From NCBI GenBank assembly GCA_964549025.1, contig CAZJUE010000001.1:1-59491 (forward strand): 59,491 nt of DNA. The letters run 5' to 3'. The translations under genes and the position numbers were made by a program. The notes beneath the pieces were generated by a model. That model did no database searches. It had not been told where the DNA came from and saw only the letters and a program-made list of their open reading frames with translations. How positions within the stretch are numbered: the stretch's first letter is position 1; each line of letters begins with the position of its first letter. Of the stretch, positions 1-59,491 are shown piece after piece. Source of the stretch: an uncultured Anaerolineaceae bacterium. Its GTDB lineage: Bacteria > Chloroflexota > Anaerolineae > Anaerolineales > E44-bin32.

Positions 1-42
1 CCAGATCTTGGTCATCGGTGGCTTTTGCTTGGCAGGAAGGGG

Positions 43-1044
43 TCAGTCTCGCAGCGCCCGCCCGGTCAGGTCGAGGAACACCGCTTCCAGATCCGGTTCC
101 TTGACCTCCACCGATTGGATCTCCAGGCCCGACCGCTCGGTCAGCTGGATCAAATCTGGCAGCGCCTTGCGGCCACGCTTGGCCCGCACGATCAACAGCC
201 CGCTGACATTGGCTTCGAGCTCTCCCTCTTCGCCGGGCGGGTCAAAAACCGCCTGCGTGATGCCCTCGATCTCAGTTTGCATACGCTGAAGCAGGCTGTC
301 ATTGATCGTCTGGTCGCCCACCTTGAACACCAGCTGATCCTGCTCGCCGACCAGCTGGATCAATTCGCCCTGGGTTCCCAATGCGATGATCTCGCCATGA
401 TCGATGATGCCTACCCGGTCGCTGAGCTCCTGGGCTTCCTCCATCAGGTGGGTGGTGTAGAGCACGGTCATGCCGTATTCGTCGCGCAGTTGCTTGACCT
501 GGTCGAGGATCCGGCGCCGGCTCTGGGGGTCGATGCCGACCGTCGGCTCGTCCATGTAGACCAATTGCGGACGGTGCAGCAGGCCGACTCCCACGTTCAA
601 GCGGCGCTTCATGCCGCCTGAGAACGAGTCCACCTTGTCGTTCTGCCGCTGGGCCAAGCCGACGAACTCGAGCATCTCATCGACCCGCTCGCCCAATTGA
701 GCGCCACCCAGCCCATACAGCCGGCCGAAGAACTCTAGATTCTGACGGGCGCTCAAGCTGGGGTACAGCGCCACCTCTTGTGGAACTACACCCATCAGTT
801 TCTTGGCTTCCAGCGGCTGCTTGGAAATCGAGAAGCCTCCGATGGTCGCATCGCCGCGAGTAGGCTCCAGCAGCCCGCTGATCATCGAGATGGTGGTGGT
901 CTTCCCGGCGCCATTGGGGCCGAGCAGGCTGAAGATCTCGCCCTTGTGGATCTGCAGGTCGATGCCTTTAACCGCTTCAATATCGTCGCCATTCGACCCG
1001 AAGTAGGTTTTAGCCAGATCGTGGGTCTCGATCATCATATCCAT
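43..1044 (-). CDS. ABC transporter ATP-binding protein (ABC-2 / exporter type)
   Basis: ORF 43..1167 has Walker A GPNGAGKTT, ABC signature FSGGMKRRL and Walker B LVYMDEPT. Start trimmed to MDMMIETH (ATG 1042-1044) because the upstream 41 codons run into the rhodanese gene end. Confidence 0.9.
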   Translation of the reverse strand: MDMMIETHDLAKTYFGSNGDDIEAVKGIDLQIHKGEIFSLLGPNGAGKTTTISMISGLLEPTRGDATIGGFSISKQPLEAKKLMGVVPQEVALYPSLSARQNLEFFGRLYGLGGAQLGERVDEMLEFVGLAQRQNDKVDSFSGGMKRRLNVGVGLLHRPQLVYMDEPTVGIDPQSRRRILDQVKQLRDEYGMTVLYTTHLMEEAQELSDRVGIIDHGEIIALGTQGELIQLVGEQDQLVFKVGDQTINDSLLQRMQTEIEGITQAVFDPPGEEGELEANVSGLLIVRAKRGRKALPDLIQLTERSGLEIQSVEVKEPDLEAVFLDLTGRALRD

Positions 1045-1093
1045 TGGTTCACGCTTCCTGAGGGGATTCGGCGGGTGGTTGGGTGCGGCCGCG

Positions 1094-1492
1094 CTAGGCC
1101 AGTACGCCCTCCAGCGGGTAGCCGGCTTGCTCCCACTCGGCCAGTCCGCCAGAGAACCGCTGGACATGCTTGTAGCCCCGGTTTTCCAGAAGGTTGTAGG
1201 CCATCATGCTGGCCGGGCAGAGCCGATCCGAGCAATACACGACGATTTCTTCGTCAGGGTCGAGTTCCTCCAGCAGCGTTTCCGGCTCGTGCAGGTCGAT
1301 AGATCCCGGGATGTGCTTGCCCTGAAAAGCCAGGTCACCCAGCGTCATGACCAGCCGGAACTGATCTCCACGATCCAGTTTGGCTTTGAGTTCCTCAGCG
1401 CTGATCTCGTTCACTGCAATCCCTAGGGACCGTTCCTGGCCAGCATTATAGAAGATAGCTGAGTCGATCTCGGCAGGAATTTTCCCTGCCAA
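1094..1492 (-). CDS. Rhodanese-like sulfurtransferase domain protein
   Basis: 132 aa single-domain protein with GKHIPGSI and active-site loop VVYCSDRLCPAS, typical of rhodanese. Confidence 0.8.
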   Translation of the reverse strand: MAGKIPAEIDSAIFYNAGQERSLGIAVNEISAEELKAKLDRGDQFRLVMTLGDLAFQGKHIPGSIDLHEPETLLEELDPDEEIVVYCSDRLCPASMMAYNLLENRGYKHVQRFSGGLAEWEQAGYPLEGVLA

Positions 1493-1591
1493 GCTGCGTG
1501 AAATCAGAAAGCGCCCGCAAGCGGGCGCTAGTGGCTGATGAAAGGGTGCGGGCGGGCTCTCTGCGCGGCCACAGCGGCGCGCGCGCGGCGA

Positions 1592-2191
1592 TTAGCCCAG
1601 TGGCGACTCGCCGGCGGCTTCGGGGCGGAAGTAGGGGTTGGCGCCGCTCGCGTGGTCGGTGGTATCGACGATCGACTGGATGGCGGGGATCGCCTCAGTG
1701 ATCATCTGCTCGACTCCCTGGCGCAGCGTTACGCTGGCCATACCGCAACCCTGGCATCCTCCACCCATCGATACGTAGGCCACGCCCTCGCGCACGTCCA
1801 GCAGCGTGACCTGCCCGCCGTGCATGGCGATGGCCGGATTGATCTGGCGCTCGATGAGCTGGTGCACTTCGGCCCCCGCGGGTTCGTGCCAGAGTGGGTT
1901 CGGATTCTCCATCGAGAAGCCGGCCTCGTCCTCGTATTCCAAGCTGGCGCCCTTCAGGTAGCGGGCGCTGATCGGATCGATGAGCAGTTCCAGCCCGTCG
2001 ACGGCCTGCACCAGGTCTTCGGGTTCGCGCAGTGTTTCGGGCACGAAACTCAGACGATAGCGAAATTCGTCCTCCGATCTGCCGACGATCTCAATTCGCA
2101 GCGAGAGGTCGGAGCGGTCCACAATCTGGGCGCGCTCTTCAATCTGCTCGCGGGCGGCTGGACTGATTTCGAGCGTTTTTTGCTGCATCAC
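1592..2191 (-). CDS. nfuA: Fe-S cluster biogenesis protein NfuA-type (degenerate A-type N-domain plus Nfu C-domain)
   Basis: C-terminal INPAIAMHGGQVTLLDV...GGGCQGCGMASVTLRQGVE matches the Nfu CxxC scaffold motif. Length of 199 aa and two-domain layout match NfuA. Confidence 0.85.
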   Translation of the reverse strand: MMQQKTLEISPAAREQIEERAQIVDRSDLSLRIEIVGRSEDEFRYRLSFVPETLREPEDLVQAVDGLELLIDPISARYLKGASLEYEDEAGFSMENPNPLWHEPAGAEVHQLIERQINPAIAMHGGQVTLLDVREGVAYVSMGGGCQGCGMASVTLRQGVEQMITEAIPAIQSIVDTTDHASGANPYFRPEAAGESPLG

Positions 2192-2310
2192 TATTACTTA
2201 TTGTAACGATTCCTGGAGCGCTTTGCGGGGAACTGCCACGATTCAACCCGGCGAGCCGCCGGGCGGGAGCATAATAGAATGAGTTTGCGTCGTAGAAGTG
2301 AGGCCATCAC

Positions 2311-3435
2311 ATGACTGAAGCCCCCAGCTTTCCCCAACTCGAATCGGTCTCGCGCCTGCTGCTCGGCCCCGGCCCCAGCAACGTGCATCCACGGGTGATG
2401 CAAGCCATGAGCGCGCCAGTGGTCGGCCACCTGGACCCGGTGTTCTTGGCGACCATGGATCGCATCCAGCAGCTGCTGAGGTACGTGTTCCAGACCGAGA
2501 ATCAACTGACCATTCCGGTCTCAGGCACCGGCAGCGCGGCGATGGAAACCGCGCTGTGCAATCTGATCGAGCCGGGCGATGCCGTGCTGGTTTGTGTGTG
2601 CGGCTTCTTTGGGGAACGCATTGCTGAGATGGCGCGGCGCTACCGGGCCGATCTGGAGGTGCTGAATCGACCGTGGGGAGAGGTGTTCACCGCCGAGGAA
2701 GTCGAGCAGGCTCTGAAGCAACGACCGGCGAAACTGGTGGCGGTGGTGCACGGCGAGACCTCGACTGGCGCCCAGCAGCCTCTGGAGGATTTGGCGCAGG
2801 TTGCGCAACAACATGGGACGCTGTTGGTGGTGGATGCGGTGGCGACGTTGGGAGGAGTGCCGCTCAAAGTGGATGAGCTGGGCATCGATGTGTGCTACAG
2901 CGGCAGCCAGAAATGCCTGAGCGTACCCCCGGGGCTGGGGCCGATCACCATGAGCTCGCGAGCTGCGCAAACGCTTGCCGAGCGCAAGACTCCGGTAGGG
3001 AATTGGTATTTCGATCTGAGTGGCGTGCTGCAGTATTGGGGGAAGGAACGGACCTATCACCACACCGCCCCGATCTCGGCCAACTTTGCCCTCTATGAAG
3101 GTCTGCGGATCGTGGCCGAGGAAGGATTGGAGGCCCGCTGGGAGCGACACCGTCGCTGCGCCGAGATGCTGTGGGAGGGGCTGGCCGAGCTCGATATGAC
3201 CATGCTGATCCCGGAGGCGCATCGCATGATCACAGTGACGACGGTTGGCGTGCCGGAGGGAGTGGACGAGCTGGCTATGCGCCGGCGCCTGAGCGAGCGG
3301 TACAACATCCAGATCGCCGGTGGACTGGGCGCCTTCAAGGGCAAGGCCTGGCGCATCGGTCTGATGGGTCATTCGGCGCAGGAGCGCAATGTCCGCATGC
3401 TATTGGCTGCGCTGGATGACGTGCTCCATGGCTGA
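2311..3435 (+). CDS. Class V aminotransferase (serine-pyruvate / alanine-glyoxylate aminotransferase family)
   Basis: 374 aa with LLLGPGPSNVHPRV N-terminus and PLP-lysine motif SGSQKCLSVPPGLGP. Confidence 0.85.
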   Translation: MTEAPSFPQLESVSRLLLGPGPSNVHPRVMQAMSAPVVGHLDPVFLATMDRIQQLLRYVFQTENQLTIPVSGTGSAAMETALCNLIEPGDAVLVCVCGFFGERIAEMARRYRADLEVLNRPWGEVFTAEEVEQALKQRPAKLVAVVHGETSTGAQQPLEDLAQVAQQHGTLLVVDAVATLGGVPLKVDELGIDVCYSGSQKCLSVPPGLGPITMSSRAAQTLAERKTPVGNWYFDLSGVLQYWGKERTYHHTAPISANFALYEGLRIVAEEGLEARWERHRRCAEMLWEGLAELDMTMLIPEAHRMITVTTVGVPEGVDELAMRRRLSERYNIQIAGGLGAFKGKAWRIGLMGHSAQERNVRMLLAALDDVLHG

Positions 3436-3520
3436 GCAAGCGGCCGCTGATTTGGGGTTGGGCGTGCATCCTTCCCGCCGTCGACATGAATGCGCCGTTT
3501 GAAAGCTACGCCGTTGGGGC

Positions 3521-3548
3521 TTGACAATCTGACCAGGATTAGTACAAT
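3521..3548 (+). promoter_or_regulatory. Sigma-70-type promoter upstream of ssb
   Basis: TTGACA (3521-3526), 16-nt spacer, TACAAT (3543-3548). Followed by an 11-bp perfect stem GCTCCAAGAGC-gcc-GCTCTTGGAGC in the leader. Confidence 0.5.
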
Positions 3549-3658
3549 TGTTCTAGTGCGGTGGGGCAACGCAACGGCTCCAAGAGCGCCGCTCTTGGAG
3601 CTCCGCACGGCCACCCGGGCCGGAAACGAATATTGACCCCCACCGGAAGGGAGATCCC

Positions 3659-4060
3659 ATGTATCACAAGATCGTTCTGGTTGGCAATCTCGGGCGAGAT
3701 CCCGAGATGCGGTACACGCCGAGTGGCCAGGCGGTAACCAATATGTCGGTCGCCACCAACCGGCGCTATACCGACAGCTCCGGAGAGCAGCGCGATGAGA
3801 CCGTATGGTTCCGTGTTTCTGTCTGGGGCCGGCAAGCCGAGACCGTCCACCAATACCTGCGCAAAGGTCGACAGGTACTGGTCGAAGGGCGCATGGTTCC
3901 GGATGAGAATGGCAACCCCCGAATCTGGAACCGGCAGGATGGATCACCGGCAGCCTCATTTGAGGTGAACGCGCAGACCGTGAAGTTCCTGGGTGGCCGA
4001 GACGACAACTTCGCCACCGAGGAGATGGGTCCCGCCACCGAGGATGAGATCCCCTTCTAG
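3659..4060 (+). CDS. ssb: Single-stranded DNA-binding protein
   Basis: OB-fold N-terminus VGNLGRDPEMRYTPSGQAVTN...WFRVSVWGRQAE and acidic C-terminal tip EDEIPF. Confidence 0.95.
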   Translation: MYHKIVLVGNLGRDPEMRYTPSGQAVTNMSVATNRRYTDSSGEQRDETVWFRVSVWGRQAETVHQYLRKGRQVLVEGRMVPDENGNPRIWNRQDGSPAASFEVNAQTVKFLGGRDDNFATEEMGPATEDEIPF

Positions 4061-4069
4061 ACAACCTGC

Positions 4070-4098
4070 AAGGCCCTCAAGCTCAGCTTGAGGGCCTT
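4070..4098 (+). terminator. Stem-loop after ssb (possible weak terminator or attenuator)
   Basis: 13-bp perfect stem AAGGCCCTCAAGC-tca-GCTTGAGGGCCTT. The downstream T-run is poor (ccccatattt). Confidence 0.45.
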
Positions 4099-4123
4099 CC
4101 CCATATTTACGGAGCAGCGAGAG

Positions 4124-4435
4124 ATGTCCACGCAACCTAAGGGAAAGGTGCAGGTGCACGTGCCTGCCAACCTGTCCCCCATCTATGCCAACTTCGCTAT
4201 GGTCACCAACTCGGCCTCGGAGATCGTGCTTGATTTCGCCCAGGTGATGCCACGCGTGCCACGGGCGATGGTGCGGGCTCGGGTGGTGATGACCGCGCTA
4301 AACGCCAAATTGCTGATGCGGGCGCTGACCGAGCACGTCGCACGCTACGAGTCGCAGTTCGGCGAGATCCAGGTTCCGGAAGGACCTCACCTGGCGGACC
4401 AGCTGTTCAAAGGCATTCCGCCGGAAGGCGAGTAA
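4124..4435 (+). CDS. DUF3467-like small protein
   Basis: PIYANFAMVTNSASEIVLDFAQV resembles the DUF3467 core as I remember it. ATG 4124 is preceded by GGAG. Confidence 0.65.
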   Translation: MSTQPKGKVQVHVPANLSPIYANFAMVTNSASEIVLDFAQVMPRVPRAMVRARVVMTALNAKLLMRALTEHVARYESQFGEIQVPEGPHLADQLFKGIPPEGE

Positions 4436-4439
4436 GCCA

Positions 4440-5081
4440 ATGGATAGGTTGGAGGAGTTTGGCGAGCGAATCCTGACCTATCTGGAAGCCAAGAACCAGG
4501 CGCGCGACGCGGCGCTGCAGCGGTCGCGTACGCTGATCCGGCACTGCGCCACCGCCATACGAGCCGCTCACCGCGAAGATCGCAAGCAGGCCCGCCAAGA
4601 ACTCGATCAGGCCAGACAGCTGGTGGAAGTGCTGCGTGACGAGTTAGCTCCCTTCCCGGATCTGTATCACGCCGGCTATACCCAGGACGCGCTCAAGGAG
4701 TACGCGGAAGCTTCGATCGTGTACGCATTGTTGGCGGCCGATCCGCTACCCGACCCGGATGAACTGCGGATCGAGTACGCTGCCTACCTGGGTGGATTGA
4801 GCGAGGCAGTCGGTGAGCTGCGGCGGCGTGCGCTTGACGTCTTGCGCCACGATCAATTCGAGGAGGCCGAGCGACTGCTGTCTATCATGGACGACATCTA
4901 CGGCCTGCTAGTAACGGTCGATTTCCCGGACGCCATCACCGGCAAGCTGCGACGGTTGACCGACCTGGTGCGCGGCTTGGTAGAGCGCACCCGCGGCGAT
5001 CTGACCACCAGCGTGCAGCAAGGCGAGTTGAAGGACGCCCTGCGATCGCTGGAAGAGCAGCTGGGCCGGGAGCCGGATTAG
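4440..5081 (+). CDS. Translin-family protein
   Basis: All-helical 213 aa protein with YLGGLSEAVGELRRRALD, matching the translin/TRAX YLxGLxDxxGELxR motif from memory. Confidence 0.65.
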   Translation: MDRLEEFGERILTYLEAKNQARDAALQRSRTLIRHCATAIRAAHREDRKQARQELDQARQLVEVLRDELAPFPDLYHAGYTQDALKEYAEASIVYALLAADPLPDPDELRIEYAAYLGGLSEAVGELRRRALDVLRHDQFEEAERLLSIMDDIYGLLVTVDFPDAITGKLRRLTDLVRGLVERTRGDLTTSVQQGELKDALRSLEEQLGREPD

Positions 5082-5084
5082 GCT

Positions 5085-5981
5085 GTGAGCCAGCCCAACC
5101 AGGCCAACATCCCTGCCAAACGGTTGGCGGTGCTTGCCAATCCACAGCTGGAGCACGCCACTCGGCTCGCCAAGACCATTGCCGAGCGCTTGGGTGCTCT
5201 CGAGCGATCCGCCTTTTGGGGTGAGATCCATGACGAGCAAACGCGCGGCAGGCTGGCGGATGACCCGTTGGATCTGACCATTGCGCTCGGCGGCGACGGA
5301 ACCATGTTGCGCGCCGGGCACTTGTGTGCCCCACTCGGCATCCCGATCCTGGGGATCAACATGGGCCGCCTGGGGTTTCTGACCGAAGTGCAGCAGGATG
5401 GCTGGGAAAGCGCCATCGATCGGGTGGTCGCCGGAGACTACTGGCTGGAAGAGCGGATGATGCTGCAGGCCGCCCATCTGCGTGGCGAGCAAACGCTCGG
5501 AACCTGGGAGGTGCTCAACGAGTGCTTTGTCGGCCGTGGCAGCGTGGTGCGTCCGGTCGATCTGACCGCCGAGGTCGATGGGCGCTACCTGACCACTTTC
5601 GTGGCGGATGGGTTGATCGCCGCCACCCCAACTGGTTCGACCGCCTACGCATTGGCTGCTGGAGGGCCGATTCTGCCGCCGGAATTGCGCAATATCCTGT
5701 TGGTTCCGGTAGCGCCGCACCTGTCGGTCGATCGAGCGGTGGTGTTGCACGAGGGATCTGCGGTTCGCATCACGGTGAGCACAGCCCATCAAGCGATCCT
5801 CAGCATCGACGGCGGCGAGCCGGTGGTGGTCGAAGACCAGGACAGCATCGAAGTGCGAGCCGGCAGCCATGTAGTCCACTTCGCCAGGCTGCAGGACCCC
5901 GGTTACTTCTATCGCAATCTGACTTCTTGGATGAATCCCTCCCGCGTCAGCAAAGCCGGCAAAGGCGCGGCCGTCGGATGA
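5085..5981 (+). CDS. nadK: NAD kinase
   Basis: GGDGTMLRA and GINMGRLGFLTE motifs. GTG start at 5085, 3 nt after the translin stop. Confidence 0.9.
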   Translation: MSQPNQANIPAKRLAVLANPQLEHATRLAKTIAERLGALERSAFWGEIHDEQTRGRLADDPLDLTIALGGDGTMLRAGHLCAPLGIPILGINMGRLGFLTEVQQDGWESAIDRVVAGDYWLEERMMLQAAHLRGEQTLGTWEVLNECFVGRGSVVRPVDLTAEVDGRYLTTFVADGLIAATPTGSTAYALAAGGPILPPELRNILLVPVAPHLSVDRAVVLHEGSAVRITVSTAHQAILSIDGGEPVVVEDQDSIEVRAGSHVVHFARLQDPGYFYRNLTSWMNPSRVSKAGKGAAVG

Positions 5982-6499
5982 CCGATGTGGTACTGGTCTG
6001 TGCCAATCACCCCGACCGCGAAACCAGCTTGCGCTGCAACCGCTGCGGCAAGCCAATTTGCGTCAGCTGTGCAGTGCAAACCCCGGTCGGCTATCGCTGC
6101 AAGGAGTGCATCCGCGGTCAGCAGGCCAAGTTTGAGACCGCCGGGTACCTGCGATTGGTTGCGGTGGCGCTCATCGCCGCCGTGGGAGCCAGTATCGGCG
6201 CCTTCCTGCTTGGTTTCCTGGGTTTCTGGGGATTGCTGCTCGCGCCGGTTGCTGGAGGCGGCATCGCTGAAATCGTGCGCCGGGCCGTTCGGCGGCGCCA
6301 CAGCCGCCGGTTGCCGGTGGCGGCTGCGGCAGGAGCAGTGGTCGGCGTGCTGGCCTATCTGGCTGTTCAGTACGCACCAGCCGTGCTGCTGGGTGGATTC
6401 AATCTGGCGCAGTTCGGTTTCGGCCTGCTGTGGCCGGTGGCGCACGGCGTGCTGATGATTGGGGCGCTGTACGCACGCCTGCGCGGTATTCGACTGTAA
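5978..6499 (+). CDS. B-box-type zinc-finger membrane protein
   Basis: N-terminal CANHPDRETSLRCNRCGKPICVSCAVQTPVGYRCKEC Cys/His cluster followed by about 4 hydrophobic helices. ATG 5978 overlaps the nadK stop (ATGA). Confidence 0.65.
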   Translation: MTDVVLVCANHPDRETSLRCNRCGKPICVSCAVQTPVGYRCKECIRGQQAKFETAGYLRLVAVALIAAVGASIGAFLLGFLGFWGLLLAPVAGGGIAEIVRRAVRRRHSRRLPVAAAAGAVVGVLAYLAVQYAPAVLLGGFNLAQFGFGLLWPVAHGVLMIGALYARLRGIRL

Positions 6500-6505
6500 A
6501 GCCAT

Positions 6506-8221
6506 ATGCTCAAACAGCTGCGCATCACGGACTTCGCCATCATCCACGAGCTGGAATTGGATTTCCAGCCTGGCTTCACGGTGCTTACCGGCGAGACCGG
6601 TGCCGGCAAGTCGATCATCATCGATGCGGTCGAATTGCTGCTGGGGGGGCGTGCCGAGGCCAGCATGCTGCGCCAAGGCGCCGACCTGGCGATCGTGGAA
6701 GGGGTGTTTGAGATCGATTTGCCGGAGGTGCGTGGTCAGCTTGAGCAGGAGGACCTGCTCGACGATCCGGACACGCTGGTGCTGGCGCGCGAGATCCGTC
6801 GGGAGGGCCGCAACCTGTGCCGGGTGAACGGTCGGGTGGTCAACCTGGCGCTGCTGCGCTCGCTGGGGGAGTGGCTGGTGGACGTGCACGGGCAGTCCGA
6901 GCATCTCAGCCTATTGCGGGTCAAGGAACATCTGCCGATCCTGGATCGCTTCGGCGAGCTTGATATCAGCGAGTACCGAACTGCCTACCGGCGGCACAAT
7001 AAGCTGCGCGGCGAGATCGAACAGCTGCAGTCTGCTGAGCACGAGCGGGCCCGTAGGGAAGACCTGTTGCGCTACCAGATCAACGAAATCGAAGCCGCCG
7101 GCCTGGCATCCGGCGAGCTGTCGGAGTTGCAGGCCGAGCGGGACCGGTTGGCCAATGCCGAGAAATTGGCCGGGCTGGCGCTCAATGCGCTGGAGGCGCT
7201 GGAGGGGGATTCCGGCAGTGGAAGTTCCACATTGGACCGACTGGCCGATTCGACCGGGGCCTTGTTAGGTTTGGCAGAGGTCGACGCCAGCATGCGGCCA
7301 ACCGCCGAACGAGCCCAGGGATTGACCGAAGAGATCAGCGAATTGGCAGGCGAGCTGCAAGACTATCTCGAACAGGCCCAGCCAGATCCGATCCGGCTGG
7401 ACGAGGTTGAGGCCCGCCTCGGCTTGATCAAGGACTTGCAGCGCAAATACGGAGACGACATCCCGGCCGTCCTGGAATACGCCGCACAGGCGGCTGAAGA
7501 GCTGGAGAATGTGGTGGATTCCGAGCGGCGGCTGAGCGAACTGCGCAGTGAGCGCAGTCGCCTGCTACAGCAGCTGGGGTCGCTGGGCCCGGCTTTGTCC
7601 GGCCAGCGACGCCAGGCCGCTGTCGAACTGTCCCGCTTGATTGTCCGGGAATTGGACGAACTGCACATGGAAGGTGCGCGCTTTGAAGTGCGGCTGGAGT
7701 GGGCTGACCACCAGGACGGGGTGCAAGTCGACGACCGCAAGGTCGGCTTCGGCTCCCGCGGATTGGATCAGATCGAATTCCTGATTGCGCCCAACCCGGG
7801 TGAGGGCTTGAAGCCGCTGGTCAAAGTGGCCTCCGGCGGAGAGACCTCCCGGCTGATGCTCGGGCTGAAGAGCGTGCTCGTGCGTGCCGATCGTCGACCG
7901 ACGTTGATCTTCGACGAGATCGATCAAGGCATCGGCGGCCGGGTGGGGGCGGTGGTGGGCGGCAAACTCAGGCAGCTGGCCAACGACCACCAGGTACTGT
8001 GCGTTACCCATCTGCCGCAACTGGCGGCCTGCGCCGATCAGCACCTGCGGGTGGAGAAACAGGTCGACGCCGGCCGCACGCTGACCACCGCGCACCAACT
8101 GGCACCCGAGGCACGACTGGCCGAGCTGGCAGAGATGCTGGGTGGCGATAGCCCGGCGAACCGCCGCTCGGCAGAAGCGCTGCTGGCGGAAGCCAGGCGC
8201 ACCGTAACGCAGCCCGCGTAA
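6506..8221 (+). CDS. recN: DNA repair protein RecN
   Basis: N-terminal Walker A GETGAGKS, long coiled-coil middle and C-terminal SGGETSRLMLGLK...LIFDEIDQGIGG (SMC-like signature and Walker B). Confidence 0.95.
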   Translation: MLKQLRITDFAIIHELELDFQPGFTVLTGETGAGKSIIIDAVELLLGGRAEASMLRQGADLAIVEGVFEIDLPEVRGQLEQEDLLDDPDTLVLAREIRREGRNLCRVNGRVVNLALLRSLGEWLVDVHGQSEHLSLLRVKEHLPILDRFGELDISEYRTAYRRHNKLRGEIEQLQSAEHERARREDLLRYQINEIEAAGLASGELSELQAERDRLANAEKLAGLALNALEALEGDSGSGSSTLDRLADSTGALLGLAEVDASMRPTAERAQGLTEEISELAGELQDYLEQAQPDPIRLDEVEARLGLIKDLQRKYGDDIPAVLEYAAQAAEELENVVDSERRLSELRSERSRLLQQLGSLGPALSGQRRQAAVELSRLIVRELDELHMEGARFEVRLEWADHQDGVQVDDRKVGFGSRGLDQIEFLIAPNPGEGLKPLVKVASGGETSRLMLGLKSVLVRADRRPTLIFDEIDQGIGGRVGAVVGGKLRQLANDHQVLCVTHLPQLAACADQHLRVEKQVDAGRTLTTAHQLAPEARLAELAEMLGGDSPANRRSAEALLAEARRTVTQPA

Positions 8222-8248
8222 CGCATCTGGCGCTGCACCAAAGCAAAA

Positions 8249-8282
8249 CGCCCGGAGCCACAGTGGCTCCGGGCGCAATTTT
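8249..8282. terminator. Bidirectional rho-independent terminator between recN and clpC
   Basis: CGCCCGGAGCC-acagt-GGCTCCGGGCG stem flanked by aaaa upstream and caatttt downstream. Confidence 0.7.
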
Positions 8283-8299
8283 CGCCTGACCGCGGCTGG

Positions 8300-10774
<2,475 letters not shown>

Positions 10775-10909
10775 TTATGGATCCCTCCTGGCGTGCTTTC
10801 GCACGGATCGGCCGGATTATAGCATTCGGCCCCTTTTGGGGCCTTAGGGGGCGCGTTAGAAATGCGTATGAATCAGGAATTGCGCAGGAACGTGGGCCTG
10901 TGCTGCAGT

Positions 10910-11557
10910 TTAGCGGTCGCGCAGGACGGCAAAGGCAGTGCCATCGCCCGCCGGAAAGACCGAGGCGATCAAGCGCGGATCACCGGCCAGGCGTGCGTTG
11001 AAATCCCGCACGACGTCCACAGTATCCTCGTGGTTTTCCGGATCGGCGACCCGGCCGTGCCGGAAGGCGTTGTGGGCGGCCAGAATCCCGCCGGGCCTCA
11101 GGTTTTCCAGCGTCCAGTCCAGGTAGCTCGGGTAGCCTTGCTTTTCGGCATCGATGAAGACGAAGCCGAACGGACCCTCGGCTGCTAGACCCGGAAGCAG
11201 GTCATGGGCATTGCCGACGCGGATTTCCACTCGATCCGCTACTCCGGCCAGCTCGAAGTGCTCCTGCGACACCGCCGCGTGAGCCGGCTCAACCTCCAGC
11301 GTGATCAACTTGCTGCCCTGGGGCAGGCCGCGGGCAATCCACACTCCGCTGTAGCCTCCCAGGGTGCCGATTTCCACCGCTCGCTGCGCCTGGCTGGTCG
11401 CCGCCAGGAACTGCAGGAAACGGCCCTCCTCCGGCTGCACTGTAATTGCCGGCAGGCCGCGCTGCGGAATGGCCGCCCGGATAGTGGAAAGCAGCTCATC
11501 TTCGGCTGCAAACTCCTGCCGCAGGTAGTGCTCTAGCGCATCGTTGTAAGTGGGCAC
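10910..11557 (-). CDS. Class I SAM-dependent O-methyltransferase (caffeoyl-CoA OMT / YrrM family)
   Basis: 215 aa with VEIGTLGGYSGVWIA SAM-binding motif and FVFIDAEKQGYPSYL, typical of family 3 O-methyltransferases. Confidence 0.8.
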   Translation of the reverse strand: MPTYNDALEHYLRQEFAAEDELLSTIRAAIPQRGLPAITVQPEEGRFLQFLAATSQAQRAVEIGTLGGYSGVWIARGLPQGSKLITLEVEPAHAAVSQEHFELAGVADRVEIRVGNAHDLLPGLAAEGPFGFVFIDAEKQGYPSYLDWTLENLRPGGILAAHNAFRHGRVADPENHEDTVDVVRDFNARLAGDPRLIASVFPAGDGTAFAVLRDR

Positions 11558-11604
11558 GGTACCTCTCTCTCTGGCCGCTGGATTATATCCACTACAATCG
11601 CGGC

Positions 11605-12720
11605 ATGGATGGTCGGCAGCAAAGCGCCGGAACCGCGGAATCCATTGCCGGCAAGCTACTGGCTTGGTATCGGGAGCATGCCCGCCCGCTTCCTTGGCGC
11701 CGCACCCAGGATCCGTATGCCATTTGGGTAGCGGAGGTCATGCTGCAGCAGACCCGGGTGGAGGCGGTGCGTCCCTACTACCAGGCCTTTCTGCGTCGCT
11801 TTCCCACGTCGGAGGCGCTGGCAGAAGCGCCGCTGGATGCGGTATTGAGAGTGTGGGAGGGCATGGGCTACTACGCTCGTGCCCGCAACCTGCACCGCGC
11901 TGCTCAGTTGGTGGTCGAACGCCACGCTGGCGAATTGCCTTCCGAACGGAAGCAGTTGCTCGCACTGCCCGGTATTGGCGAGTACACCGCTGCTGCGCTG
12001 CGTTCAATCGCCTTCGGCGCCGACGAGCTGGCGCTGGAGGGAAACCTGCGTCGGGTGTTGTCCCGCCTGTTTGAAATGCGCCAGGATCCGCGCTCACCGG
12101 CCGGTTCCCAGGAGCTGCAACGGCTCGGCGAATCGATCCTGCCGCCTGGGCGTTCGTCGGAGTTCAATCAGGCGCTGATGGACTTGGGAGCGACGGTGTG
12201 CACGCCGCGCTCCCCGAGTTGCGAACAGTGCCCGCTGAACGACGACTGCCAAGCTTACCGCCATGGAACGCAGGCCGAATTGCCCCAGCGTCGGCCGCGT
12301 GCGGAACTGCCGCTGCGGCAGGCGGTGGCGGCGATCTGGGAACTTGACGGCAAGGTGCTGATCGAGCGTCTGCCGCCTGATGGCTTGTTGGGTGGGCTAT
12401 GGGCCTTCCCGGGTGGATTCTTGGAGCGGTCCGAGTCGCCGGTGGAGGGGCTACGGCGCACACTTGCCGATCGGCATGGAATCCAGCTGCTTGAATACCT
12501 GGCATTGCCCAGCCTGGAGCACAGCTTCACCCACTTCCGGCTGCGGCTGTATCCGTACCATTGTCAGGCCACCATCAAAACAGGAGCAACGGACGGCAAC
12601 GACCCACCCCGCGCGGTGCGAGAGACCGACGACCTGCTGTGGGTTGAGCCGAGGCGGCTTGAGCACTATCCAATGGGTAAGCTGGATCGCCAGCTGGCTG
12701 CCGAGCTGTCCCTTCAGTAA
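11605..12720 (+). CDS. mutY: A/G-specific adenine DNA glycosylase
   Basis: WVAEVMLQQT, HhH motif LPGIGEYTAAA, 4Fe-4S cluster CTPRSPSCEQCPLNDDC and a C-terminal NUDIX-like domain. Confidence 0.9.
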   Translation: MDGRQQSAGTAESIAGKLLAWYREHARPLPWRRTQDPYAIWVAEVMLQQTRVEAVRPYYQAFLRRFPTSEALAEAPLDAVLRVWEGMGYYARARNLHRAAQLVVERHAGELPSERKQLLALPGIGEYTAAALRSIAFGADELALEGNLRRVLSRLFEMRQDPRSPAGSQELQRLGESILPPGRSSEFNQALMDLGATVCTPRSPSCEQCPLNDDCQAYRHGTQAELPQRRPRAELPLRQAVAAIWELDGKVLIERLPPDGLLGGLWAFPGGFLERSESPVEGLRRTLADRHGIQLLEYLALPSLEHSFTHFRLRLYPYHCQATIKTGATDGNDPPRAVRETDDLLWVEPRRLEHYPMGKLDRQLAAELSLQ

Positions 12721-12833
12721 CAGCCCAATTGCAGCTGCGCGCCCCGCGCTGTGGGTGGTCGGGTCTCTCTCCACTCCTTAATGAAGAGTCATAGGGTCGC
12801 CGTGATAGAATCGCCTACTCGTCGGTACCCCTA

Positions 12834-14153
12834 ATGCGGCGGCTGTTCCTATCGATATCGATTCTGTTGTCGGGCCTGTTGGTGGCCTGTTCCTCAAGCG
12901 GAATCCGCCTGCCGCAAAGCCCTCTCACCGCTGCACTGGAGCGAAAAAGCGGCCTGATCGCATTCGTTGGCCCGGATGGCAACGTTTACACCATCGATCA
13001 AGGCGGCGGCAATCTCACCATGCTCACCGATGATGCACATCCCATGGAAGACGGGGTATCGCTTTTTTACCAGTACCCCACCTGGTCCCAACGGGATAAC
13101 CGGCTGGCCTTCATCCGGCGGGAGGTCACCGAAGACGGGCAAGCCGAATCCAGCATTTTCGCTACCCAAGCCGATGCGGAAGGCCCGATCGAGATCTTCG
13201 CCAGCCGCGAGCAACACCCGATCTACCTCTACTGGTCGCCCAGTACTGAATGGGTGAGTTTCCTGAGCTCGCTACCCGGCTCAGACTCGCTGGCTATGCA
13301 ATTGGCGCCGGCGGCCGGCGGGGAAATCGAAGTGATCGATACCGGGAGTCCTTTCTATTGGGATTGGGCGCCGCACGGGATGGAAGTGATGGCGCACGTC
13401 GGTGGATCGGCGGCGTCGAATCCGGAAGGGGCGAAACTTTCGCTGCTGCAAATCGACCCAGTGGTGCGGGAGGTTGGGCTGGGGATCCAGCCCACCCAAT
13501 TCCAGGCCCCGGCATACTCGCCGGATGGCGAGTACGTCATGTTGGCCGGGGACGGCGGCGGGCAATCCCAGCTCTTGCTGACCAACCCTAACGGCATCGT
13601 GGTGGACTCCCTGATTGATTTCGACGGGAGCGTGGCGTTTGCCTGGTCGCCCCGGGACAATGTGGCAGCGGTGGTCACCGCAGAACCGGGAGCCAGGCTG
13701 CCGATCGGCCGACTGAGCTTCATGGATCTGCGCAATCCGGCCTCCCCGGAGACGATCAACACCGAAGCGGACCAGGTGCTGGGGTTCTTCTGGGCTCCTA
13801 ATGGCAGGGAGTTGGCCTATTTTGTGGTTCAGGTAGTCGAGAGCGAAGGCAGCGCCGATGGCTCTGAATCCGGGAGCCCGATCGTATTCCTCGAGCTGTA
13901 CGTGGCGGATTCCCGAAGCGGCGAGAGCGAGCGCATCTGGCTCTTTCGACCGACCGCGCCGTTCCTGGACATGCTGGTGTACTTCGACCAGTATCAGCGC
14001 TCGAGCACCATATGGTCGCCCGACAGCAATTACCTGGTGGTTCCGGTCGTGCTGGAGGACGATCGGCAGGGCTTGGCCATCGTGCGGTCATCCGGCGGTT
14101 TCGAACCGAGGCTGTTGATCGAGGCTCAGCTGGGGGTGTGGTCCTGGGAATAG
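12834..14153 (+). CDS. Lipoprotein with TolB/DPP-IV-like beta-propeller repeats
   Basis: Lipobox LLVAC. Repeated blade motifs YWSPS, WAPHG, YSPDG, WSPRD, WAPNG and WSPDS. Confidence 0.6.
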   Translation: MRRLFLSISILLSGLLVACSSSGIRLPQSPLTAALERKSGLIAFVGPDGNVYTIDQGGGNLTMLTDDAHPMEDGVSLFYQYPTWSQRDNRLAFIRREVTEDGQAESSIFATQADAEGPIEIFASREQHPIYLYWSPSTEWVSFLSSLPGSDSLAMQLAPAAGGEIEVIDTGSPFYWDWAPHGMEVMAHVGGSAASNPEGAKLSLLQIDPVVREVGLGIQPTQFQAPAYSPDGEYVMLAGDGGGQSQLLLTNPNGIVVDSLIDFDGSVAFAWSPRDNVAAVVTAEPGARLPIGRLSFMDLRNPASPETINTEADQVLGFFWAPNGRELAYFVVQVVESEGSADGSESGSPIVFLELYVADSRSGESERIWLFRPTAPFLDMLVYFDQYQRSSTIWSPDSNYLVVPVVLEDDRQGLAIVRSSGGFEPRLLIEAQLGVWSWE

Positions 14154-14184
14154 CGGCAAGTCGCCGCACGAATTCCGTGGAATG

Positions 14185-14218
14185 AAAAAGAGGCCGGGTT
14201 TCCCGGCCTCTTTTATTT
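14185..14218. terminator. Bidirectional rho-independent terminator
   Basis: AAAAAGAGGCCGGG-ttt-CCCGGCCTCTTTTATTTT lies between convergent genes. Confidence 0.75.
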
Positions 14219-14236
14219 TGCGAGAGGGAATCGCAG

Positions 14237-16177
14237 CTAGTCTTGCTTGACGTCCTCGTCGGAATCATGCGATTCGGTGGACTTATCGGGAGTTGCGCCT
14301 TCGGGTAGTTCGCTGGCCGCCAACTGCTGACGGCGTTGGTAGGCCAGCCCACTGCGGTTCACCCCCAGTTGCTCCAGCACGCTCTCCATCGCTTCGCCCT
14401 CGTCCACAGCCATCTGCAGGCTGTTCTTGCCCAGGATGTCGATCACTTCTGCGTTCGAAAGTTCGTGTTTCTCGAGCAGCGCCTCGACTAGGGCTTCCAC
14501 CTCGTCGGCGTGCTGGATCAGCGTGCGCTCGACCTGCTCTTCCAGCGACTTCCAGACGTTCTCCACCCGCTCATCCGAGAAGCGCAGCTCCTTGACGTCC
14601 ACGTACAGCTCCGACACCGGCGGGCCGAAGAAGCCCAGCATCGCTAGCTTGCGGAGCTGCATACGGGCGGATTGGAAATCGGAGGTGGCGCCGGTCCAGA
14701 ACTCGCCCATGAAGAGCTTCACGCAGATGTGACCGGCCAGGGCGACCATGATGTCGGCCACGATGCGGCGCAGCGGCTCGCCATAGATTTCGACTGTATC
14801 CACCGGCAGCACATAGCCCATGATGCCGCGGGCGCGTCGCACGATGCTCACCCGCGAGATGCGCTGGTCGGGCATCATGTAATGCTGCAGCACGGCGTGC
14901 CCGGCTTCATGGTAGGCCACTTGACGCAGCTGCAGCGGGTCCATCTCGCGCACCGGATTGGCCATCCCGACGATCTGTTCCTGGATGGCCTGATCGATGT
15001 CCTCCTGGACTACGAGGTCGCGACCCTCGAACAGGGCATGCCGCACCGAATCCTTGGTGATAGCCGACATCACCTGCGCCGGGGTGGCGCGAGGGGTATC
15101 TGCCACGATGGCTTCGATGTCGACTTGCTCTGGATCGTGACGAATCTTGGACAGGTAACCCTCGATGATCGCTCGCCGGCCGGCGCGATCTGGGCGGTCG
15201 ACTTGGATCACCTGATCGAAGCGTCCGGGCCGTAGCAAAGCCGGGTCGAGAATGTCGGGGCGGTTGGTGGAGCCCATGAACAACACGTGCCAGTTGCGCA
15301 CCGGCTGCGGCCGGCCGAGCAGCTTGGCCAGCCTGGCCTTAAGCTTCTCGATCCGGCTGGGTTCACCGATCCCGTCCATCTCGTACAGCAACCGGGTCAA
15401 GGCGCCATTCATCATCATGCCGCCCATCATGCCGCCCATCATGCCGACGCCTTGGTTGGCGCCCTGCACGCCGGAGCGGCTCATACCCACCGCATCGATC
15501 TCGTCAATGTAGGCGATGCAGGCGCCGTATTCACGGGCCAGCTTGCGGGCCTTGCGCACGAAGCTCATCATCTTCAGGGTGTCCATGCCCCAGAACATGC
15601 CGCGGAAGCCGGAGCCCTCCATGGACATGAAGGCCACGCCGGCCTCGCCGGCCATCGCCTTGGCCAACAGCGTCTTGCCGGTGCCCGGCTCGCCTGTGAG
15701 CATCAACCCATTGATGTATTGGCCGCCCATCTTCACGAATTCGTGACGGTCGGCCAGCAGGCTGATCCACTGCTTGACCAGCTGCACCAGGTGCGGCTGG
15801 CCCCAGTAGTCATCGAAGGTGACCGCTTTGGGATCGCCCGGCTTGATGACTACGGTGCGGGTGCGGCTGATGAACCAGAAGAGCGCGCCGAACTGCACCA
15901 CCATGAAAAGCATGGCGAAGACCAGGTTGGCCAGAAAGCCAAGCACCAACCCGATCATGTTCATTACATCGGGGTTCACACGAGTCCAGCCGAGCAGCAT
16001 CAGCGCCAGACCCAGCCACCAGTAGCGGCGGGCGAGGTTGGCCAGGCGGCCTAGAATTTGCCTCGGCAGTGGGCGCGGCCCGAGCTCGATCGAGCGTCGG
16101 CGCTCGGCCTCCGCGAGCCGATCCAGCGGGTCTTGATCTCGAGTACGCCGTGCTGCTACCTGCTTCTGCTCACTCAT
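14237..16177 (-). CDS. FtsH-family AAA+ zinc metalloprotease (divergent paralog)
   Basis: Walker A GEPGTGKT, Walker B YIDEIDAVG, SRH STNRPDILDPALLRPGRFD and zinc motif HEAGHAV. The two N-terminal TM helices are joined by a very short loop. Confidence 0.85.
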   Translation of the reverse strand: MSEQKQVAARRTRDQDPLDRLAEAERRRSIELGPRPLPRQILGRLANLARRYWWLGLALMLLGWTRVNPDVMNMIGLVLGFLANLVFAMLFMVVQFGALFWFISRTRTVVIKPGDPKAVTFDDYWGQPHLVQLVKQWISLLADRHEFVKMGGQYINGLMLTGEPGTGKTLLAKAMAGEAGVAFMSMEGSGFRGMFWGMDTLKMMSFVRKARKLAREYGACIAYIDEIDAVGMSRSGVQGANQGVGMMGGMMGGMMMNGALTRLLYEMDGIGEPSRIEKLKARLAKLLGRPQPVRNWHVLFMGSTNRPDILDPALLRPGRFDQVIQVDRPDRAGRRAIIEGYLSKIRHDPEQVDIEAIVADTPRATPAQVMSAITKDSVRHALFEGRDLVVQEDIDQAIQEQIVGMANPVREMDPLQLRQVAYHEAGHAVLQHYMMPDQRISRVSIVRRARGIMGYVLPVDTVEIYGEPLRRIVADIMVALAGHICVKLFMGEFWTGATSDFQSARMQLRKLAMLGFFGPPVSELYVDVKELRFSDERVENVWKSLEEQVERTLIQHADEVEALVEALLEKHELSNAEVIDILGKNSLQMAVDEGEAMESVLEQLGVNRSGLAYQRRQQLAASELPEGATPDKSTESHDSDEDVKQD

Positions 16178-16208
16178 GGGGAACTCCCTACCTTTAACTT
16201 AAGTTTGG

Positions 16209-16217
16209 ATTGTAGCA
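16209..16217 (-). promoter_or_regulatory. Extended -10 element (TGCTACAAT) for the ftsH-like gene
   Basis: The minus strand reads TGCTACAAT about 32 nt upstream of start 16177, followed by SD GGTAGGGAG. Confidence 0.35.
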
Positions 16218-16259
16218 TTCGGGCCAATTCGACGCTCTCAAGACTCTTCAAACCTTAAT

Positions 16260-17504
16260 CTACTCACCGATCAGCAAGTTCAACGCCGTCCGGATCACCG
16301 GGTCATCGCCGGGCACGATCTCGTCCCAGTCGGCCTCCACCGAAAAGTCAGGGCGCAAGCCGGCCTGGCTGAGGTCCTGGCCGGCGGGCGTGACATACGA
16401 TGACTCGGCGAAAATCAGCAGCGATCCATCGTCCAATGTCTGCCGTCGGAAGCTCAGGATGGCGCCCTCGGTCGGCATGCCTACCAGCGCGGCCCGGCCT
16501 CTGGCCTGCAGCGCGCCGGCGAAGATCTCCGGTGAGCCGCGAGTATCGGGGCCAATCAGGACCACCAGGTCGATGGTTTGCGAGCCACCGATATCGAGCC
16601 CGGCGACCACCACCGGCTGCTCGCTGGTCCGAGAGTAGTAGTAGCCCAGCTCACCATCCGACAGCAACGTAAGCATCTCGGCCAGCGGCCACTGGCCGCC
16701 GGAGCCCGCGATGCGCAGGTCCAGCACCAACCCATCGAGTGGAGGATCCTGTTCGGCGCCGCTTTGCAGCAGGCCGGCCAGCGACTCGGCCACCGAGGCG
16801 TCGGCAGTCACCGGCACCAAGGCGTACGCAACGCTGGGGGTGAGCAAGGCGCCGCGCAGGCCGTCGACGATGGTGACCTGGCCGCGACGTACACGGACCG
16901 CCCGCGGTTCCTGTGCCGGGGAGACGACCTCCAACACCACCTCGGTTCCCGCCGGGCCGCGCACCCGATCGATGACCGCCTGGCCCTCGTCGGCAGTCAC
17001 CGGAATGCCATCCACCGCGTAAATCGCATCGTGAGGCTGCAGGCCGGCCTGCTCGGCCGGCGAGTTCTGAATCACTGACAGCAGGATGATGCGCGAGTTT
17101 GGCTCGCCACGCACGGCAACGAAGGCGCCGATGCCTTCGTAGACCGCGCTGGCCTCCAACTCCGCCTGAATGCGCTCGGCGCGTGAGGTGTATCCGGCGG
17201 TTCCTTCTGGCAGCTGCGATACCAGCTCGCTGAGCGCCTGGCTGAACTGCTGGTCGTCCAAGCCGGCTTCAATCTCGTGACGCACCGCTGCCGACTCCGC
17301 CGACCAATCAACGCCGCCGAGGTCTGCGAACAGATAGTCCGAGCGGATCAACTCAGTCAGCTCCTCCAGCACAGCCAGCTGTTGGCCGGTGACCGCAGCG
17401 GTCGGAGCGATGGTTGGGGTCGCAGGCTCAGCGCCACCGCACCCGGCAAGCACGGCGGCGCCGCCCGAGAGCAATAGCGCGAGTAGGAACTCATATCTGC
17501 GCAT
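16260..17504 (-). CDS. S41-family C-terminal processing peptidase with PDZ domain (lipoprotein)
   Basis: Lipobox VLAGC and PDZ segment ILLSVIQNSPAEQAGLQPHDAIYAVDGIPV, followed by a peptidase domain (TRGSPEIFAGAL). ATG 17504 is preferred over GTG 17525. Confidence 0.78.
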   Translation of the reverse strand: MRRYEFLLALLLSGGAAVLAGCGGAEPATPTIAPTAAVTGQQLAVLEELTELIRSDYLFADLGGVDWSAESAAVRHEIEAGLDDQQFSQALSELVSQLPEGTAGYTSRAERIQAELEASAVYEGIGAFVAVRGEPNSRIILLSVIQNSPAEQAGLQPHDAIYAVDGIPVTADEGQAVIDRVRGPAGTEVVLEVVSPAQEPRAVRVRRGQVTIVDGLRGALLTPSVAYALVPVTADASVAESLAGLLQSGAEQDPPLDGLVLDLRIAGSGGQWPLAEMLTLLSDGELGYYYSRTSEQPVVVAGLDIGGSQTIDLVVLIGPDTRGSPEIFAGALQARGRAALVGMPTEGAILSFRRQTLDDGSLLIFAESSYVTPAGQDLSQAGLRPDFSVEADWDEIVPGDDPVIRTALNLLIGE

Positions 17505-17688
17505 CTCAAATACAATGCCTGGCACTTCGCGATGAAGGGCCTGGGGTTGGATTTAATACGGCGTGGAAGGGTGTTACGTTCATTTTATGGTTTGGGCAAC
17601 CGCTGGCTCAATGGGCCGACAGCGTCACTCGCGCCTGGAAGGCAGGCCGCTACCAAGGTCATGCACAGTGCCCGCGGCGAGCCAAAGG

Positions 17689-18591
17689 TCACTCGAGAAA
17701 TACCTGCGCACCGTGCCGGTCCACCGGTAGCACCAGCCGACGGGCCGCTACCCCGACCTGCTGGAAGGCGGCGACCATCGCGTCGCCGATTAGGGCCAGA
17801 TCGCGCTCAGCCAGGGCGACCAAGCCCGGGCCAGCCCCAGCTAATGCCACCGCCGCCGCCCCTGCCTTCCGGGCGGCCAGGACGACTGCCTTGAAGCCTG
17901 GAATGTGCGGACTGCGGTAGGGCTGGTGCAGGCGGTCGTCCATCGCCTCCGCCAGCAGCGAGAAATCGCCGGCGCGCAGCGCCTCCACCATTAGTGCCGA
18001 CAGGCCGATGTTGAAGGCTGCGTCGCCCAACGGAACGGTCTCGGGCAGGGCTTCCCGCATACGTCGGGTGGGCAGCTCGAGTTCGGGCAACACCGCCACC
18101 AGCTGGTCGATGGCCGGTTCCACGCGGCGGTAGAGCGGCGGATCCCGGCCCGGCCCGACGATCACCAGGCCGCCGAGCAGCGCCGCGGTGACGTTGTCCG
18201 GGTGGCCCTCGAGCTGGGTGGCGAGCGCCAGCAGCTGGGCGTGTGACAGCTCGGTCTCCAGCAGCGCGTCGGCGGCCAGCAATCCAGAGATGATCGCCGC
18301 GGCGGACGAGCCCAGTCCGCTGGCCAGTGGAATACGGTTATGGCAGAGCAGCTCGAGGTCCGGGAGGCGCTTGCCATGCGCGTTGGCAAGCAATTGTGCA
18401 GCCTCGACAATCAGATTGTGGCTGTCGGTCGGGAGCTGTCCCTGGCCTTCGCCTTCCAGACGGAGCCGCAAGCCGCTGTCGCTCGGTGCGGCGCTGAGTT
18501 CATTGTGCAGCTGCACGGCCAGCGCCAGGCAGTCGAATCCGGGCCCCAGGTTGGCGATGGTTGCAGGCGCCCGGATCCGCACGTGTGTCAT
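17689..18591 (-). CDS. thrB: Homoserine kinase
   Basis: GHMP kinase motif PLASGLGSSAAA. 300 aa, adjacent to thrC. Confidence 0.9.
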   Translation of the reverse strand: MTHVRIRAPATIANLGPGFDCLALAVQLHNELSAAPSDSGLRLRLEGEGQGQLPTDSHNLIVEAAQLLANAHGKRLPDLELLCHNRIPLASGLGSSAAAIISGLLAADALLETELSHAQLLALATQLEGHPDNVTAALLGGLVIVGPGRDPPLYRRVEPAIDQLVAVLPELELPTRRMREALPETVPLGDAAFNIGLSALMVEALRAGDFSLLAEAMDDRLHQPYRSPHIPGFKAVVLAARKAGAAAVALAGAGPGLVALAERDLALIGDAMVAAFQQVGVAARRLVLPVDRHGAQVFLE

Positions 18592-18645
18592 GGTTTGCGC
18601 CCTATCCGGCCCTCGGTTTGCCGATTTCCCGCAGCGCCATTCGAG

Positions 18646-19686
18646 TTACTGCGGTTCCAGCAGCGATTCGACGGCGTCCAGCGTCGCCGGAACAGCATGC
18701 ACAGCTGCGGCTGTAGGAACGGTCTCCGGGTCCTTCAATCCGTGCCCGGTGCATACGCATACAACCGTTTGGCCGTCGAGCTGCAACCCATGCTGCACCG
18801 CCTGCCGCAACCCTGCCAGGCCGGCGGCTGAAGCCGGCTCTACCCAGATTCCCTCGCGCGCCAGATCGCGCTGACTTTCCAGGATTGCCGCATCCCGCAC
18901 TGCGACCAGCTGGCCGCCGGACTGTTCCACTGCTTCCAACGCCTGCTCGCCGCGCGCCGGTCGGCCGATACGGATGGCGGAGGCCACGGTCCGCGGATCG
19001 TCAACTGCGCGTCCCTCCACCAAAGGGGCGGCGCCGGCTGCCTGCACTCCCAGCAGCCGGGGTAGCGAGTCGTTCAGGTACTGGCGGAAGCCCATCCAAT
19101 AGGAAGTGATGTTGCCGGCGTTGCCGACCGGCAGCGCCAGCCATCCCGGTGCGGCATCCAGCGCATCACAGATCTCGAACGCGGCGGTCTTCTGTCCCTC
19201 CAACCTGAAGGGATTCAACGAGTTGACCAGCCTCACCGGGCGGCGCTCGGACAGCTGCCGCGCCAGCTCCAGTGCCTGGTCGAACGAGCCTTCCAGCTGT
19301 ACGACGTGCGCGCCGTGGGCTTGCGCGCCGGCCAGTTTGCCAGCTGCGACCGCGCCGGAGGGGAGCAGCACCAAACACTGCAGGCCGGCGCGCGCGGCGT
19401 AGGCAGCGGCGCTGGCAGCGGTGTTGCCGGTGCTGGCGCAGATCACGCTGCGAGCTCCCCGGCTGACCGCCTCACTGATGGCGACCGTCATGCCGCGGTC
19501 CTTGAAGGAAGCGGTGGGGTTCAGTCCTTCGAATTTGATCAGCAGCCGCGCCGCACCGATCTCGTCCGCCAACGCCGGCAGCGGGATCAGCGGCGTATTG
19601 CCCTCCAGCAGCGTGACCGCTTGCGTCTCGCCTGGCAGCTCGATCCACTTTCGATAGCGCTCGATCACCCCGTGCCAGCCCGACAT
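18646..19686 (-). CDS. thrC: Threonine synthase
   Basis: PLP-lysine motif NPTASFKDRGM and GNTAASAAAYAA. 346 aa. Confidence 0.9.
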   Translation of the reverse strand: MSGWHGVIERYRKWIELPGETQAVTLLEGNTPLIPLPALADEIGAARLLIKFEGLNPTASFKDRGMTVAISEAVSRGARSVICASTGNTAASAAAYAARAGLQCLVLLPSGAVAAGKLAGAQAHGAHVVQLEGSFDQALELARQLSERRPVRLVNSLNPFRLEGQKTAAFEICDALDAAPGWLALPVGNAGNITSYWMGFRQYLNDSLPRLLGVQAAGAAPLVEGRAVDDPRTVASAIRIGRPARGEQALEAVEQSGGQLVAVRDAAILESQRDLAREGIWVEPASAAGLAGLRQAVQHGLQLDGQTVVCVCTGHGLKDPETVPTAAAVHAVPATLDAVESLLEPQ

Positions 19687-19821
19687 GGCGGCATTCTAGC
19701 ACCGACGATAGTGGGCGCCCGATCTGCAATACCGAGCAAAACGGTGCATGGGCGAGCAAGCGGCCGACGGTGGGCATGCCCCCTGCGCTGAACCAGACCG
19801 CGCAAATCGCCGAGTTCGGCC

Positions 19822-19850
19822 TTGACAAAGCCCGCTCACTAGATTATTAT
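19822..19850 (+). promoter_or_regulatory. Near-consensus sigma-70 promoter
   Basis: TTGACA (19822-19827), 17-nt spacer, TATTAT (19845-19850), inside an AT-rich island of an otherwise high-GC window. Confidence 0.6.
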
Positions 19851-19870
19851 CTAGCTAGATAATGATCTAG
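19839..19870. promoter_or_regulatory. Two abutting 16-bp palindromic operators (CTAGAT-N4-ATCTAG twice)
   Basis: CTAGATTATTATCTAG followed directly by CTAGATAATGATCTAG. Together they form a 32-bp palindrome with one mismatch that overlaps the -10. Extra CTAGAT-like half-sites occur at about 19867 and 19900. Confidence 0.6.
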
Positions 19871-19927
19871 TAGATAGTTGTCTATTCGATATTTACCGAC
19901 TAGATCAATATTGAACGGAGGTCCGAG

Positions 19928-20152
19928 ATGATACACGATCTACATTCCCTGGCTCGGGCTCGTGAGCGCCAGATCCAGCTTTCGGTCAATGGCCATCGTC
20001 GGGTTGCCCGGCGCAGCCGCCGCCGCAACCGAGCCGCCGCCCTGGTCCGTCGAGCGGCGTGCCGCCTGGGTTCCTGGATGGTGTCGGTTGGCAGACGGTT
20101 GGAGTGCTACGAACTTCCGCTGCTGAGCGAGTCGGATTACGCACGGGGATAG
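19928..20152 (+). CDS. Small Arg-rich basic protein (74 aa), unknown function
   Basis: ATG is preceded by GGAGG at 6-nt spacing. The ORF is framed by the promoter-operator above and a terminator below. I recognise no domain. Confidence 0.5.
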   Translation: MIHDLHSLARARERQIQLSVNGHRRVARRSRRRNRAAALVRRAACRLGSWMVSVGRRLECYELPLLSESDYARG

Positions 20153-20158
20153 CATGAG

Positions 20159-20188
20159 CAGGCCCGGGATAGGCTTCCGGGCCTGTTT
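20159..20188 (+). terminator. Rho-independent terminator after the small ORF
   Basis: CAGGCCCGG-gataggctt-CCGGGCCTG followed by TTTG. Confidence 0.6.
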
Positions 20189-20275
20189 GCTAATGAATCG
20201 CGCTTCGGTGCGCGAGCAGTGGCTGGGTTGACCAGCAACAACGCATCGGCTATCGGCCAGAGGAAGGCACAATAG

Positions 20276-20680
20276 ATGGATCGGCAGCCCCCATTGGACT
20301 TGGAACAGGTACGAGCTTTCGTCATCGCCGGCCACGGCGATCTGGCCAAGACCAAAGAACTGCTGCAAGGCAACCCGGGGTTGCTCAACGCCGCTTGGGA
20401 TTGGGGCGGCGGCGATTGGGAGACCGCACTAGGCGGGGCGGCACACACCGGCAGCCGGGCAGTGGCCAGGTACCTGCTGGAGCAGGGGGCCCGGATGGAC
20501 GTCTTTGCCGCTGCCATGCTGGGTGAGGTCGAAATTGTGAGCGCCCTCTTGGCCGCCCAGCCGCAGCTGGCCAGCGCCGCCGGGCCGCATGGCATCCCGC
20601 TGCTGGCCCATGCTCAAGTCGGCGGGGAGCCGGCCCGTGCGGTGGTTGAGCTGCTGGAAGGGATGATGGTGGCCAAGTGA
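20276..20680 (+). CDS. Ankyrin-repeat protein
   Basis: 134 aa with repeated helix-turn-helix units (ETALGGAAHTGSRAVARYLLEQGARMD, FAAAMLGEVEIVSALLAAQP, GIPLLAHAQVGG), typical of ANK repeats. Confidence 0.72.
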   Translation: MDRQPPLDLEQVRAFVIAGHGDLAKTKELLQGNPGLLNAAWDWGGGDWETALGGAAHTGSRAVARYLLEQGARMDVFAAAMLGEVEIVSALLAAQPQLASAAGPHGIPLLAHAQVGGEPARAVVELLEGMMVAK

Positions 20681-20780
20681 GGCCGATAGTGCGGATTTCC
20701 GGTACTTCGCTCGACGCGCTAGTGGACGGCAGCGCGAGAGAACAACCGGCTTGGAAGGCGAGCCCCCCGGGGAGCTCACG

Positions 20781-22163
20781 ATGACCCAACCTGCGGCCAC
20801 AGTAGGCGCCCCCTCGCGAGGCCCGGAGGGCATGACCGCTTTTACCGTCATCTGGCTGGGACAGCTGGTCTCGATGCTGGGGACCGGGATGACCCGTTTT
20901 GCCATCACTATTTTCGCCTGGCAATTGACCGGCGAGGCCACCACGCTGGCGATGGTCGGCTTCTTTGCCTTCGGCCCCACGGTATTGCTCAGCCCGTTCG
21001 CCGGAGCGATCGTCGACCGGGCCAACCGCAAGCTGGTGATGATGCTCAGCGACCTGGCGGCCGGCATGATGTCGGTCATCATATTGTTCTTATTCTTGAC
21101 CGATCAACTGCAGATCTGGCACCTGTACGTCACCGGTGCCTTCGCCGGCGCCTTCGAGGCCTTTCAGTTTCCGGCCTACTCGGCAGCCATCACGTTGATG
21201 CTTCCCAAGGAACAATATGCTCGCGCCAGCGGCATGCTATCGCTGGTGCAAAGCGCTTCCGGGATTGCCGCGCCGTTCCTGGCCGGTGCGTTGATCGGAA
21301 TCATCGGCATCGGTGGGATCCTGACCATCGACATCGCGACCTTCGCGGTGGCGGTGCTGGCGCTGTTCATCGTGTTCGTCCCGCAGCCGGCGGAAACTGA
21401 AGCCGGTCGCGCCGGGCGCGGCAGCATCTGGAAGGAAGCCGGCTATGGCTTCCGTTACATCCTCGATCGGCCCAGCCTGCTTGGCTTGCAGCTGGTCTTT
21501 TTCGCCATCAATTTCGTGGCCTCCTTCGGTATCATCCTGATGGCACCGATGGTGCTTGGCCGCACCGGGGACAATGGGCTGGCGCTTGGCACCGTGCAGG
21601 CCTTTTTGGGGGTCGGCGGCGTTGCAGGAGGCGCCTTGCTCAGCCTGTGGGGCGGTCCGAGACGGCGGGTGCACGGAGTCCTGCTGGGCATGGCTGGCTC
21701 CAGCCTGGTGGGCCTAGGGCTGTTGGGGCTGGGCCGCGGGGTGGCGCTGTGGTCGGCCGGGGCGTTCTTTGCCATGTTCTTCATACCCATCATTAACGGC
21801 TCCAACCAGGCGATCTGGCAGGCCAAAGTTGCGCCCGACGTGCAGGGCCGAGTGTTCGCGGTGCGGCGACTGATCGCTCAGATCACCGCGCCGCTGGCGT
21901 TCGTTTTGGCCGGGCCGCTGGCCGATCAGGTCTTCGAACCCGCTATGGCGGCCGGCGGAACTCTGCAGCCGCTGCTGGGCGGCCTGCTGGGAAGCGGCAC
22001 CGGGACCGGTATTGCGGCCATCTTTTTGCTGACCGCCGTACTGGGTGCGGCCAGTGGCTTGGCAGGATATCTGTTCCCCGCAATCCGCAACGCGGAAGAC
22101 CTGTTGCCCGATCACGATCGCGAGCTGGTAGCGGCCGCCGCTCCGGCGACGGCCGAGGCATGA
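20781..22163 (+). CDS. MFS transporter (EntS / MFS_3-like)
   Basis: About 12 predicted TM helices, with N-terminus FTVIWLGQLVSMLGTGMTRFAI and loop motif GAIVDRANRK. ATG 20781 is preceded by GGGGAG. Confidence 0.85.
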   Translation: MTQPAATVGAPSRGPEGMTAFTVIWLGQLVSMLGTGMTRFAITIFAWQLTGEATTLAMVGFFAFGPTVLLSPFAGAIVDRANRKLVMMLSDLAAGMMSVIILFLFLTDQLQIWHLYVTGAFAGAFEAFQFPAYSAAITLMLPKEQYARASGMLSLVQSASGIAAPFLAGALIGIIGIGGILTIDIATFAVAVLALFIVFVPQPAETEAGRAGRGSIWKEAGYGFRYILDRPSLLGLQLVFFAINFVASFGIILMAPMVLGRTGDNGLALGTVQAFLGVGGVAGGALLSLWGGPRRRVHGVLLGMAGSSLVGLGLLGLGRGVALWSAGAFFAMFFIPIINGSNQAIWQAKVAPDVQGRVFAVRRLIAQITAPLAFVLAGPLADQVFEPAMAAGGTLQPLLGGLLGSGTGTGIAAIFLLTAVLGAASGLAGYLFPAIRNAEDLLPDHDRELVAAAAPATAEA

Positions 22164-22201
22164 GCAATCTTACGGATTTGATTAGAAGGAGCGAGTAGAA
22201 G

Positions 22202-23332
22202 ATGACTGAGAACGGGAATCAAGTACATGACCCCAGGTTGTTCTGGGATATCGGTACGGCCTACGATATGTTCGTTAGCCTGTCCGTGCTGCACGAACCA
22301 TCGGCTTTTGGTCTGCGCGCCGCCTGGGCGGCTGGCATGCGCTCGCGCTTGCCATCTGAGGAGCGCGAAACGCTGGAGCAGTTTCAACAGATGAAGTTCT
22401 GCAAGATGCCGTTCCACTGGATCAACGGCCTGCCGGAACCGAAAGACGGCCGCACGGCGATCAACGTGCTGACCCAGCTACCGCCCGAACAGCGCTTGCA
22501 TGAGTTGTTCTTCGAGCCGGAGACCCCCGAGTCGATCCAACCGATCCTGGACGAGGTCGCCGGAGCCGGGGCCTGGGATGACTCGCACCTGGAACAGGTC
22601 CTTGAGATTTTGTCCGAGAAGTCCAAGGAACACCGGCCTTCCCGCGAGGCGGTGGAGACTCTGCTGGATTGGTGGTCAGACCTGGAGGCCTCCGGAGATC
22701 GGCTGCTGACTGCACTGCGCACCTATCAGGAGGTGTTCTTCGCAGAGGAAGAGAACCGCATTCGCCCTGCATTGAAAGAGGCTCAGGCGCGAGCGCAGGA
22801 CCTGGCGCAGCGGCTTCCGGTCATGGATCTACTGGAGGAGCTGTCGCAAGGCGTTCGGCTGGAGGAAGGCATCGAGGCGCCGGAATTGGTGCTGGCTCCT
22901 TCGTACTGGGGTACGCCGCTGTTGATCTTTGGACAAATCACTGAAAAGCGCGAGATCATCCTGTTCGGCGCGCGTCCCCAGACCGCCTCGCTGGTTCCGG
23001 GAGAAGTGGTTCCCGACGCGCTGGTGCAGGCCTTGAAAGCGCTCTCCGATTCCACCCGGCTGCGGATCCTGCGCTACCTGGCGGAGGAGCCGCTCACCCC
23101 CTCGCAGCTGTCGCGGCGCCTGCGGCTGCGCTCGTCCACCGTAATCCACCACCTGGATATTCTGCGCCTGGCGACGCTGGTGCAGTTCCGGATCGGTGGA
23201 CACAAGCAGGACCGACGCTATGCCTTGCGGCATGACGCCATCGCCTCGGTGTTCGCCGCCTTGGACGGATTTTTGGATCAGGCGGAGGGGATCGAAGTCG
23301 AGCAGTTGGAAGTCGAAGTCATTGGAGACTGA
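22202..23332 (+). CDS. ArsR/SmtB-family wHTH regulator with large N-terminal domain
   Basis: C-terminal LKALSDSTRLRILRYLAEEPLTPSQLSRRLRLRSSTVIHHLDILRLATLV is a canonical ArsR HTH. The roughly 270-aa N-domain is uncharacterised and may be DUF5937-like (from memory). Confidence 0.78.
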   Translation: MTENGNQVHDPRLFWDIGTAYDMFVSLSVLHEPSAFGLRAAWAAGMRSRLPSEERETLEQFQQMKFCKMPFHWINGLPEPKDGRTAINVLTQLPPEQRLHELFFEPETPESIQPILDEVAGAGAWDDSHLEQVLEILSEKSKEHRPSREAVETLLDWWSDLEASGDRLLTALRTYQEVFFAEEENRIRPALKEAQARAQDLAQRLPVMDLLEELSQGVRLEEGIEAPELVLAPSYWGTPLLIFGQITEKREIILFGARPQTASLVPGEVVPDALVQALKALSDSTRLRILRYLAEEPLTPSQLSRRLRLRSSTVIHHLDILRLATLVQFRIGGHKQDRRYALRHDAIASVFAALDGFLDQAEGIEVEQLEVEVIGD

Positions 23333-23356
23333 CCCCCCAGCTCTCCATCCAATGCA

Positions 23357-23388
23357 AAACACTGCGGCCCAGCCGGGCCGCAGTGTTT
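23357..23388. terminator. Bidirectional terminator between the ArsR-type gene and the ABC exporter
   Basis: AAACACTGCGGCCC-agcc-GGGCCGCAGTGTTT, a perfect 14-bp stem. Confidence 0.7.
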
Positions 23389-23466
23389 GATTCTGGGTGA
23401 GCCGGCTCCGCTGTCAACAGCCAGGTTGCAAGCAGCGCAGCCGAGTCGCCGATCCGTGCAAGCTGA

Positions 23467-25284
23467 CTAGGCCCTCTGTGGCTGCGGCTGCAGGGCCTCG
23501 AACTGGTCGTCCAGCGTGCGTCGGAATTGTTGGGTGTACAACCGGTAATAGTGCCCGCCCTCCCGCAGCAGCTCACGGTGGGTGCCGGATTCGGTGATCC
23601 GGCCACCTTCGATGACCAGGATCCGGTCGGCGCGCTTAATGGTCGACAGTCGGTGGGCGATGATGAAGCTGGTGCGCCCCTCCATCATGGCTTCAATGCC
23701 GCGCTGGATCAACACCTCGGTCATGGTATCCACCGAGCTGGTGGCCTCGTCCATGATGAAGATCTCCGGATCGGCCAGCACTGCCCGTGCCAAGCTGATC
23801 AGTTGTTTCTGGCCGACCGACAGCAGCACTCCGCCTTCGCCGACCTCGGTTCCGTAGCCCTCATCCATCTGTTCGACGAAATCGTGGGCACCGGCGATGC
23901 GCGCCGCCTGCTCGACCTCAGCCTGACTGGCAGCTAGCCGACCGTAACGGATGTTGTCCAGGATGGTCCCGGAGAACAAGTGCGGTGTCTGCAGCACAAT
24001 GCCCAGGCGGGAATGGATGGCGTGCAGCGACAGATCCAGGTAGTCGTGTCCGCCAATCCGGATGGTCCCGCCGGTGGGCTCGTAGAAGCGCGCCAGCAGG
24101 TTCACGATGGTGCTTTTGCCGCCGCCGGTCGGGCCGACCAGCGCCAGCGTCTCGCCTGTCCGAACCTTCAAGTAGAAGTCGCGCAGCACCGGCTTCTCAG
24201 GTTCGTACCAGAAATCGACTCCCTCGAAGACGATATCGCCCTGGATGGTTCCCGGGTCGTAGGCTCCCTCGCGGTCGTCGACTTCCGGCACCGAATCCAT
24301 CAACGAGAAGATGCGTTCAGCGGAGGCCAGTGCATGCTGCAGCTCGGCGTACACTCGCGCCATCTCCTGGATCGGCCACAGCATCATCACGATGTAGGAC
24401 ACGAAGGCCTGTATGCCGCCCAGCGTCATCCCGCCTACCGGTAGCTGCACTCCTCCGTACCAGACTACGCTGCCGATCGCCAGCGCGCTGACCAACTGAA
24501 CTACCGGCAGGAACAGTGCCGACAGCCATGCTGCGCGGAAGCTGGCCCGGTACATCTCACCGGTCAGCTCGCCGAATTCAGCCAGGTTGCGCTGCTCGCG
24601 GCTCATCGCTTTGGTGACCCGCACGCCGCTGATGCTTTCGTTGAAGGTACCGGTGATCTTGGAATTTACCTTGCGCACCCTGCGAAACTCGCTCAAGATG
24701 CGTTTGCGGAACTCCAGCGCGACCACCACGATCACTGGCACGATCAGCAGCACGATCAAGGCCAGCCGCCAGTTGATCAGCAGCATGAACACCATCGAGC
24801 TGAGGATGCTGAGCAACCCCCAGGAGGTGTCCAGCAGGCCCCAGGTCACCAGCTCGGCTACCCGATCGGTGTCGGAGGTTACCCGCGACATGATCCAGCC
24901 CACCGGCGTACGATCGTAGTACGACAGCGACAGATCCTGCAGTCGATCGAACAGCTGGCGGCGCATGTCGTAGCGCACCCGCTCACCCAGCACGCCCGCC
25001 AGGTAAATGAAGCCGAACACAAAGAAGGCCTGGCCGAAGATCAGCGCTGCGTAGCGCGCCACCCAGCGCAACAGCTCGGCTCGATCGTTGGCCAGAATGC
25101 CTTGGTCGATGATCTCCTTGCTGATATAGGTGAACAGCGAATCCAGCAGCGCCACCATGGCGATCATGATCAAGAAGCCGATCAGCCAACGCCGGTGCGG
25201 CCGGGCTTGTGCAAAGATCCTCCGCAGCGTCTTGCCGCTGAAGCTGGTAGTGAATTCCTCTTCTTCGAAGCCGTAGCTAGACAC
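23467..25284 (-). CDS. ABC exporter, fused permease-ATPase (heterodimer subunit B)
   Basis: Six-helix TMD, then Walker A GPTGGGKST, signature LSVGQKQLISLAR and Walker B IFIMDEATSSVD. Confidence 0.9.
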   Translation of the reverse strand: MSSYGFEEEEFTTSFSGKTLRRIFAQARPHRRWLIGFLIMIAMVALLDSLFTYISKEIIDQGILANDRAELLRWVARYAALIFGQAFFVFGFIYLAGVLGERVRYDMRRQLFDRLQDLSLSYYDRTPVGWIMSRVTSDTDRVAELVTWGLLDTSWGLLSILSSMVFMLLINWRLALIVLLIVPVIVVVALEFRKRILSEFRRVRKVNSKITGTFNESISGVRVTKAMSREQRNLAEFGELTGEMYRASFRAAWLSALFLPVVQLVSALAIGSVVWYGGVQLPVGGMTLGGIQAFVSYIVMMLWPIQEMARVYAELQHALASAERIFSLMDSVPEVDDREGAYDPGTIQGDIVFEGVDFWYEPEKPVLRDFYLKVRTGETLALVGPTGGGKSTIVNLLARFYEPTGGTIRIGGHDYLDLSLHAIHSRLGIVLQTPHLFSGTILDNIRYGRLAASQAEVEQAARIAGAHDFVEQMDEGYGTEVGEGGVLLSVGQKQLISLARAVLADPEIFIMDEATSSVDTMTEVLIQRGIEAMMEGRTSFIIAHRLSTIKRADRILVIEGGRITESGTHRELLREGGHYYRLYTQQFRRTLDDQFEALQPQPQRA

Positions 25285-27076
25285 CGGCCAATTCCTTTTC
25301 GAGTTCGACCTCGATGCGGGTCTGCGCCTGGTAAATGCTCCGGTATAGGCCCGGCTGCTCCAATAGCTGATCGTGGGTGCCGCGCTGCACGATGCGGCCG
25401 TCTTGCAGCACCAGGATCAGATCGGCGCTCATCAGGCTCTGCACCCGGTGGGCAATCACGAAACTGGTGCGGCCGACCATCAGCCGTTCCAGCTCCTGGC
25501 GAATCAGAGCCTCGGTTTCGGTGTCGACCGAGGAGGTGGAGTCGTCCATGATCAGGATGCGCGGATCCATCAACAAAGTGCGAGCGATCGCCACCCGCTG
25601 CTTCTGACCGCCGGAGAGCGTCACCCCACGTTCACCGACCAGGGTGTCGTAGCCCTCCGGGAAGGTCTGGATCACTTCGTGGATGGCGGCCGCCTCTGCC
25701 GCAGCTTCGATCTCGAACTGCTCCACCTGCCGTCCTACTCCGTAGGCGATGTTTTCGCCGATGGTGCGAGAAAACAGAAACGGTTCCTGTTCCACGATCC
25801 CGATGTGCCGTCTCAGGTAGCTGCGAGCGTAGCTGTTGAGCTCCAAGCCATCTAGTCGCAGACTACCGCCGTTGTACTCATAGAAGCGCGGCAGCAAATT
25901 CACCAGGCTGGACTTGCCCGAACCGGTCGGTCCCAGCAGCGCCACCACCTGTCCGGGCTCGACCCTGAAGCTGATGTCGTGCAGCACCGGAGCACCGGAC
26001 TGGTACTGGAAATTCACGCCATCGAACACCAATTCGCCGCGCGGCGGCGCAGTCGGTGCGTGCCGACCGGACTCCAGCGGCTCCCTCTCCTCCCGCAGCA
26101 CATCCGCTACCCGCTTGTACGAAACCAGGCCGCTGGACATCTGCACTACCAACCGTCCCAGGTTGCGGATCGGCCAGATGATCCAGATGATGATGCCGGC
26201 GTAGGCCAGGTAGGTACCGATCGTCATACGACCGTCCATCACCATCAGTGCGCCGAGGGTGTAGCCGTAGAGCATCTGCAACCCCGACAGGACGTCGGAA
26301 ACCGGCCAGTAGAACGAGTGCATCATCATCCACCGGCGGCCGCGCAGGAATTTCTCCCAGTTGTCGCCGTCGAACTTATCGCGCTCAAAAGCTTGCCGGG
26401 CGAATGCCTTGACCACCCGCACCCCGGCAAGGTTTTCTTGCAGGGTGGTGGAGAGCACCGCTTCCTGGTCCTGATAGGCCTCGTAGGCCTGTGATACCCG
26501 CCGGAAAAAGAACAGCGACATCCCCACGGTTACCGGCACCACCAGCACCGAGCGTATGGCGAGTTCCGAATCGAGCCGAAGCAGTACCACGAAATTCACC
26601 AGGAACAACAGGGTGATCCGGCCGGCGCTGACTGCTTGGTCGGAGAAGAAGCGGCGGATGGCGTCGATGTCGGAGGTCGAGCGCTGTACCAGCTCACCGG
26701 TCCGGGCCTGATCGTGGTAGCGGAACGGAAGCCGCTGCAGGTGGTCGAACATATACTCGCGCAGCCGCTTGGCAATGCCCTCGGCGGTGCGGGCCGCCAG
26801 CCGGCCGCTCAGGTAGGTGAAGCCGCCCTGGGTAATAGCGATGGCGATGAACCCCAGCGCCACCCAGGGGAGCACTTGCAGCAGGTCCTCGCGCACCAAT
26901 ACCTCGTCGACGAATTGCCGGAGCAGCAGGTAGGTCGCCACCCGCGCTACTGCCGCCAGACCCAAACTGAGCGCCGCCAGGGTGAAGATCAACCGGTAGC
27001 CGCGCAGCAGCCGCAGCAGGCCGACAAGCCGCCGCTCGCTTAGCGTGTCACGTAGATCGGATGTGGCAGTGCTCAT
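25277..27076 (-). CDS. ABC exporter, fused permease-ATPase (heterodimer subunit A)
   Basis: TMD, then Walker A GPTGSGKSS, signature LSGGQKQRVAIAR and Walker B ILIMDDSTSSVD. The 8-nt overlap with the downstream partner suggests co-translation. Confidence 0.9.
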   Translation of the reverse strand: MSTATSDLRDTLSERRLVGLLRLLRGYRLIFTLAALSLGLAAVARVATYLLLRQFVDEVLVREDLLQVLPWVALGFIAIAITQGGFTYLSGRLAARTAEGIAKRLREYMFDHLQRLPFRYHDQARTGELVQRSTSDIDAIRRFFSDQAVSAGRITLLFLVNFVVLLRLDSELAIRSVLVVPVTVGMSLFFFRRVSQAYEAYQDQEAVLSTTLQENLAGVRVVKAFARQAFERDKFDGDNWEKFLRGRRWMMMHSFYWPVSDVLSGLQMLYGYTLGALMVMDGRMTIGTYLAYAGIIIWIIWPIRNLGRLVVQMSSGLVSYKRVADVLREEREPLESGRHAPTAPPRGELVFDGVNFQYQSGAPVLHDISFRVEPGQVVALLGPTGSGKSSLVNLLPRFYEYNGGSLRLDGLELNSYARSYLRRHIGIVEQEPFLFSRTIGENIAYGVGRQVEQFEIEAAAEAAAIHEVIQTFPEGYDTLVGERGVTLSGGQKQRVAIARTLLMDPRILIMDDSTSSVDTETEALIRQELERLMVGRTSFVIAHRVQSLMSADLILVLQDGRIVQRGTHDQLLEQPGLYRSIYQAQTRIEVELEKELAGV

Positions 27077-27278
27077 ACTTGCTCCAACGCGAACGAACGA
27101 AATCCCTCACGGGAGGTCGTTTCGGGTGGGAGGTCCACCGCGCATGCCCTCGCGGTGGATTCAGTTGAATCCGTATTTGTGGTGGGGGCTCGTTAGAAGG
27201 ACGGAGTCCCCGCGAGAGGAAGGGCGCGCGTGGGGTCGGTCAGTACCGGATCATGACGTCCCATTCTAGCACAGCATG

Positions 27279-28223
27279 TCAAGCCTGTTTTTCCAGCACA
27301 AGCGCTACTGCTCCCAGCAATCCGACGTCGGCGCCCAACCCAGCAGGGAGGATTTCGACCGACTGAAAGACCGGGGACATCACCCGCTTCGCCACGGTCT
27401 CGCGAATCGGCTGGAACAGCCAGTCGCCGGCTTGACTGACCCCGCCGCCGATCAGGATCCGCGCCGGCTCCAGGATGTGGATCAGGTTCACCAGGCCGAG
27501 CCCGATGTAGGTACCGGCTTGGGCCAGCAGTTCGATCGCCAGCTGATCGCCGCCGTCGGCGGCTTCGGTCACATCGCGGGCCCTGAGCTCGCCACCGAGC
27601 TCCGCCAGGCTGCTCTCTGCTCCTTGCTCGATCCGCTGCTGGGCTTGGCGCGCGATGGCCGGCCCGGAGGCCAGCGCCTCCAGGTGCCCCGGTTGTCCGC
27701 AGCCGCAGATGGGTCCATCGATCACCAGCGTCTGGTGCCCGATCTCCGCCGCGTAGCCGTGGGCGCCGACCAGCAGCCGGCCGCCGCTGATGATGCCGCC
27801 GCCGATGCCGGTGCTCACGGTGACATAGATCAGATCGTCCACGCCCTGTCCGGCGCCAAAACGACGCTCGCCGAGAGCGGCCAAGTTGGCGTCGTTGCCG
27901 GCGTAAGCGGGCAGCCCGAAGCGGCCGCTGATGCGCTCGGTCAGCGAGAACGGCTCCCAGCCGGGCAGGTTGGGCGGATCGTGCAACCGTCCTTCGGCGT
28001 CAATCGGCCCCGGGGCCCCGATGCCGATGCCGATGATCTGCTCTTTCGGGACGTTGTCGATCACCGTCTCGATGCACTCCAGCACCCGTCCAAAGGCCGC
28101 CTCGGAGCCCTCTTCCGGCCGGGTCAGCTGATCGGTGCGTGCGGCCTGCTCGCCTTCCAAGTCGGTGCGGATTGCCCGGATTTGGGTGCCGCCCAGATCG
28201 ACTCCGATCACCCACTGCTCCAT
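27279..28223 (-). CDS. ROK-family sugar kinase (glucokinase-like)
   Basis: VIGVDLGGTQIR ATP-binding motif and ROK zinc motif CGCGQPGHLEA. ATG 28223 is preceded by GAGGTG. Confidence 0.85.
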   Translation of the reverse strand: MEQWVIGVDLGGTQIRAIRTDLEGEQAARTDQLTRPEEGSEAAFGRVLECIETVIDNVPKEQIIGIGIGAPGPIDAEGRLHDPPNLPGWEPFSLTERISGRFGLPAYAGNDANLAALGERRFGAGQGVDDLIYVTVSTGIGGGIISGGRLLVGAHGYAAEIGHQTLVIDGPICGCGQPGHLEALASGPAIARQAQQRIEQGAESSLAELGGELRARDVTEAADGGDQLAIELLAQAGTYIGLGLVNLIHILEPARILIGGGVSQAGDWLFQPIRETVAKRVMSPVFQSVEILPAGLGADVGLLGAVALVLEKQA

Positions 28224-28468
28224 TCGATCACCTCGCCTGCGCTGCTCAGACAAAGCGCAATCTTAGCACCGCGCGCCAGTCTGGACCGCCCCCGCCGCGC
28301 AACATTTCGCTAATCTACGCCGATAGAATATGCCCTGCGAGTCGGTAAGCTGCAGTGGCTACGCCGCATCCTATCTTGAGAAGCGGCCAGGGCTGTGGCA
28401 GACTGGTTACCGCAACGGAGACGAACTGCATGGTGAGTTGTGCGCTGATGAAGCGTTTTGGAGACTAG

Positions 28469-29200
28469 ATGGGCCCAGCTGACATAACCATCGGCCTGGC
28501 GGCATTGGCCGGATTGGCTTCTTTCCTTTCTCCGTGCGTGCTGGCCTTGGTGCCGGCCTACGTGGGCTACCTCGGTGGCCGGTCGGTGACTCCTGAGGGA
28601 GTGACGGTTGAGAATCGCTGGACCACCTTCAGCCACGGGCTGGCGTTCGTATCGGGCTTCAGCGTGGTTTTCATTGGGCTGGGGCTGAGCGCCTCGGCGC
28701 TGGGCAGCTTGATTTTCGAGTACCGCTCGCTGGTGGCACGGATCGGCGGCGTGGTGGTGGTGTTGTTTGGGCTGCACACCATCGGGGTGATCAACATTCC
28801 GCTGTTGGACTATGACACCCGTCGCCAGTACGCGCCCAACCCTGGGCTGGGCTACCTGTCCTCGGCCTTGATGGGCGTGTTCTTTTCGGCCGGATGGGCG
28901 CCCTGTGTCGGGCCGGTGCTGGGGGCGATCCTTACCTTGGCGCTGAACAGCGCCAACCTGCAGCTGGGGGCCGTGCTGCTCACCGCATACTCTATTGGCC
29001 TGGCGGTGCCCTTCCTGTTGGCCGCTCTCGGGATCGGACGCATCGCTGAATTGATGCGCCGCTACAGCAAGACCATCCGCTACCTGTCGATTGCCACCGG
29101 AGTGGTGTTGGTGATCGTCGGGGTGTTGCTGGCCAGCGGCCGCCTGGAGCAGTTCTTCGCCCGCTTCTCCTCTACCTTCTTCATCGACTTCGGTCTGTAG
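28469..29200 (+). CDS. ccdA: Cytochrome c biogenesis thiol-disulfide transporter CcdA
   Basis: Six TM helices with FLSPCVLALVP and SAGWAPCVGP cysteine motifs. Confidence 0.85.
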   Translation: MGPADITIGLAALAGLASFLSPCVLALVPAYVGYLGGRSVTPEGVTVENRWTTFSHGLAFVSGFSVVFIGLGLSASALGSLIFEYRSLVARIGGVVVVLFGLHTIGVINIPLLDYDTRRQYAPNPGLGYLSSALMGVFFSAGWAPCVGPVLGAILTLALNSANLQLGAVLLTAYSIGLAVPFLLAALGIGRIAELMRRYSKTIRYLSIATGVVLVIVGVLLASGRLEQFFARFSSTFFIDFGL

Positions 29201-29330
29201 CTTCAACTGCCGTAGACAAGCAAGCAGACTGTGCGGCTTTGGCCGAGCCGTAGCGCTGCTACCGTCAGATCAGGCTGCACCGGGCCGGTGCCAGCTGCGC
29301 AGCGGCGCGTGGTGGCTCTCGGCCTGCGGG

Positions 29331-30761
29331 TCAGCCAAAACTGCGCCGTAGCGCGGCCTGTGCGGCGTGGTAGCCGTTCATACCGTGCACCCCGCCGCCG
29401 GGCGGAGTAGCCGAGGAACACAGGTACAGATTGCGAGCTGGCGTAGTGTACGGATTCAGCCGCGGCGCCGGACGGGTGAACAGCTGTCGCAAGTCCTGAA
29501 CGCCGGCATTGATGTCACCCCCCACGTAGTTGGCGTTGTAGTTCTCCATTTGTGCCGCGGTGTAACTGTGGCGGGCCAGGATCCGGTCGCGAAAGCCGGG
29601 TGCGAAGCGCTCGATCTGGGCTTCCATGCGCTCGGCCATGTCCGTTGTGGAGCCGTTGGGCACGTGGCAATAGCCCCAGGCAGTGTGTTTGCCCTCTGGC
29701 GCCCGGCTGGGGTCGATCACGGTCTGCTGAGCAAAAATGATGAACGGTTGCTCCGGGTGCTTTCCTTCCCATACAGCCCGCTCGCCAGCCGCGATCTCAT
29801 CCAGCGTGCCGCCGATATGGAGAGACGCAGTTCGGGCGCACTCCTCAGCTGACCACGGAATCGGCCCGTCCAGGGCCCAGTCCACTTTGCAGACGCCCGG
29901 CCCGTAACGGTAGCCCTGCAGTTGCCGTCGGTATCTGGCCGGCAGCCGGTCGCCGGCAATTGCCAGCAGTTGCTTAGGCGCGGTATCGAACAGCACCGCC
30001 CGGGATTCCGGCAATTGATCAAGTGCCTCGATCCGGGTGCCGGTGACGATCTCACCCCCCAGGCCTCTCAGGTGTTCCCCCAGCGCCTCGGTGATGCGCT
30101 GCGATCCTCCAGCGGCGACCGGCCAGCCGACTGCGTGGCCCAGGATTCCCACTCCGAAGGCGAAGGCCGAGCTGGCCCAGCGCTCCAGCGGCATAATCGA
30201 GTGGGCGCCCAGTCCGCCCCACAGCGCCCGTCCCTCGGTTGTCTGCAGCCGGGCGTTGGCCAGACCCACCACCGAGCGCAGCGCCAGCAGCCCGAAGTAG
30301 GCCAGCAAGAACGGCCGCCGTGGCGGGAGTGGCAGCGGGCCTTGGATCTCGCGGAAAAGGTCCTGCCAATTGGCCACCAACCGTCCCATCAACTTTCGAT
30401 AGGCTGCTCGATCGGCGCCCAGTTGCGAGGCCGTGCGCTCCAGATCCGGCCACATCAGCACTGCTTTCCCTCCGTCCAACGGGTGGGCAAAGGAGGCCTC
30501 TGGATACACCCAGCGCAAGCCGTAACCGGCCAGCGGAAGCGAATTGAAAAAGGTCGAACTGGCGCCCAGCGGGTGGATGGCAGAGCAGACGTCGTGCTGG
30601 AAGCCGGGCAGGGTGAGCTCGGTGGTGCGGGTGCCGCCGCCGATGCTGTCGGCGGCCTCGTAGACGATTACCGATCGGCCGGCTTGCGCTAGCGTAATGG
30701 CCGCGGCCAGACCGTTCGGGCCGGACCCGATCACTGCGGCGTCATATTGGTTGCGTGGCAT
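29331..30761 (-). CDS. FAD-dependent oxidoreductase, phytoene desaturase (CrtI-like) family
   Basis: N-terminal dinucleotide fold DAAVIGSGPNGLAAAITLAQAGRSVIVYEAADSIGGG. 476 aa with C-terminal CSSATPPGGGVHGMNG. Confidence 0.8.
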   Translation of the reverse strand: MPRNQYDAAVIGSGPNGLAAAITLAQAGRSVIVYEAADSIGGGTRTTELTLPGFQHDVCSAIHPLGASSTFFNSLPLAGYGLRWVYPEASFAHPLDGGKAVLMWPDLERTASQLGADRAAYRKLMGRLVANWQDLFREIQGPLPLPPRRPFLLAYFGLLALRSVVGLANARLQTTEGRALWGGLGAHSIMPLERWASSAFAFGVGILGHAVGWPVAAGGSQRITEALGEHLRGLGGEIVTGTRIEALDQLPESRAVLFDTAPKQLLAIAGDRLPARYRRQLQGYRYGPGVCKVDWALDGPIPWSAEECARTASLHIGGTLDEIAAGERAVWEGKHPEQPFIIFAQQTVIDPSRAPEGKHTAWGYCHVPNGSTTDMAERMEAQIERFAPGFRDRILARHSYTAAQMENYNANYVGGDINAGVQDLRQLFTRPAPRLNPYTTPARNLYLCSSATPPGGGVHGMNGYHAAQAALRRSFG

Positions 30762-30794
30762 CGATGAGGCGGCGATCGCGGTAGGGATGCCTAG

Positions 30795-31538
30795 CTAATT
30801 CGCCCGGCCGAACAATCTCCCCACCAGGCGGACCGGCAGGTTGAGCGTGCTACGCAGGACCGCGTTGTACCAGATGTTCTTGGCCTCCGACCACTGCACC
30901 CGTGGATCCACCAGGATCTTGTGGCTCTGTACCTGGCCGGCGATTCCGAATTGATCAGCCAATTGGGTCAGTACGTGCGTCCACAGTCGCTCCTGCTGAG
31001 CGGAGCCCCCCAGCACCCGATAGTGGAACTCGCCAATCGGATCGCTGGCCCGCTCCAGAGATTGGATCTGGGCCACGGTGGCGGATTCATCGACGTAGGC
31101 GCTGAAGGTGTTCCAGCCCGATACCGGGTGACCCTCCGGGCACATCAGCGTGAAGGACTCGTCGTCGCTGTAGAGCACCATGACACCGGTTTCAACCGGG
31201 CTTGGAACCAGCGGAAGTGTGGCGTTGATCAACACGATTTCACCGGGCTCGACCCCAGCCACCGAAGTATAGAAGCGGCTGTCATCCGGCATTAGTTCCG
31301 GCAAATTCTGCTTCCACTGCGCAACCACTTCTTGCGGGGTGACCTCGGCGCCCGACAGCCGAACCCGGTAGGTTCGTTGCCAAAGCTGCCCGAAGCCCTG
31401 CAGTGGGCCGACGACCTGACGCCCCTCAACGTTGAAATTAACTGCGCCGGCTGGAACGTCTGTTACGTGCAGCTTGGAAACCGGCTCGGCCCAGTGGGCT
31501 TTATCTCGTGCCACGACATTGTCCAATTCGGCGCTCAT
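30795..31538 (-). CDS. Conserved protein of unknown function, paralog A (possibly DUF1990-like)
   Basis: 247 aa, aligns end to end with ORF 31611..32369. Shared blocks are GRQVVGPLQGFGQ.WQ.TYRVRLSG, GVMVLYSDDESFTLMCPEGHP and AKNIWYN. The domain assignment is from memory and uncertain. Confidence 0.6.
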   Translation of the reverse strand: MSAELDNVVARDKAHWAEPVSKLHVTDVPAGAVNFNVEGRQVVGPLQGFGQLWQRTYRVRLSGAEVTPQEVVAQWKQNLPELMPDDSRFYTSVAGVEPGEIVLINATLPLVPSPVETGVMVLYSDDESFTLMCPEGHPVSGWNTFSAYVDESATVAQIQSLERASDPIGEFHYRVLGGSAQQERLWTHVLTQLADQFGIAGQVQSHKILVDPRVQWSEAKNIWYNAVLRSTLNLPVRLVGRLFGRAN

Positions 31539-31610
31539 CAGTCGGTAATGCCTCCATGCTCGGCGGGTCGGCTGGGAAGAGCGCTACCCACTAGCCCGCG
31601 CATATGCAGG

Positions 31611-32369
31611 CTATCCCTCGCCCCGGCGAAATACTCGTTTGAGCAGCCGAACCGGGGTGTACAGCGTACTTCGAACCGCGGAGTTGTACCAGATGTTCTT
31701 CGCCTGCGACCACTGGAGCCGGCTGTCGACCAGCGTCTTGCGGGTCTCGACCTGCCCGGAGACGCCATAGTGTGTCGCCAGCTGAGTCAACACGTGGTTC
31801 CAAATCCGCTCCTGCTGCTTTGATCCTCCCATGAAACGGAAGCCAAATTCAAAGATCGGGTCGTTTGCCCGAGCCAGGCTCTGGATCTGAGCCACCGTCG
31901 TACCGTCTTCGTCGGCGGCGCTGAAAGTGTTCCAGCCTGCTTCAGGATGGCCTTCCGGACACATCAGCGTGAAAGACTCGTCGTCGCTGTAGAGCACCAT
32001 CACGCCGGTGGCGATCTCGCCGGGAATGCCGGGCAAAGTGGCATTGATCAGCACCAATTCCCCCGGAGCGACTCCCGCTACCGAGGGATAGAAACGCGAA
32101 TTCCCCGGCATCAGCGTGGGTAATCGTTGCTTCAGGAATTTCACGACTTCGCTCGGACTGACGTCCGATCCGCTAAGCCGCACCCGGTAGGTCTTTTGCC
32201 ACATCTGGCCGAAGCCTTGCAGCGGGCCGACCACTTGCCGGCCGTCGACGTTCAGGCTGACTGCCCCACTGGGCACATCACCGACCCTCAATTTGGAGAC
32301 CGGTCCGGCCCAATAGGGTGCATCCCGGGATTCGACAGGATTGCTATCTGCGCTCACTTTGTCCTCCAA
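31611..32369 (-). CDS. Conserved protein of unknown function, paralog B
   Basis: 252 aa tandem paralog of 30795..31538 (see shared blocks there). Confidence 0.6.
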   Translation of the reverse strand: MEDKVSADSNPVESRDAPYWAGPVSKLRVGDVPSGAVSLNVDGRQVVGPLQGFGQMWQKTYRVRLSGSDVSPSEVVKFLKQRLPTLMPGNSRFYPSVAGVAPGELVLINATLPGIPGEIATGVMVLYSDDESFTLMCPEGHPEAGWNTFSAADEDGTTVAQIQSLARANDPIFEFGFRFMGGSKQQERIWNHVLTQLATHYGVSGQVETRKTLVDSRLQWSQAKNIWYNSAVRSTLYTPVRLLKRVFRRGEG

Positions 32370-32410
32370 GTCTTTGGTCCTTCCTTCAGCTCCAGCGATT
32401 GCTTTTGGGG

Positions 32411-32761
32411 TCAGATTGCAGCCAGAGCATCCGCTTCGCTGTCGTAGATCTGTATGGCTTCGTTCAGGCGAGTGAGTTCGAAGATCTGCTTGTAGTGGTC
32501 GGTCAGGCCGTAGGCCAGCAGCTGCTGTTCCTGCCGGTTGGCCCGGATCAGCAAGGTGACCAGCAAACCAATGCCGCCACTGTTCATGTACTCCAACTCC
32601 TCGAAGTTCAACACGATCGCGCCAGCCCCGTCACCACTGGCTTTAGTGTAGGCGTCCATCAAGGCGTTCTCGGCGAACGATGTGATTTCGCCCTGGATGT
32701 CCACCACGCTGGCCGTTTCGGCGATCGGTCGCACCCGCATGGTTACCTTTGATTCGGTCAT
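32411..32761 (-). CDS. STAS-domain anti-sigma-factor antagonist-like protein (SpoIIAA/RsbV type)
   Basis: 116 aa with LNFEELEYMNSGGIGLLV containing the conserved phosphorylatable Ser, and a C-terminal FELTRL motif. Confidence 0.85.
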   Translation of the reverse strand: MTESKVTMRVRPIAETASVVDIQGEITSFAENALMDAYTKASGDGAGAIVLNFEELEYMNSGGIGLLVTLLIRANRQEQQLLAYGLTDHYKQIFELTRLNEAIQIYDSEADALAAI

Positions 32762-32840
32762 ACTCGGATCTCCTCCGTGATGGTTTTTCCTCGGCCGCGC
32801 AGGCTGCGCGGCTCCGACTAGTCAGCCCCGCTCTGTGCGG

Positions 32841-33194
32841 CTATCCGTGCTTGAGCGCCGCGGTTTCGTCGCTCACGATCTCCATGAAATCCGACAGCCG
32901 GGTGATTTCGAAGATCTCAGCGTAGTGTTCGGTCAGGCCGTAGGCCACCACCTTGCGCTGGTCCTTGCGCGCCTTTCCTAGGATGCTGACGATCAGCGCG
33001 ATCCCGGTGCTGTTGATATAGTCGACGTCGGAGAAGTTCAACACCAAGGTCTCCTGATTCAAGGCACCGGCCTGCTCGTAGGCGGCGCTCAACACCGCTT
33101 CCGCGAAGCCGTTGATATCGCCTGCCAGATCAACCACCGCAGTGCCGTTGGCCTGGCGTACGTCCGCTTCAGCTTGTCTCTCTGCCATGTCCAC
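32841..33194 (-). CDS. STAS-domain anti-sigma-factor antagonist-like protein (SpoIIAA/RsbV type)
   Basis: 117 aa with LNFSDVDYINSTGIALIV and FEITRL. The start overlaps the end of the upstream phosphatase-kinase gene. Confidence 0.85.
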   Translation of the reverse strand: MDMAERQAEADVRQANGTAVVDLAGDINGFAEAVLSAAYEQAGALNQETLVLNFSDVDYINSTGIALIVSILGKARKDQRKVVAYGLTEHYAEIFEITRLSDFMEIVSDETAALKHG

Positions 33195-34773
33195 CTCCCT
33201 GCAAATGGAGGATCAACTCCACCGTATGGTGCCGATCGTCAGTGGTCACTTTCAGATCGTCCACCATGTTCTTGATCAGAAACAGGCCCCAACCACGGGG
33301 ACTCTGCATGCCCTCCAATTTGGCCTCCAAATCGGGCGTCTCCGGATTTGGAATGTCTTTGCCGCCGCCGCGGTCGGTAATGAACACCGAAAGCCTATCG
33401 GGCGAGCTTTCCAGCCGAATGTTCACCGGCCGATCCTCCTGGTACCGGTTTCCGTGCTCCATGGCGTTCATGGTTGCTTCGCCGACCGCGGTCTTGAGTT
33501 TCTCCAGCCGCCCGCTGGGCAGGCCGAGCGGTTTCACCGCCTCGCTGATCTGCTCGATAGCCAGGCGTTCGTTCCCAACTTGGCTCGGCAGGCTGAATTC
33601 AAGCTGCACCTGTGGGCTCGTATTCGCGGCCGCCTTCCCCAGGTCCGGATTGGCGCCCGCGGCCGCGCATTCCAGCGCCAGCAAAGTGACATCGTCTTCA
33701 TGTAGCCAACCACGCCCAGTGAACTTCTCCAGCTCGGCAACCAGTGTGTCAATTAGATCCGGCCCACCGGGATGCTCTGCCATCAGCTGTTTGACTCGCG
33801 GAAAACCGAACATCTCGCTGCGCTCGTTGTGCGCCTCAGCTAACCCGTCGCTCTGAAACAGTACGGTGTCGCCGGGGGACAGCTCGATCTGGTTTTCCTC
33901 GTACTGCATATCCGGCATTAGACCCAGCGGCATTCCCGTAGCTTTGAGCTCGGTCACTCCTTCCCCCGATCGGCGGAAGGCTAGCCCGTGGCCGGCGTTG
34001 GCGAAACGCAGGGTGCGCTTGGCCGGGTCGAGCACTGAGTACAGGCAGGTGACGAACATATTGTCCGGGATGTCGGGGACCAGCTGATCGTTGACCCGCG
34101 CCAGCACCCTGCCGGGCTCCACCAGCCGCTCGGCGGCCGCCCGCAGCACACTGCGGGTGGTGGCCATCACCATGGCGGCGGGCACTCCCTTGTCGGTCAC
34201 GTCTGCCACGATCAGCACCAGTTTTCCATCCGGAAGCTTCAAGAAGTCGTAGAAATCGCCCCCGACCTCGCGGGCCGGGCGGTAATAAGCTGCCACTTGC
34301 CAGCCGGGAATCTGTGGCAGCTCGCGAGGTAGCAAGGTCTGCTGGATCAGGCGTGCGATCCGCAGCTCCTGTTCCAGCCGCTCGCGGCGGCGGGCCTCGT
34401 CTTTCTGCTGACGCACCAGTTGCGCCACTCGCAGCGCCGGGGCGGCCTGGATAGCCAGGCTGCTGAGCAGCGCCCGGTCGTCCACCGAGTACTCCTGTTC
34501 GCTCAGACGGGGTCCCAGGTTCAGCACACCGATCAGCTCGCCTTGCGCCACCAATGGAATTGTCAGCCGAACCCCGGCCTGCTTGAGCGAATCCAGCGCC
34601 GGTGACTCCAGCTCAAGACGGTCTACCTCCACAACCCCGCGCGCCGACTGAAGGTAGCCGATGAGCGGATCGTTCGGTGCGATCTGGATGCTTCCGTCGT
34701 CGACCTGTGGGTCGTCGGTCTCTTCGCCCGATCGGGCCAAAATCCTCCAGAGATTGCTTATCTGGGTGCTCAT
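33169..34773 (-). CDS. Fused GAF-like / PP2C (SpoIIE) phosphatase / HATPase_c (RsbW-like kinase) protein
   Basis: GAF-like LTIPLVAQGELIGVLNLGPR. PP2C motifs REVGGDFYDF, VADVTDKGVPAAM and SDGLAEA. C-terminal GEATMNAMEHGN...DRGGG...GWGLFLI are the kinase N and G boxes. ATG 34773 is preceded by GGAGGA. Confidence 0.85.
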   Translation of the reverse strand: MSTQISNLWRILARSGEETDDPQVDDGSIQIAPNDPLIGYLQSARGVVEVDRLELESPALDSLKQAGVRLTIPLVAQGELIGVLNLGPRLSEQEYSVDDRALLSSLAIQAAPALRVAQLVRQQKDEARRRERLEQELRIARLIQQTLLPRELPQIPGWQVAAYYRPAREVGGDFYDFLKLPDGKLVLIVADVTDKGVPAAMVMATTRSVLRAAAERLVEPGRVLARVNDQLVPDIPDNMFVTCLYSVLDPAKRTLRFANAGHGLAFRRSGEGVTELKATGMPLGLMPDMQYEENQIELSPGDTVLFQSDGLAEAHNERSEMFGFPRVKQLMAEHPGGPDLIDTLVAELEKFTGRGWLHEDDVTLLALECAAAGANPDLGKAAANTSPQVQLEFSLPSQVGNERLAIEQISEAVKPLGLPSGRLEKLKTAVGEATMNAMEHGNRYQEDRPVNIRLESSPDRLSVFITDRGGGKDIPNPETPDLEAKLEGMQSPRGWGLFLIKNMVDDLKVTTDDRHHTVELILHLQGGGHGRETS

Positions 34774-34798
34774 CTGTCCTCCATTGTGCTTGGCATGA

Positions 34799-34837
34799 GT
34801 CCCGAAAGCGTTACGGCTGAGATGGGAGCAAGCTTCC
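34799..34837 (-). promoter_or_regulatory. ECF-like promoter candidate (GGAAGC-N16-CGTAACGCTTTCGGGAC), copy 1
   Basis: The minus strand reads GGAAGC (34837-34832), 16 nt, then CGTAAC (34815-34810). The 19-nt core 34799-34817 matches 44985-45003 at 18 of 19 positions. Confidence 0.4.
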
Positions 34838-34945
34838 AGGTAGCGGTATGGCGATCCTCGAACCGCCTGAGGCGGCTGCATTGCGACATGGCGAACCTTG
34901 GACCGCGCGGGCCTGGTGGCGCGATTGCATCGTTTGCACCCGGGA

Positions 34946-36388
34946 TCACTCGCTGCGTTCCCATTCCGCTGCGTGGAGCGCCCGCCACTCCGGGCTCAAT
35001 GGCACAACGCCAAGCTGTCGAACAATCTGTCGGGCCGCCAGCCCGACCACCGCGGTGAAAGTGGGGTAGGCCAGCTCCATCTCAGCCAATTGCTCGACCC
35101 ACATCCCGGCGGCCATACCGGCCGCCACCAGCTGCACGATTTCCAGCGCTTGTTCGCCAGCGGCGTGCGCACCCAGGATCCGATGGTTGTCCTGCGAAAT
35201 GATCAACTTGAAGATTCCCTCTGGACGCCCATCGATCACCGCCCGGTCCAGTTCGGAATACGGAACCACGGCGGTTAGATACTCGGCTCCGGCCTCAACT
35301 ACCGCCTGCTCGGTCAGTCCGACGCTGCCGTATTCAGGATCGGTAAACCCGCCGTGGGGCACGATCTGGTGTTCGAAGCGCAGTTCCGGACCGAGTACCG
35401 CGTTTTCGGCCGCAATGCGTGCCTCATAACCGGCGCTTTGCACCAGCATCATCCGTCCCGTGATGTCGCCGGCGGCGAATATGTGTGGGGCGCTGGTCTG
35501 CAAGTGTTGGTTGGCCGGCACGTAGCCGCGCTCCACCACCACCCCGGCCGCCTCCAGGTTCAACCCCTCGACGTTGCCGACCCAGCCGACCGCCAGCAGC
35601 ACCGCCTCGGCGCTCAGTTTTTGCTCTTCTTCCTTGCGGCTGTAGACCAGCTGCAAATCGTCCGTCTGGCCATTGATGCGCTGCACGCCGTCGATGCCGG
35701 TAATCACTTGGATGCCCCGCTCGGTGAAGCCGCGCTCAACTTCCTCGGAGATCGCCCGATCTTCTATCGCCAGCAAGCGCGGCGCCAGCTCGAGAATGGT
35801 CACCTCAGAGCCAAAAGCAGCGAAGTTGGAAGCCACCTGGCAGCCAGTGGCCGCCCCTCCGACGATGATCAGCGACCGCGGTTGGCGCTTTAGGGTCCAG
35901 GTGTCGCTGTGGGTCAGCGACAACTCCGAACCTGGGAAATCGATCCGACGCGGGTGGCCGCCTACACACAGGATGAACTTCTCACCGTGCAGTCGTTCAC
36001 CGCTGGCGAGCGCAACGGTGTGTGGACCGATGAAACTGGCCGAGCCGACCGCGGTCATGGTGTGCGCACCGGAATCTTCCAGGTGCTGGATCAGCTGCTT
36101 CTTTTCGTGAATGCCATACACTACCCGCCGGGTCCGCCGTAGCAGCTGCCCGAAATCGACCTGCGGCGGCGAACCCATCAGGCCGTACTCGACAAACTGC
36201 TCCGACTCGCGTTGCAGGCGGGCGGCTTTGGCCAGCACCCGGGTGGGAACGCAGCCGTCATTGGTGCAGGTGCCGCCCATGCGGTCGCGCTCGACCAGCG
36301 CCACTGAGGCGCCCAGCTCGCAGGCTCGCAGCGCGGCGGTGACTCCTGCGGGTCCCCCACCAAGCACCACCACATCGAATTCCTTCAC
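34946..36388 (-). CDS. Pyridine nucleotide-disulfide oxidoreductase (dihydrolipoyl dehydrogenase / mercuric reductase-like flavoprotein)
   Basis: VVVLGGGPAGV FAD fold, redox-active GGTCTNDGCVPT, a second dinucleotide fold IIVGGAATGCQ and a dimerisation-domain YPTFT motif. Confidence 0.85.
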   Translation of the reverse strand: MKEFDVVVLGGGPAGVTAALRACELGASVALVERDRMGGTCTNDGCVPTRVLAKAARLQRESEQFVEYGLMGSPPQVDFGQLLRRTRRVVYGIHEKKQLIQHLEDSGAHTMTAVGSASFIGPHTVALASGERLHGEKFILCVGGHPRRIDFPGSELSLTHSDTWTLKRQPRSLIIVGGAATGCQVASNFAAFGSEVTILELAPRLLAIEDRAISEEVERGFTERGIQVITGIDGVQRINGQTDDLQLVYSRKEEEQKLSAEAVLLAVGWVGNVEGLNLEAAGVVVERGYVPANQHLQTSAPHIFAAGDITGRMMLVQSAGYEARIAAENAVLGPELRFEHQIVPHGGFTDPEYGSVGLTEQAVVEAGAEYLTAVVPYSELDRAVIDGRPEGIFKLIISQDNHRILGAHAAGEQALEIVQLVAAGMAAGMWVEQLAEMELAYPTFTAVVGLAARQIVRQLGVVPLSPEWRALHAAEWERSE

Positions 36389-36403
36389 GTTGCTCCCTCG
36401 TGG

Positions 36404-37642
36404 CTATTCATTGCCAGTTCGCCTTCTCACCCAGAGCGATAAGTGGGATGGCTGCATGGTTTCCTGAGCGGTCTCCAATAGCGCCGATTGCATGAGCTCC
36501 AGATCCACCTCCTCGCGCAGGCGAGCCGAAAGCTCGTCCAGCACTCCTTGTGCGTCATACTTGGCCCGATTGAATCGGCGATCGACCGCGTTTTGCACCC
36601 GAAGGCGTAATGGGTTGAACAAGGCAGCCACAACCAGCGTCGAAACCACGACTCCGAACTGGCTCTGGAACGGAAGCAGCTGTTGCGCCAGCGTTACGGA
36701 GCCAGCGAAAACCGCGGCCAAGAGACTGACGACGATTGCATACGCCGCGGTGCGAGAAATGATCCGGTCGATGTCGTAAAGCCGGTATTTAAGGATGGCG
36801 ATCCCGATGGTGGTGGGCAGGCCGACGGACACAAAGATCAATAGGACCGCGTCGAGCTGCCCAGCTGCGGTAAATCCAAATACTGCTCGGGCCACAGTCG
36901 TCAGGAGCAAGGGCGCGATACCTGCGGTGGCGACAAAGAGGACCCATTTGATCTGCTGTCGAGCGTCGCCGACCGATTGCCGGTAGCGCCTGAGCAAGCC
37001 AACCAGCGACAGCACAACTGCCAGAGCCAACAGCGGCTCCACCGCCGAGCCTACGGCGGTGTTGATACGCTCGACCGCGGGAAGGTGGAGCGGATTGCTT
37101 GCACTCAGCAGGCATTCGGTGACAACTCCCTCCGTCCACACGGGCTCAACGCACACGGTTGACGTTCCGAACGCAGGGAGCAAAAGATACAACAGAATCA
37201 GGACACCGTTCGCCCAAAGCACAATCCGCCATCGGCGACTGGGAAGCTGGCCGTCGGGGAACAGCAGCACGCCGGGTCCAAGGATCAGCAGAATCGACAG
37301 GGCATACAGCCACCCACCCGTCTGAATCAGAACGGCGGCCGCGGAATCGTTTCCCGCATGGGCCTGGAGTGGGGCCATCGTTTCAATCACGTTACCGATC
37401 GTCCCTGCTACCCCGAAAGCCAGGAAGATCCATCCCAGTGGATTCCACGGAAGTTTGATCGCAATCAGCCATCCCACCAACGGGAAGACCAAAAACGAAA
37501 GCGCGAACCCCACGTCAAATGCAGCTAGCGCCTGGGCGCCTTGCGATCCCAGGATGAAAACGAACGCCAGCCATGTCGTGACAACCGATACCAATAAAAG
37601 CGTGGCCAGCGCGCTCGTCCAGCGGCGGCGTGAGCTGCTCAT
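36404..37642 (-). CDS. Polytopic membrane protein, kinase-less sensor-like family (member 5)
   Basis: LLFPDGQLPSRRWR, ARQQIKWV, ILKYRLYDIDRIISRT and C-terminal FNPLRLRVQNAVDRRFNRAKYDA...ETMQPSHLSLWVRR. Strong SD AAGGAG. Confidence 0.7.
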   Translation of the reverse strand: MSSSRRRWTSALATLLLVSVVTTWLAFVFILGSQGAQALAAFDVGFALSFLVFPLVGWLIAIKLPWNPLGWIFLAFGVAGTIGNVIETMAPLQAHAGNDSAAAVLIQTGGWLYALSILLILGPGVLLFPDGQLPSRRWRIVLWANGVLILLYLLLPAFGTSTVCVEPVWTEGVVTECLLSASNPLHLPAVERINTAVGSAVEPLLALAVVLSLVGLLRRYRQSVGDARQQIKWVLFVATAGIAPLLLTTVARAVFGFTAAGQLDAVLLIFVSVGLPTTIGIAILKYRLYDIDRIISRTAAYAIVVSLLAAVFAGSVTLAQQLLPFQSQFGVVVSTLVVAALFNPLRLRVQNAVDRRFNRAKYDAQGVLDELSARLREEVDLELMQSALLETAQETMQPSHLSLWVRRRTGNE

Positions 37643-37775
37643 TACCGCTCCTTAAGCCAGAGCGCACCAAGCGAGAGGAGGATCGATCGCTCGAGGATCC
37701 CAAGCGGATCGATCATCCACGAGCGTTTGCGCGGGATTGCAGACCGAGGTCGAGAATCCATCCTCCGAACTCAAC

Positions 37776-38525
37776 TCACTGCTCGACGATAAGGGTGCCG
37801 CGCATCCCGGCTTCAGTATGACCGGGGATCGCACAGACGAACTCGTACCTGCCGGGCTGCGCCTCGAAGGTAACTGACAACTCGGCTCCGACCGGCACCC
37901 GCAGATCGACGCCCAGTTCTTCGATGGTGAAGGTGTGCCAGAACAAATCGTCATTGGCCATGGTCACTGTGATTTCCCCGGCCGGGGCAGCGATCTCGGA
38001 ATCAGAAAATGCAACGTTCTTAGCCAGCAGCAGAACGTCCCCGGTTGCCGGCTCTGGGCGCGCGGCGCTGTTGCCCCAGATTATCAACCCCAGCAGCAAC
38101 CCAATCGAAGCGATCAGCCCCATCCGCGGAGCGCTGGTGGACAGTGAGTTTTCGGCCACGAGGAATCCAACAGCGGATACCAGGCCTAGCAACGCGACTG
38201 CCGCCAGTACTGCGGAGGTCATCGTCGACGACAGTTCGGAACCGACGCGGATATTGGTTATCGCCGCAGTCAGCATGAAGAACAGGGTGATGGCGGATGC
38301 GGCGGCCAGGCCGACGGCCCCCAGCCGCCCTCTGCGTACCCGAGTCATCCAGGTTGCCGCCGCGAATCCGACGGTCACCACCCCGCCCTCCAGGTCACCG
38401 AGTCCCAAAGAGACCAGGCCCATGGTGCCGGCGGCCAGGATGCCGGCGATGGTCACCAGTCGCCGCCAGGTCAGTCCCTGACCGACCGGCTCCGGATCGA
38501 CGTTACGCTGCGTGGGAATGCTCAT
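37776..38525 (-). CDS. Membrane-anchored cupredoxin (type-1 copper) protein
   Basis: About 5 N-terminal TM helices, then a cupredoxin domain with ligand pattern FWHTF...FVCAIPGHTEAGM (His...Cys-x3-His-x4-Met). Confidence 0.75.
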   Translation of the reverse strand: MSIPTQRNVDPEPVGQGLTWRRLVTIAGILAAGTMGLVSLGLGDLEGGVVTVGFAAATWMTRVRRGRLGAVGLAAASAITLFFMLTAAITNIRVGSELSSTMTSAVLAAVALLGLVSAVGFLVAENSLSTSAPRMGLIASIGLLLGLIIWGNSAARPEPATGDVLLLAKNVAFSDSEIAAPAGEITVTMANDDLFWHTFTIEELGVDLRVPVGAELSVTFEAQPGRYEFVCAIPGHTEAGMRGTLIVEQ

Positions 38526-39097
38526 GGTTGGGTACCTTTCGGTTCAAGCTCTCGAATCCAGAGCGAGAGGTGCGCCGGCTGCAGACCCAGAAAGAAGACC
38601 ACATCACTGGAGAAGATCAGCGAGGTTGCCCGCAGCAACCCACGCGCGGCCGGCAGGTCTGGTCGCCGGAGGTATGCGAATACCGCCATCGCCAGCATGT
38701 AGATCAGGAACAGGTAGCCAGGCCAGTTGGTCAGCAGGCTCGGAAGCAGATTGCGCGCTGCCAGCCGATGGGAGAGCTCGATGAACTCGGATTCGCGATC
38801 CAGCAAATAGGCAAGCTCGACCGGCGGCTGCGCCGTGCCTGGCATTGGGCGGGCCAGCAACGATTCAATTGATGGACCGTTCACTGCAACTATTCGATCA
38901 CGCCGCTGTAGCGGCGATCGCTGGTCTAGGATCTCACCGACGTACAAGCCCTGACCTTCCCGCGGTTCCCTCTGCAGGTCGAGCAGCACCCCATCTCCTG
39001 GCAGCAGTACTCTTGCACCGACGTAGATTGCGCTTGGAAGCACCAAGGCGACGCTCAATACGATCAGCCAGCGACTAGCTGAGGGGGCCGCGTTCAT
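38522..39097 (-). CDS. Short member or derivative of the sensor-like membrane family (member 4)
   Basis: N-terminal TM helix plus a PDZ-like stretch (YVGEILDQRSPLQRRDRIVAVNG). Retains the FAYLRRPD motif and the terminal LQPAHLSLWIRE tail. ATGA overlaps at both ends. Confidence 0.5.
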   Translation of the reverse strand: MNAAPSASRWLIVLSVALVLPSAIYVGARVLLPGDGVLLDLQREPREGQGLYVGEILDQRSPLQRRDRIVAVNGPSIESLLARPMPGTAQPPVELAYLLDRESEFIELSHRLAARNLLPSLLTNWPGYLFLIYMLAMAVFAYLRRPDLPAARGLLRATSLIFSSDVVFFLGLQPAHLSLWIRELEPKGTQP

Positions 39098-39972
39098 TGA
39101 CCGATAGCTGGATCACCAGCATTGCCCCGCAGCCAGAGCGATACAAGGGTGGGCTGCATAGTCTCCTGCCCTGTATTCAGCAGGGACGACTGCATTTCTG
39201 TCAGGTCCACTTCGTCTCGCACCGATTCGCCAAAGGCGCTCAAGGTCTGCGCCGCGTCGTAATCCGCGCGGAAGAATCTCCGATTCACCACCGTTTGTAT
39301 CCGCTGGCGCAGCGGATTGAAGAGCGCCGCGATCAGGCCAATGAGCAGAGCCGCCAGCTGCGCAACCGTCCCCGGAGAGGACTCCATGCTGGGCACCAGC
39401 TGCTCCAACAATGGATCAGCAAACGCGAGCAACGCCAAGGGAAATGCCAGGTAGCGGCCCCAGTCGGGGACGAAGCGGCCGTCTGGAAACAAGAAGATCA
39501 TCAGAATGATCAGCCCAGAGCCAATTGCGCTCAGCGTGTTGTAGAGCGGCGCCAGCGCCGGGGTCTGCTCCGACAAGATGGAGACGTTGTCCGAGATCCC
39601 GTTGATTCCAACCGCAATTAAGGCCATTGAAGCCAGCAATCCGATCCAGTCATCCGACCGGCGCAGATAGATCACTACCCCCAGGCCTGCCCAGGTGAGC
39701 AGCAGCAACTCGGAAGTGGGCAGGAAGCTGGCGTAGAAATCGTGAGAGACCCCCAGCTCTTCGAGCACCGCAAGTTCTTGAGCGGCGAGCTGGAAGGCAG
39801 TGCAATCGTCGCCGCTGCAGAGCTCCTGGTAGTTGGCGATGCTTACAGGACAGGCCGCGACAAAGACCGCGAAGTAGATCACTGCCAGGAGAATCCAAAG
39901 CAGGCGCGCTGACCCCAGCGCCAGCCCAGGCGGCCGCGCGCTCTCAGAGGGACTGGAGATCCAATTGCTCAA
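39094..39972 (-). CDS. Polytopic membrane protein, kinase-less sensor-like family (member 3, short)
   Basis: IYLRRSDDW, LFPDGRFVPDW and C-terminal FNPLRQRIQTVVNRRFFRADYDA...ETMQPTLVSLWLR. Lacks the QQTKW and YRLWDID middle section. TTG start overlaps the upstream stop. Confidence 0.62.
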   Translation of the reverse strand: MSNWISSPSESARPPGLALGSARLLWILLAVIYFAVFVAACPVSIANYQELCSGDDCTAFQLAAQELAVLEELGVSHDFYASFLPTSELLLLTWAGLGVVIYLRRSDDWIGLLASMALIAVGINGISDNVSILSEQTPALAPLYNTLSAIGSGLIILMIFLFPDGRFVPDWGRYLAFPLALLAFADPLLEQLVPSMESSPGTVAQLAALLIGLIAALFNPLRQRIQTVVNRRFFRADYDAAQTLSAFGESVRDEVDLTEMQSSLLNTGQETMQPTLVSLWLRGNAGDPAIGQ

Positions 39973-41273
39973 TGCAGCTGGTGTCCACTTCGCCGGTCCC
40001 TCAGCCAGATGGAAGTTTCGACCGGCTGGACGGTATCCTCAACCACGTCCAGCACTGCCTCGCTCACGTCTGCCAATCCGAAAGCCTGCTGTATCGTGCC
40101 TCCAAACTGCTTAAGGGCAAGATCGGCGTCGTATCGGGTCCGGTAGAAGCGCCGGTCGACCGCAGCCTGGATTCGTCGTCGAAGCGGATTGAAGAATGCG
40201 GCGACGATCAGGGTAGAGCTCACGATCGCCAGATTACTGGTACCCGCAGCTTCGGTTGGAACTATGTCTCCCAGCACGCCGCGAAAGATCTGTTCCAGCG
40301 CAAGGACGCTGATGGCGTAGATGCCGGCCAACAATACGGTCAGGGCTCCGTATCCGAGCGTCCGGCTGACCAGCCGATCGATGTCCCACAGGTGGTGGCG
40401 CGCCACCGAAACCCCGATGGCCAGCGGCATCAGCGCAAACGAGCCCAGGCTGACGGGTACGACCAGGAGTTCCCAGAACAGGCTGGGTATTCCGGGCGAG
40501 CGAAGCACCGGGAGGACGATGATTGGAAGCCACATCGCAGCCAGGGTGAGGGTCATGGCCGCGAACCCATAGACCACCCACTTGGTCTGCCGTCTCTGTG
40601 CCTGATCCCGGGTACCTCTCAGCCGTTGAAGCTGAGCCAGGGCTGCAGCGCCAAACCAGGCTATTAGCCCCAGAAACGGAATAAAGTCGTTGAGCTCCTT
40701 CAGGTCCGGTTTGCGGGTGGGTGGCGGCGCCACGATCCAGCTGAGCGCGAAGAGCAGCGAAACCACCGCAAAGCCCTTGGTCCAGCGCGGCACGAAACGA
40801 CCATCGGGAAACAGGCAGATCGAAATTACCACCGAGCTCCACGCCAACGCTCGGTGCACGAGCACCGGTATGTGCCAGGCTGGGTGCAGTTCGCGCAACG
40901 AGGTGGCGAAATCGCTCATGGACAATCCGAAGGCCAGCAGCGCAAACGAAACAAAGAGCACCATCCAGTCGTCCGATTTGCGTGCGAACAGCAATACACC
41001 GAAGGCCATCAGAGCCACCGCGAATACGACCTCAATCCCCATGATGTAGGAGGCCAGGAATCGCACCGAAAGCCCGAGCCGGTCGAGGGCTTCCGCATAA
41101 TCGGTCGCCAGGATCGAGCCGCTGTTTAGATCAGTCCAGCGCGCCGGCAGACCGATCAGAAAGATTGTCAGCGTCAGCGCGGCAGCAGCCAGCCAGCCGA
41201 GCCGCGCCCGGGTCAGTGCCGGTCGGCGAAGGTTGGTGATGGATGCTCGAGTGCGGGGGGCTTTATCGGCCAT
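39969..41273 (-). CDS. Polytopic membrane protein, kinase-less sensor-like family (member 2)
   Basis: LFARKSDDW, LFPDGRFVPRW, RRQTKWV, HHLWDIDRLVSRT and FNPLRRRIQAAVDRRFYRTRYDA...DTVQPVETSIWLR. Confidence 0.7.
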   Translation of the reverse strand: MADKAPRTRASITNLRRPALTRARLGWLAAAALTLTIFLIGLPARWTDLNSGSILATDYAEALDRLGLSVRFLASYIMGIEVVFAVALMAFGVLLFARKSDDWMVLFVSFALLAFGLSMSDFATSLRELHPAWHIPVLVHRALAWSSVVISICLFPDGRFVPRWTKGFAVVSLLFALSWIVAPPPTRKPDLKELNDFIPFLGLIAWFGAAALAQLQRLRGTRDQAQRRQTKWVVYGFAAMTLTLAAMWLPIIVLPVLRSPGIPSLFWELLVVPVSLGSFALMPLAIGVSVARHHLWDIDRLVSRTLGYGALTVLLAGIYAISVLALEQIFRGVLGDIVPTEAAGTSNLAIVSSTLIVAAFFNPLRRRIQAAVDRRFYRTRYDADLALKQFGGTIQQAFGLADVSEAVLDVVEDTVQPVETSIWLRDRRSGHQLH

Positions 41274-41283
41274 CGCGGTCCGC

Positions 41284-42570
41284 CTATTGCCGTGAGTCCG
41301 GACCGGACTGCTTCAGCCAGATCGAGCTCCGAACCGGCTGTACCGTCTCCTCCACCACTCCGAGCAGTACCTGGCTGAGCTCTTCCAGTTCGACCTCGTC
41401 GCGCACGGTGCCACTGAATCCCGCCAAGGCGCGCGAGGCATCGTAGCGCCGCCGGTAAAAGCGGCGGTCGATGACGTGCTGGATGCGGTTGCGCAATGGA
41501 TTGAAAACCGCCGCGATGCCAAGCGTAGTGGCTACGATGGCCAACTGGTCACCCTGGCCGGTCAGCAGCCGGAACAAGTTGGTGAGCAGCGCCACCCCGG
41601 CCAAGTACAGCACCGCCAGCGTGCCGGTGAGCGCGCCGTATACCAGGGTGCGGTTGATGATGACGTCGATATCCCACAGGCGATAGCGCAAGATGGCGAT
41701 CACGAAGGAGATGGGGAAGATCAGCGTCGCCAGGATGAATCCGGTCAGCCCGATCAGTCGGGCCGCCAGCGTGATGGCAAACAGCGAAGCCCCGACTCGC
41801 TGATAGAAGATGTTGGGAACGGTGAGCCCGCCCAGCTGAGGAAGGATTACGAATGGCAGGAAGTAGCCGAAGGGGCCCATCACCGCTAGCACCAGGCCCA
41901 AGATCGCCCATTTGGTCTGCTGTCGCTGGAGCGGGCTGGAAACTGATAAGTACCGGTGGAACTGAGCGTACAGCCCGGCGCCCGACCAGATCACCAGCAC
42001 CAGCAGCTGCAGCGGCACCGGCCAGGCGGCGACGCTGAGCGGGGATTCGGGGAGGAAGATGGCGAAGGCCATGATCAGTCCCCAGGACCCCACCATGCCG
42101 GCGGTCCAGCGCGGCACGAAACGGCCGTCGGGGAACAGGTAAAGCAAGCTGAGGCCAGAAACCAATCCGATATAGGTTACACAGCGCACCAGGAACAGCC
42201 AGACCGGCAGCACCTCCCCGGCCGGATACATCAGCGACAGCGGGATCCAGGCGCCATTGCTGACCAGCGCCAGCGCCAAAGCCAGCGCCATCCACTCGTC
42301 TGATCGTCGCAAGAAGACGACCACGCCGATCACCAGGTGGAAGGTCACCATCAACAGGTACAACGCCGTCAGATAGGCGCCGTACCCTTCCGGCGTTAGA
42401 CCCAGGTCCTCCACCGAGCGCAGGTCAACCCCGGTCGACAGCCGCCGGAAGAGGCCGGGAATGCCAAAAGCCACCAATCCAACGATTAGCAGCGTCAGCC
42501 CGATCCACAACACGCGGGCCGCGCGCCGCAAGGCTACGGTGTTTTGCTGGTGCAGTGGCTCGGCAGTCAA
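41284..42570 (-). CDS. Polytopic membrane protein, kinase-less sensor-like family (member 1)
   Basis: VFLRRSDEW, LFPDGRFVPRW, QRQQTKW, ILRYRLWDIDVIINRT and FNPLRNRIQHVIDRRFYRRRYDA...ETVQPVRSSIWLK. Confidence 0.7.
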   Translation of the reverse strand: MTAEPLHQQNTVALRRAARVLWIGLTLLIVGLVAFGIPGLFRRLSTGVDLRSVEDLGLTPEGYGAYLTALYLLMVTFHLVIGVVVFLRRSDEWMALALALALVSNGAWIPLSLMYPAGEVLPVWLFLVRCVTYIGLVSGLSLLYLFPDGRFVPRWTAGMVGSWGLIMAFAIFLPESPLSVAAWPVPLQLLVLVIWSGAGLYAQFHRYLSVSSPLQRQQTKWAILGLVLAVMGPFGYFLPFVILPQLGGLTVPNIFYQRVGASLFAITLAARLIGLTGFILATLIFPISFVIAILRYRLWDIDVIINRTLVYGALTGTLAVLYLAGVALLTNLFRLLTGQGDQLAIVATTLGIAAVFNPLRNRIQHVIDRRFYRRRYDASRALAGFSGTVRDEVELEELSQVLLGVVEETVQPVRSSIWLKQSGPDSRQ

Positions 42571-42587
42571 ATCAGATCCCCGATCGG

Positions 42588-43451
42588 CTATTGCAGAGTC
42601 TGCAAGTACATCCAGACGGCAGCCAGCTCATCGTCGGTCATTTCGCCCACCAGCTTCCAGGGCATCAGGCGCGGGTCAAGATCCTCTCCTCGCGGAGTCT
42701 CCCCGGTGCGCAACGCGTGGACGAAATCGGACTGGCTCCAATCTGCCAGATCGCCGCTCTGGGTGAGGTCCAGGCCAGCCCCGGCAGTCGGACCACCACG
42801 CAAGTCGGCACCGTGGCAGATAGCGCAGGCTGTGGCGAGATACTCCCCGTACTCGACGGTAGCGCCGGGTTGTGGCGCGGTCGGGCGCTCGGCGGCGTGA
42901 TCGATGGTCTCAGCCGGGATCAACGAATCGTCGGTGAGCAAAGTGAGGTAAGTCAGCAATCCCAGATTCCTCTCTGGCAGCTGATTGGCGACCGGCGGCA
43001 AGCTCTTGAGGTAGGCGATGATCGCTCCGAGATCACTGTCGCTGATGTAGTAGTAGGAGTTGGAGGGCATCACGATCAGCGGCCGTTCCTCGGGATCCAG
43101 GCCATGTCGGATGGCACGGACCCAGTCCAGGTCGCTGAAAGAGGAACCAACCCCGCCAGCGCCGGAGGTGAGGTTCTTGGCCGAAACCTGTCCGCTAAGC
43201 GGATCATCCAGATATAGCTCACCCTGCAGTTGATCGCCGTGGCACAGCCGGCAGAAGAAGACCGAGCTGACCAGGTGCTGACCGCGCTCGATCGCGGCCT
43301 GGTCGGTTGGAACCGTGATCGGCTCGACCGAAACGGAATGGCGAAGCTCGAGCCGTTGCTCAACGTCGTTCCGGATCACCGTGGTGGCCAGCAGCAGCAG
43401 CGCGGCGGCCGCTACGGCAAGAATCAGCAAATAGCGAAGCAGCCTGCGCAC
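42588..43451 (-). CDS. Dihaem c-type cytochrome with N-terminal membrane anchor
   Basis: Two CxxCH motifs (CRLCHG, CAICHG), each followed by a candidate Met ligand (VMPS, LMPW) and an AYL/MYL..L tail. N-terminal hydrophobic anchor. Confidence 0.85.
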   Translation of the reverse strand: MRRLLRYLLILAVAAAALLLLATTVIRNDVEQRLELRHSVSVEPITVPTDQAAIERGQHLVSSVFFCRLCHGDQLQGELYLDDPLSGQVSAKNLTSGAGGVGSSFSDLDWVRAIRHGLDPEERPLIVMPSNSYYYISDSDLGAIIAYLKSLPPVANQLPERNLGLLTYLTLLTDDSLIPAETIDHAAERPTAPQPGATVEYGEYLATACAICHGADLRGGPTAGAGLDLTQSGDLADWSQSDFVHALRTGETPRGEDLDPRLMPWKLVGEMTDDELAAVWMYLQTLQ

Positions 43452-43455
43452 TCGG

Positions 43456-43878
43456 CTAGGCCTCAGCCTGGCCGGTCAGCCCGGCGGCCTGAGTGCTTTC
43501 TTGCGGTTGCTCCAGCAGCAGCTCGCGCGCTCGTTTGGCGTGCAGGTAGGACACGTAGGTCAAGATGGAAGCGTTCAGCGGGTGCAAGGCTGCCAGGTAG
43601 GGCAGCTCATCCCGCAACCCGGGCAGCACGGTCTGCACGATGTGTAAAACCAGCACTGCCACCAACCAGCCCACCAGCCTGCGGGGGATCCAGCGCAGCA
43701 ATCCCAGCACGATCAGCACCAGTCCTGGCAGCTCGGAAGACCAGCCGAACTCCGTGTGGGTCTGCCACAGGCTGTTCCGAACAAACAGGGACATGCCGGC
43801 CATCACGATGGTGGCCAGCAGCCAGATCACCATCAGCCAGGCAAACCCAATGTAAAGGTAGCTCAAAATCCTGCGCAT
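43456..43878 (-). CDS. Small integral membrane protein (4 TM), unknown function
   Basis: 140 aa with four hydrophobic segments and a conserved-looking LHPLNA. Lies 4 nt upstream of the cytochrome c gene. Possibly DUF6220-like (memory only). Confidence 0.55.
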   Translation of the reverse strand: MRRILSYLYIGFAWLMVIWLLATIVMAGMSLFVRNSLWQTHTEFGWSSELPGLVLIVLGLLRWIPRRLVGWLVAVLVLHIVQTVLPGLRDELPYLAALHPLNASILTYVSYLHAKRARELLLEQPQESTQAAGLTGQAEA

Positions 43879-43946
43879 CGTTCATTCCTCCCAAGGCCCT
43901 TTGCGGGAGCCTCTGCATTCTAAACCGCTGATTCAGGCGGAGGCGT

Positions 43947-44435
43947 TCAGAACGGCTTGAACATCATCAGCCATAAGATCACCAGCGTGCCGCCAAACCC
44001 CAGAACTGCCAGCTGAACCGGCCGCAAGGAGGCCTTGACGGCCAGGATCTCTGGCTCGCTGGCCGGTTCCAGTGCCGGCTGATCGCCGGAGCCCTCGAAG
44101 TACGGCAGCCCGATTACCTTCCGTAGCTTGTGGTAGTGCGCCCGACTCGACCATCCCATGTAAATGCTCATTCCGATCAAGATTAGCAGCGAAGTCCAGA
44201 TCCAGCCCTGGCCCCACCAGTGACCCATGAAGCCGCCGACTACCCCGCCGACCAGCAGCAGCAGCAATGACAGTGCGAACATTGGCCAGCTGTAACTGGA
44301 AAGCTCGAGCAACGCTCGCACTCGATCGAGACTGCGCTCCCGCTGGATTTGAAAAGTCATGACAGTGGTGCCGCCATGAGCCAGCATAAAGCTCATGACG
44401 CCCAGCACATGCAGAAAGATAACCCACCGATACAT
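43947..44435 (-). CDS. DUF2269-like integral membrane protein, paralog 2
   Basis: 163 aa, 4 TM. ATG 44435 (MYRWVIFLHV) chosen because the longer ORF to 44726 overlaps the upstream paralog. C-terminus ILWLMMFKPF is identical to the paralog. Confidence 0.6.
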   Translation of the reverse strand: MYRWVIFLHVLGVMSFMLAHGGTTVMTFQIQRERSLDRVRALLELSSYSWPMFALSLLLLLVGGVVGGFMGHWWGQGWIWTSLLILIGMSIYMGWSSRAHYHKLRKVIGLPYFEGSGDQPALEPASEPEILAVKASLRPVQLAVLGFGGTLVILWLMMFKPF

Positions 44436-44449
44436 CACCACTCTCCCAT

Positions 44450-44944
44450 TTAGAACGGTTTGAACATCATCAACCACAGGATTGCTGCCAGGCCCACTAC
44501 GCCGATACCCGTGAGCAATACCGGACGCAGCCTGGCCTGTAGCGTGGCAACTTCCTCCGGCGACGCAGCTACCGATTTGCGGTCTTCCTTCTTCTGCGGC
44601 GCTTCGTATGCGTCTGGATCCAGCGCGTGGGCGACCCGCATGTTGCCCATTCGACCGATCACCGACATCAGTACTCCCACCACCACAAAGAGGCCGAGCG
44701 ATAGCCAGACCCAGCGCTCTTCCCACCAGCTGCCCATGAAGCTCAGCATGATACCGCTGATCAGTAGAGTGAGAATCGGCACGCCCATGCCACGCTCGCC
44801 GACCTCCCGGACCGCCAGAATCGCCCGGACCCGTTGCGGATTTTGCTCACGCTTCAGCCCGAACATTGCGCTGGCCGTAGCGCCGTGCACCAAAAAAAAG
44901 GCGATCGCGCTGGCAACATGAACGTACAAGATGAGTTGATACAC
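44450..44944 (-). CDS. DUF2269-like integral membrane protein, paralog 1
   Basis: 164 aa, 4 TM. GTG start is preceded by AAGGGAG. C-terminus ILWLMMFKPF. Confidence 0.6.
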   Translation of the reverse strand: MYQLILYVHVASAIAFFLVHGATASAMFGLKREQNPQRVRAILAVREVGERGMGVPILTLLISGIMLSFMGSWWEERWVWLSLGLFVVVGVLMSVIGRMGNMRVAHALDPDAYEAPQKKEDRKSVAASPEEVATLQARLRPVLLTGIGVVGLAAILWLMMFKPF

Positions 44945-44984
44945 AAGCGTCTCCCTTTCGGCGTCCTAATCTATTTCAGCTGCC

Positions 44985-45024
44985 GTCCCAAAAGCGTTAC
45001 GGCCAGCTCAACCGGAACGCTTTC
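44985..45024 (-). promoter_or_regulatory. ECF-like promoter candidate (GAAAGC-N17-CGTAACGCTTTTGGGAC), copy 2
   Basis: The minus strand reads GAAAGC (45024-45019), 17 nt, then CGTAAC (45001-44996). The core matches copy 1 at 18 of 19 positions. It also forms the inverted repeat AAAGCGTT-N17-AACGCTTT (44991-45023). Confidence 0.4.
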
Positions 45025-45056
45025 GTTATGCACAAGCAGTACAATCGCGTGCAGAG

Positions 45057-47921
45057 ATGGAGTTGAAGCTGCATTTGCTCGGCCCGCCGCAGGTGCTGGT
45101 GGGGGATCAGCCGCTGAGCGTTGACACGCGCAAGGCGACGGCATTGCTCATATACCTCAGCCTAACCGGGGAGGTCCAGCGCCGCGAGAGCATCGCTGCC
45201 ATGTTCTGGCCCGAGAGCGACGGTCCACATGCGAAGGCTGCCTTACGCCGAACGCTTTCGTCGCTGCGGAAGGCGTTGGACGGGCGCTGGTTGGAGGCCG
45301 ACCGCGAAGTGCTCTCGCTCTCCGCCGACTGGATGGACTGCATTCGGTTCCGTGAGCTGGTGGAAAGCACTCGCGCCCACAACCATCCCTCCGACCGCGG
45401 CTGTGCGCGCTGCATCGCCCCGCTTAGCGAAGCTGCCGAGCTCTACCGCGGCGACTTCTTGCTGGGTTTCACGTTGCCGGACAGTCCGGGATTTGACGAT
45501 TGGCAGTACTTCCACCTGCTGGCCTACCAACGGTTGCTGTCCGAGGCGCTGCAGCGCTTGGCGGCCGTACATCAGGAACGGCAGGATTTCGAACTGGCCG
45601 CAGAGTATGCCAACCGGTTGCTCGCTCTGGACCAGCTCAACGAATCCGCTCATCGCTGGTTGATGTCGATCTACGCTCGCTCTGGAAATCGCCAGCTGGC
45701 GCTCCGGCAGTATCAGGACTGTGTTCGGGTGCTGCAGGAGGAGATCGGAGCGCCACCGTTGGATGAGACCGTCGAGTTGCATGAGCGAATCGTCGCCGGG
45801 GAACTGGAGGATTATGCCACTCCCGTTGGCATACCCGAGCTGCCGCCTCACCAGACGGCAGTGATTGCCGGCGATTTGCCGCTGATCGCTCGAGAAGACG
45901 AACTTTCTGCGATGCGGGCCTGGTATGCCGGAATCCAAGGTGCCTCGCGAGTGCTGATCGTCGAGGGCGAATTGGGGATCGGCAAATCCCGACTGGCAGC
46001 CGACTTTGCCAGCGAGCTGGCCGCCGCGGGGGCCAGGCTGGTGGAAACCCGCTGCTATCCAGACGAGTCCACCTACGCCTACCGCCCGTGGATTGACGCC
46101 CTGCGCTCCGGGCTGGAATTGCCTGAAGCCAAGCAGCGGCTCGATCAACTGCCCGACTTATGGTTGGCGGAGGCGGCCCGCCTGATACCCGAGCTTTGGG
46201 AGCTCTTCCCCCGGCTGGAGCCGCAGCAGGAGGCCGTCGGCCCCAGTGGTCAGGACCGCTTTCTGGAGTCGCTGGCCCAGGTCACCTCCGCCATGCTGGC
46301 AGGAGAGCAGCCGGGGGTGGTGCTGCTGGACGACCTGCACTGGACAGATGAAGCTTCACTGGACTTCTTGACCTATCTCCTGAGACACGTAAAGCAGCAA
46401 CCGATGTTGGTGGTGGCTGGCTGGCGAATAGAGGGTTTGGACGGCGAGCAGCAGCTGCGCCAGCTGATGGCTCGCTTTCCGTCAAGCAGCAGCCGGACCG
46501 TCCAGCTGGATCGCTTGGACGCCGATCAGCTGGCTCAACTAGCCCACGCGATCGGCATTGAGGACACCGGTCTGATCAAGCTGTTGCAGCGAGAAACCGA
46601 GGGACTGCCGTTCTTTGTCGCCGAGTACCTAGCCGCCATTGAGCCGCAAGCAGGCCAGGCGCCGCCCAAGACGCCGGCCACCATACGGCAGGCGATCGAC
46701 CGTAGATTGAATGCGCTGAGCGGCACTGGCAAGCAATTGCTCAGCACTGCGGCGGTGATCGGGCGGTCATTTGAATTCGAAACCCTTCGGATGGTCAGCG
46801 GTCGCAACCTGGAGGAGACCGTCGCCGGCATCGAGGAGCTGGCCGGGGCCGGTTCGATTCGCGAGTACCCTTCCAGCTCGCCGCGACTTGGTCCGGTCTA
46901 CGACTTTGCGCACGAGAAATTGCGCGAGGTCGCGCTGGAAGGCACCACCCAGGCCCGCCAGCGTTTGCTGCATGCTCGCGCAGCGTCAGCGCTTATCCGT
47001 TTACAGGGACATCGTCAGAGTGAGCTGCTGGCCGACCGCATTGCGCACCACCTGTTGCGGTCGGGTGACGAAGCCGGTGCGGCAGCGATGTATCTTCAAG
47101 CGGGGGAGCACGCTCGGTCGGTGTACGCCAATGAGGAAGCACTGGCCCACTTTCGCAGCGCGCTGGCGCTGGGGGAGGGTGATGAGGCCGCGCTGCACGA
47201 TTCGATCGGCGATCTGCTCACATTGCTTGGCCGCTACGATGAGGCACTGCGCAGTTACCAGGCGGCCGGTGCACAGCTTGAGCAAGGAACCGCGGCCGGC
47301 ATCGAACGCAAATTGGGCGCGCTATACCAGCGGTGGGGGCGCTGGGAACGCGCGCAGCATCATTTCGCGGCTGCGGCCGAGCAGGCGCAAGCCCCGGCCG
47401 AATTGGCGCGAATCTACGCCGATTGGAGCCTGAACGCACACCGCCAGGGAGAACCGGAGCAGGCGGAGCAGCTGATCCAACAAGCGCTTGAGCAGGCACA
47501 GGCTGCTCAAGATCGCGGCGCACTGGCCCAATGTCACAACATCCTGGGCGTCTTGGAACGCGCACGGGGTCGGGCTGAGACAGCCATCCAGCATCTGAAG
47601 CACAGCCTGGAACACGCCGATCAGCTGTCCGATCCGGCTGCGCGCGCGGCGGCGCTGAACAACCTTGCGCTGGCTCTGGCGCAGGACGGTCAATTGGACC
47701 AGGCGTTAGAGGCTGGCAGAGAGGCCTTGGAGATCAGTGAGTCACTCGGCGACCGACATCGGGCAGCCGCACAGCACAGCAACCTGGCCGACCTGCTGCA
47801 TCAGGCCGGCGAGACACAGCAGGCGCAAGAGCACCTTACCGCCTCAGCCGAGCTGTTCGCCGCGGTTGGCGTGGAATCGGGCGAGTTCGAGCCGGAGATC
47901 TGGAAGTTGGTGGAGTGGTGA
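45057..47921 (+). CDS. SARP/AfsR-family regulator (wHTH-BTAD, AAA ATPase, TPR)
   Basis: N-terminal OmpR-type wHTH (LHLLGPPQVLVGDQPL...RKATALLIYL), BTAD (AHRWLMSIYARSGNRQLALRQYQ), P-loop GELGIGKS and C-terminal TPR-like repeats. Confidence 0.85.
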   Translation: MELKLHLLGPPQVLVGDQPLSVDTRKATALLIYLSLTGEVQRRESIAAMFWPESDGPHAKAALRRTLSSLRKALDGRWLEADREVLSLSADWMDCIRFRELVESTRAHNHPSDRGCARCIAPLSEAAELYRGDFLLGFTLPDSPGFDDWQYFHLLAYQRLLSEALQRLAAVHQERQDFELAAEYANRLLALDQLNESAHRWLMSIYARSGNRQLALRQYQDCVRVLQEEIGAPPLDETVELHERIVAGELEDYATPVGIPELPPHQTAVIAGDLPLIAREDELSAMRAWYAGIQGASRVLIVEGELGIGKSRLAADFASELAAAGARLVETRCYPDESTYAYRPWIDALRSGLELPEAKQRLDQLPDLWLAEAARLIPELWELFPRLEPQQEAVGPSGQDRFLESLAQVTSAMLAGEQPGVVLLDDLHWTDEASLDFLTYLLRHVKQQPMLVVAGWRIEGLDGEQQLRQLMARFPSSSSRTVQLDRLDADQLAQLAHAIGIEDTGLIKLLQRETEGLPFFVAEYLAAIEPQAGQAPPKTPATIRQAIDRRLNALSGTGKQLLSTAAVIGRSFEFETLRMVSGRNLEETVAGIEELAGAGSIREYPSSSPRLGPVYDFAHEKLREVALEGTTQARQRLLHARAASALIRLQGHRQSELLADRIAHHLLRSGDEAGAAAMYLQAGEHARSVYANEEALAHFRSALALGEGDEAALHDSIGDLLTLLGRYDEALRSYQAAGAQLEQGTAAGIERKLGALYQRWGRWERAQHHFAAAAEQAQAPAELARIYADWSLNAHRQGEPEQAEQLIQQALEQAQAAQDRGALAQCHNILGVLERARGRAETAIQHLKHSLEHADQLSDPAARAAALNNLALALAQDGQLDQALEAGREALEISESLGDRHRAAAQHSNLADLLHQAGETQQAQEHLTASAELFAAVGVESGEFEPEIWKLVEW

Positions 47922-47928
47922 GGCCAGC

Positions 47929-48801
47929 CTAGGCTGGCTGCCACTCGATCAGCGCCCCGGCCACCCAGGTGGGCGGCGGAGACTGATATAGGTCGGTTGC
48001 GTCGGTGACCGCCAGATCCAGGATCTGGCCGGTCATTGGGCCGCGCAGGTAGCGCAGGACTTGGCCAGCATCGCGGGCGTCGCTCTTGGCTTCCACGCAG
48101 TGCTTGTTGTAGCCCCAATAGTCTCCGGCCGCGAGCAAGGCGATGCCCTCTTCGATTTTACGGCGTGCCAAGTCCAGGCCGCCGGACTCCGGTTCAAGCG
48201 CTTCCTCGGGGTCGTCTCCGTAGCCGATGCCGTGGTGGAACGGATCGGCAGTCGATACCAATGCCGCCCCCTCCGACAGCTCCTGTAGCTCGTCAATTCC
48301 TGGCAGCCGCTCGGGCTGGCCGCCGGCCAGGTACGGATAGCGCTCGACCACTTGCGGGCCCTCGATCCCCCGTCGGCCGGTTTCGGCTTTCCAGAAGTGG
48401 CGGAAGCTGTACAACGCGTGGTCGCCCAGCCACTCGCCGCGGCCGGTGATGCCTGGACCCTGGATGCCCCAAAATTCGTAGTCGCTCGGATCGGCGCCGT
48501 TTGCCACCGCCACCCGAGCCTGCTCCATCGCATCGGTAAAGGCGTGCAGCACGCTGATCACCACCACTCGTTCGGCTCCGCAGTCCAGGCAGGCGCGCAC
48601 CGCGGCGGCAATCTGGTGCCCACAGTCGGCGACGCCGGCGTGCGGGAACACGATCACCCCGTTGGCGGCCAGCGCGCCAGACAGGTCCCACTGCTCGGAC
48701 CGTTCGAGCAACTCCAGCGTGCCGCGCTCTCCCAGAGCCTCATGCTCCTGGCGATACATCTGCTGGATCTGTCGCTGCAGTTCATCTCGGTTCAAGTCCA
48801 T
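47929..48801 (-). CDS. Memo-like / LigB-fold protein (tentative)
   Basis: VIVFPHAGVADCG and VSTADPFHHG resemble the PHAG and SxDxxH motifs of Memo / AmmeMemoRadiSam-B proteins. The assignment is from memory and weak. Confidence 0.4.
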   Translation of the reverse strand: MDLNRDELQRQIQQMYRQEHEALGERGTLELLERSEQWDLSGALAANGVIVFPHAGVADCGHQIAAAVRACLDCGAERVVVISVLHAFTDAMEQARVAVANGADPSDYEFWGIQGPGITGRGEWLGDHALYSFRHFWKAETGRRGIEGPQVVERYPYLAGGQPERLPGIDELQELSEGAALVSTADPFHHGIGYGDDPEEALEPESGGLDLARRKIEEGIALLAAGDYWGYNKHCVEAKSDARDAGQVLRYLRGPMTGQILDLAVTDATDLYQSPPPTWVAGALIEWQPA

Positions 48802-48884
48802 CGCTGATTGCCTTTCATGTGTTCCGTTTCAAATCGCCGGGGAGCGGCGGCCCAACGGTGGGGCAGCCCTCCGTGCAAACCTCG

Positions 48885-49883
48885 TCAGAGCGCTTCGATG
48901 CTTGGCAGCTCTAAGCCGGTGAGCTCCACCAGCCGGCGATACGGGTTGAGCACGTGAATCTTGTATTCGCCGTGCAGCGCCTTGCGGGTGATGCGGTGGA
49001 CCGGAATCTCCACCCGCTTGTCCAGCCAGGTGAGGATGGTCAACATCCGGCTTCCCAACTTGAGCACCTCGAAGTACTCGAAGTGCTGCACCGGGGCGCC
49101 GCGGTGCAGCTGGTAGCTCTGCAGCATCGGATGGCGAAACCGCTCTCCCAGCATTGTGCCGACCAGCAGCACTGTCCAGGCAAGGTCCATCCGGTAATCG
49201 CCCACTGCGGCAAAGGACCAATCGATTGCCACCAGCGCGCCATCCCGAACCAATAGATTCTCGGGGTGGAAATCGTTGTGCAACAGCACCGGCCGATCGG
49301 TGACTTGCGGCCGGCGATGGTCAAGCCAGGTTAAATGGGGTTCAAACTCATGCAGTTGGTAGCGTTCGGCGGTGCGGTGCATTTCGCGCAGCAGCTCGTC
49401 CGGAGACTGCGGGGCAGTGTGCGGGAGTGCTTGCTGCCAACGGGTGCGGTGAATCTGAACTAGCAGTGCTGCCATCCGGTCCAACTGTCCCAGGATCTGC
49501 GAGTCGGAAGCGTCGGCCAAACGCTCGCGCAAGTTGGCTTCAGGAAGGTGTTCCATCACGATGAAACTGGCGTCAGGTTGATGGATAACCTGGATCACCG
49601 CTGCGACCGGAATTCTCAGCCGGATCAAGTTCTGCAGCAGCTTGAATTCTTTGACCGCCCGATCGTGACTAGCCAGACCACGATACAGGCGGAGCGCCAA
49701 CTGCTGCTCGGCTGGGCCCGATGGGGCGTCAAATCGGATGCCCACTCGATACAAATCGGTCTCCCAGCCGGCACCGAGCGGCTCCAACTCCAGCACCTGC
49801 AATCCGGGTCGATCGGACAAGTTGTGCCGGAGCTCGGTCGCCAAGCGCTCGCGTTGCCTGGCGTCGACCGCCGCCGCGCTCAC
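48885..49883 (-). CDS. Phosphotransferase-family (APH / choline-kinase-like) kinase
   Basis: Catalytic loop LLHNDFHPENLLV and IDWSFAAVGDYRMDLAW. GTG start overlaps the upstream stop (GTGA). Confidence 0.8.
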   Translation of the reverse strand: MSAAAVDARQRERLATELRHNLSDRPGLQVLELEPLGAGWETDLYRVGIRFDAPSGPAEQQLALRLYRGLASHDRAVKEFKLLQNLIRLRIPVAAVIQVIHQPDASFIVMEHLPEANLRERLADASDSQILGQLDRMAALLVQIHRTRWQQALPHTAPQSPDELLREMHRTAERYQLHEFEPHLTWLDHRRPQVTDRPVLLHNDFHPENLLVRDGALVAIDWSFAAVGDYRMDLAWTVLLVGTMLGERFRHPMLQSYQLHRGAPVQHFEYFEVLKLGSRMLTILTWLDKRVEIPVHRITRKALHGEYKIHVLNPYRRLVELTGLELPSIEAL

Positions 49884-50680
49884 CTGGCAATCACGAAGGC
49901 GGTGGTGGGGTGGGGCACTTTACCGCTCACCGGATCACGCAGCGAGCGGTAGTAATCCGCCAATGCGTCCAGTTGCTGAGGGTCCAACTTGCGGCAGTCC
50001 AGCTGGGTGAGAAAGCTGAGCAACGCAAGCCGATCCGCCATACTCCCCGAGCTCAGGGGATCGACGTCACACTCGGCCTCGATCAGCAGCATATCGAAAT
50101 CGAGGCCCGCGGCTGACAACATCCGCTCCAAATCGTCCGCAAAACACCCGTCGGTAACTTGCTCGTAGATGGCGTTGATGCCCCCGCGCTGCGGGCTGAA
50201 GAGCAGCAGCTGGCCGCCGTCCGCCGCCAGCCCGTGGGCCCGGTGGAGGTTCTCCATTGGATCGCCGACGAGGTATTCGAATGTATGCACCATCAATACC
50301 AGCTCAAAGCGTTCTGCGGTGTGGTAGTGCGCAAAGTCAAGCTGGAGAACTTGGTAGTCGAGCCGATCGAGGAAGCTGGACCGCAGCCGGTTCCTCAGCA
50401 GCCGACAGGCATCTGCATCGATATCGACGCCGACGAACCGTTTCGGTGCGCCGCCGTTGGCTTGGATGCCCTGCAGCATGGGGATTTCGAACAGCCCGGT
50501 GCCGGAGCCTATGCTCAAGAGGGTCGATGGGGCCGGGTCACCTGTCAAGCGAAGCAGCTGAGCTAGCATGCGCCGGCCTTGATTTGTGGCTTGCCGAAAG
50601 AAGGTCTGGCACTGGGAATAGTAACGGCCGCTCAGTCGGACCAGCGACCGGTCTGATCGATCGAGCTGCGGTAGGCTCAA
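49880..50680 (-). CDS. Class I SAM-dependent methyltransferase (histamine-N-methyltransferase-like layout)
   Basis: SAM motif LLSIGSGTGLFEIP followed by VGVDIDADAC. The overall order of blocks resembles HNMT (memory). The TTG start overlapping the upstream stop is uncertain. Confidence 0.65.
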   Translation of the reverse strand: MSLPQLDRSDRSLVRLSGRYYSQCQTFFRQATNQGRRMLAQLLRLTGDPAPSTLLSIGSGTGLFEIPMLQGIQANGGAPKRFVGVDIDADACRLLRNRLRSSFLDRLDYQVLQLDFAHYHTAERFELVLMVHTFEYLVGDPMENLHRAHGLAADGGQLLLFSPQRGGINAIYEQVTDGCFADDLERMLSAAGLDFDMLLIEAECDVDPLSSGSMADRLALLSFLTQLDCRKLDPQQLDALADYYRSLRDPVSGKVPHPTTAFVIAR

Positions 50681-51483
50681 TCGGCACTCCGGGTCAATCG
50701 GATCAAGTTAATCGTTTGGGGAAAGCGGTATTCGCTGTCGTGGCGGTATTCGTGCAGCAGCGGCGCGAAGAACTGGCGCGCAGGCAAGCCCTGGTCGAGC
50801 ACACACTTGCGCAAATATTCTTCCAGCACATCGGCCGGCTTGGCGGGAACCCGGTGTTGGGTGTGGACCGGAAAGACCTGGAAACCTGCATCCAGTGAAC
50901 GCAGCAGCTGTGCTGAGTCCTCGAAGGTCATGAAGGGGGATCGGTGAGGGTGATGCTCGCGATAGTAGCTGTGCAAGCGTTGGTAGCTGCTTTCGGCGGT
51001 GAGCTGATAGACAAAGCACACCCCGCCGGGGGAGAGCAATTCCAGCAGGCGCTGATACACTGCAGGCATCCGGCCGAGCTCCACAGTGGTGAATGAGTGG
51101 ATGGCCCAGATGAGATCGTACTCGTAGTCTCCAGCGGGAAGACGATCCGGGATCTGCTCGATTGCGCACTCGATGCTGCGACCGAAGGCGAAGTGCTGAA
51201 GCCTGCCAAGCGCAGCCTGCGCGCGCTGCAAGCTGATGGCTGAAATGTCCAGCAGGTCGGCCCGCAACAGAACGGACTCGCCGAGCTCCGGGTCGAGCAC
51301 ACTGGGGAAAATGCCGGTGCCGCAGCCGACATCGAGCAATCTGGAACCCGGGGCGCTGGCCAACTGCGCTGGAAACGGATAGCTTTCGACCAGCGCGCGG
51401 TATTCGGTCGAAGCTACTTCGATCCAGGTTGATTCGTCCCAGTCGCTGTGGGCGTAGAAGTGTTTGGCCGGTCTCCGCTGCAT
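50677..51483 (-). CDS. Class I SAM-dependent methyltransferase
   Basis: SAM motif LLDVGCGTGIFP, then DLLDIS and LLSPGGVCFV. ATG 51483 chosen to avoid overlap with the upstream gene, which ends at 51488. Confidence 0.8.
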   Translation of the reverse strand: MQRRPAKHFYAHSDWDESTWIEVASTEYRALVESYPFPAQLASAPGSRLLDVGCGTGIFPSVLDPELGESVLLRADLLDISAISLQRAQAALGRLQHFAFGRSIECAIEQIPDRLPAGDYEYDLIWAIHSFTTVELGRMPAVYQRLLELLSPGGVCFVYQLTAESSYQRLHSYYREHHPHRSPFMTFEDSAQLLRSLDAGFQVFPVHTQHRVPAKPADVLEEYLRKCVLDQGLPARQFFAPLLHEYRHDSEYRFPQTINLIRLTRSAD

Positions 51484-51487
51484 ACCG

Positions 51488-52204
51488 TTAGCCGTAGTTG
51501 GGGTCGTCCGATGCTTGCGGCTGCTGGCTGTAAAGGTAGGAATCCAGGCCTTGCTCAGCCGGGAAGACCGTTCCCGGTCGGTCGTAAGCCAGGATGATGT
51601 TGATCCGCTCCCGTTCTCCATGCACCGCGCTGACGCTGTGCCAGCAGCGATCAGCCCGCATGCTCACCAACCGACCGGTTCGCGGCGCCACCCGCACCTT
51701 GCGACCAAAGACCCGCATCAATGGCGCGAACTGGATCAGGCGGTCCAACGCGCGCTGCAGCCCCGAGCTGCGCCACCGGCCCAGCAGGATGCGGTAATTG
51801 GGGTAGAGCTCGGTCTCTCCACCCTCAACCTGATTCAAATAGAGGATGGCGGTGACCCGGCTGCGGTCATAGTGCCAACGGTACGACGACCGACCGGGCT
51901 GCATCAGGTTGACGTTGACGCCTGCGGTGAGGTTGCCAAGCGGGGCCAGGCGCTCGCCGGACGCCTGCTGAACGTACTGCTGGACGGGGCCGGTGTAAAG
52001 TTCCCAAATTTCAGGTAAGTGCTGCTGGATCTGGGTCCCGTCGATCACCTTATAGCGCAGCGGGCGTCCCTTGGTCGGGCGATGGATCTCTGGCAGCTGG
52101 TGAGTCTGACGGTACTGCTCGATTTGATCGAGCAGTCGCCGGCATTGCTCTGTCTCCAGGTAACTGTCGACCACGTCGTAGCCGTGTTCTCGCAATGCGC
52201 TCAT
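51488..52204 (-). CDS. 2OG-Fe(II) oxygenase (prolyl-4-hydroxylase-like)
   Basis: HxD facial triad WHYD, distal His in CWHSVSAV and a basic residue in ERERINI. Confidence 0.72.
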   Translation of the reverse strand: MSALREHGYDVVDSYLETEQCRRLLDQIEQYRQTHQLPEIHRPTKGRPLRYKVIDGTQIQQHLPEIWELYTGPVQQYVQQASGERLAPLGNLTAGVNVNLMQPGRSSYRWHYDRSRVTAILYLNQVEGGETELYPNYRILLGRWRSSGLQRALDRLIQFAPLMRVFGRKVRVAPRTGRLVSMRADRCWHSVSAVHGERERINIILAYDRPGTVFPAEQGLDSYLYSQQPQASDDPNYG

Positions 52205-52355
52205 CGAGTATGCACTGGGGCAGCTTCTTCGGAGTTCCGGAGTAGGGTGCTCACCGCGTGGGTATGCAGTCTTTTGGCTGGCCGAGCCGGGTTACCGGCC
52301 GGAGAGTGAAAAAGAACCTCGAAGCCAGCGCTCTGACTGACCTGGAGGTCCGAGG

Positions 52356-52429
<74 letters not shown>

Positions 52430-52569
52430 GACGCAGGCGGATTATAGCAGGCAGATCGACCGCGTGGGCGGGAAGCTCAAGTTCGACGGGCGTCGGTGCG
52501 CATCGGCGAGACAGTTGGCGGAGCGCCGAATGCTATAATGCGCCGATTCCCCCGCAAAGCGCATCCCGG

Positions 52570-53718
52570 ATGCAGAGTGAACAATTCCCTGAACCCGATC
52601 AGCACAGTCCCGCTCGCATGCGGCGGGCGCGCAGACGGTTAAGCCAGCTCCAAGCGGACGAGCGCGAAGCGTACCTGGACGGCCTGGCAGCCGCAGTCAC
52701 ACCGGGTTTCAGTTACTTCCTGTATGCAATATTGGCCGGCTTGCTGCTCGGCCTGGGATTCGCCTTCGATCAGCGGGCGCTGCTGGTGGCCGCTGCACTG
52801 TTTGCGCCGCGCCTCGGACCGCTGGCCGGCTTGTCGTTGGCGGCCGTCTCTGGATCGGTGCGGTTCTTTATGCGGATGGCATTGGCGCTGCTGGTCGGCC
52901 TGGCGCTGGTCGGCGCAGCTGCGGCGTTGGTGTTCTGGCTGGGAGTTGGTCAGGAATCCGAAGGGCTGCTGATCTATGAACATGACAGCTTGAATCTGAT
53001 CGACTTCGGCTTGCTGCTGGTTGGCGCTGTGCTGTTGACCGCCCGGTTGGCACGGTCTGAACGGGTGGCCGGATTGCCCGGCGCGGCGGCTGCCTACGAA
53101 CTGCTGCTGCCGCTGGGAGCGGCGGTGGCCGGCTACTTCCAATCTGACTTCGAGTTGTTGCAGGGTGCAGCGCTCACGTTGGGTTTGCACCTGAGTTGGG
53201 CGCTGGCGGTGGGCTTATTCACACTGGTGCTGATGGGCTTCCGACCGCTCACCGGCAGCGGCCGTTCGCTGGGGGCCGCGATCGGCATGATCGGCCTTTT
53301 GACCATCGCCAGCGCAGCTGGGCTGGGTACCTCGGTATTGGCCTCGCTGCCAACCCCGACTCCTACGCCGACTGCCACCCCGACCTCGACCAATACTCCG
53401 ACACCGTCTCTCACGCCCACGGCGACCGCTACCCCAACGCTGACCCCTACCGCCACGCCAACCGCTACCGATACAGCCACTCCCACCCCTACGCCGCCTT
53501 CAGCGCTGGTGCTTGGTACCGGGCTGCAGGGCGCCATCATCCGGGATGCACCGGCTGGAAGCCCGGTGGATCTGGTTTCTGAGAACGAACGCCTGCTGGT
53601 GCTCGACGGCCCGGAGATCGTCGAACTGCAGGAGTGGTGGCTGGTCCGCAAGGAAGATGGCACCGAAGGCTGGTTAGTCGGGCGCTATCTGGCGACGCTG
53701 ACACCTGCGGCGCCGTGA
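52570..53718 (+). CDS. DUF389-like membrane protein with Pro/Thr linker and C-terminal SH3b-like domain
   Basis: Multi-TM region with LFAPRLGPLAGLSLA, a PT-rich linker and a C-terminal GAIIRDAPAGSPV...WWLVRKEDGTEGWLVGRYL (bacterial SH3-like). Confidence 0.6.
   Translation: MQSEQFPEPDQHSPARMRRARRRLSQLQADEREAYLDGLAAAVTPGFSYFLYAILAGLLLGLGFAFDQRALLVAAALFAPRLGPLAGLSLAAVSGSVRFFMRMALALLVGLALVGAAAALVFWLGVGQESEGLLIYEHDSLNLIDFGLLLVGAVLLTARLARSERVAGLPGAAAAYELLLPLGAAVAGYFQSDFELLQGAALTLGLHLSWALAVGLFTLVLMGFRPLTGSGRSLGAAIGMIGLLTIASAAGLGTSVLASLPTPTPTPTATPTSTNTPTPSLTPTATATPTLTPTATPTATDTATPTPTPPSALVLGTGLQGAIIRDAPAGSPVDLVSENERLLVLDGPEIVELQEWWLVRKEDGTEGWLVGRYLATLTPAAP
53351..53499 (+). repeat. Low-complexity Pro/Thr-rich coding repeat (linker)
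   Basis: Translates to PTPTPTPTATPTSTNTPTPSLTPTATATPTLTPTATPTATDTATPTPTPP. Confidence 0.9.
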
Positions 53719-53835
53719 TTCGCCGGCGAGCGGCTGCCGAGGCGCATTAGCGCCGCAGTTAGGGTGAGCAACGCTTTCCAGGGCGCACGCAGGCCCTCCT
53801 CGTGTGGGCAGCGAACGGCGCTAAAGCGGCTTACC

Positions 53836-53864
53836 TTGACAGTCACTGGAAGAGACAGCATAAT
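53836..53864 (+). promoter_or_regulatory. Sigma-70-type promoter about 320 nt upstream of the SBP gene
   Basis: TTGACA (53836-53841), 17-nt spacer, CATAAT (53859-53864). Confidence 0.5.
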
Positions 53865-54192
53865 CAAACCACCAATCTCAGCGGGTATGCTTCGTCTGTT
53901 CGTCTGATCGGAGCTGGGCGGCTCCTGCCGGAGGTGCGCCTTCCTCTCCCGCAACTTGTGACCAGAGAAACAGCCAGTCGGTCAGACACGCCCACTGAGG
54001 TCAGGCGGCAACGCCTCGCTTGACGCTCTGGTTACACTGCGCAACACCTGCCACACCACCGTGAGGTAAGTTTCTGTTGCCTGCACGCCCACTGTGATAA
54101 CAATGGAAAGACGAAAGGAGGACTGCGACACATTTGACCCCTGTAAGCCTAAGATCTACCCATAAATCGGTAAATTTCTCCAGGAGGGGAGT

Positions 54193-56709
54193 ATGAAGAG
54201 CAAGTGGTTGAAGTGGTTCGCATTGTCAGTCATGCTGGCGCTTTTAGCGGCCGCGTGTGGTGGTACTGCCACGCCGGAAGAACCCGCCCCACCGCCGCCG
54301 GAAGGCCCGCCACCGCCGCCCGCAGAGGGGGCGATGATCGACTGCATGGGAGCCTCTTCGGGTGACCAGGTCACCGTAATGTATCAGTGGTCTGGCACAG
54401 AGGAAGAGCGGATCAATGCCATCCTGGCGCCGTTCGTAGAAGAGTGTGGCGTCGAAGTCGTTTCAGAGTCGACCCGCGACGCGGCGGTGCTGGACACCCG
54501 AGTGCAAAGTGATCCGCCGGACGTGTTGTTCTGGCCCTCGACCGCGCCAGCGCTGCTGTATACCGATCAGATGCAGGATCTGGGATCGGTCGGCGCCCAC
54601 GCAGAGAACTACGCTGACTTCTGGATCGAGCAAGGAACCTTTAGCGGTCGCTGGCTGGTTTTGCCGGCCAAGGCCGACATCAAGACCATCATCTGGTACA
54701 GCCCGATCCAATTCGAGACCTTTGGCTACGAAGTGCCAACAACCTTCGAAGAATTGGACGCCCTGGTTGAGCAGATGGTGGCGGACGGCAACACGCCGTG
54801 GAGCATGGGCTTCGAGAGCGGTGCAGCCACTGGTTGGACCGGCTCGGACTTCATCCAGGACCTGCTGCTGACCCAGCAGGGGCCGGAGTACGTGATGGGG
54901 CTGATCGACGGCTCGGTCTCGTACGATGACGCTGGCGTGGCAGAAGCCTATGAAACCTACGCAGCCTGGGCCTCCGATCCGGATTACACGGTAGGCGGCT
55001 CCACCGGGACGGTCAACACTGGTTTCCTGGATGCCATCTACCAGGTGTTCTCGGATCCGCCGGAGGCCATGATGGTGAAGCAGTCCGGCTTTGCCGGGGG
55101 CGAGGTCGTTTCTCAGTTCCCGGACCTCGAGTACGGGACCGACTTCGACTTCTTTGCCTTCCCTGGTGCCCAGGGCATGCAGGGCGGAGCTGACTACATG
55201 ATGGCGTTCGGCGACTCGCCGGCTGCGCATGCTCTGGTCGGGTATCTGACCAGCGAAGCGGGCGGCGAGGCCTGGGCGCAGGCCGGCTTCGATCTGTCGC
55301 CCAACAACGGCGCCACCGGAAACTACGCCGACGAGCAGTTGGCCAAGAAGGGCGATGCGCTGGCCGGAGCCAGCGGTTTCACTCCAGACCTGGGCGATAC
55401 GATCCCGGCACCATTCGGCCAAGCCGAGTGGAAGGCGATCGTGGATGTCGTCCAGGGCGGCGACGTCGATGCCGCGCTGACCGCCGCAGCGGTATCACAG
55501 CGCGCCGGGCTGGCGCTGGCGCCCTCGATCGACTGCATGGGCGTCTCGGCAGGGGACACTCTGTCGGTGATGTACCAGTGGTCGGGTGCCGAGGAAGAGA
55601 AGATCAACTCGATCTTTGCGCCGTTCGTGGAAGAATGTGGCGTCGAGATCGTGGCTGAGTCGACCCGCGACGCAGCGGTGTTGGACACCCGCGCCAACAG
55701 TGATCCTCCGGATCTGCTGTTCTGGCCATCCTCCGCACCGGCGTTGCTGTATACCGATCAAATGCAGGATCTGGGCTCGGTCGGCGCCCATGAAGAGAAC
55801 TACGCCGACTTCTGGATCGAGCAGGGAACGGTCGACGGTCGTTGGCTGGTGCTGCCGGCCAAGGCCGACATCAAGACCATCATCTGGTACAGCCCGATCC
55901 AGTTCGAGACCTTCGGTTACGGTGTTCCGACGACGTTTGATGAGCTCGACGCGCTGGTGGAGCAGATGGTGGCCGATGGCAACATCCCCTGGAGCATGGG
56001 CTTTGAGAGCGATGCGGCTACCGGATGGACCGGCTCGGACTTCATCCAGGACCTGATGCTGACCCAGCAAGGGCCGGAGTACGTGATGGGGTTGATCGAC
56101 GGCTCGGTTTCCTACGACGATGCCGGGGTGGTTCAGGCCTACGAGACCTACGCCGCCTGGGCTTCGGATCCGACCTACACGGTGGGTGGCGCAACCGGGA
56201 CGGTCGAAACCGGCTTCCTGGACGCCATCTACAAGGTGTTCTCGGATCCGCCCGAGGCCATGATGGTCAAGCAGTCCGGCTTCGCCGGAGGCGAGGTCGT
56301 TGCTCAGTTCCCGGACCTCGAGTACGGAACCGACTTCGACTTCTTCGCCTTCCCGGGCGCCCAGGGCATGCAGGGCGGCGCCGACTACCTGATGGTGTTC
56401 GGCGACTCGCCCGCAACCCAGGCGATGCTGGCCTATCTGACCAGCGCCGAGGGTGCCCGAACTTGGGCGCAAGCAGGCTTTGACCTCTCGCCCAATAAGT
56501 GGGCGGCCGGTCAGTACGCCGACGAGCAGCTGGCCAAGAAGGGCGATGCGCTTGCCGGAGCGACCGGTTTCACCCCGGACCTGGGCGACACGATCCCGGC
56601 TCCGTTCGGCACCGCCGAGTGGAGTGCGATCATCGATGTGGTTCAGGGAGCGGACCCGGCCGAAGCACTGGCGGCAGCAGCCGCAGCGCAACAGCAGGCG
56701 CTTCAGTAA
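54193..56709 (+). CDS. Lipoprotein with two tandem CUT1-type ABC substrate-binding domains
   Basis: Signal peptide plus lipobox LLAAAC and a Pro-rich tether, followed by two full-length family-1 SBP units (residues 49-445 and 446-838) that align over their whole length. Confidence 0.85.
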   Translation: MKSKWLKWFALSVMLALLAAACGGTATPEEPAPPPPEGPPPPPAEGAMIDCMGASSGDQVTVMYQWSGTEEERINAILAPFVEECGVEVVSESTRDAAVLDTRVQSDPPDVLFWPSTAPALLYTDQMQDLGSVGAHAENYADFWIEQGTFSGRWLVLPAKADIKTIIWYSPIQFETFGYEVPTTFEELDALVEQMVADGNTPWSMGFESGAATGWTGSDFIQDLLLTQQGPEYVMGLIDGSVSYDDAGVAEAYETYAAWASDPDYTVGGSTGTVNTGFLDAIYQVFSDPPEAMMVKQSGFAGGEVVSQFPDLEYGTDFDFFAFPGAQGMQGGADYMMAFGDSPAAHALVGYLTSEAGGEAWAQAGFDLSPNNGATGNYADEQLAKKGDALAGASGFTPDLGDTIPAPFGQAEWKAIVDVVQGGDVDAALTAAAVSQRAGLALAPSIDCMGVSAGDTLSVMYQWSGAEEEKINSIFAPFVEECGVEIVAESTRDAAVLDTRANSDPPDLLFWPSSAPALLYTDQMQDLGSVGAHEENYADFWIEQGTVDGRWLVLPAKADIKTIIWYSPIQFETFGYGVPTTFDELDALVEQMVADGNIPWSMGFESDAATGWTGSDFIQDLMLTQQGPEYVMGLIDGSVSYDDAGVVQAYETYAAWASDPTYTVGGATGTVETGFLDAIYKVFSDPPEAMMVKQSGFAGGEVVAQFPDLEYGTDFDFFAFPGAQGMQGGADYLMVFGDSPATQAMLAYLTSAEGARTWAQAGFDLSPNKWAAGQYADEQLAKKGDALAGATGFTPDLGDTIPAPFGTAEWSAIIDVVQGADPAEALAAAAAAQQQALQ
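54337..56706 (+). repeat. In-frame tandem duplication, unit 1191 bp (397 codons)
   Basis: ATCGACTGCATGGG occurs at 54337 and again at 55528. The copies are collinear and many of the differences fall at synonymous third positions. Confidence 0.9.
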
Positions 56710-56720
56710 GTTCGTAGTGC

Positions 56721-56752
56721 AAGTTGGGGCGATCTCCGGATCGCCCCAACTT
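56721..56752 (+). terminator. Intercistronic stem-loop after the SBP gene (attenuator or mRNA stabiliser)
   Basis: Perfect 14-bp stem AAGTTGGGGCGATC-tccg-GATCGCCCCAACTT between the SBP and the first permease gene. Confidence 0.6.
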
Positions 56753-56780
56753 GTTCATCATCGGGGGAAGGAGGAGTAGC

Positions 56781-57695
56781 GTGGCTGCCCCAAGGATCAT
56801 GCAGCAGGGACAGCGGATTCCCTGGCTGTACGCGCTCCCCGCGCTCATCATCATCTTTGTCTTTATCGTCTATCCCACGGTCAACACCGGCTACTTGAGC
56901 CTGCTTGATCGCCGGAGCGAGGGCCCGGCGACGAACGACTGCTCTGAGGGGGATCCGTGCTGGGGGATCCTTGAGAACTACCGTTATGCACTAACCAACC
57001 CGGAGATGACCACCGCGCTTCGCAACAACGCCCTGTGGTTGTTGGTGATGGTCCCGGGAACGGTAGCCATTGGTTTGGTGATCGCTGTCCTGGCGGATCG
57101 AGTCAGATACGAAGCGTTTGTCAAATCGATCATCTTCATGCCCATGGCGATCTCGTTTATCGGGGCCGGCGTGATATGGCGCTTCATGTATGCCATCGAA
57201 GCCGGATCCGGCGATCAGTGGGCATTGTTGAACGCCATCATCGTGGGGGTCGGGCTGGATCCGGTGCCGTTCATCAGCACCCGCGGCATCAACAACTTCG
57301 CCCTGATGGCGGTGGGGATCTGGCTGTGGGCCGGCTTCTCGATGACCATCCTCTCAGCGGCGCTGAAGAGCTTGCCCGGTGAGGTGTTGGAGGCCGCGCG
57401 GGTCGACGGGGCGACGGAGTGGCAGGTGTTTTGGCGCATCATGATCCCGATGATCATGCCCACCATCACGGTGGTCACCACAACCATGATCATCATCGTG
57501 CTCAAGATCTTCGATATCGTTTTTGTGATGACCAACGGCAACTTCGGGACTGAAGTAATCGCTAACCGAATGTTCAACTTGATCGTCACCGACACAGGCC
57601 GCTCGACTGCCATCGCTGTGCTGCTACTGGTGCTGACCATCCCGGTCATGATCTTCAATGTGCGGCGCTTCCGTGAGCAGGAGGCGATCCGATGA
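56781..57695 (+). CDS. Carbohydrate ABC transporter permease (MalF/CUT1 type)
   Basis: Six TM helices and EAA loop LEAARVDGATEWQVFWRIMIPMIMP. GTG 56781 is preceded by AAGGAGGAG. Confidence 0.85.
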   Translation: MAAPRIMQQGQRIPWLYALPALIIIFVFIVYPTVNTGYLSLLDRRSEGPATNDCSEGDPCWGILENYRYALTNPEMTTALRNNALWLLVMVPGTVAIGLVIAVLADRVRYEAFVKSIIFMPMAISFIGAGVIWRFMYAIEAGSGDQWALLNAIIVGVGLDPVPFISTRGINNFALMAVGIWLWAGFSMTILSAALKSLPGEVLEAARVDGATEWQVFWRIMIPMIMPTITVVTTTMIIIVLKIFDIVFVMTNGNFGTEVIANRMFNLIVTDTGRSTAIAVLLLVLTIPVMIFNVRRFREQEAIR

Positions 57696-58912
57696 GACCG
57701 TTTGAGCGTCTGAACGCCATCTTTCGTCGACTGCCCACTCACCTGGCGCTGGTAATCTTGATCGTAGCCTGGATAACGCCCACAGTCGGCGTCTTCGTTT
57801 CATCTTTCCGGTCGCGAGAAGCAGTGCGTACCTCTGGTTGGTGGAATGTCTTCCTGCCGCAAGAGGTCGAGGGCGAGGCGGAGTACACCACCTATTGCGC
57901 CGAGTGCCACGGCGCGGACGGTGCCGCGATCGCAGCCGCGGACCTGAGCGATCCCGCCATGGCTGCGGCGTACCCGCGCTCGAATCGGCTGCTGGTGGTG
58001 CTGCGGGCCGAAATCGATGGCCAGCCGCACTTGCAGGATCCGGCGCTGCCGGACGATCCAAATCAGGCGCTGGAATTGCTGGCGCCCATCCTGAGCTACA
58101 TGCAAACCCTTTCGGGCGGTCCGGCCGGGGGAGGAGTGAACGAGCTTAGCGTAGGTAACTATGCCGACGCGTTGGTCGGCTACAAAGGCACCAAGGATTA
58201 CCTCTCCGACTGCGAGGAAGGCGTCGAAAGTACGTTGGCCAAATACGATTGTGACGCGGGTGACGTGCTCAGTCCGGAGGGGATGGGGCGAGCGTTCTTC
58301 AATACCGTACTGGTAACCGTTCCGGCCGCCACCCTGCCGATCATTTTCGCTGCGCTAGCCGGCTACGCCTTCGCATGGATGGACTTCAAGGGGCGGTTCT
58401 GGGTGTTTTCGCTACTGGTTGGACTGCAAATCGTCCCACTTCAGATGGCGCTGGTACCGATCGCACAGCTGTACACTGATCTTGGATTGCAGAACACCTT
58501 CCTGGGCATCTGGCTGTTCCATGCCGGCTTTGGACTGCCTTACGCCATCTATTTGATGCGCAACTTCCTGGGCAGCCTGCCGACCGAGATCTTTGAGTCG
58601 GTTTATATCGATGGTGCCAGCCACTGGACCGCGTTCTGGAACCTGGCGGTGCCACTCTCGATTCCGGCCATCGCCTCCTTGGCGATCTACCAGTTCATCT
58701 GGATCTGGAATGATTTCCTGGTTGCCAAGATCTTCCTGACCGGCAGTCCAGTGTTGACGGTCCAAATCACCAACCTGATTGATCCGCGGGGCGCCAACTG
58801 GCATATCCTGACCGGCGCCGCCTTCCTATCCTTCCTGGTTCCGATGGCGGTGTTCCTGGGGCTGCAGCGCTTCTTCGTGCGCGGCCTGACCGCCGGAGCG
58901 GTAAAGGGATAA
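57692..58912 (+). CDS. Carbohydrate ABC transporter permease (MalG type) with cytochrome c-like insert in loop 1
   Basis: EAA loop FESVYIDGASHWTAFWNLAVPLSIP and a MalG-like VGNYADAL...FFNTVLVTV. An extra roughly 95 aa after TM1 contains YTTYCAECHGADG. ATGA overlap with the upstream permease. Confidence 0.85.
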   Translation: MRPFERLNAIFRRLPTHLALVILIVAWITPTVGVFVSSFRSREAVRTSGWWNVFLPQEVEGEAEYTTYCAECHGADGAAIAAADLSDPAMAAAYPRSNRLLVVLRAEIDGQPHLQDPALPDDPNQALELLAPILSYMQTLSGGPAGGGVNELSVGNYADALVGYKGTKDYLSDCEEGVESTLAKYDCDAGDVLSPEGMGRAFFNTVLVTVPAATLPIIFAALAGYAFAWMDFKGRFWVFSLLVGLQIVPLQMALVPIAQLYTDLGLQNTFLGIWLFHAGFGLPYAIYLMRNFLGSLPTEIFESVYIDGASHWTAFWNLAVPLSIPAIASLAIYQFIWIWNDFLVAKIFLTGSPVLTVQITNLIDPRGANWHILTGAAFLSFLVPMAVFLGLQRFFVRGLTAGAVKG

Positions 58913-58935
58913 AGGCAGGCCTCGTTCCTATCAAA

Positions 58936-58968
58936 AAGCGCCTGGGGTCACCCAGGCGCTTTCGCTTT
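58936..58968 (+). terminator. Rho-independent terminator of the sugar ABC operon
   Basis: AAGCGCCTGGG-gtca-CCCAGGCGCTT followed by TCGCTTTC. Confidence 0.65.
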
Positions 58969-59081
58969 CAGCCAATACAGCACAATGCTCGATCTTCGGT
59001 AGAATCGCCTGACCGGCCCATAGGCACTTCCTGCCGGAGTGAAATCTCATTGTGAAAACGAATTTCCGACCCGCTGAGACC

Positions 59082-59491
59082 ATGATCCTGCTCGTCAGAT
59101 TGGGTTGGGCGGCCGCCGCACCACTGGCAGCCGGCTTATCCGGCAAGCTGAGCGACGAGCTTGCCTGGTTGATCGCCGGCTGGCTGGTGCTCTCCGTGGC
59201 GGCTCACTTGATCAGCCCGCGCTGGCCATTGCTGACTCCTGCGATCGACTTCGCCTTCGTGAGCACCGCGGTCATCCTGACTGGCCCGGCCGACAGCCCG
59301 CTGTGGTGGTCGCTGCTGGTGGCCGGAGGGTTGGCCGGGCTGCAGCACGGAACGCTGGCTGCGCTGGCGGTGCCCAGTCTGTCGCTGCTGGCGGTAATGG
59401 GTTACGAGTTGTTCGCCGGTACGGCGCAAGCCGAGCAGCTGGGGCCGCTGGGACGGGCCATGCTGGCGGTGCTGCTGCTCACGCCACTGAT
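59082..59491 (+). CDS. Polytopic membrane protein, 5' partial (runs off the window)
   Basis: Open frame from ATG 59082 (or GTG 59052) to the window end encodes consecutive hydrophobic helices (LAWLIAGWLVLSVAA, FAFVSTAVILTG, WWSLLVAGGLAGL). It is absent from the ORF track, probably because no stop lies in the window. Confidence 0.35.
   Translation, partial: MILLVRLGWAAAAPLAAGLSGKLSDELAWLIAGWLVLSVAAHLISPRWPLLTPAIDFAFVSTAVILTGPADSPLWWSLLVAGGLAGLQHGTLAALAVPSLSLLAVMGYELFAGTAQAEQLGPLGRAMLAVLLLTPL

What the first reader, a model, noticed from the sequence alone, without database searches (positions are those of the whole stretch)
29331..34773. Sigma-less partner-switching operon with a fused PP2C phosphatase and RsbW-like kinase, two STAS proteins and unknown outputs
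One polypeptide (33169-34773) carries a GAF-like segment, a SpoIIE/PP2C phosphatase domain (GGDFYDF, DVTDKG, SDGL) and a C-terminal HATPase_c with N and G boxes (EATMNAMEHGN, DRGGG, GWGLFLI). It therefore holds both opposing activities of a partner-switching module. Two STAS genes follow, each retaining the phosphorylatable Ser (YINSTGIAL, YMNSGGIGL). The first overlaps the kinase gene by about 20-26 nt. No sigma factor gene is present. The genes that follow are two paralogous unknown proteins and a CrtI-like FAD oxidoreductase, with gaps of 80 nt or less. Established knowledge: RsbW/SpoIIAB-type kinases normally sequester a group-3 sigma factor, and sigma-independent outputs are known only in a few systems. 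Inference: the STAS proteins or the kinase domain may instead control the co-transcribed unknown proteins or the oxidoreductase.
Basis: partly seen in the sequence, partly recalled or inferred. Interest (0 to 1): 0.62.

Follow-up and report, generated by a model that had tools for sequence, protein, structure and literature searches.

The report
Protein switch wired to redox enzymes
One enzyme here both adds and removes phosphate on two small switch proteins, and in this conserved bacterial gene cassette those switch proteins appear to control an uncharacterised START-fold protein and its partner flavoenzymes rather than a sigma factor, as they do in the textbook systems.

Summary
On the minus strand, 33169-34773 encodes a GAF-like/PP2C(SpoIIE)/HATPase_c_2 protein. 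It is followed by two STAS genes that keep the SpoIIAA-Ser58-equivalent serine, two paralogous 'unknown' genes and a CrtI-like flavoenzyme gene. No sigma factor gene was found anywhere in the 59-kb window.

Fusing the phosphatase to the kinase is not new (HsbR/CrsR, SypE, Rv1364c). The wiring is what looks new:
- **Conserved order.** The same gene order recurs in Chloroflexota and Rubrobacter genomes. Of 55 loci with enough upstream sequence, 48 carry the kinase-phosphatase; of 65 with enough downstream sequence, 54 carry the CrtI-like gene.
- **Identity of the unknowns.** They are divergent DUF1990 proteins with a predicted START/Bet v 1 fold.
- **Gene fusions.** Elsewhere the STAS2-type domain is fused to this protein: STAS=DUF1990, Lpd-like reductase=STAS=DUF1990, and STAS=DUF1990=NDH-2-like. 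These fusion genes have no kinase nearby and mostly lack the serine.
- **Serine retention.** All 151 STAS genes in kinase-linked loci keep the serine.

Best reading: the GAF-regulated bifunctional enzyme sets the STAS phosphorylation state, and unphosphorylated STAS2 docks on the DUF1990 protein, which works with the CrtI-like and Lpd-like flavoenzymes at the membrane. A sigma factor encoded elsewhere cannot be excluded. This is a new variant of a known kind, and the module extends upstream of the reported coordinates.

The parts
33169..34773 (-). Bifunctional regulator, 534 aa: GAF-like sensor, coiled-coil linker, PP2C/SpoIIE phosphatase and RsbW-type Ser kinase (HATPase_c_2)
   Evidence: Pfam: SpoIIE 1.5e-50, HATPase_c_2 2.2e-22, GAF_3 3.3e-08. 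PDB sequence hits to SiaA (6k4e), Rv1364c (3ke6, spanning both the PP2C and the kinase domain), SpoIIE and RsbW. Shine-Dalgarno GGAGGA precedes ATG 34773.
34432..34695 (-). GAF-like segment (residues about 27-114)
   Evidence: Only the C-terminal two-thirds of the GAF profiles are matched, with scores just above the gathering thresholds.
33670..34233 (-). PP2C/SpoIIE domain carrying the metal-binding Asp motifs GGDFYD, DVTDKG, SDG and DDVT
   Evidence: aligned with SiaA and Rv1364c.
33211..33585 (-). HATPase_c_2 Ser-kinase/anti-sigma-type domain: N box EATMNAMEHGN, G1 DRGGG, G2 GWGLF
   Evidence: covers profile positions 3-126 of 127. NCBIfam hits to SpoIIAB and RsbW, below their cut-offs. RsbW 6m36 hit.
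32841..33188 (-). STAS1, 115 aa, translationally coupled to the kinase gene by a 20-nt overlap. Ser60 codon at 33011-33009.
   Evidence: Found only in loci that also carry the kinase-phosphatase. Ser conserved in 72 of 72 kinase-linked copies.
32411..32761 (-). STAS2, 116 aa. Ser61 codon at 32581-32579. Orthologue of the STAS domain that is fused to DUF1990 elsewhere.
   Evidence: NSGG aligns with SpoIIAA DSSG. 42 of 43 fusion STAS domains score higher with the STAS2 profile than with the STAS1 profile. Ser conserved in 79 of 79 kinase-linked copies.
31611..32357 (-). UNK-A, 248 aa: divergent DUF1990 protein with a predicted START/Bet v 1-type helix-grip fold. Probable start is GTG 32357 after GGAGGA; the mechanical ORF starts at TTG 32369.
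   Evidence: No Pfam or NCBIfam hit for the protein itself. 62% identical to a Rubrobacteraceae protein that carries PF09348. AF2 plus Foldseek: CoxG, Bet v 1, PYL and Aha1-C with probability 1.0.
30795..31538 (-). UNK-B, 247 aa: paralogue of UNK-A (68% identity), from a lineage-specific duplication
   Evidence: Both window copies cluster with the 'single' and 'second' copies found in other loci.
29331..30761 (-). CrtI-like FAD-dependent oxidoreductase, 476 aa, of the wider phytoene-desaturase superfamily but not a bona fide CrtI
   Evidence: NAD_binding_8, DAO, Amino_oxidase. CrtO 115 bits against a cut-off of 1000, crtI_fam 55 bits against 238.. Lies directly downstream of DUF1990 in 54 of 65 loci and also follows the fusion genes.
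34946..36388 (-). Lpd/MerA-like flavoprotein disulfide reductase, 480 aa. It has the CTNDGC redox disulfide, but Tyr and Ala replace the catalytic His and Glu.
   Evidence: The same YPTY variant is the N-terminal domain of the reductase=STAS=DUF1990 fusion proteins.
36404..37642 (-). Polytopic membrane protein, 412 aa, no Pfam family. First of four paralogues that probably belong to the wider module.
   Evidence: Members of this family flank the cassette in 47 of 82 genome loci.
37776..38525 (-). Membrane-anchored cupredoxin, 249 aa; probable associated gene
   Evidence: Cupredoxin_1 2.1e-11. DUF1990-TM-cupredoxin fusion proteins exist.
39094..42570 (-). Three further paralogues of the membrane protein: 39094-39972, 39969-41273 and 41284-42570
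   Evidence: phmmer E 6e-23 to 7e-28 against the 412-aa protein.
42588..43451 (-). Dihaem cytochrome c, 287 aa; probable associated gene
   Evidence: Homologues lie next to the cassette in 9 of the related loci.

Best explanation
This is a conserved, self-contained cassette in which a partner-switching module regulates a protein complex rather than an adjacent sigma factor.

**Shown by sequence**
- One polypeptide carries an intact PP2C phosphatase and an intact RsbW-type Ser kinase behind a GAF-like sensor.
- Two STAS proteins keep the phospho-acceptor serine.

**Inferred from comparative genomics**
- The substrate serine matters only when the kinase-phosphatase is present.
- STAS2 is the orthologue of a STAS domain that in other genomes is covalently fused to the downstream DUF1990 (START-fold) protein, so STAS2 and DUF1990 bind each other.
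- Kinase-less fusions represent the permanently docked state, so the docked form is probably the working form. Phosphorylation by the kinase domain would release STAS2 (OFF). Dephosphorylation by the PP2C domain, controlled by the GAF-like domain through the helical linker as in other RsbU-type phosphatases, would restore docking (ON).
- STAS1 occurs only together with the kinase and is translationally coupled to it. It is probably the kinase's own antagonist or a competing substrate.

**Speculative**
- The DUF1990 protein is a membrane-proximal carrier or adaptor for a lipophilic redox molecule, such as a quinone or isoprenoid. It would serve the CrtI-like flavoenzyme and the Tyr-variant Lpd-like reductase, by analogy with CoxG handing menaquinone to a soluble dehydrogenase.
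For: **Catalytic competence.** All PP2C and GHKL motifs are intact and the domains score well above Pfam thresholds. The STAS serine aligns with SpoIIAA Ser58.

**Synteny.** Across 82 genome loci from Anaerolineae, Caldilineae, Chloroflexia, Ktedonobacteria and Rubrobacter:
- 48 of 55 informative loci have PP2C+HATPase upstream.
- 52 of 55 have a STAS gene within 1.5 kb upstream.
- 54 of 65 have the CrtI-like gene within 2.5 kb downstream.
- All cassette proteins are similarly conserved, at 51-66% identity, between the window and its Rubrobacteraceae/Actinomycetota (L041, L049, L072), Ktedonobacteraceae (L061), Caldilineales (L022) and Chloroflexia (L018) counterparts; the one exception is the single STAS of L061, which is only 37% identical to STAS1.

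**Rosetta-stone fusions.** STAS=DUF1990, Lpd-like=STAS=DUF1990, STAS=DUF1990=NDH-2-like and DUF1990-TM-cupredoxin all exist. The fusion STAS is of the STAS2 type in 42 of 43 cases. The CrtI-like gene still follows the fusion genes.

**Serine and kinase go together.** The serine is kept in 151 of 151 STAS genes in kinase-linked loci. It is Ser or Thr in only 13 of 37 fused STAS domains. None of the 14 fusion loci with at least 3.5 kb of upstream sequence has a kinase or phosphatase hit anywhere in the fetched locus (up to 7 kb of flank on each side). Of six free STAS2 genes in kinase-less loci, four read N-N-K-G and two keep the serine.

**Structure prediction.** AF2 models a natural STAS=DUF1990 fusion as one rigid unit (pLDDT 93.7, pTM 0.92). 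The STAS half matches SpoIIAA and RsbV (target-normalised TM 0.84) and the other half matches Bet v 1/START/ARO-CYC folds.

**No local sigma factor.** None is found in the window, and 81 of the 82 genome loci have none within the fetched flanks (up to 7-8 kb).

**Precedents.** SypE/SypA and HsbR/HsbA show that a bifunctional kinase-phosphatase can make the STAS protein itself the effector. CoxG is a START-domain quinone shuttle.
Against: - There is no experimental or transcript evidence: no RNA runs hold this sequence.
- I could not inspect the model coordinates, so I do not know whether the phospho-serine lies in the STAS-DUF1990 interface.
- The high pTM of the fusion model may partly reflect the covalent linkage and a more diverse alignment.
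- CrsR, HsbR and Rv1364c also lack an adjacent sigma gene yet act on sigma factors encoded elsewhere. The window covers only 59 kb of the genome.
- Two kinase-less loci with a free STAS2 (L066, L158) and about one-third of the fused STAS domains keep a Ser or Thr, so the correlation is not absolute.
- The conserved N-terminal extension of the DUF1990 protein is also present in Chloroflexia loci that have no STAS gene, so it is not a STAS-specific docking element.
- The ligand and chemistry of the DUF1990 protein and the CrtI-like enzyme are unknown.
Confidence: 0.6

Rival explanations
1. This is a canonical partner switch whose sigma factor is encoded elsewhere. The HATPase domain sequesters a group-3 (SigB/SigF-like) or RpoS-like sigma factor, unphosphorylated STAS releases it, and the downstream DUF1990 and CrtI-like genes are simply members or neighbours of the regulon.
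For: - CrsR and HsbR (REC-PP2C-kinase) bind RpoS although their loci encode no sigma factor.
- Rv1364c, the best two-domain PDB match to the fused enzyme, belongs to the SigF network.
- The kinase domain scores against the SpoIIAB and RsbW models, though below their cut-offs.
- Only 59 kb of the genome is visible.
Against: - 81 of the 82 genome loci have no sigma gene within the fetched flanks (up to 7-8 kb).
- This reading does not explain why the STAS2-type domain is repeatedly fused to DUF1990.
- It does not explain why kinase-less loci keep STAS+DUF1990+CrtI while losing the serine.
- It is not mutually exclusive with the main explanation.
Confidence: 0.2
2. The DUF1990 (START-fold) protein is the input rather than the output. 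It binds a small hydrophobic ligand or senses quinone redox state, then regulates the PP2C or kinase through the STAS proteins. This would be analogous to plant PYR/PYL START receptors inhibiting PP2Cs, or to RsbR-type sensors.
For: - START/Bet v 1 fold, with PYL-PP2C complexes among the structural matches.
- Fusions to a membrane-anchored cupredoxin place the domain at the cytoplasmic face of a possible transmembrane sensor.
- Sensor-like membrane paralogues flank the cassette.
Against: - DUF1990, STAS and the CrtI-like gene persist together in many loci that have no PP2C or kinase at all, so the protein has a role independent of the phosphatase.
- The GAF-like domain already supplies an input to the PP2C.
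- The PYL matches reflect the general fold only (11-16% identity, target-normalised TM about 0.5-0.6).
Confidence: 0.12
3. There is no functional link. The signalling genes and the DUF1990 and CrtI-like genes are neighbours by descent in related genomes, and the downstream genes are transcribed independently.
For: - No transcript data are available.
- The promoter and terminator scans are uninformative.
- The 172-nt and 79-nt gaps could hold promoters.
Against: - The order is kept across two phyla while the flanks differ.
- There are several independent domain fusions.
- Serine loss tracks kinase loss.
Confidence: 0.03

Closest known systems
SypE/SypA of Vibrio fischeri
   Same: One polypeptide holds both an RsbW-type Ser kinase and a PP2C phosphatase and sets the phosphorylation of a single-domain STAS protein. 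The unphosphorylated STAS protein is itself the downstream effector, and no sigma factor is involved (PMC10120452).
   Different: - SypE has the order kinase-REC-PP2C; here it is GAF-like-PP2C-kinase.
- SypE has one STAS partner; here there are two.
- SypA's target is still unknown. Here gene fusions nominate a specific partner, the DUF1990 protein.
HsbR/HsbA (Pseudomonas) and CrsR/CrsA (Shewanella)
   Same: The same PP2C-then-kinase/anti-sigma order on one protein with an adjacent STAS gene. HsbA has non-sigma partners, FlgM and the diguanylate cyclase HsbD, depending on its phosphorylation state (PMC6482189).
   Different: - Their input is a receiver domain fed by a phosphorelay, not a GAF-like domain.
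- Their kinase domain also binds RpoS.
- They are found in Proteobacteria.
- They have no DUF1990, CrtI-like or Lpd-like genes alongside.
Rv1364c of Mycobacterium tuberculosis
   Same: It is the best PDB sequence match that spans both the PP2C and the kinase domain (3ke6, E 6.6e-15). It is a multidomain sensor-PP2C-anti-sigma kinase protein (PMC12143880).
   Different: - Rv1364c has a PAS sensor.
- Its STAS domain is fused at its own C-terminus.
- It is placed in the SigF regulatory network.
RsbU/RsbV/RsbW-SigB and SpoIIE/SpoIIAA/SpoIIAB-SigF of Bacillus
   Same: The same three biochemical parts: a PPM phosphatase, a STAS protein with a phospho-serine, and a GHKL Ser kinase. The STAS fold matches SpoIIAA and RsbV at target-normalised TM 0.84.
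   Different: - In Bacillus the phosphatase and kinase are separate proteins and the sigma gene is co-transcribed.
- Here they are fused, and no sigma gene is found in the locus or in 81 of 82 genome loci.
CoxG (START-domain menaquinone shuttle of Mo-CO dehydrogenase)
   Same: It is the top structural match class for the DUF1990 protein (2ns9, 8uds). It is a START fold held at the membrane that hands a lipophilic electron carrier to a soluble redox enzyme (PMC13525633). In other genomes the DUF1990 protein is likewise followed by a TM helix and is fused to, or sits next to, flavoenzymes.
   Different: - There is no detectable sequence homology.
- Ligand binding by the DUF1990 protein is untested.
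- CoxG is not known to be regulated by a STAS protein.
DUF1990 (PF09348), including the plant chloroplast envelope protein Oep23
   Same: Rubrobacter orthologues that are 62% identical to UNK-A carry PF09348. 18 of 43 fusion proteins hit it at E<=0.01.
   Different: - The window copies fall below Pfam detection.
- The window proteins have a conserved N-terminal extension of about 45 residues and C-terminal helices beyond the 157-residue Pfam domain.
- Oep23 was described as an ion channel (PMC4331141), which gives no obvious guide to function here.

Membership tests
Partner-switching system (RsbUVW / SpoIIE-AA-AB type) | STAS anti-anti-sigma protein with a phosphorylatable Ser at the start of helix 2 (SpoIIAA Ser58 position) | tested here: met
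   Pfam STAS 3.9e-11 and 5.5e-13; TIGR00377 above its cut-off for both. NSGG aligns with DSSG of SpoIIAA. The serine is invariant in 151 of 151 orthologues in kinase-linked loci.
Partner-switching system (RsbUVW / SpoIIE-AA-AB type) | GHKL Ser kinase/anti-sigma domain with N, G1 and G2 boxes | tested here: met
   HATPase_c_2 at 79.9 bits against a gathering score of 27.4, with full-length coverage. Motifs EATMNAMEHGN, DRGGG and GWGLF are present. Kinase activity itself was not tested.
Partner-switching system (RsbUVW / SpoIIE-AA-AB type) | PPM/PP2C phosphatase with metal-binding aspartates | tested here: met
   SpoIIE at 172 bits against a gathering score of 25. GGDFYD, DVTDKG, SDG and DDVT align with SiaA and Rv1364c.
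Partner-switching system (RsbUVW / SpoIIE-AA-AB type) | Cognate alternative sigma factor encoded in or next to the operon | tested here: not met
   No sigma-like ORF in the 59-kb window. One ECF-type hit in 82 related genome loci, and none in the 80 metagenome loci, where the same SigF and RpoE queries were run.
Partner-switching system (RsbUVW / SpoIIE-AA-AB type) | Kinase domain binds and inhibits a sigma factor | not testable with these tools
   This needs the whole genome and binding assays.
HsbR/CrsR-type bifunctional regulators | Domain order receiver - PP2C - kinase/anti-sigma, with an adjacent STAS gene | tested here: not met
   The PP2C-kinase order and the adjacent STAS gene are present, but the N-terminal domain is GAF-like and there is no Response_reg hit. 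Architecture as described in PMC6482189.
Rv1364c-type multidomain regulators | PAS - PP2C - kinase - STAS on a single polypeptide | tested here: not met
   PP2C plus kinase align to 3ke6. There is no PAS domain, and the STAS proteins are encoded by separate genes.
DUF1990 (PF09348) | Match to the Pfam model at or above its gathering score | tested here: inconclusive
   The window copies give no hit. Orthologues at 62% identity carry PF09348. 18 of 43 fusion homologues hit at E<=0.01, best 4.7e-06. Membership rests on transitive homology.
START / SRPBCC (Bet v 1-like) superfamily | Helix-grip fold: an antiparallel beta-sheet wrapped around a long C-terminal helix | tested here: met
   Foldseek matches the AF2 models to CoxG, Bet v 1, PR-10, PYL, Aha1-C and ARO/CYC with probability 1.0 and target-normalised TM 0.5-0.64. 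These are predictions, not solved structures.
START / SRPBCC (Bet v 1-like) superfamily | Hydrophobic ligand-binding cavity with a bound ligand | not testable with these tools
CrtI / phytoene desaturase family | Score above the TIGR02734 (crtI_fam) or a CrtI/CrtO/CrtD equivalog cut-off | tested here: not met
   crtI_fam 55 bits against 238; CrtO 115 bits against 1000. Only the FAD-binding N-terminus and a C-terminal segment resemble CrtI 4dgk.
Dihydrolipoyl dehydrogenase / MerA (class I flavoprotein disulfide reductases) | Pyr_redox_2 plus dimerisation domain, CxxxxC disulfide, His-Glu dyad (Lpd) or C-terminal Cys pair (MerA), and a score above the equivalog cut-off | tested here: not met
   The fold domains and CTNDGC are present. 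Lpd scores 328.7 against 408.8 and MerA 324.9 against 454.45. The His-Glu dyad is replaced by Tyr and Ala, and there is no C-terminal Cys pair. It belongs to the superfamily but to neither equivalog.

The most novel reading that the evidence does not exclude
This would be the first partner-switching system whose output is the reversible assembly of a metabolic or redox complex. Phosphorylation of STAS2 would gate a DUF1990 START-fold carrier of a quinone or isoprenoid lipid. That carrier would couple a CrtI-like flavoenzyme and an Lpd-like reductase to the membrane, where it is linked to cupredoxin, cytochrome c and stand-alone sensor-like membrane proteins. This would also give DUF1990 its first bacterial function.
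Probability: 0.3. Interest if true: 0.8.

Novelty: new variant of a known kind. Interest (0 to 1): 0.64.

Why it matters
Partner switching is the textbook way bacteria control alternative sigma factors. In the few sigma-independent cases, such as SypA, RbaV and HmpV, the target of the STAS protein is mostly still unknown.

Here natural gene fusions name the target: a widespread, strongly conserved DUF1990/START-fold protein, together with two flavoenzymes. The family has about 1,070 representative clusters at 50% identity. This gives three things:
- A directly testable case of a phospho-STAS protein regulating a protein complex post-translationally.
- A first functional handle on DUF1990, on a family of CrtI-like oxidoreductases, and on a Tyr-variant Lpd/MerA-like reductase.
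- A natural experiment, regulated versus permanently fused architectures, that predicts which phosphorylation state is active.

The organisms involved are uncultured Anaerolineae from sediments and Rubrobacter, where signalling is poorly studied.

Tried and rejected
- **Transcript evidence.** Only sediment and rhizosphere DNA metagenomes hold the sequence, and no RNA runs do.
- **Promoter and terminator scan of 29000-45200.** One promoter-like site, and terminator-like sites at the chance rate, all inside genes. Uninformative for a Chloroflexota genome.
- **Sequence search of the DUF1990-like profile against the PDB.** No homologue found. Only fold-level matches were obtained.
- **Metagenome scan with the 43-sequence fusion alignment.** Repeated with 8 closer sequences.
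- **412-aa membrane protein.** No Pfam, NCBIfam or PDB match. One of 26 homologues touches HisKA_7TM. Its sensor-like nature rests partly on my recollection of similar N-terminal regions in actinobacterial histidine kinases and is unproven.
- **N-terminal extension as a docking element.** I considered that the conserved N-terminal extension of the DUF1990 protein is the STAS docking element, because it is disordered in the stand-alone model and confident in the fusion model. I rejected this as a specific claim because the extension is equally conserved in STAS-less Chloroflexia loci.
- **Phage-defence role.** No meaningful PADLOC hit.
- **Identity of the upstream reductase.** MerA, RclA and Har identities were considered. 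All equivalog cut-offs are missed and there is no C-terminal Cys pair.
- **Inspection of the STAS-DUF1990 interface.** Not possible, because the AF2 model coordinates are not exposed.

Full report
**Observation**

The first gene most likely starts at ATG 34773, which follows a GGAGGA Shine-Dalgarno sequence; the longer 570-aa ORF has none. Its 534-aa product has these features:
- A partial GAF domain: GAF_3, GAF and GAF_2 score just above their gathering thresholds, and only the C-terminal two-thirds of the profiles match.
- A helical linker.
- A full SpoIIE/PP2C domain (1.5e-50).
- A full HATPase_c_2 domain (2.2e-22).

The PP2C metal-binding motifs align with SiaA and Rv1364c, and the kinase region aligns with Rv1364c and RsbW.

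STAS1 most likely starts at ATG 33188 after GGGAGG and overlaps the kinase stop codon by 20 nt. STAS2 starts 79 nt after STAS1 ends. The two are 42% identical. Both exceed the STAS and TIGR00377 thresholds. The serine in N-S-[TG]-G aligns with SpoIIAA Ser58.

The two 'unknown' proteins are 68% identical. The last gene encodes a flavoenzyme that resembles CrtI only at its FAD-binding N-terminus and in a C-terminal segment, and it falls far below every CrtI, CrtO and CrtD cut-off. Intergenic gaps are 79, 53, 72 and 33 nt.

No second PP2C, HATPase_c_2 or STAS gene exists in the window. No sigma-like ORF was found:
One ECF hit in a related locus served as a working positive control.
- Pfam scans of 56 ORF translations (all candidate genes of 200 aa or more, plus the two STAS genes) found no sigma-70 domain.

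**Surroundings**

The same strand continues upstream with:
- An Lpd/MerA-like flavoprotein disulfide reductase (34946-36388).
- A 412-aa polytopic membrane protein with no Pfam family (36404-37642).
- A membrane-anchored cupredoxin (37776-38525).
- Three more paralogues of the membrane protein (39094-42570).
- A dihaem cytochrome c (42588-43451).

The rest of the window is ordinary chromosomal housekeeping: ClpB/C, RecN, NAD kinase, MutY, FtsH, ThrB/ThrC and ABC transporters. The closest relatives of the cassette are uncultured Anaerolineaceae. The sequence itself occurs only in sediment and rhizosphere metagenomes.

**Conservation**

The 'unknown' protein has thousands of homologues: 2,750 in the word-indexed search and 1,069 clusters at 50% identity.

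I fetched 80 genome loci around homologues and two more by exact look-up. I then mapped the window's proteins onto their six-frame ORFs.
- The order GAF-PP2C-kinase, STAS1, STAS2, unknown (one or two copies), CrtI-like recurs in Anaerolineae, Caldilineae, Chloroflexia, Ktedonobacteria and Rubrobacter (Actinomycetota), with differing flanks.
- Of 55 loci with enough upstream sequence, 48 have the kinase-phosphatase and 52 have a STAS gene within 1.5 kb.
- Of 65 loci with enough downstream sequence, 54 have the CrtI-like gene within 2.5 kb.
- Paralogues of the membrane protein flank the cassette in 47 of 82 loci.
- All cassette proteins are about equally conserved between the phyla, at 51-66% identity, apart from a lower STAS1 match (37%) in the single-STAS Ktedonobacteraceae locus L061. 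This fits a unit that is inherited or transferred whole.
- Only one of the 82 loci has any sigma-like gene in its flanks.

**What the unknown protein is**

The window copies hit nothing in Pfam or NCBIfam, and their profile finds no PDB sequence. Three lines of evidence identify them:
- Rubrobacter orthologues 62% identical to UNK-A carry PF09348 (DUF1990) and are named accordingly.
- 18 of 43 more distant homologues hit DUF1990 at E<=0.01.
- AF2 models have a helix-grip fold that Foldseek matches with probability 1.0 to CoxG, Bet v 1/PR-10, PYL receptors, Aha1-C and aromatase/cyclases. The stand-alone model has pLDDT 70 and the natural fusion model has pLDDT 93.7.

It is therefore a divergent DUF1990 member of the START/SRPBCC superfamily, with a conserved N-terminal extension and extra C-terminal helices.

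A 2026 review of bacterial START proteins mentions neither STAS, PP2C nor DUF1990. No paper in the library combines 'STAS domain' with 'SRPBCC'.

**Gene fusions**

In the all-against-all search, many homologues are 340-390 aa or 800-900 aa long. Pfam shows these architectures:
- STAS=DUF1990.
- Lpd-like reductase=STAS=DUF1990.
- STAS=DUF1990=NDH-2-like flavoenzyme.
- DUF1990 followed by one to several TM helices and a cupredoxin.

The reductase domain in the fusions has the same unusual YPT[YF] motif as the window's upstream gene. Tyr replaces the catalytic His of Lpd, and the Glu is also lost. This ties that upstream gene to the module.

The STAS domain of the fusions scores higher with the STAS2 profile than with the STAS1 profile in 42 of 43 cases. 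AF2 models one such fusion as a single rigid body (pTM 0.92).

**Two architectures and the serine**

Among 80 metagenome loci the cassette comes in two forms.
- **Regulated form (as in the window).** It has free STAS1 and STAS2 and the kinase-phosphatase.
- **Minimal form.** A fused [reductase=]STAS=DUF1990 gene is followed directly by the CrtI-like gene. None of the 14 such loci with at least 3.5 kb of upstream sequence has a PP2C or HATPase hit anywhere in the fetched locus (up to 7 kb of flank on each side).

The phospho-acceptor serine is present in all 151 STAS genes of kinase-linked loci (59+56 genome, 20+16 metagenome). It is Ser or Thr in only 13 of 37 fused STAS domains. Of six free STAS2 genes in kinase-less loci, four read N-N-K-G and two keep the serine. 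So the serine is under selection only when the bifunctional enzyme is present, while the STAS-DUF1990-CrtI association is the older core.

**Mechanism**

*Shown:* intact catalytic motifs for both activities on one polypeptide, and a canonical acceptor serine on both STAS proteins.

*Inferred:*
- The enzyme phosphorylates and dephosphorylates these serines.
- STAS2 binds the DUF1990 protein.
- Because the kinase-less version is permanently joined, the joined state is the working one. The kinase is therefore the OFF switch and the PP2C the ON switch. The GAF-like domain would control the PP2C through the helical linker, as proposed for RsbU-type phosphatases (PMC12143880).
- STAS1 occurs only with the kinase and is translationally coupled to it, so it probably acts as the kinase's antagonist or a competing substrate.

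*Speculative:* the DUF1990 protein handles a lipophilic redox molecule for the CrtI-like and Lpd-like enzymes at the membrane. Three points support this. It has a START fold. It is fused to, or sits next to, three different flavoenzymes and a membrane-anchored cupredoxin. CoxG provides a precedent.

**Rivals**

- **A sigma factor encoded elsewhere.** This remains possible, because CrsR and HsbR bind RpoS without a local sigma gene. It does not explain the fusions or the serine pattern, and it could coexist with the main explanation.
- **The START-fold protein as input sensor (PYL-PP2C-like).** This is weakened by its persistence without any PP2C.
- **Chance neighbourhood.** This is very unlikely given the synteny across two phyla and the repeated fusions.

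**Comparison with known systems and novelty**

The closest working analogues are SypE/SypA, where the STAS protein is the effector and its target is unknown, and HsbR/HsbA. The closest sequence and structure relative of the enzyme is Rv1364c.

The locus fails the 'adjacent sigma factor' criterion of canonical partner switching and the N-terminal domain criteria of the HsbR and Rv1364c types. It meets the three biochemical criteria.

It is a new variant of a known kind. The fused enzyme is not novel. The proposed output, the conserved cassette and the fusion evidence appear to be undescribed.

**Limits**

There are no transcript, biochemical or coordinate-level structural data. Locus sets were limited to the 80 best matches per scan. 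Domain mapping in related loci used single-sequence phmmer and could miss very divergent genes.

Noticed in passing
window 34946-36388 (-): This Lpd/MerA-like flavoprotein disulfide reductase keeps the CTNDGC redox disulfide. Tyr and Ala replace the catalytic His-Glu dyad (AYPTFTA against HPTxxE), as in MerA, but it lacks MerA's C-terminal Cys pair. The same variant forms the N-terminal domain of the reductase=STAS=DUF1990 fusion proteins.
   Followed up: partly
window 36404-37642, 39094-39972, 39969-41273, 41284-42570 (-): Four paralogous polytopic membrane proteins with no Pfam, NCBIfam or PDB match belong to a very large family (at least 5,881 homologues). They share a conserved LFPDGRLPSRRWR-type loop and a C-terminal cytoplasmic helix (DRRFxRxKYDA...ETMQPxHxSLW). 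Tandem copies flank the cassette in 47 of 82 genome loci in both phyla. They may be stand-alone sensor modules.
   Followed up: partly
window 37776-38525 (-) and 42588-43451 (-): A membrane-anchored cupredoxin and a dihaem cytochrome c sit in the same strand block. Homologues recur near the cassette elsewhere (for example L002 and L027). DUF1990-TM-cupredoxin fusion proteins exist (P0150, P0162).
   Followed up: partly
window 45057-47921 (+): A 954-aa BTAD-AAA_16-TPR (SARP/STAND-type) regulator is transcribed divergently from the top of the minus-strand block. It could be a transcriptional regulator of the block.
   Followed up: no
L058, L065, L067, L074, L055 (Roseiflexaceae/Chloroflexaceae and others): In these loci the DUF1990 gene sits with the membrane-protein paralogues and a cytochrome c but without any STAS, kinase or (mostly) CrtI-like gene. 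This looks like a third architecture, linking DUF1990 to membrane electron-transfer proteins.
   Followed up: partly
L021-L077 two-copy loci; window 30795-32357: Most two-copy loci, especially in Rubrobacter, carry an older and more divergent 'first' DUF1990 paralogue plus a core-type 'second' copy. The window's two copies are both core type and 68% identical, so they come from a separate, more recent duplication.
   Followed up: yes
window 28469-29200 (+): A CcdA/DsbD-type thiol-disulfide transporter gene lies directly next to the CrtI-like gene. The related locus L001 additionally has a thioredoxin-like Redoxin gene there, which is absent from the window. ROK and two ABC exporter genes follow in both.
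   Followed up: no
window 28310-29206 (-), 27276-28313 (+), 33242-33856 (+) and similar: These are long antisense or overlapping ORFs of the kind typical of high-GC DNA. They overlap well-supported genes (CcdA, ROK, the kinase gene), were not scanned against Pfam, and I take them to be spurious.
   Followed up: no

Follow-up and report, generated by a model that had tools for sequence, protein, structure and literature searches.

Membrane-anchored electron carriers and kinase-less sensor modules share an operon in an uncultured Anaerolineae bacterium, pointing to a split sensor-phosphatase

Partner switching is known from the RsbT-RsbU pathway and the stressosome of Bacillus subtilis. In this system a PP2C phosphatase that acts on STAS proteins is switched by a separate upstream protein that engages its N-terminal domain or linker, and several paralogous sensors, the RsbR paralogs, converge on one phosphatase. 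PPM phosphatases can also be controlled by N-terminal sensor domains through a coiled-coil linker, and GAF-PP2C architectures joined by a long helical linker are documented (PMC12143880). Rv1364c of Mycobacterium tuberculosis carries the phosphatase and an RsbW-like kinase on one polypeptide (PMC12143880). SypE of Vibrio fischeri has the same combination. Partner switching has been tied to oxygen or electron-transport status in the stressosome oxygen sensor of Vibrio vulnificus (PMC9237108) and in RsfSR-SigF monitoring of the respiratory chain in Mycobacterium smegmatis (PMC10950880). Intramembrane-sensing kinases such as BceS and LiaS have minimal extracytoplasmic loops and need a neighbouring membrane protein, encoded beside them, to perceive the signal (BceAB and LiaF respectively). 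AfsR of Streptomyces coelicolor is a large SARP whose target box is made of direct repeats spaced 11 nt apart (PMC10936776).

This work will focus on a locus that can be compared with each of these systems. The window is the whole stretch of 59,491 nucleotides that we analysed, from an uncultured Anaerolineaceae bacterium (assembly GCA_964549025.1, contig CAZJUE010000001.1, positions 1 to 59,491 of the forward strand). The original prediction, made from the sequence alone, was that eleven minus-strand genes (44944 to 34946) form one operon that joins extracytoplasmic electron carriers to an array of five sensor-like paralogs. This observation is confirmed. All eleven open reading frames exist, and the junctions between them are +8, +68, +4, +17, +10, -4, -4, -4, +133 and +15 nt, as had been claimed.

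The first two genes encode 4-TM proteins. The product of 44450-44944 is a DUF2269 protein (39 bits against a cut-off of 28) with invariant H9 and H20 in TM1 and a C-terminal WLMMFKPF. The product of 43947-44441 falls below the DUF2269 cut-off (19.9 bits) but is 33% identical to the first over all 164 aa (E 2e-27). Next comes a small DUF6220 membrane protein (43456-43878, 43 bits). The cytochrome c at 42588-43451 has one N-terminal TM helix and two cytochrome c domains, with CRLCH at residue 67 (43239-43253) and CAICH at residue 209 (42813-42827). Met128 and Met263 are invariant and are the likely sixth ligands. Its closest solved relatives are the membrane cytochrome subunits of fructose, glucose and alcohol dehydrogenases. 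The gene at 37776-38525 encodes a polytopic membrane anchor (5TM) fused to an extracytoplasmic type-1 cupredoxin (Cupredoxin_1 44 bits, Copper-bind 30 bits) with H197 and C231-x4-H236-x4-M241; the motifs are WHTF at 37929-37940 and CAIPGHTEAGM at 37803-37835. The last gene, 34946-36388, encodes a cytoplasmic class-I flavoprotein disulfide reductase (Pyr_redox_2 190 bits, dimerisation domain 84 bits) with GGTCTNDGCVPT at residue 38, C41-x4-C46 lying at 36242-36277. Its subfamily is unassigned: it scores below the LipDH and MerA cut-offs, reads AYPTF where LipDH has HPT..E, and has no C-terminal Cys pair.

The five paralogs align with each other, but two of them need correction. Three are full-length: parA (41284-42570, 428 aa, about 10 TM and a cytoplasmic helix-strand tail), parB (39969-41273, 434 aa) and parE (36404-37642, 412 aa). 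parC (39094-39972, 292 aa) is an in-frame internal deletion derivative that keeps the tail; its 430-aa orthologue in one close relative, locus L002, carries about 138 more residues. parD (38522-39097, 191 aa) is a remnant made of a TM helix, a PDZ-like stretch, two TM helices and only the last ~15 residues of the family tail, ending in LQPAHLSLWIR. Its full-length PDZ-type relative is another locus, L008. The term sensor-like is verified, since the same membrane domain heads a genuine GAF-HisKA_3-HATPase kinase in this genome (L007), to whose residues 199-469 parA aligns.

The genes around the operon appear to belong with it. Divergent from it lies an AfsR-like large SARP regulator (45057-47921, plus strand) with wHTH+BTAD, AAA_16/NOD and TPR regions (BTAD 69 bits, AAA_16 77 bits, TPR_12 78 bits; the NCBIfam AfsR model matches residues 2-258). 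An orthologue sits divergently upstream of the cassette in 13 of about 21 clade loci with room, and in cupredoxin-led loci. The next minus-strand operon begins with a phosphatase/kinase (33169-34773) composed of the C-terminal part of a GAF domain, a PP2C (SpoIIE) domain and an RsbW-like HATPase_c_2 domain. It continues with STAS proteins, one of them at 32841-33194, the presumed substrates. A candidate promoter box precedes both operons. Box P1 (44984-45001, minus strand) has the direct repeats CGTAACG (45001-44995) and TGGGACG (44990-44984) with an 11-nt period, a -10-like TAGATT at 44973-44968, and the GTG start at 44944. Box P2 (34798-34815, minus strand) has CGTAACG (34815-34809) and CGGGACT (34804-34798), a CACAAT at 34788-34783, and the ATG at 34773. 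There are 2 copies of the box in the window against 0.06 expected and 3 in the 3.1-Mb genome. It is conserved in front of the first cassette gene and of the PP2C gene in genome and metagenome loci. The 7-mer occurs 37 times on the gene strand against 8 on the other, and 52 against 19 in a second set. The geometry agrees with the SARP rule in PMC10936776.

The adjacency of carriers and sensors is far beyond chance. It had been said beforehand that synteny unique to this genome would make it fortuitous, and this is not what we found. The relatives L001 and L002, at 70-75% identity, and loci L011-L017 keep the divergent SARP gene, the DUF2269s, DUF6220, cytochrome c, paralogs, flavoprotein and PP2C. 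All but one of the cytochrome c genes that sit beside a sensor gene, with no room to tell for one more, form one clade across Anaerolineae (25 rows: 23 adjacent, 1 no room, 1 not; support 90/94), and they lie among differing flanking genes. All 20 sensor genes that follow a cytochrome c form one exclusive clade of the parA type (99/100, in 100% of bootstrap trees). The cupredoxin gives an independent carrier. Of 25 full-length TM-cupredoxin homologues with at least 1.5 kb of flank, found independently in metagenomes, 11 have a sensor paralog within 3 kb and 19 have some part of the system, while hits to the cupredoxin domain alone have none. Several of these loci read SARP, cupredoxin, paralogs and PP2C with no cytochrome c. 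All 7 sensors scored as lying after a cupredoxin fall in the parE-side branch of the tree. However, two cupredoxin-adjacent sensors (L118 and L134) fall on the parA side, and conserved adjacency within one bacterial class is also what vertical inheritance alone would give.

The eleven-gene composition is not itself the conserved unit. The conserved core is the SARP regulator, a carrier with its cognate sensor, and GAF-PP2C-RsbW with STAS. The functional unit extends beyond 34946 into the next operon, which shares the promoter box. In the sampled loci DUF2269 and the flavoprotein lie beside sensor-linked cassettes only in the window's subclade (the flavoprotein also in locus L022), and DUF6220 was found only there plus locus L027. 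Homologues of the second DUF2269-like protein also lie next to cytochrome c genes that lack a sensor gene (L088, L090). In the closest relatives the cupredoxin slot holds a cytoplasmic protoglobin-Rieske protein, also followed by a sensor of the parE type.

The new result is that in other Chloroflexota the sensor module and the PP2C/kinase are a single polypeptide. A search with a joined parA+PP2C probe found single natural proteins of 932-970 aa covering 97-99% of it, plus forms of about 755-805 and 1050-1138 aa. These proteins sit in the same STAS + CrtI-like operon and the junction is collinear. The break falls inside the GAF domain: in one fused protein, P0153, Pfam GAF spans the junction (residues 395-543 matching profile positions 2-133). 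The N-terminus of the window's PP2C protein alone matches GAF profile positions 45-133 (34.2 bits), and with the parA tail placed in front it matches 1-133 (41.5 bits), although this gain of 7 bits is modest. Fused and split states interleave on the PP2C tree with at least 2 changes, so fusion or fission happened more than once. The tail is under constraint. P412 and W418 are invariant across 28 homologues down to 29% identity, the motif is present in 108 of 117 homologues, and both truncated copies retain it. It is coil with pLDDT ~41 in parA modelled alone but a strand (E421-424, pLDDT ~69) in the modelled fusion. On the other hand the split-form phosphatase has its own conserved N-terminal x-W-[RQK] motif (66 of 100), which could fill the same strand slot, so complementation may not be needed. 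In L003/L021 the PP2C orthologue is unlinked, and the fused forms we inspected have no carrier gene beside them.

We believe, with a probability of about 0.5, that the eleven genes are a lineage-specific elaboration of a conserved Anaerolineae signalling regulon under an AfsR-like SARP-NOD-TPR activator. Its probable box would be two nGnnACG repeats 11 nt apart, overlapping the -35 region, about 10 nt before a TA-start -10. In this view the kinase-less proteins are the detached membrane halves of the phosphatase/kinase. Each has about ten TM helices with very short outer loops, then a long cytoplasmic helix, and ends with the first helix and strand of a GAF domain, and the phosphatase/kinase begins with the rest of that GAF. 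Each carrier gene is followed by its own sensor type, cytochrome c by the parA type and the cupredoxin (or protoglobin-Rieske in relatives) by the parE type. The redox or cofactor state of the membrane-anchored carrier would be read inside the membrane by the cognate module, whose tail would dock on the GAF/linker of the phosphatase/kinase and bias it between dephosphorylating and phosphorylating the STAS proteins. Several sensor modules would therefore converge on one effector. This points to an undescribed way of reporting redox conditions outside the cell to a partner-switching pathway. The gene content, synteny, cognate clades, shared box, natural fusions and position of the break come directly from our analysis, while binding of the box by the SARP protein, physical docking, what is sensed and the direction of control are inferred from sequence, gene order and models. 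The sensor's outer loops are short, so the model leaves any contact with the soluble domains of the carriers unexplained. It also does not explain the flavoprotein, DUF2269 and DUF6220, which would be accessory redox parts of this subclade.

The original prediction had read the operon as an envelope redox or copper-responsive sensing or electron-transfer system rather than a respiratory complex, and this interpretation is partly supported. The association is conserved, no oxidase or reductase catalytic subunit is among the eleven genes, and a sensing role is the best-supported reading. Nothing specifically points to copper responsiveness, however, and that the sensor modules are split-off halves of the phosphatase/kinase had not been seen.

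Other readings remain possible but we consider each of them less likely. One could argue that this is an envelope electron-transfer or detoxification module, in which the flavoprotein, the DUF2269/DUF6220 proteins (possibly binding haem b or a metal through the two invariant His), the cytochrome and the cupredoxin carry electrons across the membrane to an external oxidant or metal, and the sensors are merely co-regulated with it or regulate it. All these cofactor proteins are in one operon, the solved relatives of the cytochrome are quinone-linked membrane cytochromes, the second DUF2269 protein has homologues beside cytochrome c genes without sensors, and the PuuD urate oxidase couples an 8-TM DUF989 domain, distantly DUF2269-like, to a cytochrome c (PMC4562309). 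This is the strongest of the alternatives, though still unlikely in our opinion. A fixed vectorial chain would not tolerate the swap of the cupredoxin for a cytoplasmic protein, the disulfide reductase has no evident partner here (no thioredoxin-like, DsbD or CcdA protein is present), DUF2269, DUF6220 and the flavoprotein beside sensor-linked cassettes are nearly confined to one subclade in the sampled loci, and the universally conserved partners of the carriers are the sensor and regulator genes. It is less likely again that the carriers are clients rather than inputs, with the modules monitoring cofactor supply or assembly (haem or copper loading, or folding stress) of their neighbouring carrier, or responding to copper, so that the pathway adjusts expression. 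The cognate pairing and the membrane anchoring of both carriers, which would allow contact between TM helices, are compatible with this, and the cupredoxin has weak similarity to CopI-type copper-resistance proteins. That match is far below cut-off, however (26 bits against 280), no copper-handling genes (CopA/CopZ/CsoR-like) lie in or beside the cluster, and the same slot can hold a cytoplasmic haem/FeS protein.

It is doubtful that the kinase-less modules act instead on true histidine kinases, as heterodimerising decoys or co-sensors. The same domain does head HisKA_3 kinases in this genome (L007, C20 and C244), and one dihaem cytochrome c paralog lies 1.6 kb upstream of such a kinase. But parA is closer to the PP2C-fused forms (35-50% identity at full coverage) than to the kinase (30% over 309 aa), the fused forms occupy the same operon as the window's PP2C gene, and the conserved C-terminal GAF piece has no counterpart role in a kinase heterodimer. 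Least likely is a decaying paralog array beside unrelated redox genes, with adjacency that is only inherited gene order. Two of the five copies are truncated, the paralogs in L002 are broken into pieces, and all loci with the pair belong to one class. Against this, the pair persists while its flanks change, two unrelated carriers show the same association, the shared box is conserved, tail residues are invariant, and fusion or fission with the PP2C gene has happened repeatedly.

We can now return to the described systems. Compared with RsbT-RsbU and the stressosome, the upstream proteins here are polytopic membrane proteins rather than a cytoplasmic complex. They have no STAS or kinase domain of their own and appear to carry a piece of the phosphatase's own GAF domain, and no sigma factor is encoded nearby. 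The long linker of the GAF-PP2C architectures has a counterpart in helix 510-560 of our fusion model. In Rv1364c and SypE one enzyme both phosphorylates and dephosphorylates STAS partners, but the input is a PAS or a receiver domain on the same chain; here it is a membrane domain, either fused or encoded as separate, multiplied genes. The Vibrio vulnificus and Mycobacterium smegmatis systems use a haem-globin domain on RsbR or a two-component system. The protoglobin-Rieske protein of our relatives recalls globin-coupled RsbR, but neither of those systems uses a separate c-type cytochrome or a cupredoxin paired with a membrane module. Compared with BceS and LiaS, the accessory proteins here would be redox carriers and the output is a Ser/Thr phosphatase/kinase, not a histidine kinase. 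In PuuD, as possibly here, a small helical membrane domain works with an extracytoplasmic cytochrome c, but the similarity is only marginal (E 0.15 in PMC4562309), the proteins here are separate, and no substrate is implied. The regulator shares the SARP-NOD-TPR domain order of AfsR and a predicted box of 11-nt-spaced direct repeats overlapping the -35 region just upstream of the -10. The organism, however, is a Chloroflexota and not an actinomycete, the repeat sequence differs (nGnnACG), and the putative targets are signalling and redox genes rather than antibiotic genes.

The 3.1-Mb assembly that carries this window consists of 447 contigs and is about 89% complete, and its closest database relatives are labelled Anaerolineales/Anaerolineaceae. 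Between 44944 and 34946 the minus strand carries eleven ORFs, with junctions of +8, +68, +4, +17, +10, -4, -4, -4, +133 and +15 nt. Domain searches recover the list of products in the original prediction, so that observation holds. There is a DUF2269 protein, a second copy 33% identical to it, and a DUF6220 protein. Across 21 homologues the DUF2269-type proteins (43947-44944) have two invariant histidines in TM1 (LHV ... L.HG), a G..G.WW..W.W block and an invariant C-terminal WLMMFKPF, which hints at a bound cofactor. Literature searches for DUF2269 gave only a marginal link to PuuD. The cytochrome c has a single N-terminal TM anchor at residues 8-26 and two haem motifs, C67xxCH and C209xxCH, with invariant M128 and M263, as a dihaem class I c-type cytochrome should. 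A membrane anchor is fused to a cupredoxin domain whose H197, C231, H236 and M241 are invariant in three homologues. Cupredoxin_1 and Copper-bind both score above their cut-offs, so by sequence this is a type-1 (blue) copper protein with the full ligand set.

Several more familiar identities can be excluded. The closest solved relatives of the cytochrome suggested a subunit of the membrane-bound sugar/alcohol dehydrogenases, but those have three haem c domains and a partner dehydrogenase encoded alongside, while only two haem motifs are present here. No dehydrogenase lies beside the gene in this window or beside 45 homologues outside the sensor-linked clade, and a Pfam tally of 78 genes flanking such homologues found no recurrent partner, so we dropped this idea. 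The class-I flavoprotein disulfide reductase stays below the curated cut-offs of every named subfamily and could not be assigned to MerA, LipDH, GR, RclA or any other. It scores 324.9 bits against a cut-off of 454 for mercuric reductase MerA and has no Cys in its C-terminal 200 residues, where MerA has a Cys pair. It scores 328.7 bits against a cut-off of 408.8 for dihydrolipoyl dehydrogenase, and it reads AYPTFTA where that enzyme has the His-Glu dyad (HPT..E) of the interface domain. None of the eleven products matches a haem-copper oxidase, a bd oxidase, or a molybdo- or FeS-reductase, so there is no catalytic subunit of a respiratory oxidase or reductase complex among them.

The five sensor-like paralogs align with each other, but two of them are derivatives. 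The 292-aa copy, parC (39094-39972), lacks about 138 internal residues that its 430-aa orthologue has in L002, a close relative's locus on a 3.35-Mb long-read contig. The 191-aa ORF keeps only a TM helix, a PDZ-like stretch, two TM helices and the last ~15 residues of the family. In L002 two sensor paralogs are each broken into two ORFs (12561-13808 and 16100-17051; 194+213 aa and 115+193 aa) and the SARP gene is also in two pieces, which may be real decay or frameshift errors of the assembly. No HisKA, HisKA_3 or HATPase_c domain was found in any of the five paralogs using Pfam and NCBIfam, and they end 8-20 residues after the GAF beta1-like strand, so they are not two-component sensor histidine kinases. 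The label 'sensor-like' is nevertheless justified, since the same membrane domain heads a bona fide GAF-HisKA_3-HATPase kinase (L007) and a PDZ-containing form elsewhere in this genome. The family has more than 7,000 database relatives and no Pfam model. A Foldseek search of the predicted parA structure against the PDB gave only noise-level GPCR-like hits (best E 0.08, TM about 0.3), so the membrane domain has no solved relative. A profile-profile comparison of the membrane anchor of the cupredoxin protein with the sensor family showed no homology. Only parC has three cysteines (CPVSIANYQELCSGDDC) in its first extracytoplasmic loop (residues 41-57), which could be a redox-sensitive disulfide. 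A histidine in TM2 of parA (41284-42570, residue H78) is nearly invariant in the cytochrome-c-cognate sensor clade and is absent from parB, parC and parE.

The adjacency is conserved, and in an informative way. Close relatives (cytochrome 60-71% identical) keep the whole arrangement, in which a divergent BTAD-AAA-TPR regulator is followed by two or three DUF2269 genes, DUF6220, cytochrome c, paralogs, the flavoprotein and then a GAF-PP2C-HATPase_c_2 gene with STAS genes. At the cupredoxin position, however, they carry a cytoplasmic protoglobin-Rieske fusion of about 330 aa (11429-12418 in the relative's locus L001; also in L002 and in relative loci L012-L014), exactly where this window has the TM-cupredoxin, and it is followed by the orthologue of parE. 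More distant loci (cytochrome 42-55% identical) keep only the regulator, the cytochrome c, the sensor gene directly after it, and often the PP2C gene and a CrtI-like flavoprotein. The flanking genes are otherwise different. Two trees show how strict the pairing is. On a tree of 90 cytochromes, 23 of the 25 sensor-adjacent ones form one clade, which also holds one row with no contig room and one without a sensor gene (support 90/94). On a tree of 51 sensor proteins, the 20 that follow a cytochrome c form one exclusive clade (99/100, in every bootstrap tree). Cytochromes outside the first of these clades have no recurrent neighbour. In contig C244 of this genome (L095:311-1255 and 2882-4147) a second dihaem cytochrome c paralog, 44% identical, lies 1.6 kb upstream, on the same strand, of a true histidine kinase-type protein with the same sensor domain.

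A second carrier gives independent support. We seeded a metagenome scan with the TM-cupredoxin alone. Of the 25 full-length homologues with enough flank, 11 have a sensor paralog within 3 kb and 19 have some part of the system, while hits to the cupredoxin domain alone have none. Several loci read regulator, cupredoxin, paralogs and PP2C with no cytochrome at all, and others read cupredoxin, cytochrome c and paralogs. All seven sensors scored as following a cupredoxin fall in the other main branch of the sensor tree, together with parE of the window, whose orthologues in relatives follow the protoglobin-Rieske gene. One near-identical pair of cupredoxin-adjacent sensors (L118, L134), on the parA side of the tree, is an exception. 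Two unrelated extracytoplasmic carriers, and in relatives a cytoplasmic haem/FeS protein, are thus each coupled to a sensor gene. The original prediction had named a synteny unique to this genome as the result that would count against it, and the survey instead favours a real association. Its reading of the genes as an envelope redox or copper-responsive sensing or electron-transfer system is only partly supported.

A shared, probable promoter element precedes both the eleven genes and the next operon. CCGTAACGCTTTYGGGAC occurs on the minus strand at 45002-44985, 40 nt before the first gene, and again at 34816-34799, 25 nt before the ATG at 34773 of the PP2C gene. That is 2 copies against 0.06 expected in the window, and there is only one further near-copy in the genome (contig C31:14125-14142, which is L094:4126-4143), with 2 mismatches, about 65 nt before a likely start of a ~140-aa four-TM protein. 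The element is conserved at both positions in relatives and also lies in front of cupredoxin, cytochrome and PP2C genes in independent metagenome loci. In the two sets of loci the core 7-mer occurs 37 against 8 and 52 against 19 times on the gene strand against the opposite strand. One metagenome locus (L130, contig Ga0299914_10000607) has five copies, the first 133 nt before the cupredoxin gene and the last 42 nt before a sensor gene, whereas the window has only one box for its whole array. No box lies inside the eleven genes at up to 3 mismatches, so the cluster is, judged from sequence alone, plausibly one transcript. The 133-nt gap before parE (37643-37775) contains a degenerate box-like string (CGCAAACGCTCGTGGATGA), but it has more than 3 mismatches to the box and was not counted as a site. 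Scans for consensus sigma-70 promoters and intrinsic terminators gave fewer or no more sites than shuffled sequence, so they say nothing about operon boundaries.

The divergent gene encodes an AfsR-like large SARP, with BTAD at residues 94-245, AAA_16 at 276-453 and TPR_12, and the AfsR model matches residues 2-258. This is the expected order of an N-terminal OmpR-type wHTH plus BTAD, then NOD/AAA, then TPR. The published rule for SARP boxes calls for direct repeats 11 (or 22) bp apart that overlap the -35 region, with the 3' repeat about 8 bp from the -10 (PMC10936776). Here the repeats CGTAACG and TGGGACG are 11 nt apart and are followed about 10 nt later by a conserved TA. The heptamer ends 10 nt, not 8, before TAGATT, while counted as 11-nt units the gap is 6 nt, as in the afs box. 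Some relatives have two or three clearer repeats, and in some the upstream repeat pair is 12 nt apart. The spacing to the -10 is close to the canonical value rather than identical to it. We infer that this regulator activates both units, though this rests on sequence and not on binding data.

The adjacent operon has the parts of a partner-switching system, with SpoIIE (172 bits) and HATPase_c_2 (80 bits) in 33169-34881 and STAS (43 bits) in 32841-33194. These genes are not within the eleven, and no sigma factor or other defined output for the kinase or the STAS protein is seen in the stretch examined. Three alignments connect the kinase-less sensors to this enzyme and place the break between them. 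Residues 124-410 of parA align with residues 199-469 of kinase L007 and end in the first GAF helix. The PP2C protein aligns with the remainder of that GAF. A probe made by joining parA to the PP2C protein retrieved natural single polypeptides of 932-970 aa that cover 97-99% of the probe, as well as forms of about 755-805 and 1050-1138 aa, from several data sources. We inspected three of these fused proteins in their contigs. Each is followed by a STAS gene, and two are then followed by the CrtI-like flavoprotein found in the downstream operon of the window. The third has a 255-aa protein there and a BTAD regulator 2 kb downstream. None of the fused forms inspected has a carrier next to it. Two loci with a fused sensor-PP2C protein, L091 and L092, both have a 711-719-aa protein (L091:14307-16466 and L092:14497-16632) with a weak planctomycete-type cytochrome c (PSCyt1) hit, about 3.5 kb downstream on the opposite strand.

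The break falls inside the GAF domain. In the fused proteins the sensor tail (...ETxQPxxxSLWLR) is separated by only 10-30 variable residues from the motif that opens the PP2C protein of the window (IxIAPNDPL...), so the junction is collinear. In the fused protein P0153 Pfam finds a full-length GAF (profile positions 2-133) across the junction. With the window's own pieces, the PP2C N-terminus alone matches GAF profile positions 45-133 (34.2 bits), with the parA tail in front it matches 1-133 (41.5 bits), and the tail alone matches nothing. The structure models agree. The tail is predicted to be unstructured with pLDDT ~41 when parA is modelled alone, but it is a strand with pLDDT ~69 in the modelled fusion, which also shows the long helix between GAF and PP2C expected for sensor-controlled PPM phosphatases (PMC12143880). 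The tail is strongly conserved: P412 and W418 are invariant down to 29% identity, the motif is present in 108 of 117 homologues, and it is kept by both truncated copies. On a tree of the PP2C parts, fused and split forms interleave, so fusion or fission happened more than once. This is the classical signature of proteins that work together physically. However, split-form PP2C/kinase orthologues share an N-terminal x-W-[RQK]-x-L motif within the first 14 residues (66 of 100 database hits; 34738-34773 in the window). It resembles the sensor tail strand S-L-W-L-R and could occupy the same strand position. This suggests either that complementation is unnecessary or, more interestingly, that strands compete for the slot. 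The PP2C gene is also unlinked in one genome.

The analysis shows a conserved regulon with a SARP-type box, cognate carrier-sensor cassettes, and sensors that are split-off halves of a partner-switching phosphatase/kinase, with all of this evidence being comparative. The rest of the model is inference, and that includes binding of the regulator to the box, physical complementation of the two GAF pieces and the copper content of the cupredoxin. In this view the ten-helix module, which has very short outer loops, would read the state of its membrane-anchored carrier within the membrane, much as intramembrane-sensing kinases rely on accessory membrane proteins. The tail of the module would engage the GAF/linker of the phosphatase/kinase and set the balance of STAS phosphorylation, and several modules would converge on one enzyme. 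The carriers are high-potential-type proteins (His/Met haems, blue copper) and the solved relatives of the cytochrome interact with the quinone pool. The likely signal is therefore the redox poise of the outer face or of the respiratory chain, but nothing here identifies it. DUF2269, DUF6220 and the flavoprotein are restricted to the subclade of the window and are not explained by this model. The invariant His pair in DUF2269 and the distant PuuD analogy keep an electron-transfer role possible for them.

A more speculative version of this idea, which we consider unlikely although nothing rules it out, is a modular, many-to-one transmembrane signalling design. Interchangeable cassettes would each be headed by a different redox cofactor protein (a c-type cytochrome, a blue-copper protein or a globin-Rieske protein) and would each end in a sensor whose C-terminal helix-strand is a detachable piece of the GAF domain of a single cytoplasmic phosphatase/kinase. 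The sensor tails would compete with one another, and with the enzyme's own N-terminal W-strand, for one slot in that GAF. Strand exchange would then be the switching event that sets STAS phosphorylation, possibly feeding back on the AfsR-like regulator.

How partner-switching phosphatases receive signals from outside the cell is largely unknown outside a few model organisms. If the model holds, it assigns a role to a very large uncharacterised family of membrane proteins. It would also give a concrete, testable mechanism by which monoderm Chloroflexota, which are abundant in sediments, soils and wastewater, could report extracytoplasmic redox conditions to the cytoplasm, and it would show SARP/AfsR-type regulators controlling signalling regulons outside the actinomycetes. 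The repeated fusion and fission events also make this a clean natural system for studying how signalling domains can be divided between proteins. In the literature we could search, we found no case that uses separate c-type cytochromes or cupredoxins as inputs to such phosphatases or pairs separate redox carriers with dedicated kinase-less membrane modules, and none with this many-to-one layout, with a sensor split from its phosphatase inside a GAF domain, or with SARP control of such a regulon in Chloroflexota. The pieces themselves, in contrast, all belong to known kinds: partner switching, SARP regulators, cupredoxins and class I cytochromes.

Follow-up and report, generated by a model that had tools for sequence, protein, structure and literature searches.

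What can a membrane input domain do when the kinase that should follow it is missing? A stretch of 59,491 nucleotides from an uncultured Anaerolineaceae bacterium (the window) raises this question: the original prediction, made from the sequence alone, recognised in it a tandem array of five sensor-like polytopic membrane paralogs that end where a kinase would be expected.

Integrity of the five array genes

All five predicted open reading frames are present, on the minus strand, and are designated A to E here:

41284..42570, minus strand: paralog A, 428 aa, full-length sensor module of ten transmembrane helices with a GAF stub (family profile E 1.7e-204)
39969..41273, minus strand: paralog B, 434 aa, full-length and fast-evolving, with all motifs (family profile E 2.6e-125)
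39094..39972, minus strand: paralog C, 292 aa, internally deleted (family profile E 4.8e-55)
38522..39097, minus strand: D, 191 aa, truncated remnant of a paralog bearing a PDZ-like region (similarity to L091:11062-12474)
36404..37642, minus strand: paralog E, 412 aa, full-length and divergent, without LRRSDEW (family profile E 1.1e-80)

The genes are packed as tightly as had been described, with ATGA overlaps at three junctions (B/C, C/D and D/cupredoxin) and intergenic gaps of 17 nt from the cytochrome c gene to A, 10 nt from A to B and 15 nt from E to the next gene. A gap of 133 nt between the cupredoxin gene and E had gone unmentioned.

Homology among all five had also been proposed. Profile searches bore this out for A, B, E and C (E 1.7e-204 to 4.8e-55), and D gave no match to the family profile; its sole match in 5.8 billion proteins was D itself. 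It does share 54-55% identity over 179 aa with the N-terminus of an intact 470-aa paralog (L091:11062-12474) in a close relative. The ordered motifs ascribed to every copy form a complete set in A and B only: LRRSD(D/E)W is missing from E, C is without QQTKW and YRLWDID, and D retains just LRRPD and the '..QPAHLSLWIRE' end, in a layout of an N-terminal helix, a weak PDZ-like region (Pfam PDZ E 0.06) and two helices. In C, the four N-terminal helices (with LRRSDDW and LFPDGRFVPDW) run straight into the last helix, with the C-terminal module behind it; the middle helices are missing in the alignment, and two stretches of the family profile, within positions 14-424, are matched over 292 aa. C may thus be a reduced version of the sensor module. 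Together, the profile, motif and D-homology results indicate that the array, as read from its sequence, is uneven, comprising three full copies (A, B and E), one internally deleted copy (C) and one truncated remnant (D).

The full copies also differ in their rates of change. Paralog A, the cytochrome-c-linked copy, evolves slowly (83% identity and a dN/dS of 0.14 relative to its ortholog in L091), B shares just 38% identity with its positional counterpart there, and E shares 48%.

The membrane module and its kinase relatives

The sensor module has ten transmembrane helices, with both termini in the cytoplasm and all conserved motifs on the cytoplasmic face. It continues into a juxtamembrane helix (FNPLR..IDRRFYR.KYDA) that precedes only helix 1 and strand 1 of a GAF domain. 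An AlphaFold2 model of A was all-helical (pLDDT 82.7), with the tail, residues 410-428, disordered in the monomer (pLDDT < 50).

As predicted, profile searches with A-E against Pfam, NCBIfam and PADLOC found no output domain in any copy, and no match of any kind in Pfam, in PADLOC or above cut-off in NCBIfam. In particular, HisKA_3 was not matched at E<=1 in Pfam, HATPase_c was matched in neither Pfam nor NCBIfam, and none of the Pfam GAF profiles (PF01590, PF13185, PF13492) was matched; the alignment with the GAF domains of the longer relatives described below extends over helix 1 and strand 1 only. A sequence search of the PDB yielded only E values of at least 0.19 and hence no related solved structure, and Foldseek against the PDB returned generic helical bundles only (best E 0.09, TM<=0.32). 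We found no published description of the family. The expectation that it belongs to no curated family therefore held.

Rare long relatives connect the module to signal transduction. In these proteins (for example L071:7839-9941, L084:7839-9959, P0257 and P0316) the shared membrane region and RRF..YDA linker are followed by GAF, HisKA_3 and HATPase_c domains, and one further long relative joins the same membrane region and linker to a GAF-STAND NTPase. The first 390-430 residues of the long kinases match the family profile, up to its position ~392-426 of 430. The original prediction is thus correct in stating that this region occurs as the N-terminal input part of histidine kinases, and service as the input of both kinases and a STAND NTPase is typical of sensor domains. 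The proposed endpoint needs adjustment: the kinase part is indeed lacking, and in the alignment the stand-alone proteins stop inside the GAF domain, exactly where its helix 1 and strand 1 end in the long forms. With this adjustment, the evidence supports the predicted input modules, and we give roughly even odds to A, B and E acting as free-standing membrane sensors, each built like the input part of a kinase but lacking its output.

The short form is the norm in a large family. It comprises 33,444 clusters at 50% identity (> 8,600 at E<=1e-30) and ranges over Chloroflexota and Rubrobacteria, being multi-copy in the latter and in Chloroflexota from soil and sediment; arrays of 2-9 copies are frequent. 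Lengths of 400-460 aa prevail in most of the best 150 of the 33,444 representative clusters. By the family profile, nearly all of ~190 relatives in 87 loci terminate <=30 residues past the SLWLR motif, and the window proteins end 7-11 residues past it. When 12-residue segments are ranked by conservation among 124 non-redundant members, the tail segment 'eTmQP.hvSLWL' comes fourth.

These data bear directly on whether the open reading frames are decayed histidine kinases, pseudogenes minus their GAF-kinase part. Such decay would fit the clear damage in C and D, the split or partial copies that also occur in arrays of other genomes, and an architecture equivalent to a long form cut past GAF strand 1. 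It is nevertheless highly improbable: thousands of clusters from two phyla keep the truncated length, purifying selection acts on A, and few segments are more conserved than the tail. Moreover, since the junctions overlap or leave 10-17 nt, there is no room for a kinase remnant downstream in another frame. For A, B and E, the conservation data refute decay.

The surrounding island and its partner-switching genes

The array belongs to a run of 17 co-directional genes separated by gaps of -26 to 172 nt, with a regulator gene diverging from it:

45057..47921, plus strand: divergent BTAD-AAA_16-TPR (SARP/AfsR-like) regulator (Pfam; AfsR similarity weak; ~20 loci)
44450..44944, minus strand: DUF2269 membrane protein, first gene of the co-directional run (Pfam DUF2269 1.1e-09)
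43947..44435, minus strand: DUF2269-like membrane protein, starting at MYRWVIF (orthologs 162-164 aa; the listed ORF 43947-44726 is overcalled)
43456..43878, minus strand: DUF6220 membrane protein (Pfam 5e-11; conserved in L001, L007, L008, L009 and L091)
42588..43451, minus strand: diheme c-type cytochrome, directly upstream of A (Pfam Cytochrom_C 5e-13, two stretches)
37776..38525, minus strand: membrane-anchored cupredoxin, 249 aa, within the array (Pfam Cupredoxin_1 2.1e-11, Copper-bind 6.5e-07)
34946..36388, minus strand: class I flavoprotein disulfide reductase, directly after E (Pfam Pyr_redox_2 and Pyr_redox_dim 7e-56, CxxxxC)
33169..34773, minus strand: phosphatase with truncated GAF, coiled-coil linker, PP2C (SpoIIE) and RsbW-like HATPase_c_2 (Pfam)
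32841..33194, minus strand: STAS protein 1, RsbV-like (Pfam STAS 3.9e-11; conserved in 17 loci)
32411..32761, minus strand: STAS protein 2 (Pfam STAS 5.5e-13)
31611..32369, minus strand: uncharacterised soluble protein, paralog 1 of 2 (no Pfam or NCBIfam match; conserved in 18 loci)
30795..31538, minus strand: uncharacterised soluble protein, paralog 2 of 2 (paralog of the 31611..32369 product)
29331..30761, minus strand: CrtI/amine-oxidase-like FAD protein at the island end (Pfam NAD_binding_8, DAO, Amino_oxidase; 20 loci)

Orthologs of these genes flank family arrays in many loci (phosphatase 20, STAS 17, reductase 16, BTAD regulator ~20, CrtI-like protein 20, the two uncharacterised proteins 18) from Anaerolineae, Ktedonobacteria, Chloroflexia and Rubrobacteraceae, with the gene order permuted in the last of these. 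The reductase orthologs, in their 16 loci, lie right after the family arrays; the NCBIfam matches of the reductase itself to LpdA and MerA are below cut-off. Judged by this synteny, the family genes sit in a predicted signalling island that is conserved across two phyla. Its core is a partner-switching set, as the PP2C phosphatase, the HATPase_c_2 kinase and the STAS antagonist are encoded together in the window. The association of the membrane family with this set is conserved, though not beside every copy: by a strict test, the reductase or phosphatase comes right after the array in ~14 of the 51 loci with enough downstream sequence, and most singleton copies, chiefly those of Ktedonobacteria and Chloroflexia, lie beside different genes. 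The island genes examined include no sigma factor gene, and the only transcription factor near the island is the BTAD-AAA-TPR regulator.

The neighbourhood anticipated for the array, cupredoxin and cytochrome c genes, proved to be only part of the pattern. Cytochrome c orthologs (18 sources in all) recur in Anaerolineae, lying directly upstream of the first family gene in 8/8 window-like loci checked, and they also precede the long-form kinases in L071 and L084; the neighbours shared across phyla are the PP2C/RsbW/STAS genes and the flavoproteins. An ortholog of the cupredoxin is located after E in L091, and the arrays of relatives contain a Rieske or protoglobin-Rieske protein.

These electron carriers suggest another role, in which A-E would assemble with cytochrome c, cupredoxin or Rieske protein, DUF2269 and DUF6220 into a membrane complex with a redox or transport function; the link to the phosphatase would then reflect co-regulation only, and the tail would mediate homo- or hetero-oligomerisation among paralogs. 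Hetero-oligomers fit tandem paralogs, copper or iron-sulfur carriers lie inside the array, the diheme cytochrome is fixed in front of it in the window as in the loci just mentioned, and two flavoproteins are conserved in the island. We nonetheless regard such a complex as unlikely. Histidine kinases and a STAND NTPase use this membrane domain as their N-terminal input; no transporter, oxidoreductase, membrane enzyme or cofactor-binding family or fold was significantly matched by profile or structure; and no Cys, His or other metal, heme or cofactor ligand is conserved across the family. In addition, copies in Rubrobacteraceae and Ktedonobacteria have no adjacent cytochrome c, and, apart from the window, just its close relatives have the cupredoxin with the array, the sole other match (L069) being weak and on the opposite strand.

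The modules might also act in trans with other partners, such as soluble GAF-HisKA_3 kinases, or as decoys that heterodimerise with long-form kinases. In the decoy version, contacts of the membrane domain and linker helix would tune two-component signalling rather than the PP2C module. Many singleton copies do lack the phosphatase in their vicinity, and long forms occur in related genomes, sometimes at the same position after cytochrome c and beside LuxR-type response regulators. We consider kinase partners improbable here, given that neither the window's co-directional run (29331-44944) nor its close relatives encode a HisKA_3 kinase or response regulator there and that what recurs beside the arrays is the PP2C/STAS set rather than kinases.

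A candidate split GAF domain and its precedents

The partner-switching phosphatase itself carries clear SpoIIE (Pfam 1.5e-50) and HATPase_c_2 (2e-22) domains, the latter with similarity to RsbW and SpoIIAB; ortholog alignment places its likely start at M37 of the listed ORF 33169-34881. Its GAF domain is incomplete at the N-terminus. The Pfam match spans only profile positions 45-133 of 133, confident alignment with the long-form GAFs is confined to the last two strands and the final helix, and the modelled N-domain has just two long strands plus one 2-residue strand or bridge. From these comparisons, the phosphatase GAF appears to lack the same piece that the sensors carry, which suggests a plug-in wiring of several sensors to one switch. 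One observation points the other way: a MAFFT alignment makes the phosphatase segment 'APNDPLIGYLQSA' alignable with GAF helix 1, so the phosphatase might own a self-sufficient mini-GAF.

Natural in-frame fusions of tail and phosphatase N-domain provide a further view. In the AlphaFold2 model of fusion P0121, a fragment of unclear provenance, the tail motif turns into a strand (pLDDT ~70-82), and comparison of the fused model with solved GAF structures gives E values as low as 3.8e-06 and, against isolated GAFs of 161-186 residues, TM scores of 0.56-0.66; as a single-chain prediction, the model is biased towards packing the pieces together. The complete GAF fold appeared only with the tail fused to the phosphatase N-domain; A-E alone carry no complete one. 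The other two of the three fusions, P0124 and P0130, lie in frameshifted or decayed loci. We therefore put forward only tentatively, and as a somewhat doubtful proposal, that a GAF domain is split between two polypeptides, the many interchangeable sensors holding helix 1 and strand 1 and the one cytoplasmic PP2C/RsbW-type protein the rest, with completion in trans as the coupling. The thousands of orphan copies may likewise use the stub on other effectors with a truncated GAF.

The broader reading, that stand-alone sensors feed a partner-switching cascade, possibly by way of GAF completion of the phosphatase, has in our estimate about an equal prospect of being right or wrong. In the scheme that we infer, its binding in trans, its signal and its downstream target included, the membrane module would sense a cue linked to the membrane or to redox state. 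This cue plausibly connects with the electron carriers encoded nearby (diheme cytochrome c, cupredoxin or Rieske protein) and with the flavoproteins; the signal is probably redox-related. The conserved C-terminal helix-strand stub would then dock onto the phosphatase's N-terminally incomplete GAF and complete its fold. Docking would order the coiled-coil linker and switch the PP2C dimer, as RsbT does for RsbU, and several diverging paralogs could either vie for a single phosphatase or each supply it with a further input.

An output-less kinase input domain in a PP2C/RsbW/STAS island would give a name and a testable role to thousands of "hypothetical proteins", and a candidate route by which membrane-level signals reach partner-switching phosphatases in phyla without stressosome-type inputs. 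It is also a possible case of signalling through domain complementation: if the split GAF is real, one partner-switching output could receive different inputs through tandem sensor paralogs that diverge fast. The analysis further flags a conserved gene set lacking known function, namely the disulfide reductase, the CrtI-like flavoprotein, the two uncharacterised proteins and the SARP-like regulator.

Among known systems, the unnamed Chloroflexota TM-GAF-HisKA_3-HATPase_c kinases are homologous over the ten-helix region and juxtamembrane helix and share the motifs LFPDGRFVPRW, QQxKW and RYRLWDID..INRT; those of L071 and L084 also share the preceding diheme cytochrome c. Unlike them, the window proteins lack both HisKA_3 and HATPase_c, break off once GAF helix 1 and strand 1 are complete, and carry on their final strand a near-invariant QP...SLWLR motif of their own. 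PrsK, the XrtA/PEP-CTERM histidine kinase (TIGR02916), is weakly similar in its last helices, linker and GAF start (model positions 187-350, E 1.7e-06 to 3.6e-05), with scores of 22.5 and 27.0 bits that lie far below the curated cut-off of 300 bits for membership; the window proteins differ from it in having no kinase part, an unrelated N-terminal half and a different genomic context.

On the phosphatase side, Mycobacterium tuberculosis Rv1364c, which represents a type of fused partner-switching protein, combines a PAS input with a fused STAS domain (PMC12143880), whereas here a truncated GAF takes the input position, STAS is found on proteins of its own and genes for membrane modules lie alongside. 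The precedent for the mechanism is the control of RsbU by RsbT, and of GAF-PPM phosphatases, through a coiled-coil linker (PMC12143880). Like these RsbT-RsbU and GAF-/PAS-PPM systems, the window phosphatase places its PP2C domain behind an N-terminal regulatory domain and a long helical linker; as in RsbT-RsbU systems, RsbW-like and STAS modules follow, and the phosphatase is proposed to be switched on when another protein binds its N-domain and linker. In contrast to RsbT, which is soluble, kinase-like and released from the stressosome, the activator proposed here spans the membrane several times; its contact with the phosphatase would complete a GAF fold, and there would be several such paralogous activators.

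Five family copies in a co-directional gene run

The family copies lie among 17 co-directional minus-strand genes that extend from 44944 to 29331, with gaps of -26 to 172 nt.

The array (window coordinates, strand, product)
41284-42570, minus, family copy A, 428 aa
39969-41273, minus, family copy B, 434 aa
39094-39972, minus, family copy C, 292 aa
38522-39097, minus, family copy D, 191 aa
37776-38525, minus, membrane-anchored cupredoxin, between D and E
36404-37642, minus, family copy E, 412 aa

The tight junctions described in the original prediction were recovered: ATGA overlaps connect B to C, C to D and D to the cupredoxin gene, and the remaining array junctions are 10-17 nt apart, except for a 133-nt gap 5' of E. 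A promoter and terminator scan gave no signal above shuffled background. Judged from orthologs, two ORFs in the run are overcalled: 33169-34881, where the phosphatase most likely starts at M37 (34773), and 43947-44726, where the second DUF2269 gene most likely starts at 44435.

A family profile built from 70 relatives matched A, B, E and C, with E values from 1.7e-204 to 4.8e-55. All family motifs are present in A and B, but their proposed sharing by all five ORFs held only in part, because E lacks the LRRSDEW motif, C lacks its middle and D does not match the profile. By alignment, C consists of four N-terminal helices fused straight to the last helix and C-terminal module, the structure of an internally deleted copy. 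D found no homolog but itself among 5.8 billion proteins. In L091, a locus from a close relative whose A ortholog is 83% identical, its position is occupied by a single intact 470-aa gene; in the product, an N-terminal helix and a weak PDZ-like region are followed by the family membrane domain, and the protein ends in the usual tail. Over the 179 N-terminal residues of this protein D shares 54% identity; it then stops, which identifies it as a truncated remnant. A PDZ-membrane family of its own was ruled out, since D has no homologs and equals the start of this intact paralog. The public annotation of D (P0241) is 155 aa long and misses the first helix. Split and partial copies are frequent in the arrays of other genomes too.

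Comparison of the window with L091 gives 76-83% identity (dN/dS 0.12-0.16) for A, the cytochrome c, the reductase and the phosphatase but only 38-55% for B, E and D, a contrast that fits a conserved core sensor accompanied by accessory sensors with fast turnover. Conservation and gene packing exclude A, B and E as decayed kinases; for C and D, decay in a modified sense is accepted.

Family distribution and the end of the stand-alone proteins

Scans of all copies against Pfam, NCBIfam and PADLOC gave nothing above cut-off, and a PDB sequence profile search returned only chance matches to nicotinic receptor helices. The confident AlphaFold2 model of A is an all-helical bundle (pLDDT 82.7, pTM 0.74) for which Foldseek found only generic 7TM-like bundles in the PDB (E values of at least 0.09). 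On these results, kinship with transporters or with rhodopsins/GPCRs was ruled out.

With a cut-off of E≤1e-3 the family comprises 33,444 representative clusters, and with E≤1e-30 it comprises 8,616; most of the best 150 clusters are 400-460 aa long. A data set with one genome per species places it in Anaerolineae, Ktedonobacteria, Chloroflexia, Caldilineae and Dehalococcoidia, and also in Rubrobacteraceae and other Actinomycetota, commonly with several loci per genome. Tandem arrays are common, reaching 9 copies in locus L018, 7 in L055 and 6 in each of L017, L038 and L045.

A minority of relatives are long, with one to three membrane modules followed by a small GAF domain, HisKA_3 and HATPase_c, which bears out the kinship to a kinase input domain stated in the original prediction. 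The histidine kinases P0292, P0251, P0303 and P0245 (1150-1460 aa) carry two or three family modules before GAF-HisKA_3-HATPase_c, and are the covalent counterpart of the tandem gene arrays. One further relative (L079:7929-11849, 1306 aa) combines the membrane domain with a full GAF and an nSTAND1/AAA NTPase, and no kinase. In another, L024:1256-3112, the membrane domain (profile positions 12-332) precedes an inosine-uridine nucleoside hydrolase domain (Pfam, 1.2e-53); the fusion may be genuine, or the ORF may be overcalled.

When stand-alone and long-form proteins are aligned, GAF helix 1 falls on the stretch that follows RRFYR.KYDA and GAF strand 1 on the terminal ET(M/V)QP...S(L/I)WLR, where the stand-alone proteins stop. 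The array proteins had been predicted to end where a kinase would be expected; no kinase domain does follow, but the stop aligns inside the GAF domain, after helix 1 and strand 1, rather than at the kinase border. The tail ranks fourth in conservation among the 12-residue segments of 124 non-redundant stand-alone members drawn from both phyla, outranked only by IDRRFYR.KYDA, TL.IAALF.PLR and DID..INRTLVY, and within the A-type alignment P412 and W418 never vary. By this measure the tail is not vestigial.

From the helices of the model and the positive-inside rule, we infer ten transmembrane helices with both termini cytoplasmic. This topology would place LRRSDEW, LFPDGRFVPRW, QQTKW, RYRLWDID..NRT and the linker all on the cytoplasmic face, and would leave the periplasmic loops short and variable.

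A conserved island around the array

Three close Anaerolineales relatives (L001, L007 and L091) have a common gene order.

Shared gene order
1. Divergent BTAD-AAA-TPR regulator (window 45057-47921, plus)
2. DUF2269 genes
3. DUF6220
4. Diheme cytochrome c
5. Family copies; the array also includes a gene for a Rieske, protoglobin-Rieske or cupredoxin protein
6. Class I flavoprotein disulfide reductase (window 34946-36388, minus)
7. GAF-PP2C-HATPase_c_2 protein, the phosphatase (window 33169-34773, minus)
8. Two STAS proteins

Orthologs of the window's neighbours among all ORFs of 87 loci (sources; counts include the window and three near-duplicate loci)
Phosphatase: 20
BTAD regulator: about 20
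CrtI/amine-oxidase-like flavoprotein: 20
Pair of ~250-aa proteins without assigned family: 18
Cytochrome c: 18
STAS: 17
Disulfide reductase: 16

In Rubrobacteraceae (L032, L045, L055) the same set is reordered as phosphatase, RsbW, STAS, STAS, unknown, flavoprotein, family copies and reductase. Such cohesion of the set in two phyla, in spite of the permuted order, is strong evidence that the island genes are functionally coupled. By a strict test, a reductase or phosphatase gene lies immediately 3' of the array in only 14 of the 51 loci with enough downstream sequence, and most singleton copies have unrelated neighbours. For such orphan copies it is possible that the modules act in trans on HisKA_3 kinases, or as decoys, a reading that does not fit the array in the window.

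Linkage to cytochrome c is confined to the A-type copy in Anaerolineae, and holds too where that copy is a full kinase, a pattern suggesting a tie between the cytochrome and the signal, not the output. In two such loci from Anaerolineae or Chloroflexota, the diheme cytochrome c gene is directly 5' of the long-form kinase (L071:6824-7771 and 7839-9941; L084:6842-7753 and 7839-9959); the kinase occupies the position of stand-alone A in the window, and LuxR-type response regulators lie nearby.

The arrays of the three Anaerolineales relatives contain a protoglobin-Rieske fusion or a plain Rieske protein (L001:13830-14834, L007:11429-12418, L091:12575-13243), in place of which the window has only the membrane-anchored cupredoxin. 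The pairing of a heme-globin sensor domain with a Rieske cluster in one protein is uncommon, and is a hint that the island senses oxygen or redox state. In the cupredoxin (37776-38525), ~140 N-terminal residues with several hydrophobic helices precede the copper domain, so the protein is predicted to be a polytopic membrane-anchored blue copper protein, not a soluble one; its L091 ortholog follows E, whereas in the window it precedes E. The two soluble paralogs of ~250 aa (31611-32369 and 30795-31538, minus) have no Pfam or NCBIfam match; they are conserved in 18 loci, flanked on one side by the STAS genes and on the other by the CrtI/amine-oxidase-like flavoprotein (29331-30761).

The family might instead form a redox or transport complex whose link to the phosphatase is merely regulatory. 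We consider this possible but disfavoured: the domain serves as kinase input, and conserved cofactor ligands and fold matches are absent.

A candidate split GAF domain

The phosphatase appears to carry a complementary truncation. Its Pfam GAF match covers profile positions 45-133 only, and hhalign places it on the long-form GAF with confidence only in the C-terminal half, over the two last strands and the final helix, where the likeness is visible in the alignment (GELIGVLNLGPRLSEQEYSVDDRALLSSLAIQAAPALRVAQL vs SEMVGVLALGPRLSGQGYSREDRTLLTSLADQAGTAIYVARL). Since MAFFT also offers an alternative placement of the phosphatase N-terminus on GAF helix 1, the split point is set mainly by Pfam coordinates and AF2 secondary structure.

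A chimeric query retrieved three ORFs in which the family tail runs in frame into a truncated-GAF phosphatase. Two lie in frameshifted loci, and so were not counted as firm proof that fusion occurs naturally; P0121, the third, is a fragment. As Rosetta-stone fusions these ORFs are weak candidates. An AlphaFold2 model of P0121, made from an unpaired alignment in which family C-termini were combined with phosphatases, places family helix 1 at residues 40-55 and the SLWLR strand at residues 60-64 (pLDDT about 70-82). The phosphatase part (pLDDT about 90) is limited to a pair of long strands, a two-residue strand or bridge, a pair of short helices and the long linker helix. When A is modelled as a monomer, the tail is unstructured (pLDDT below 50). 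The fused model matched solved GAF domains (lowest E value 3.8e-06); TM-scores, with isolated GAFs of 161-186 residues as the reference for normalisation, were 0.56-0.66, a coverage that exceeds what the phosphatase piece alone could give. This supports a single predicted GAF fold made of tail and phosphatase N-domain, as seen in the fused chain. That the membrane family signals by a split GAF domain is a tentative proposal, which we rate as somewhat unlikely.

Under the split-GAF proposal, the membrane module would respond to a cue present at the membrane or on its cytoplasmic side, and the stub would dock onto the incomplete GAF of the phosphatase, ordering its coiled-coil linker and PP2C dimer. 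Together with its fused RsbW-like kinase, the phosphatase would then control how far the two STAS proteins are phosphorylated. Among the associated proteins, the cytochrome c, the cupredoxin, Rieske or protoglobin-Rieske protein and the two flavoproteins suggest that the input may be related to redox state, oxygen or metals. Short ORFs encoding only the last helix and C-terminal stub sit within several arrays (L011:13543-13917, L038:5952-6353, L024:4138-4554, L020:503-904), and could be remnants or free stub proteins competing for the same partner.

The component types (membrane input domain, GAF, PP2C, RsbW and STAS) are known. A literature search found no specific description of the conserved island; in the libraries and papers searched, neither the island, the output-less architecture with its conserved terminal GAF stub, the scale and tandem expansion of the family nor the complementary truncation in the phosphatase is described. 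Activation through a linker and PP2C dimer has been shown for RsbT and RsbU, and GAF-, PAS- and receiver-linked PPM phosphatases have been proposed to work in the same manner (PMC12143880). The proposed action of the stub on the phosphatase would, by analogy, resemble that of RsbT on RsbU.
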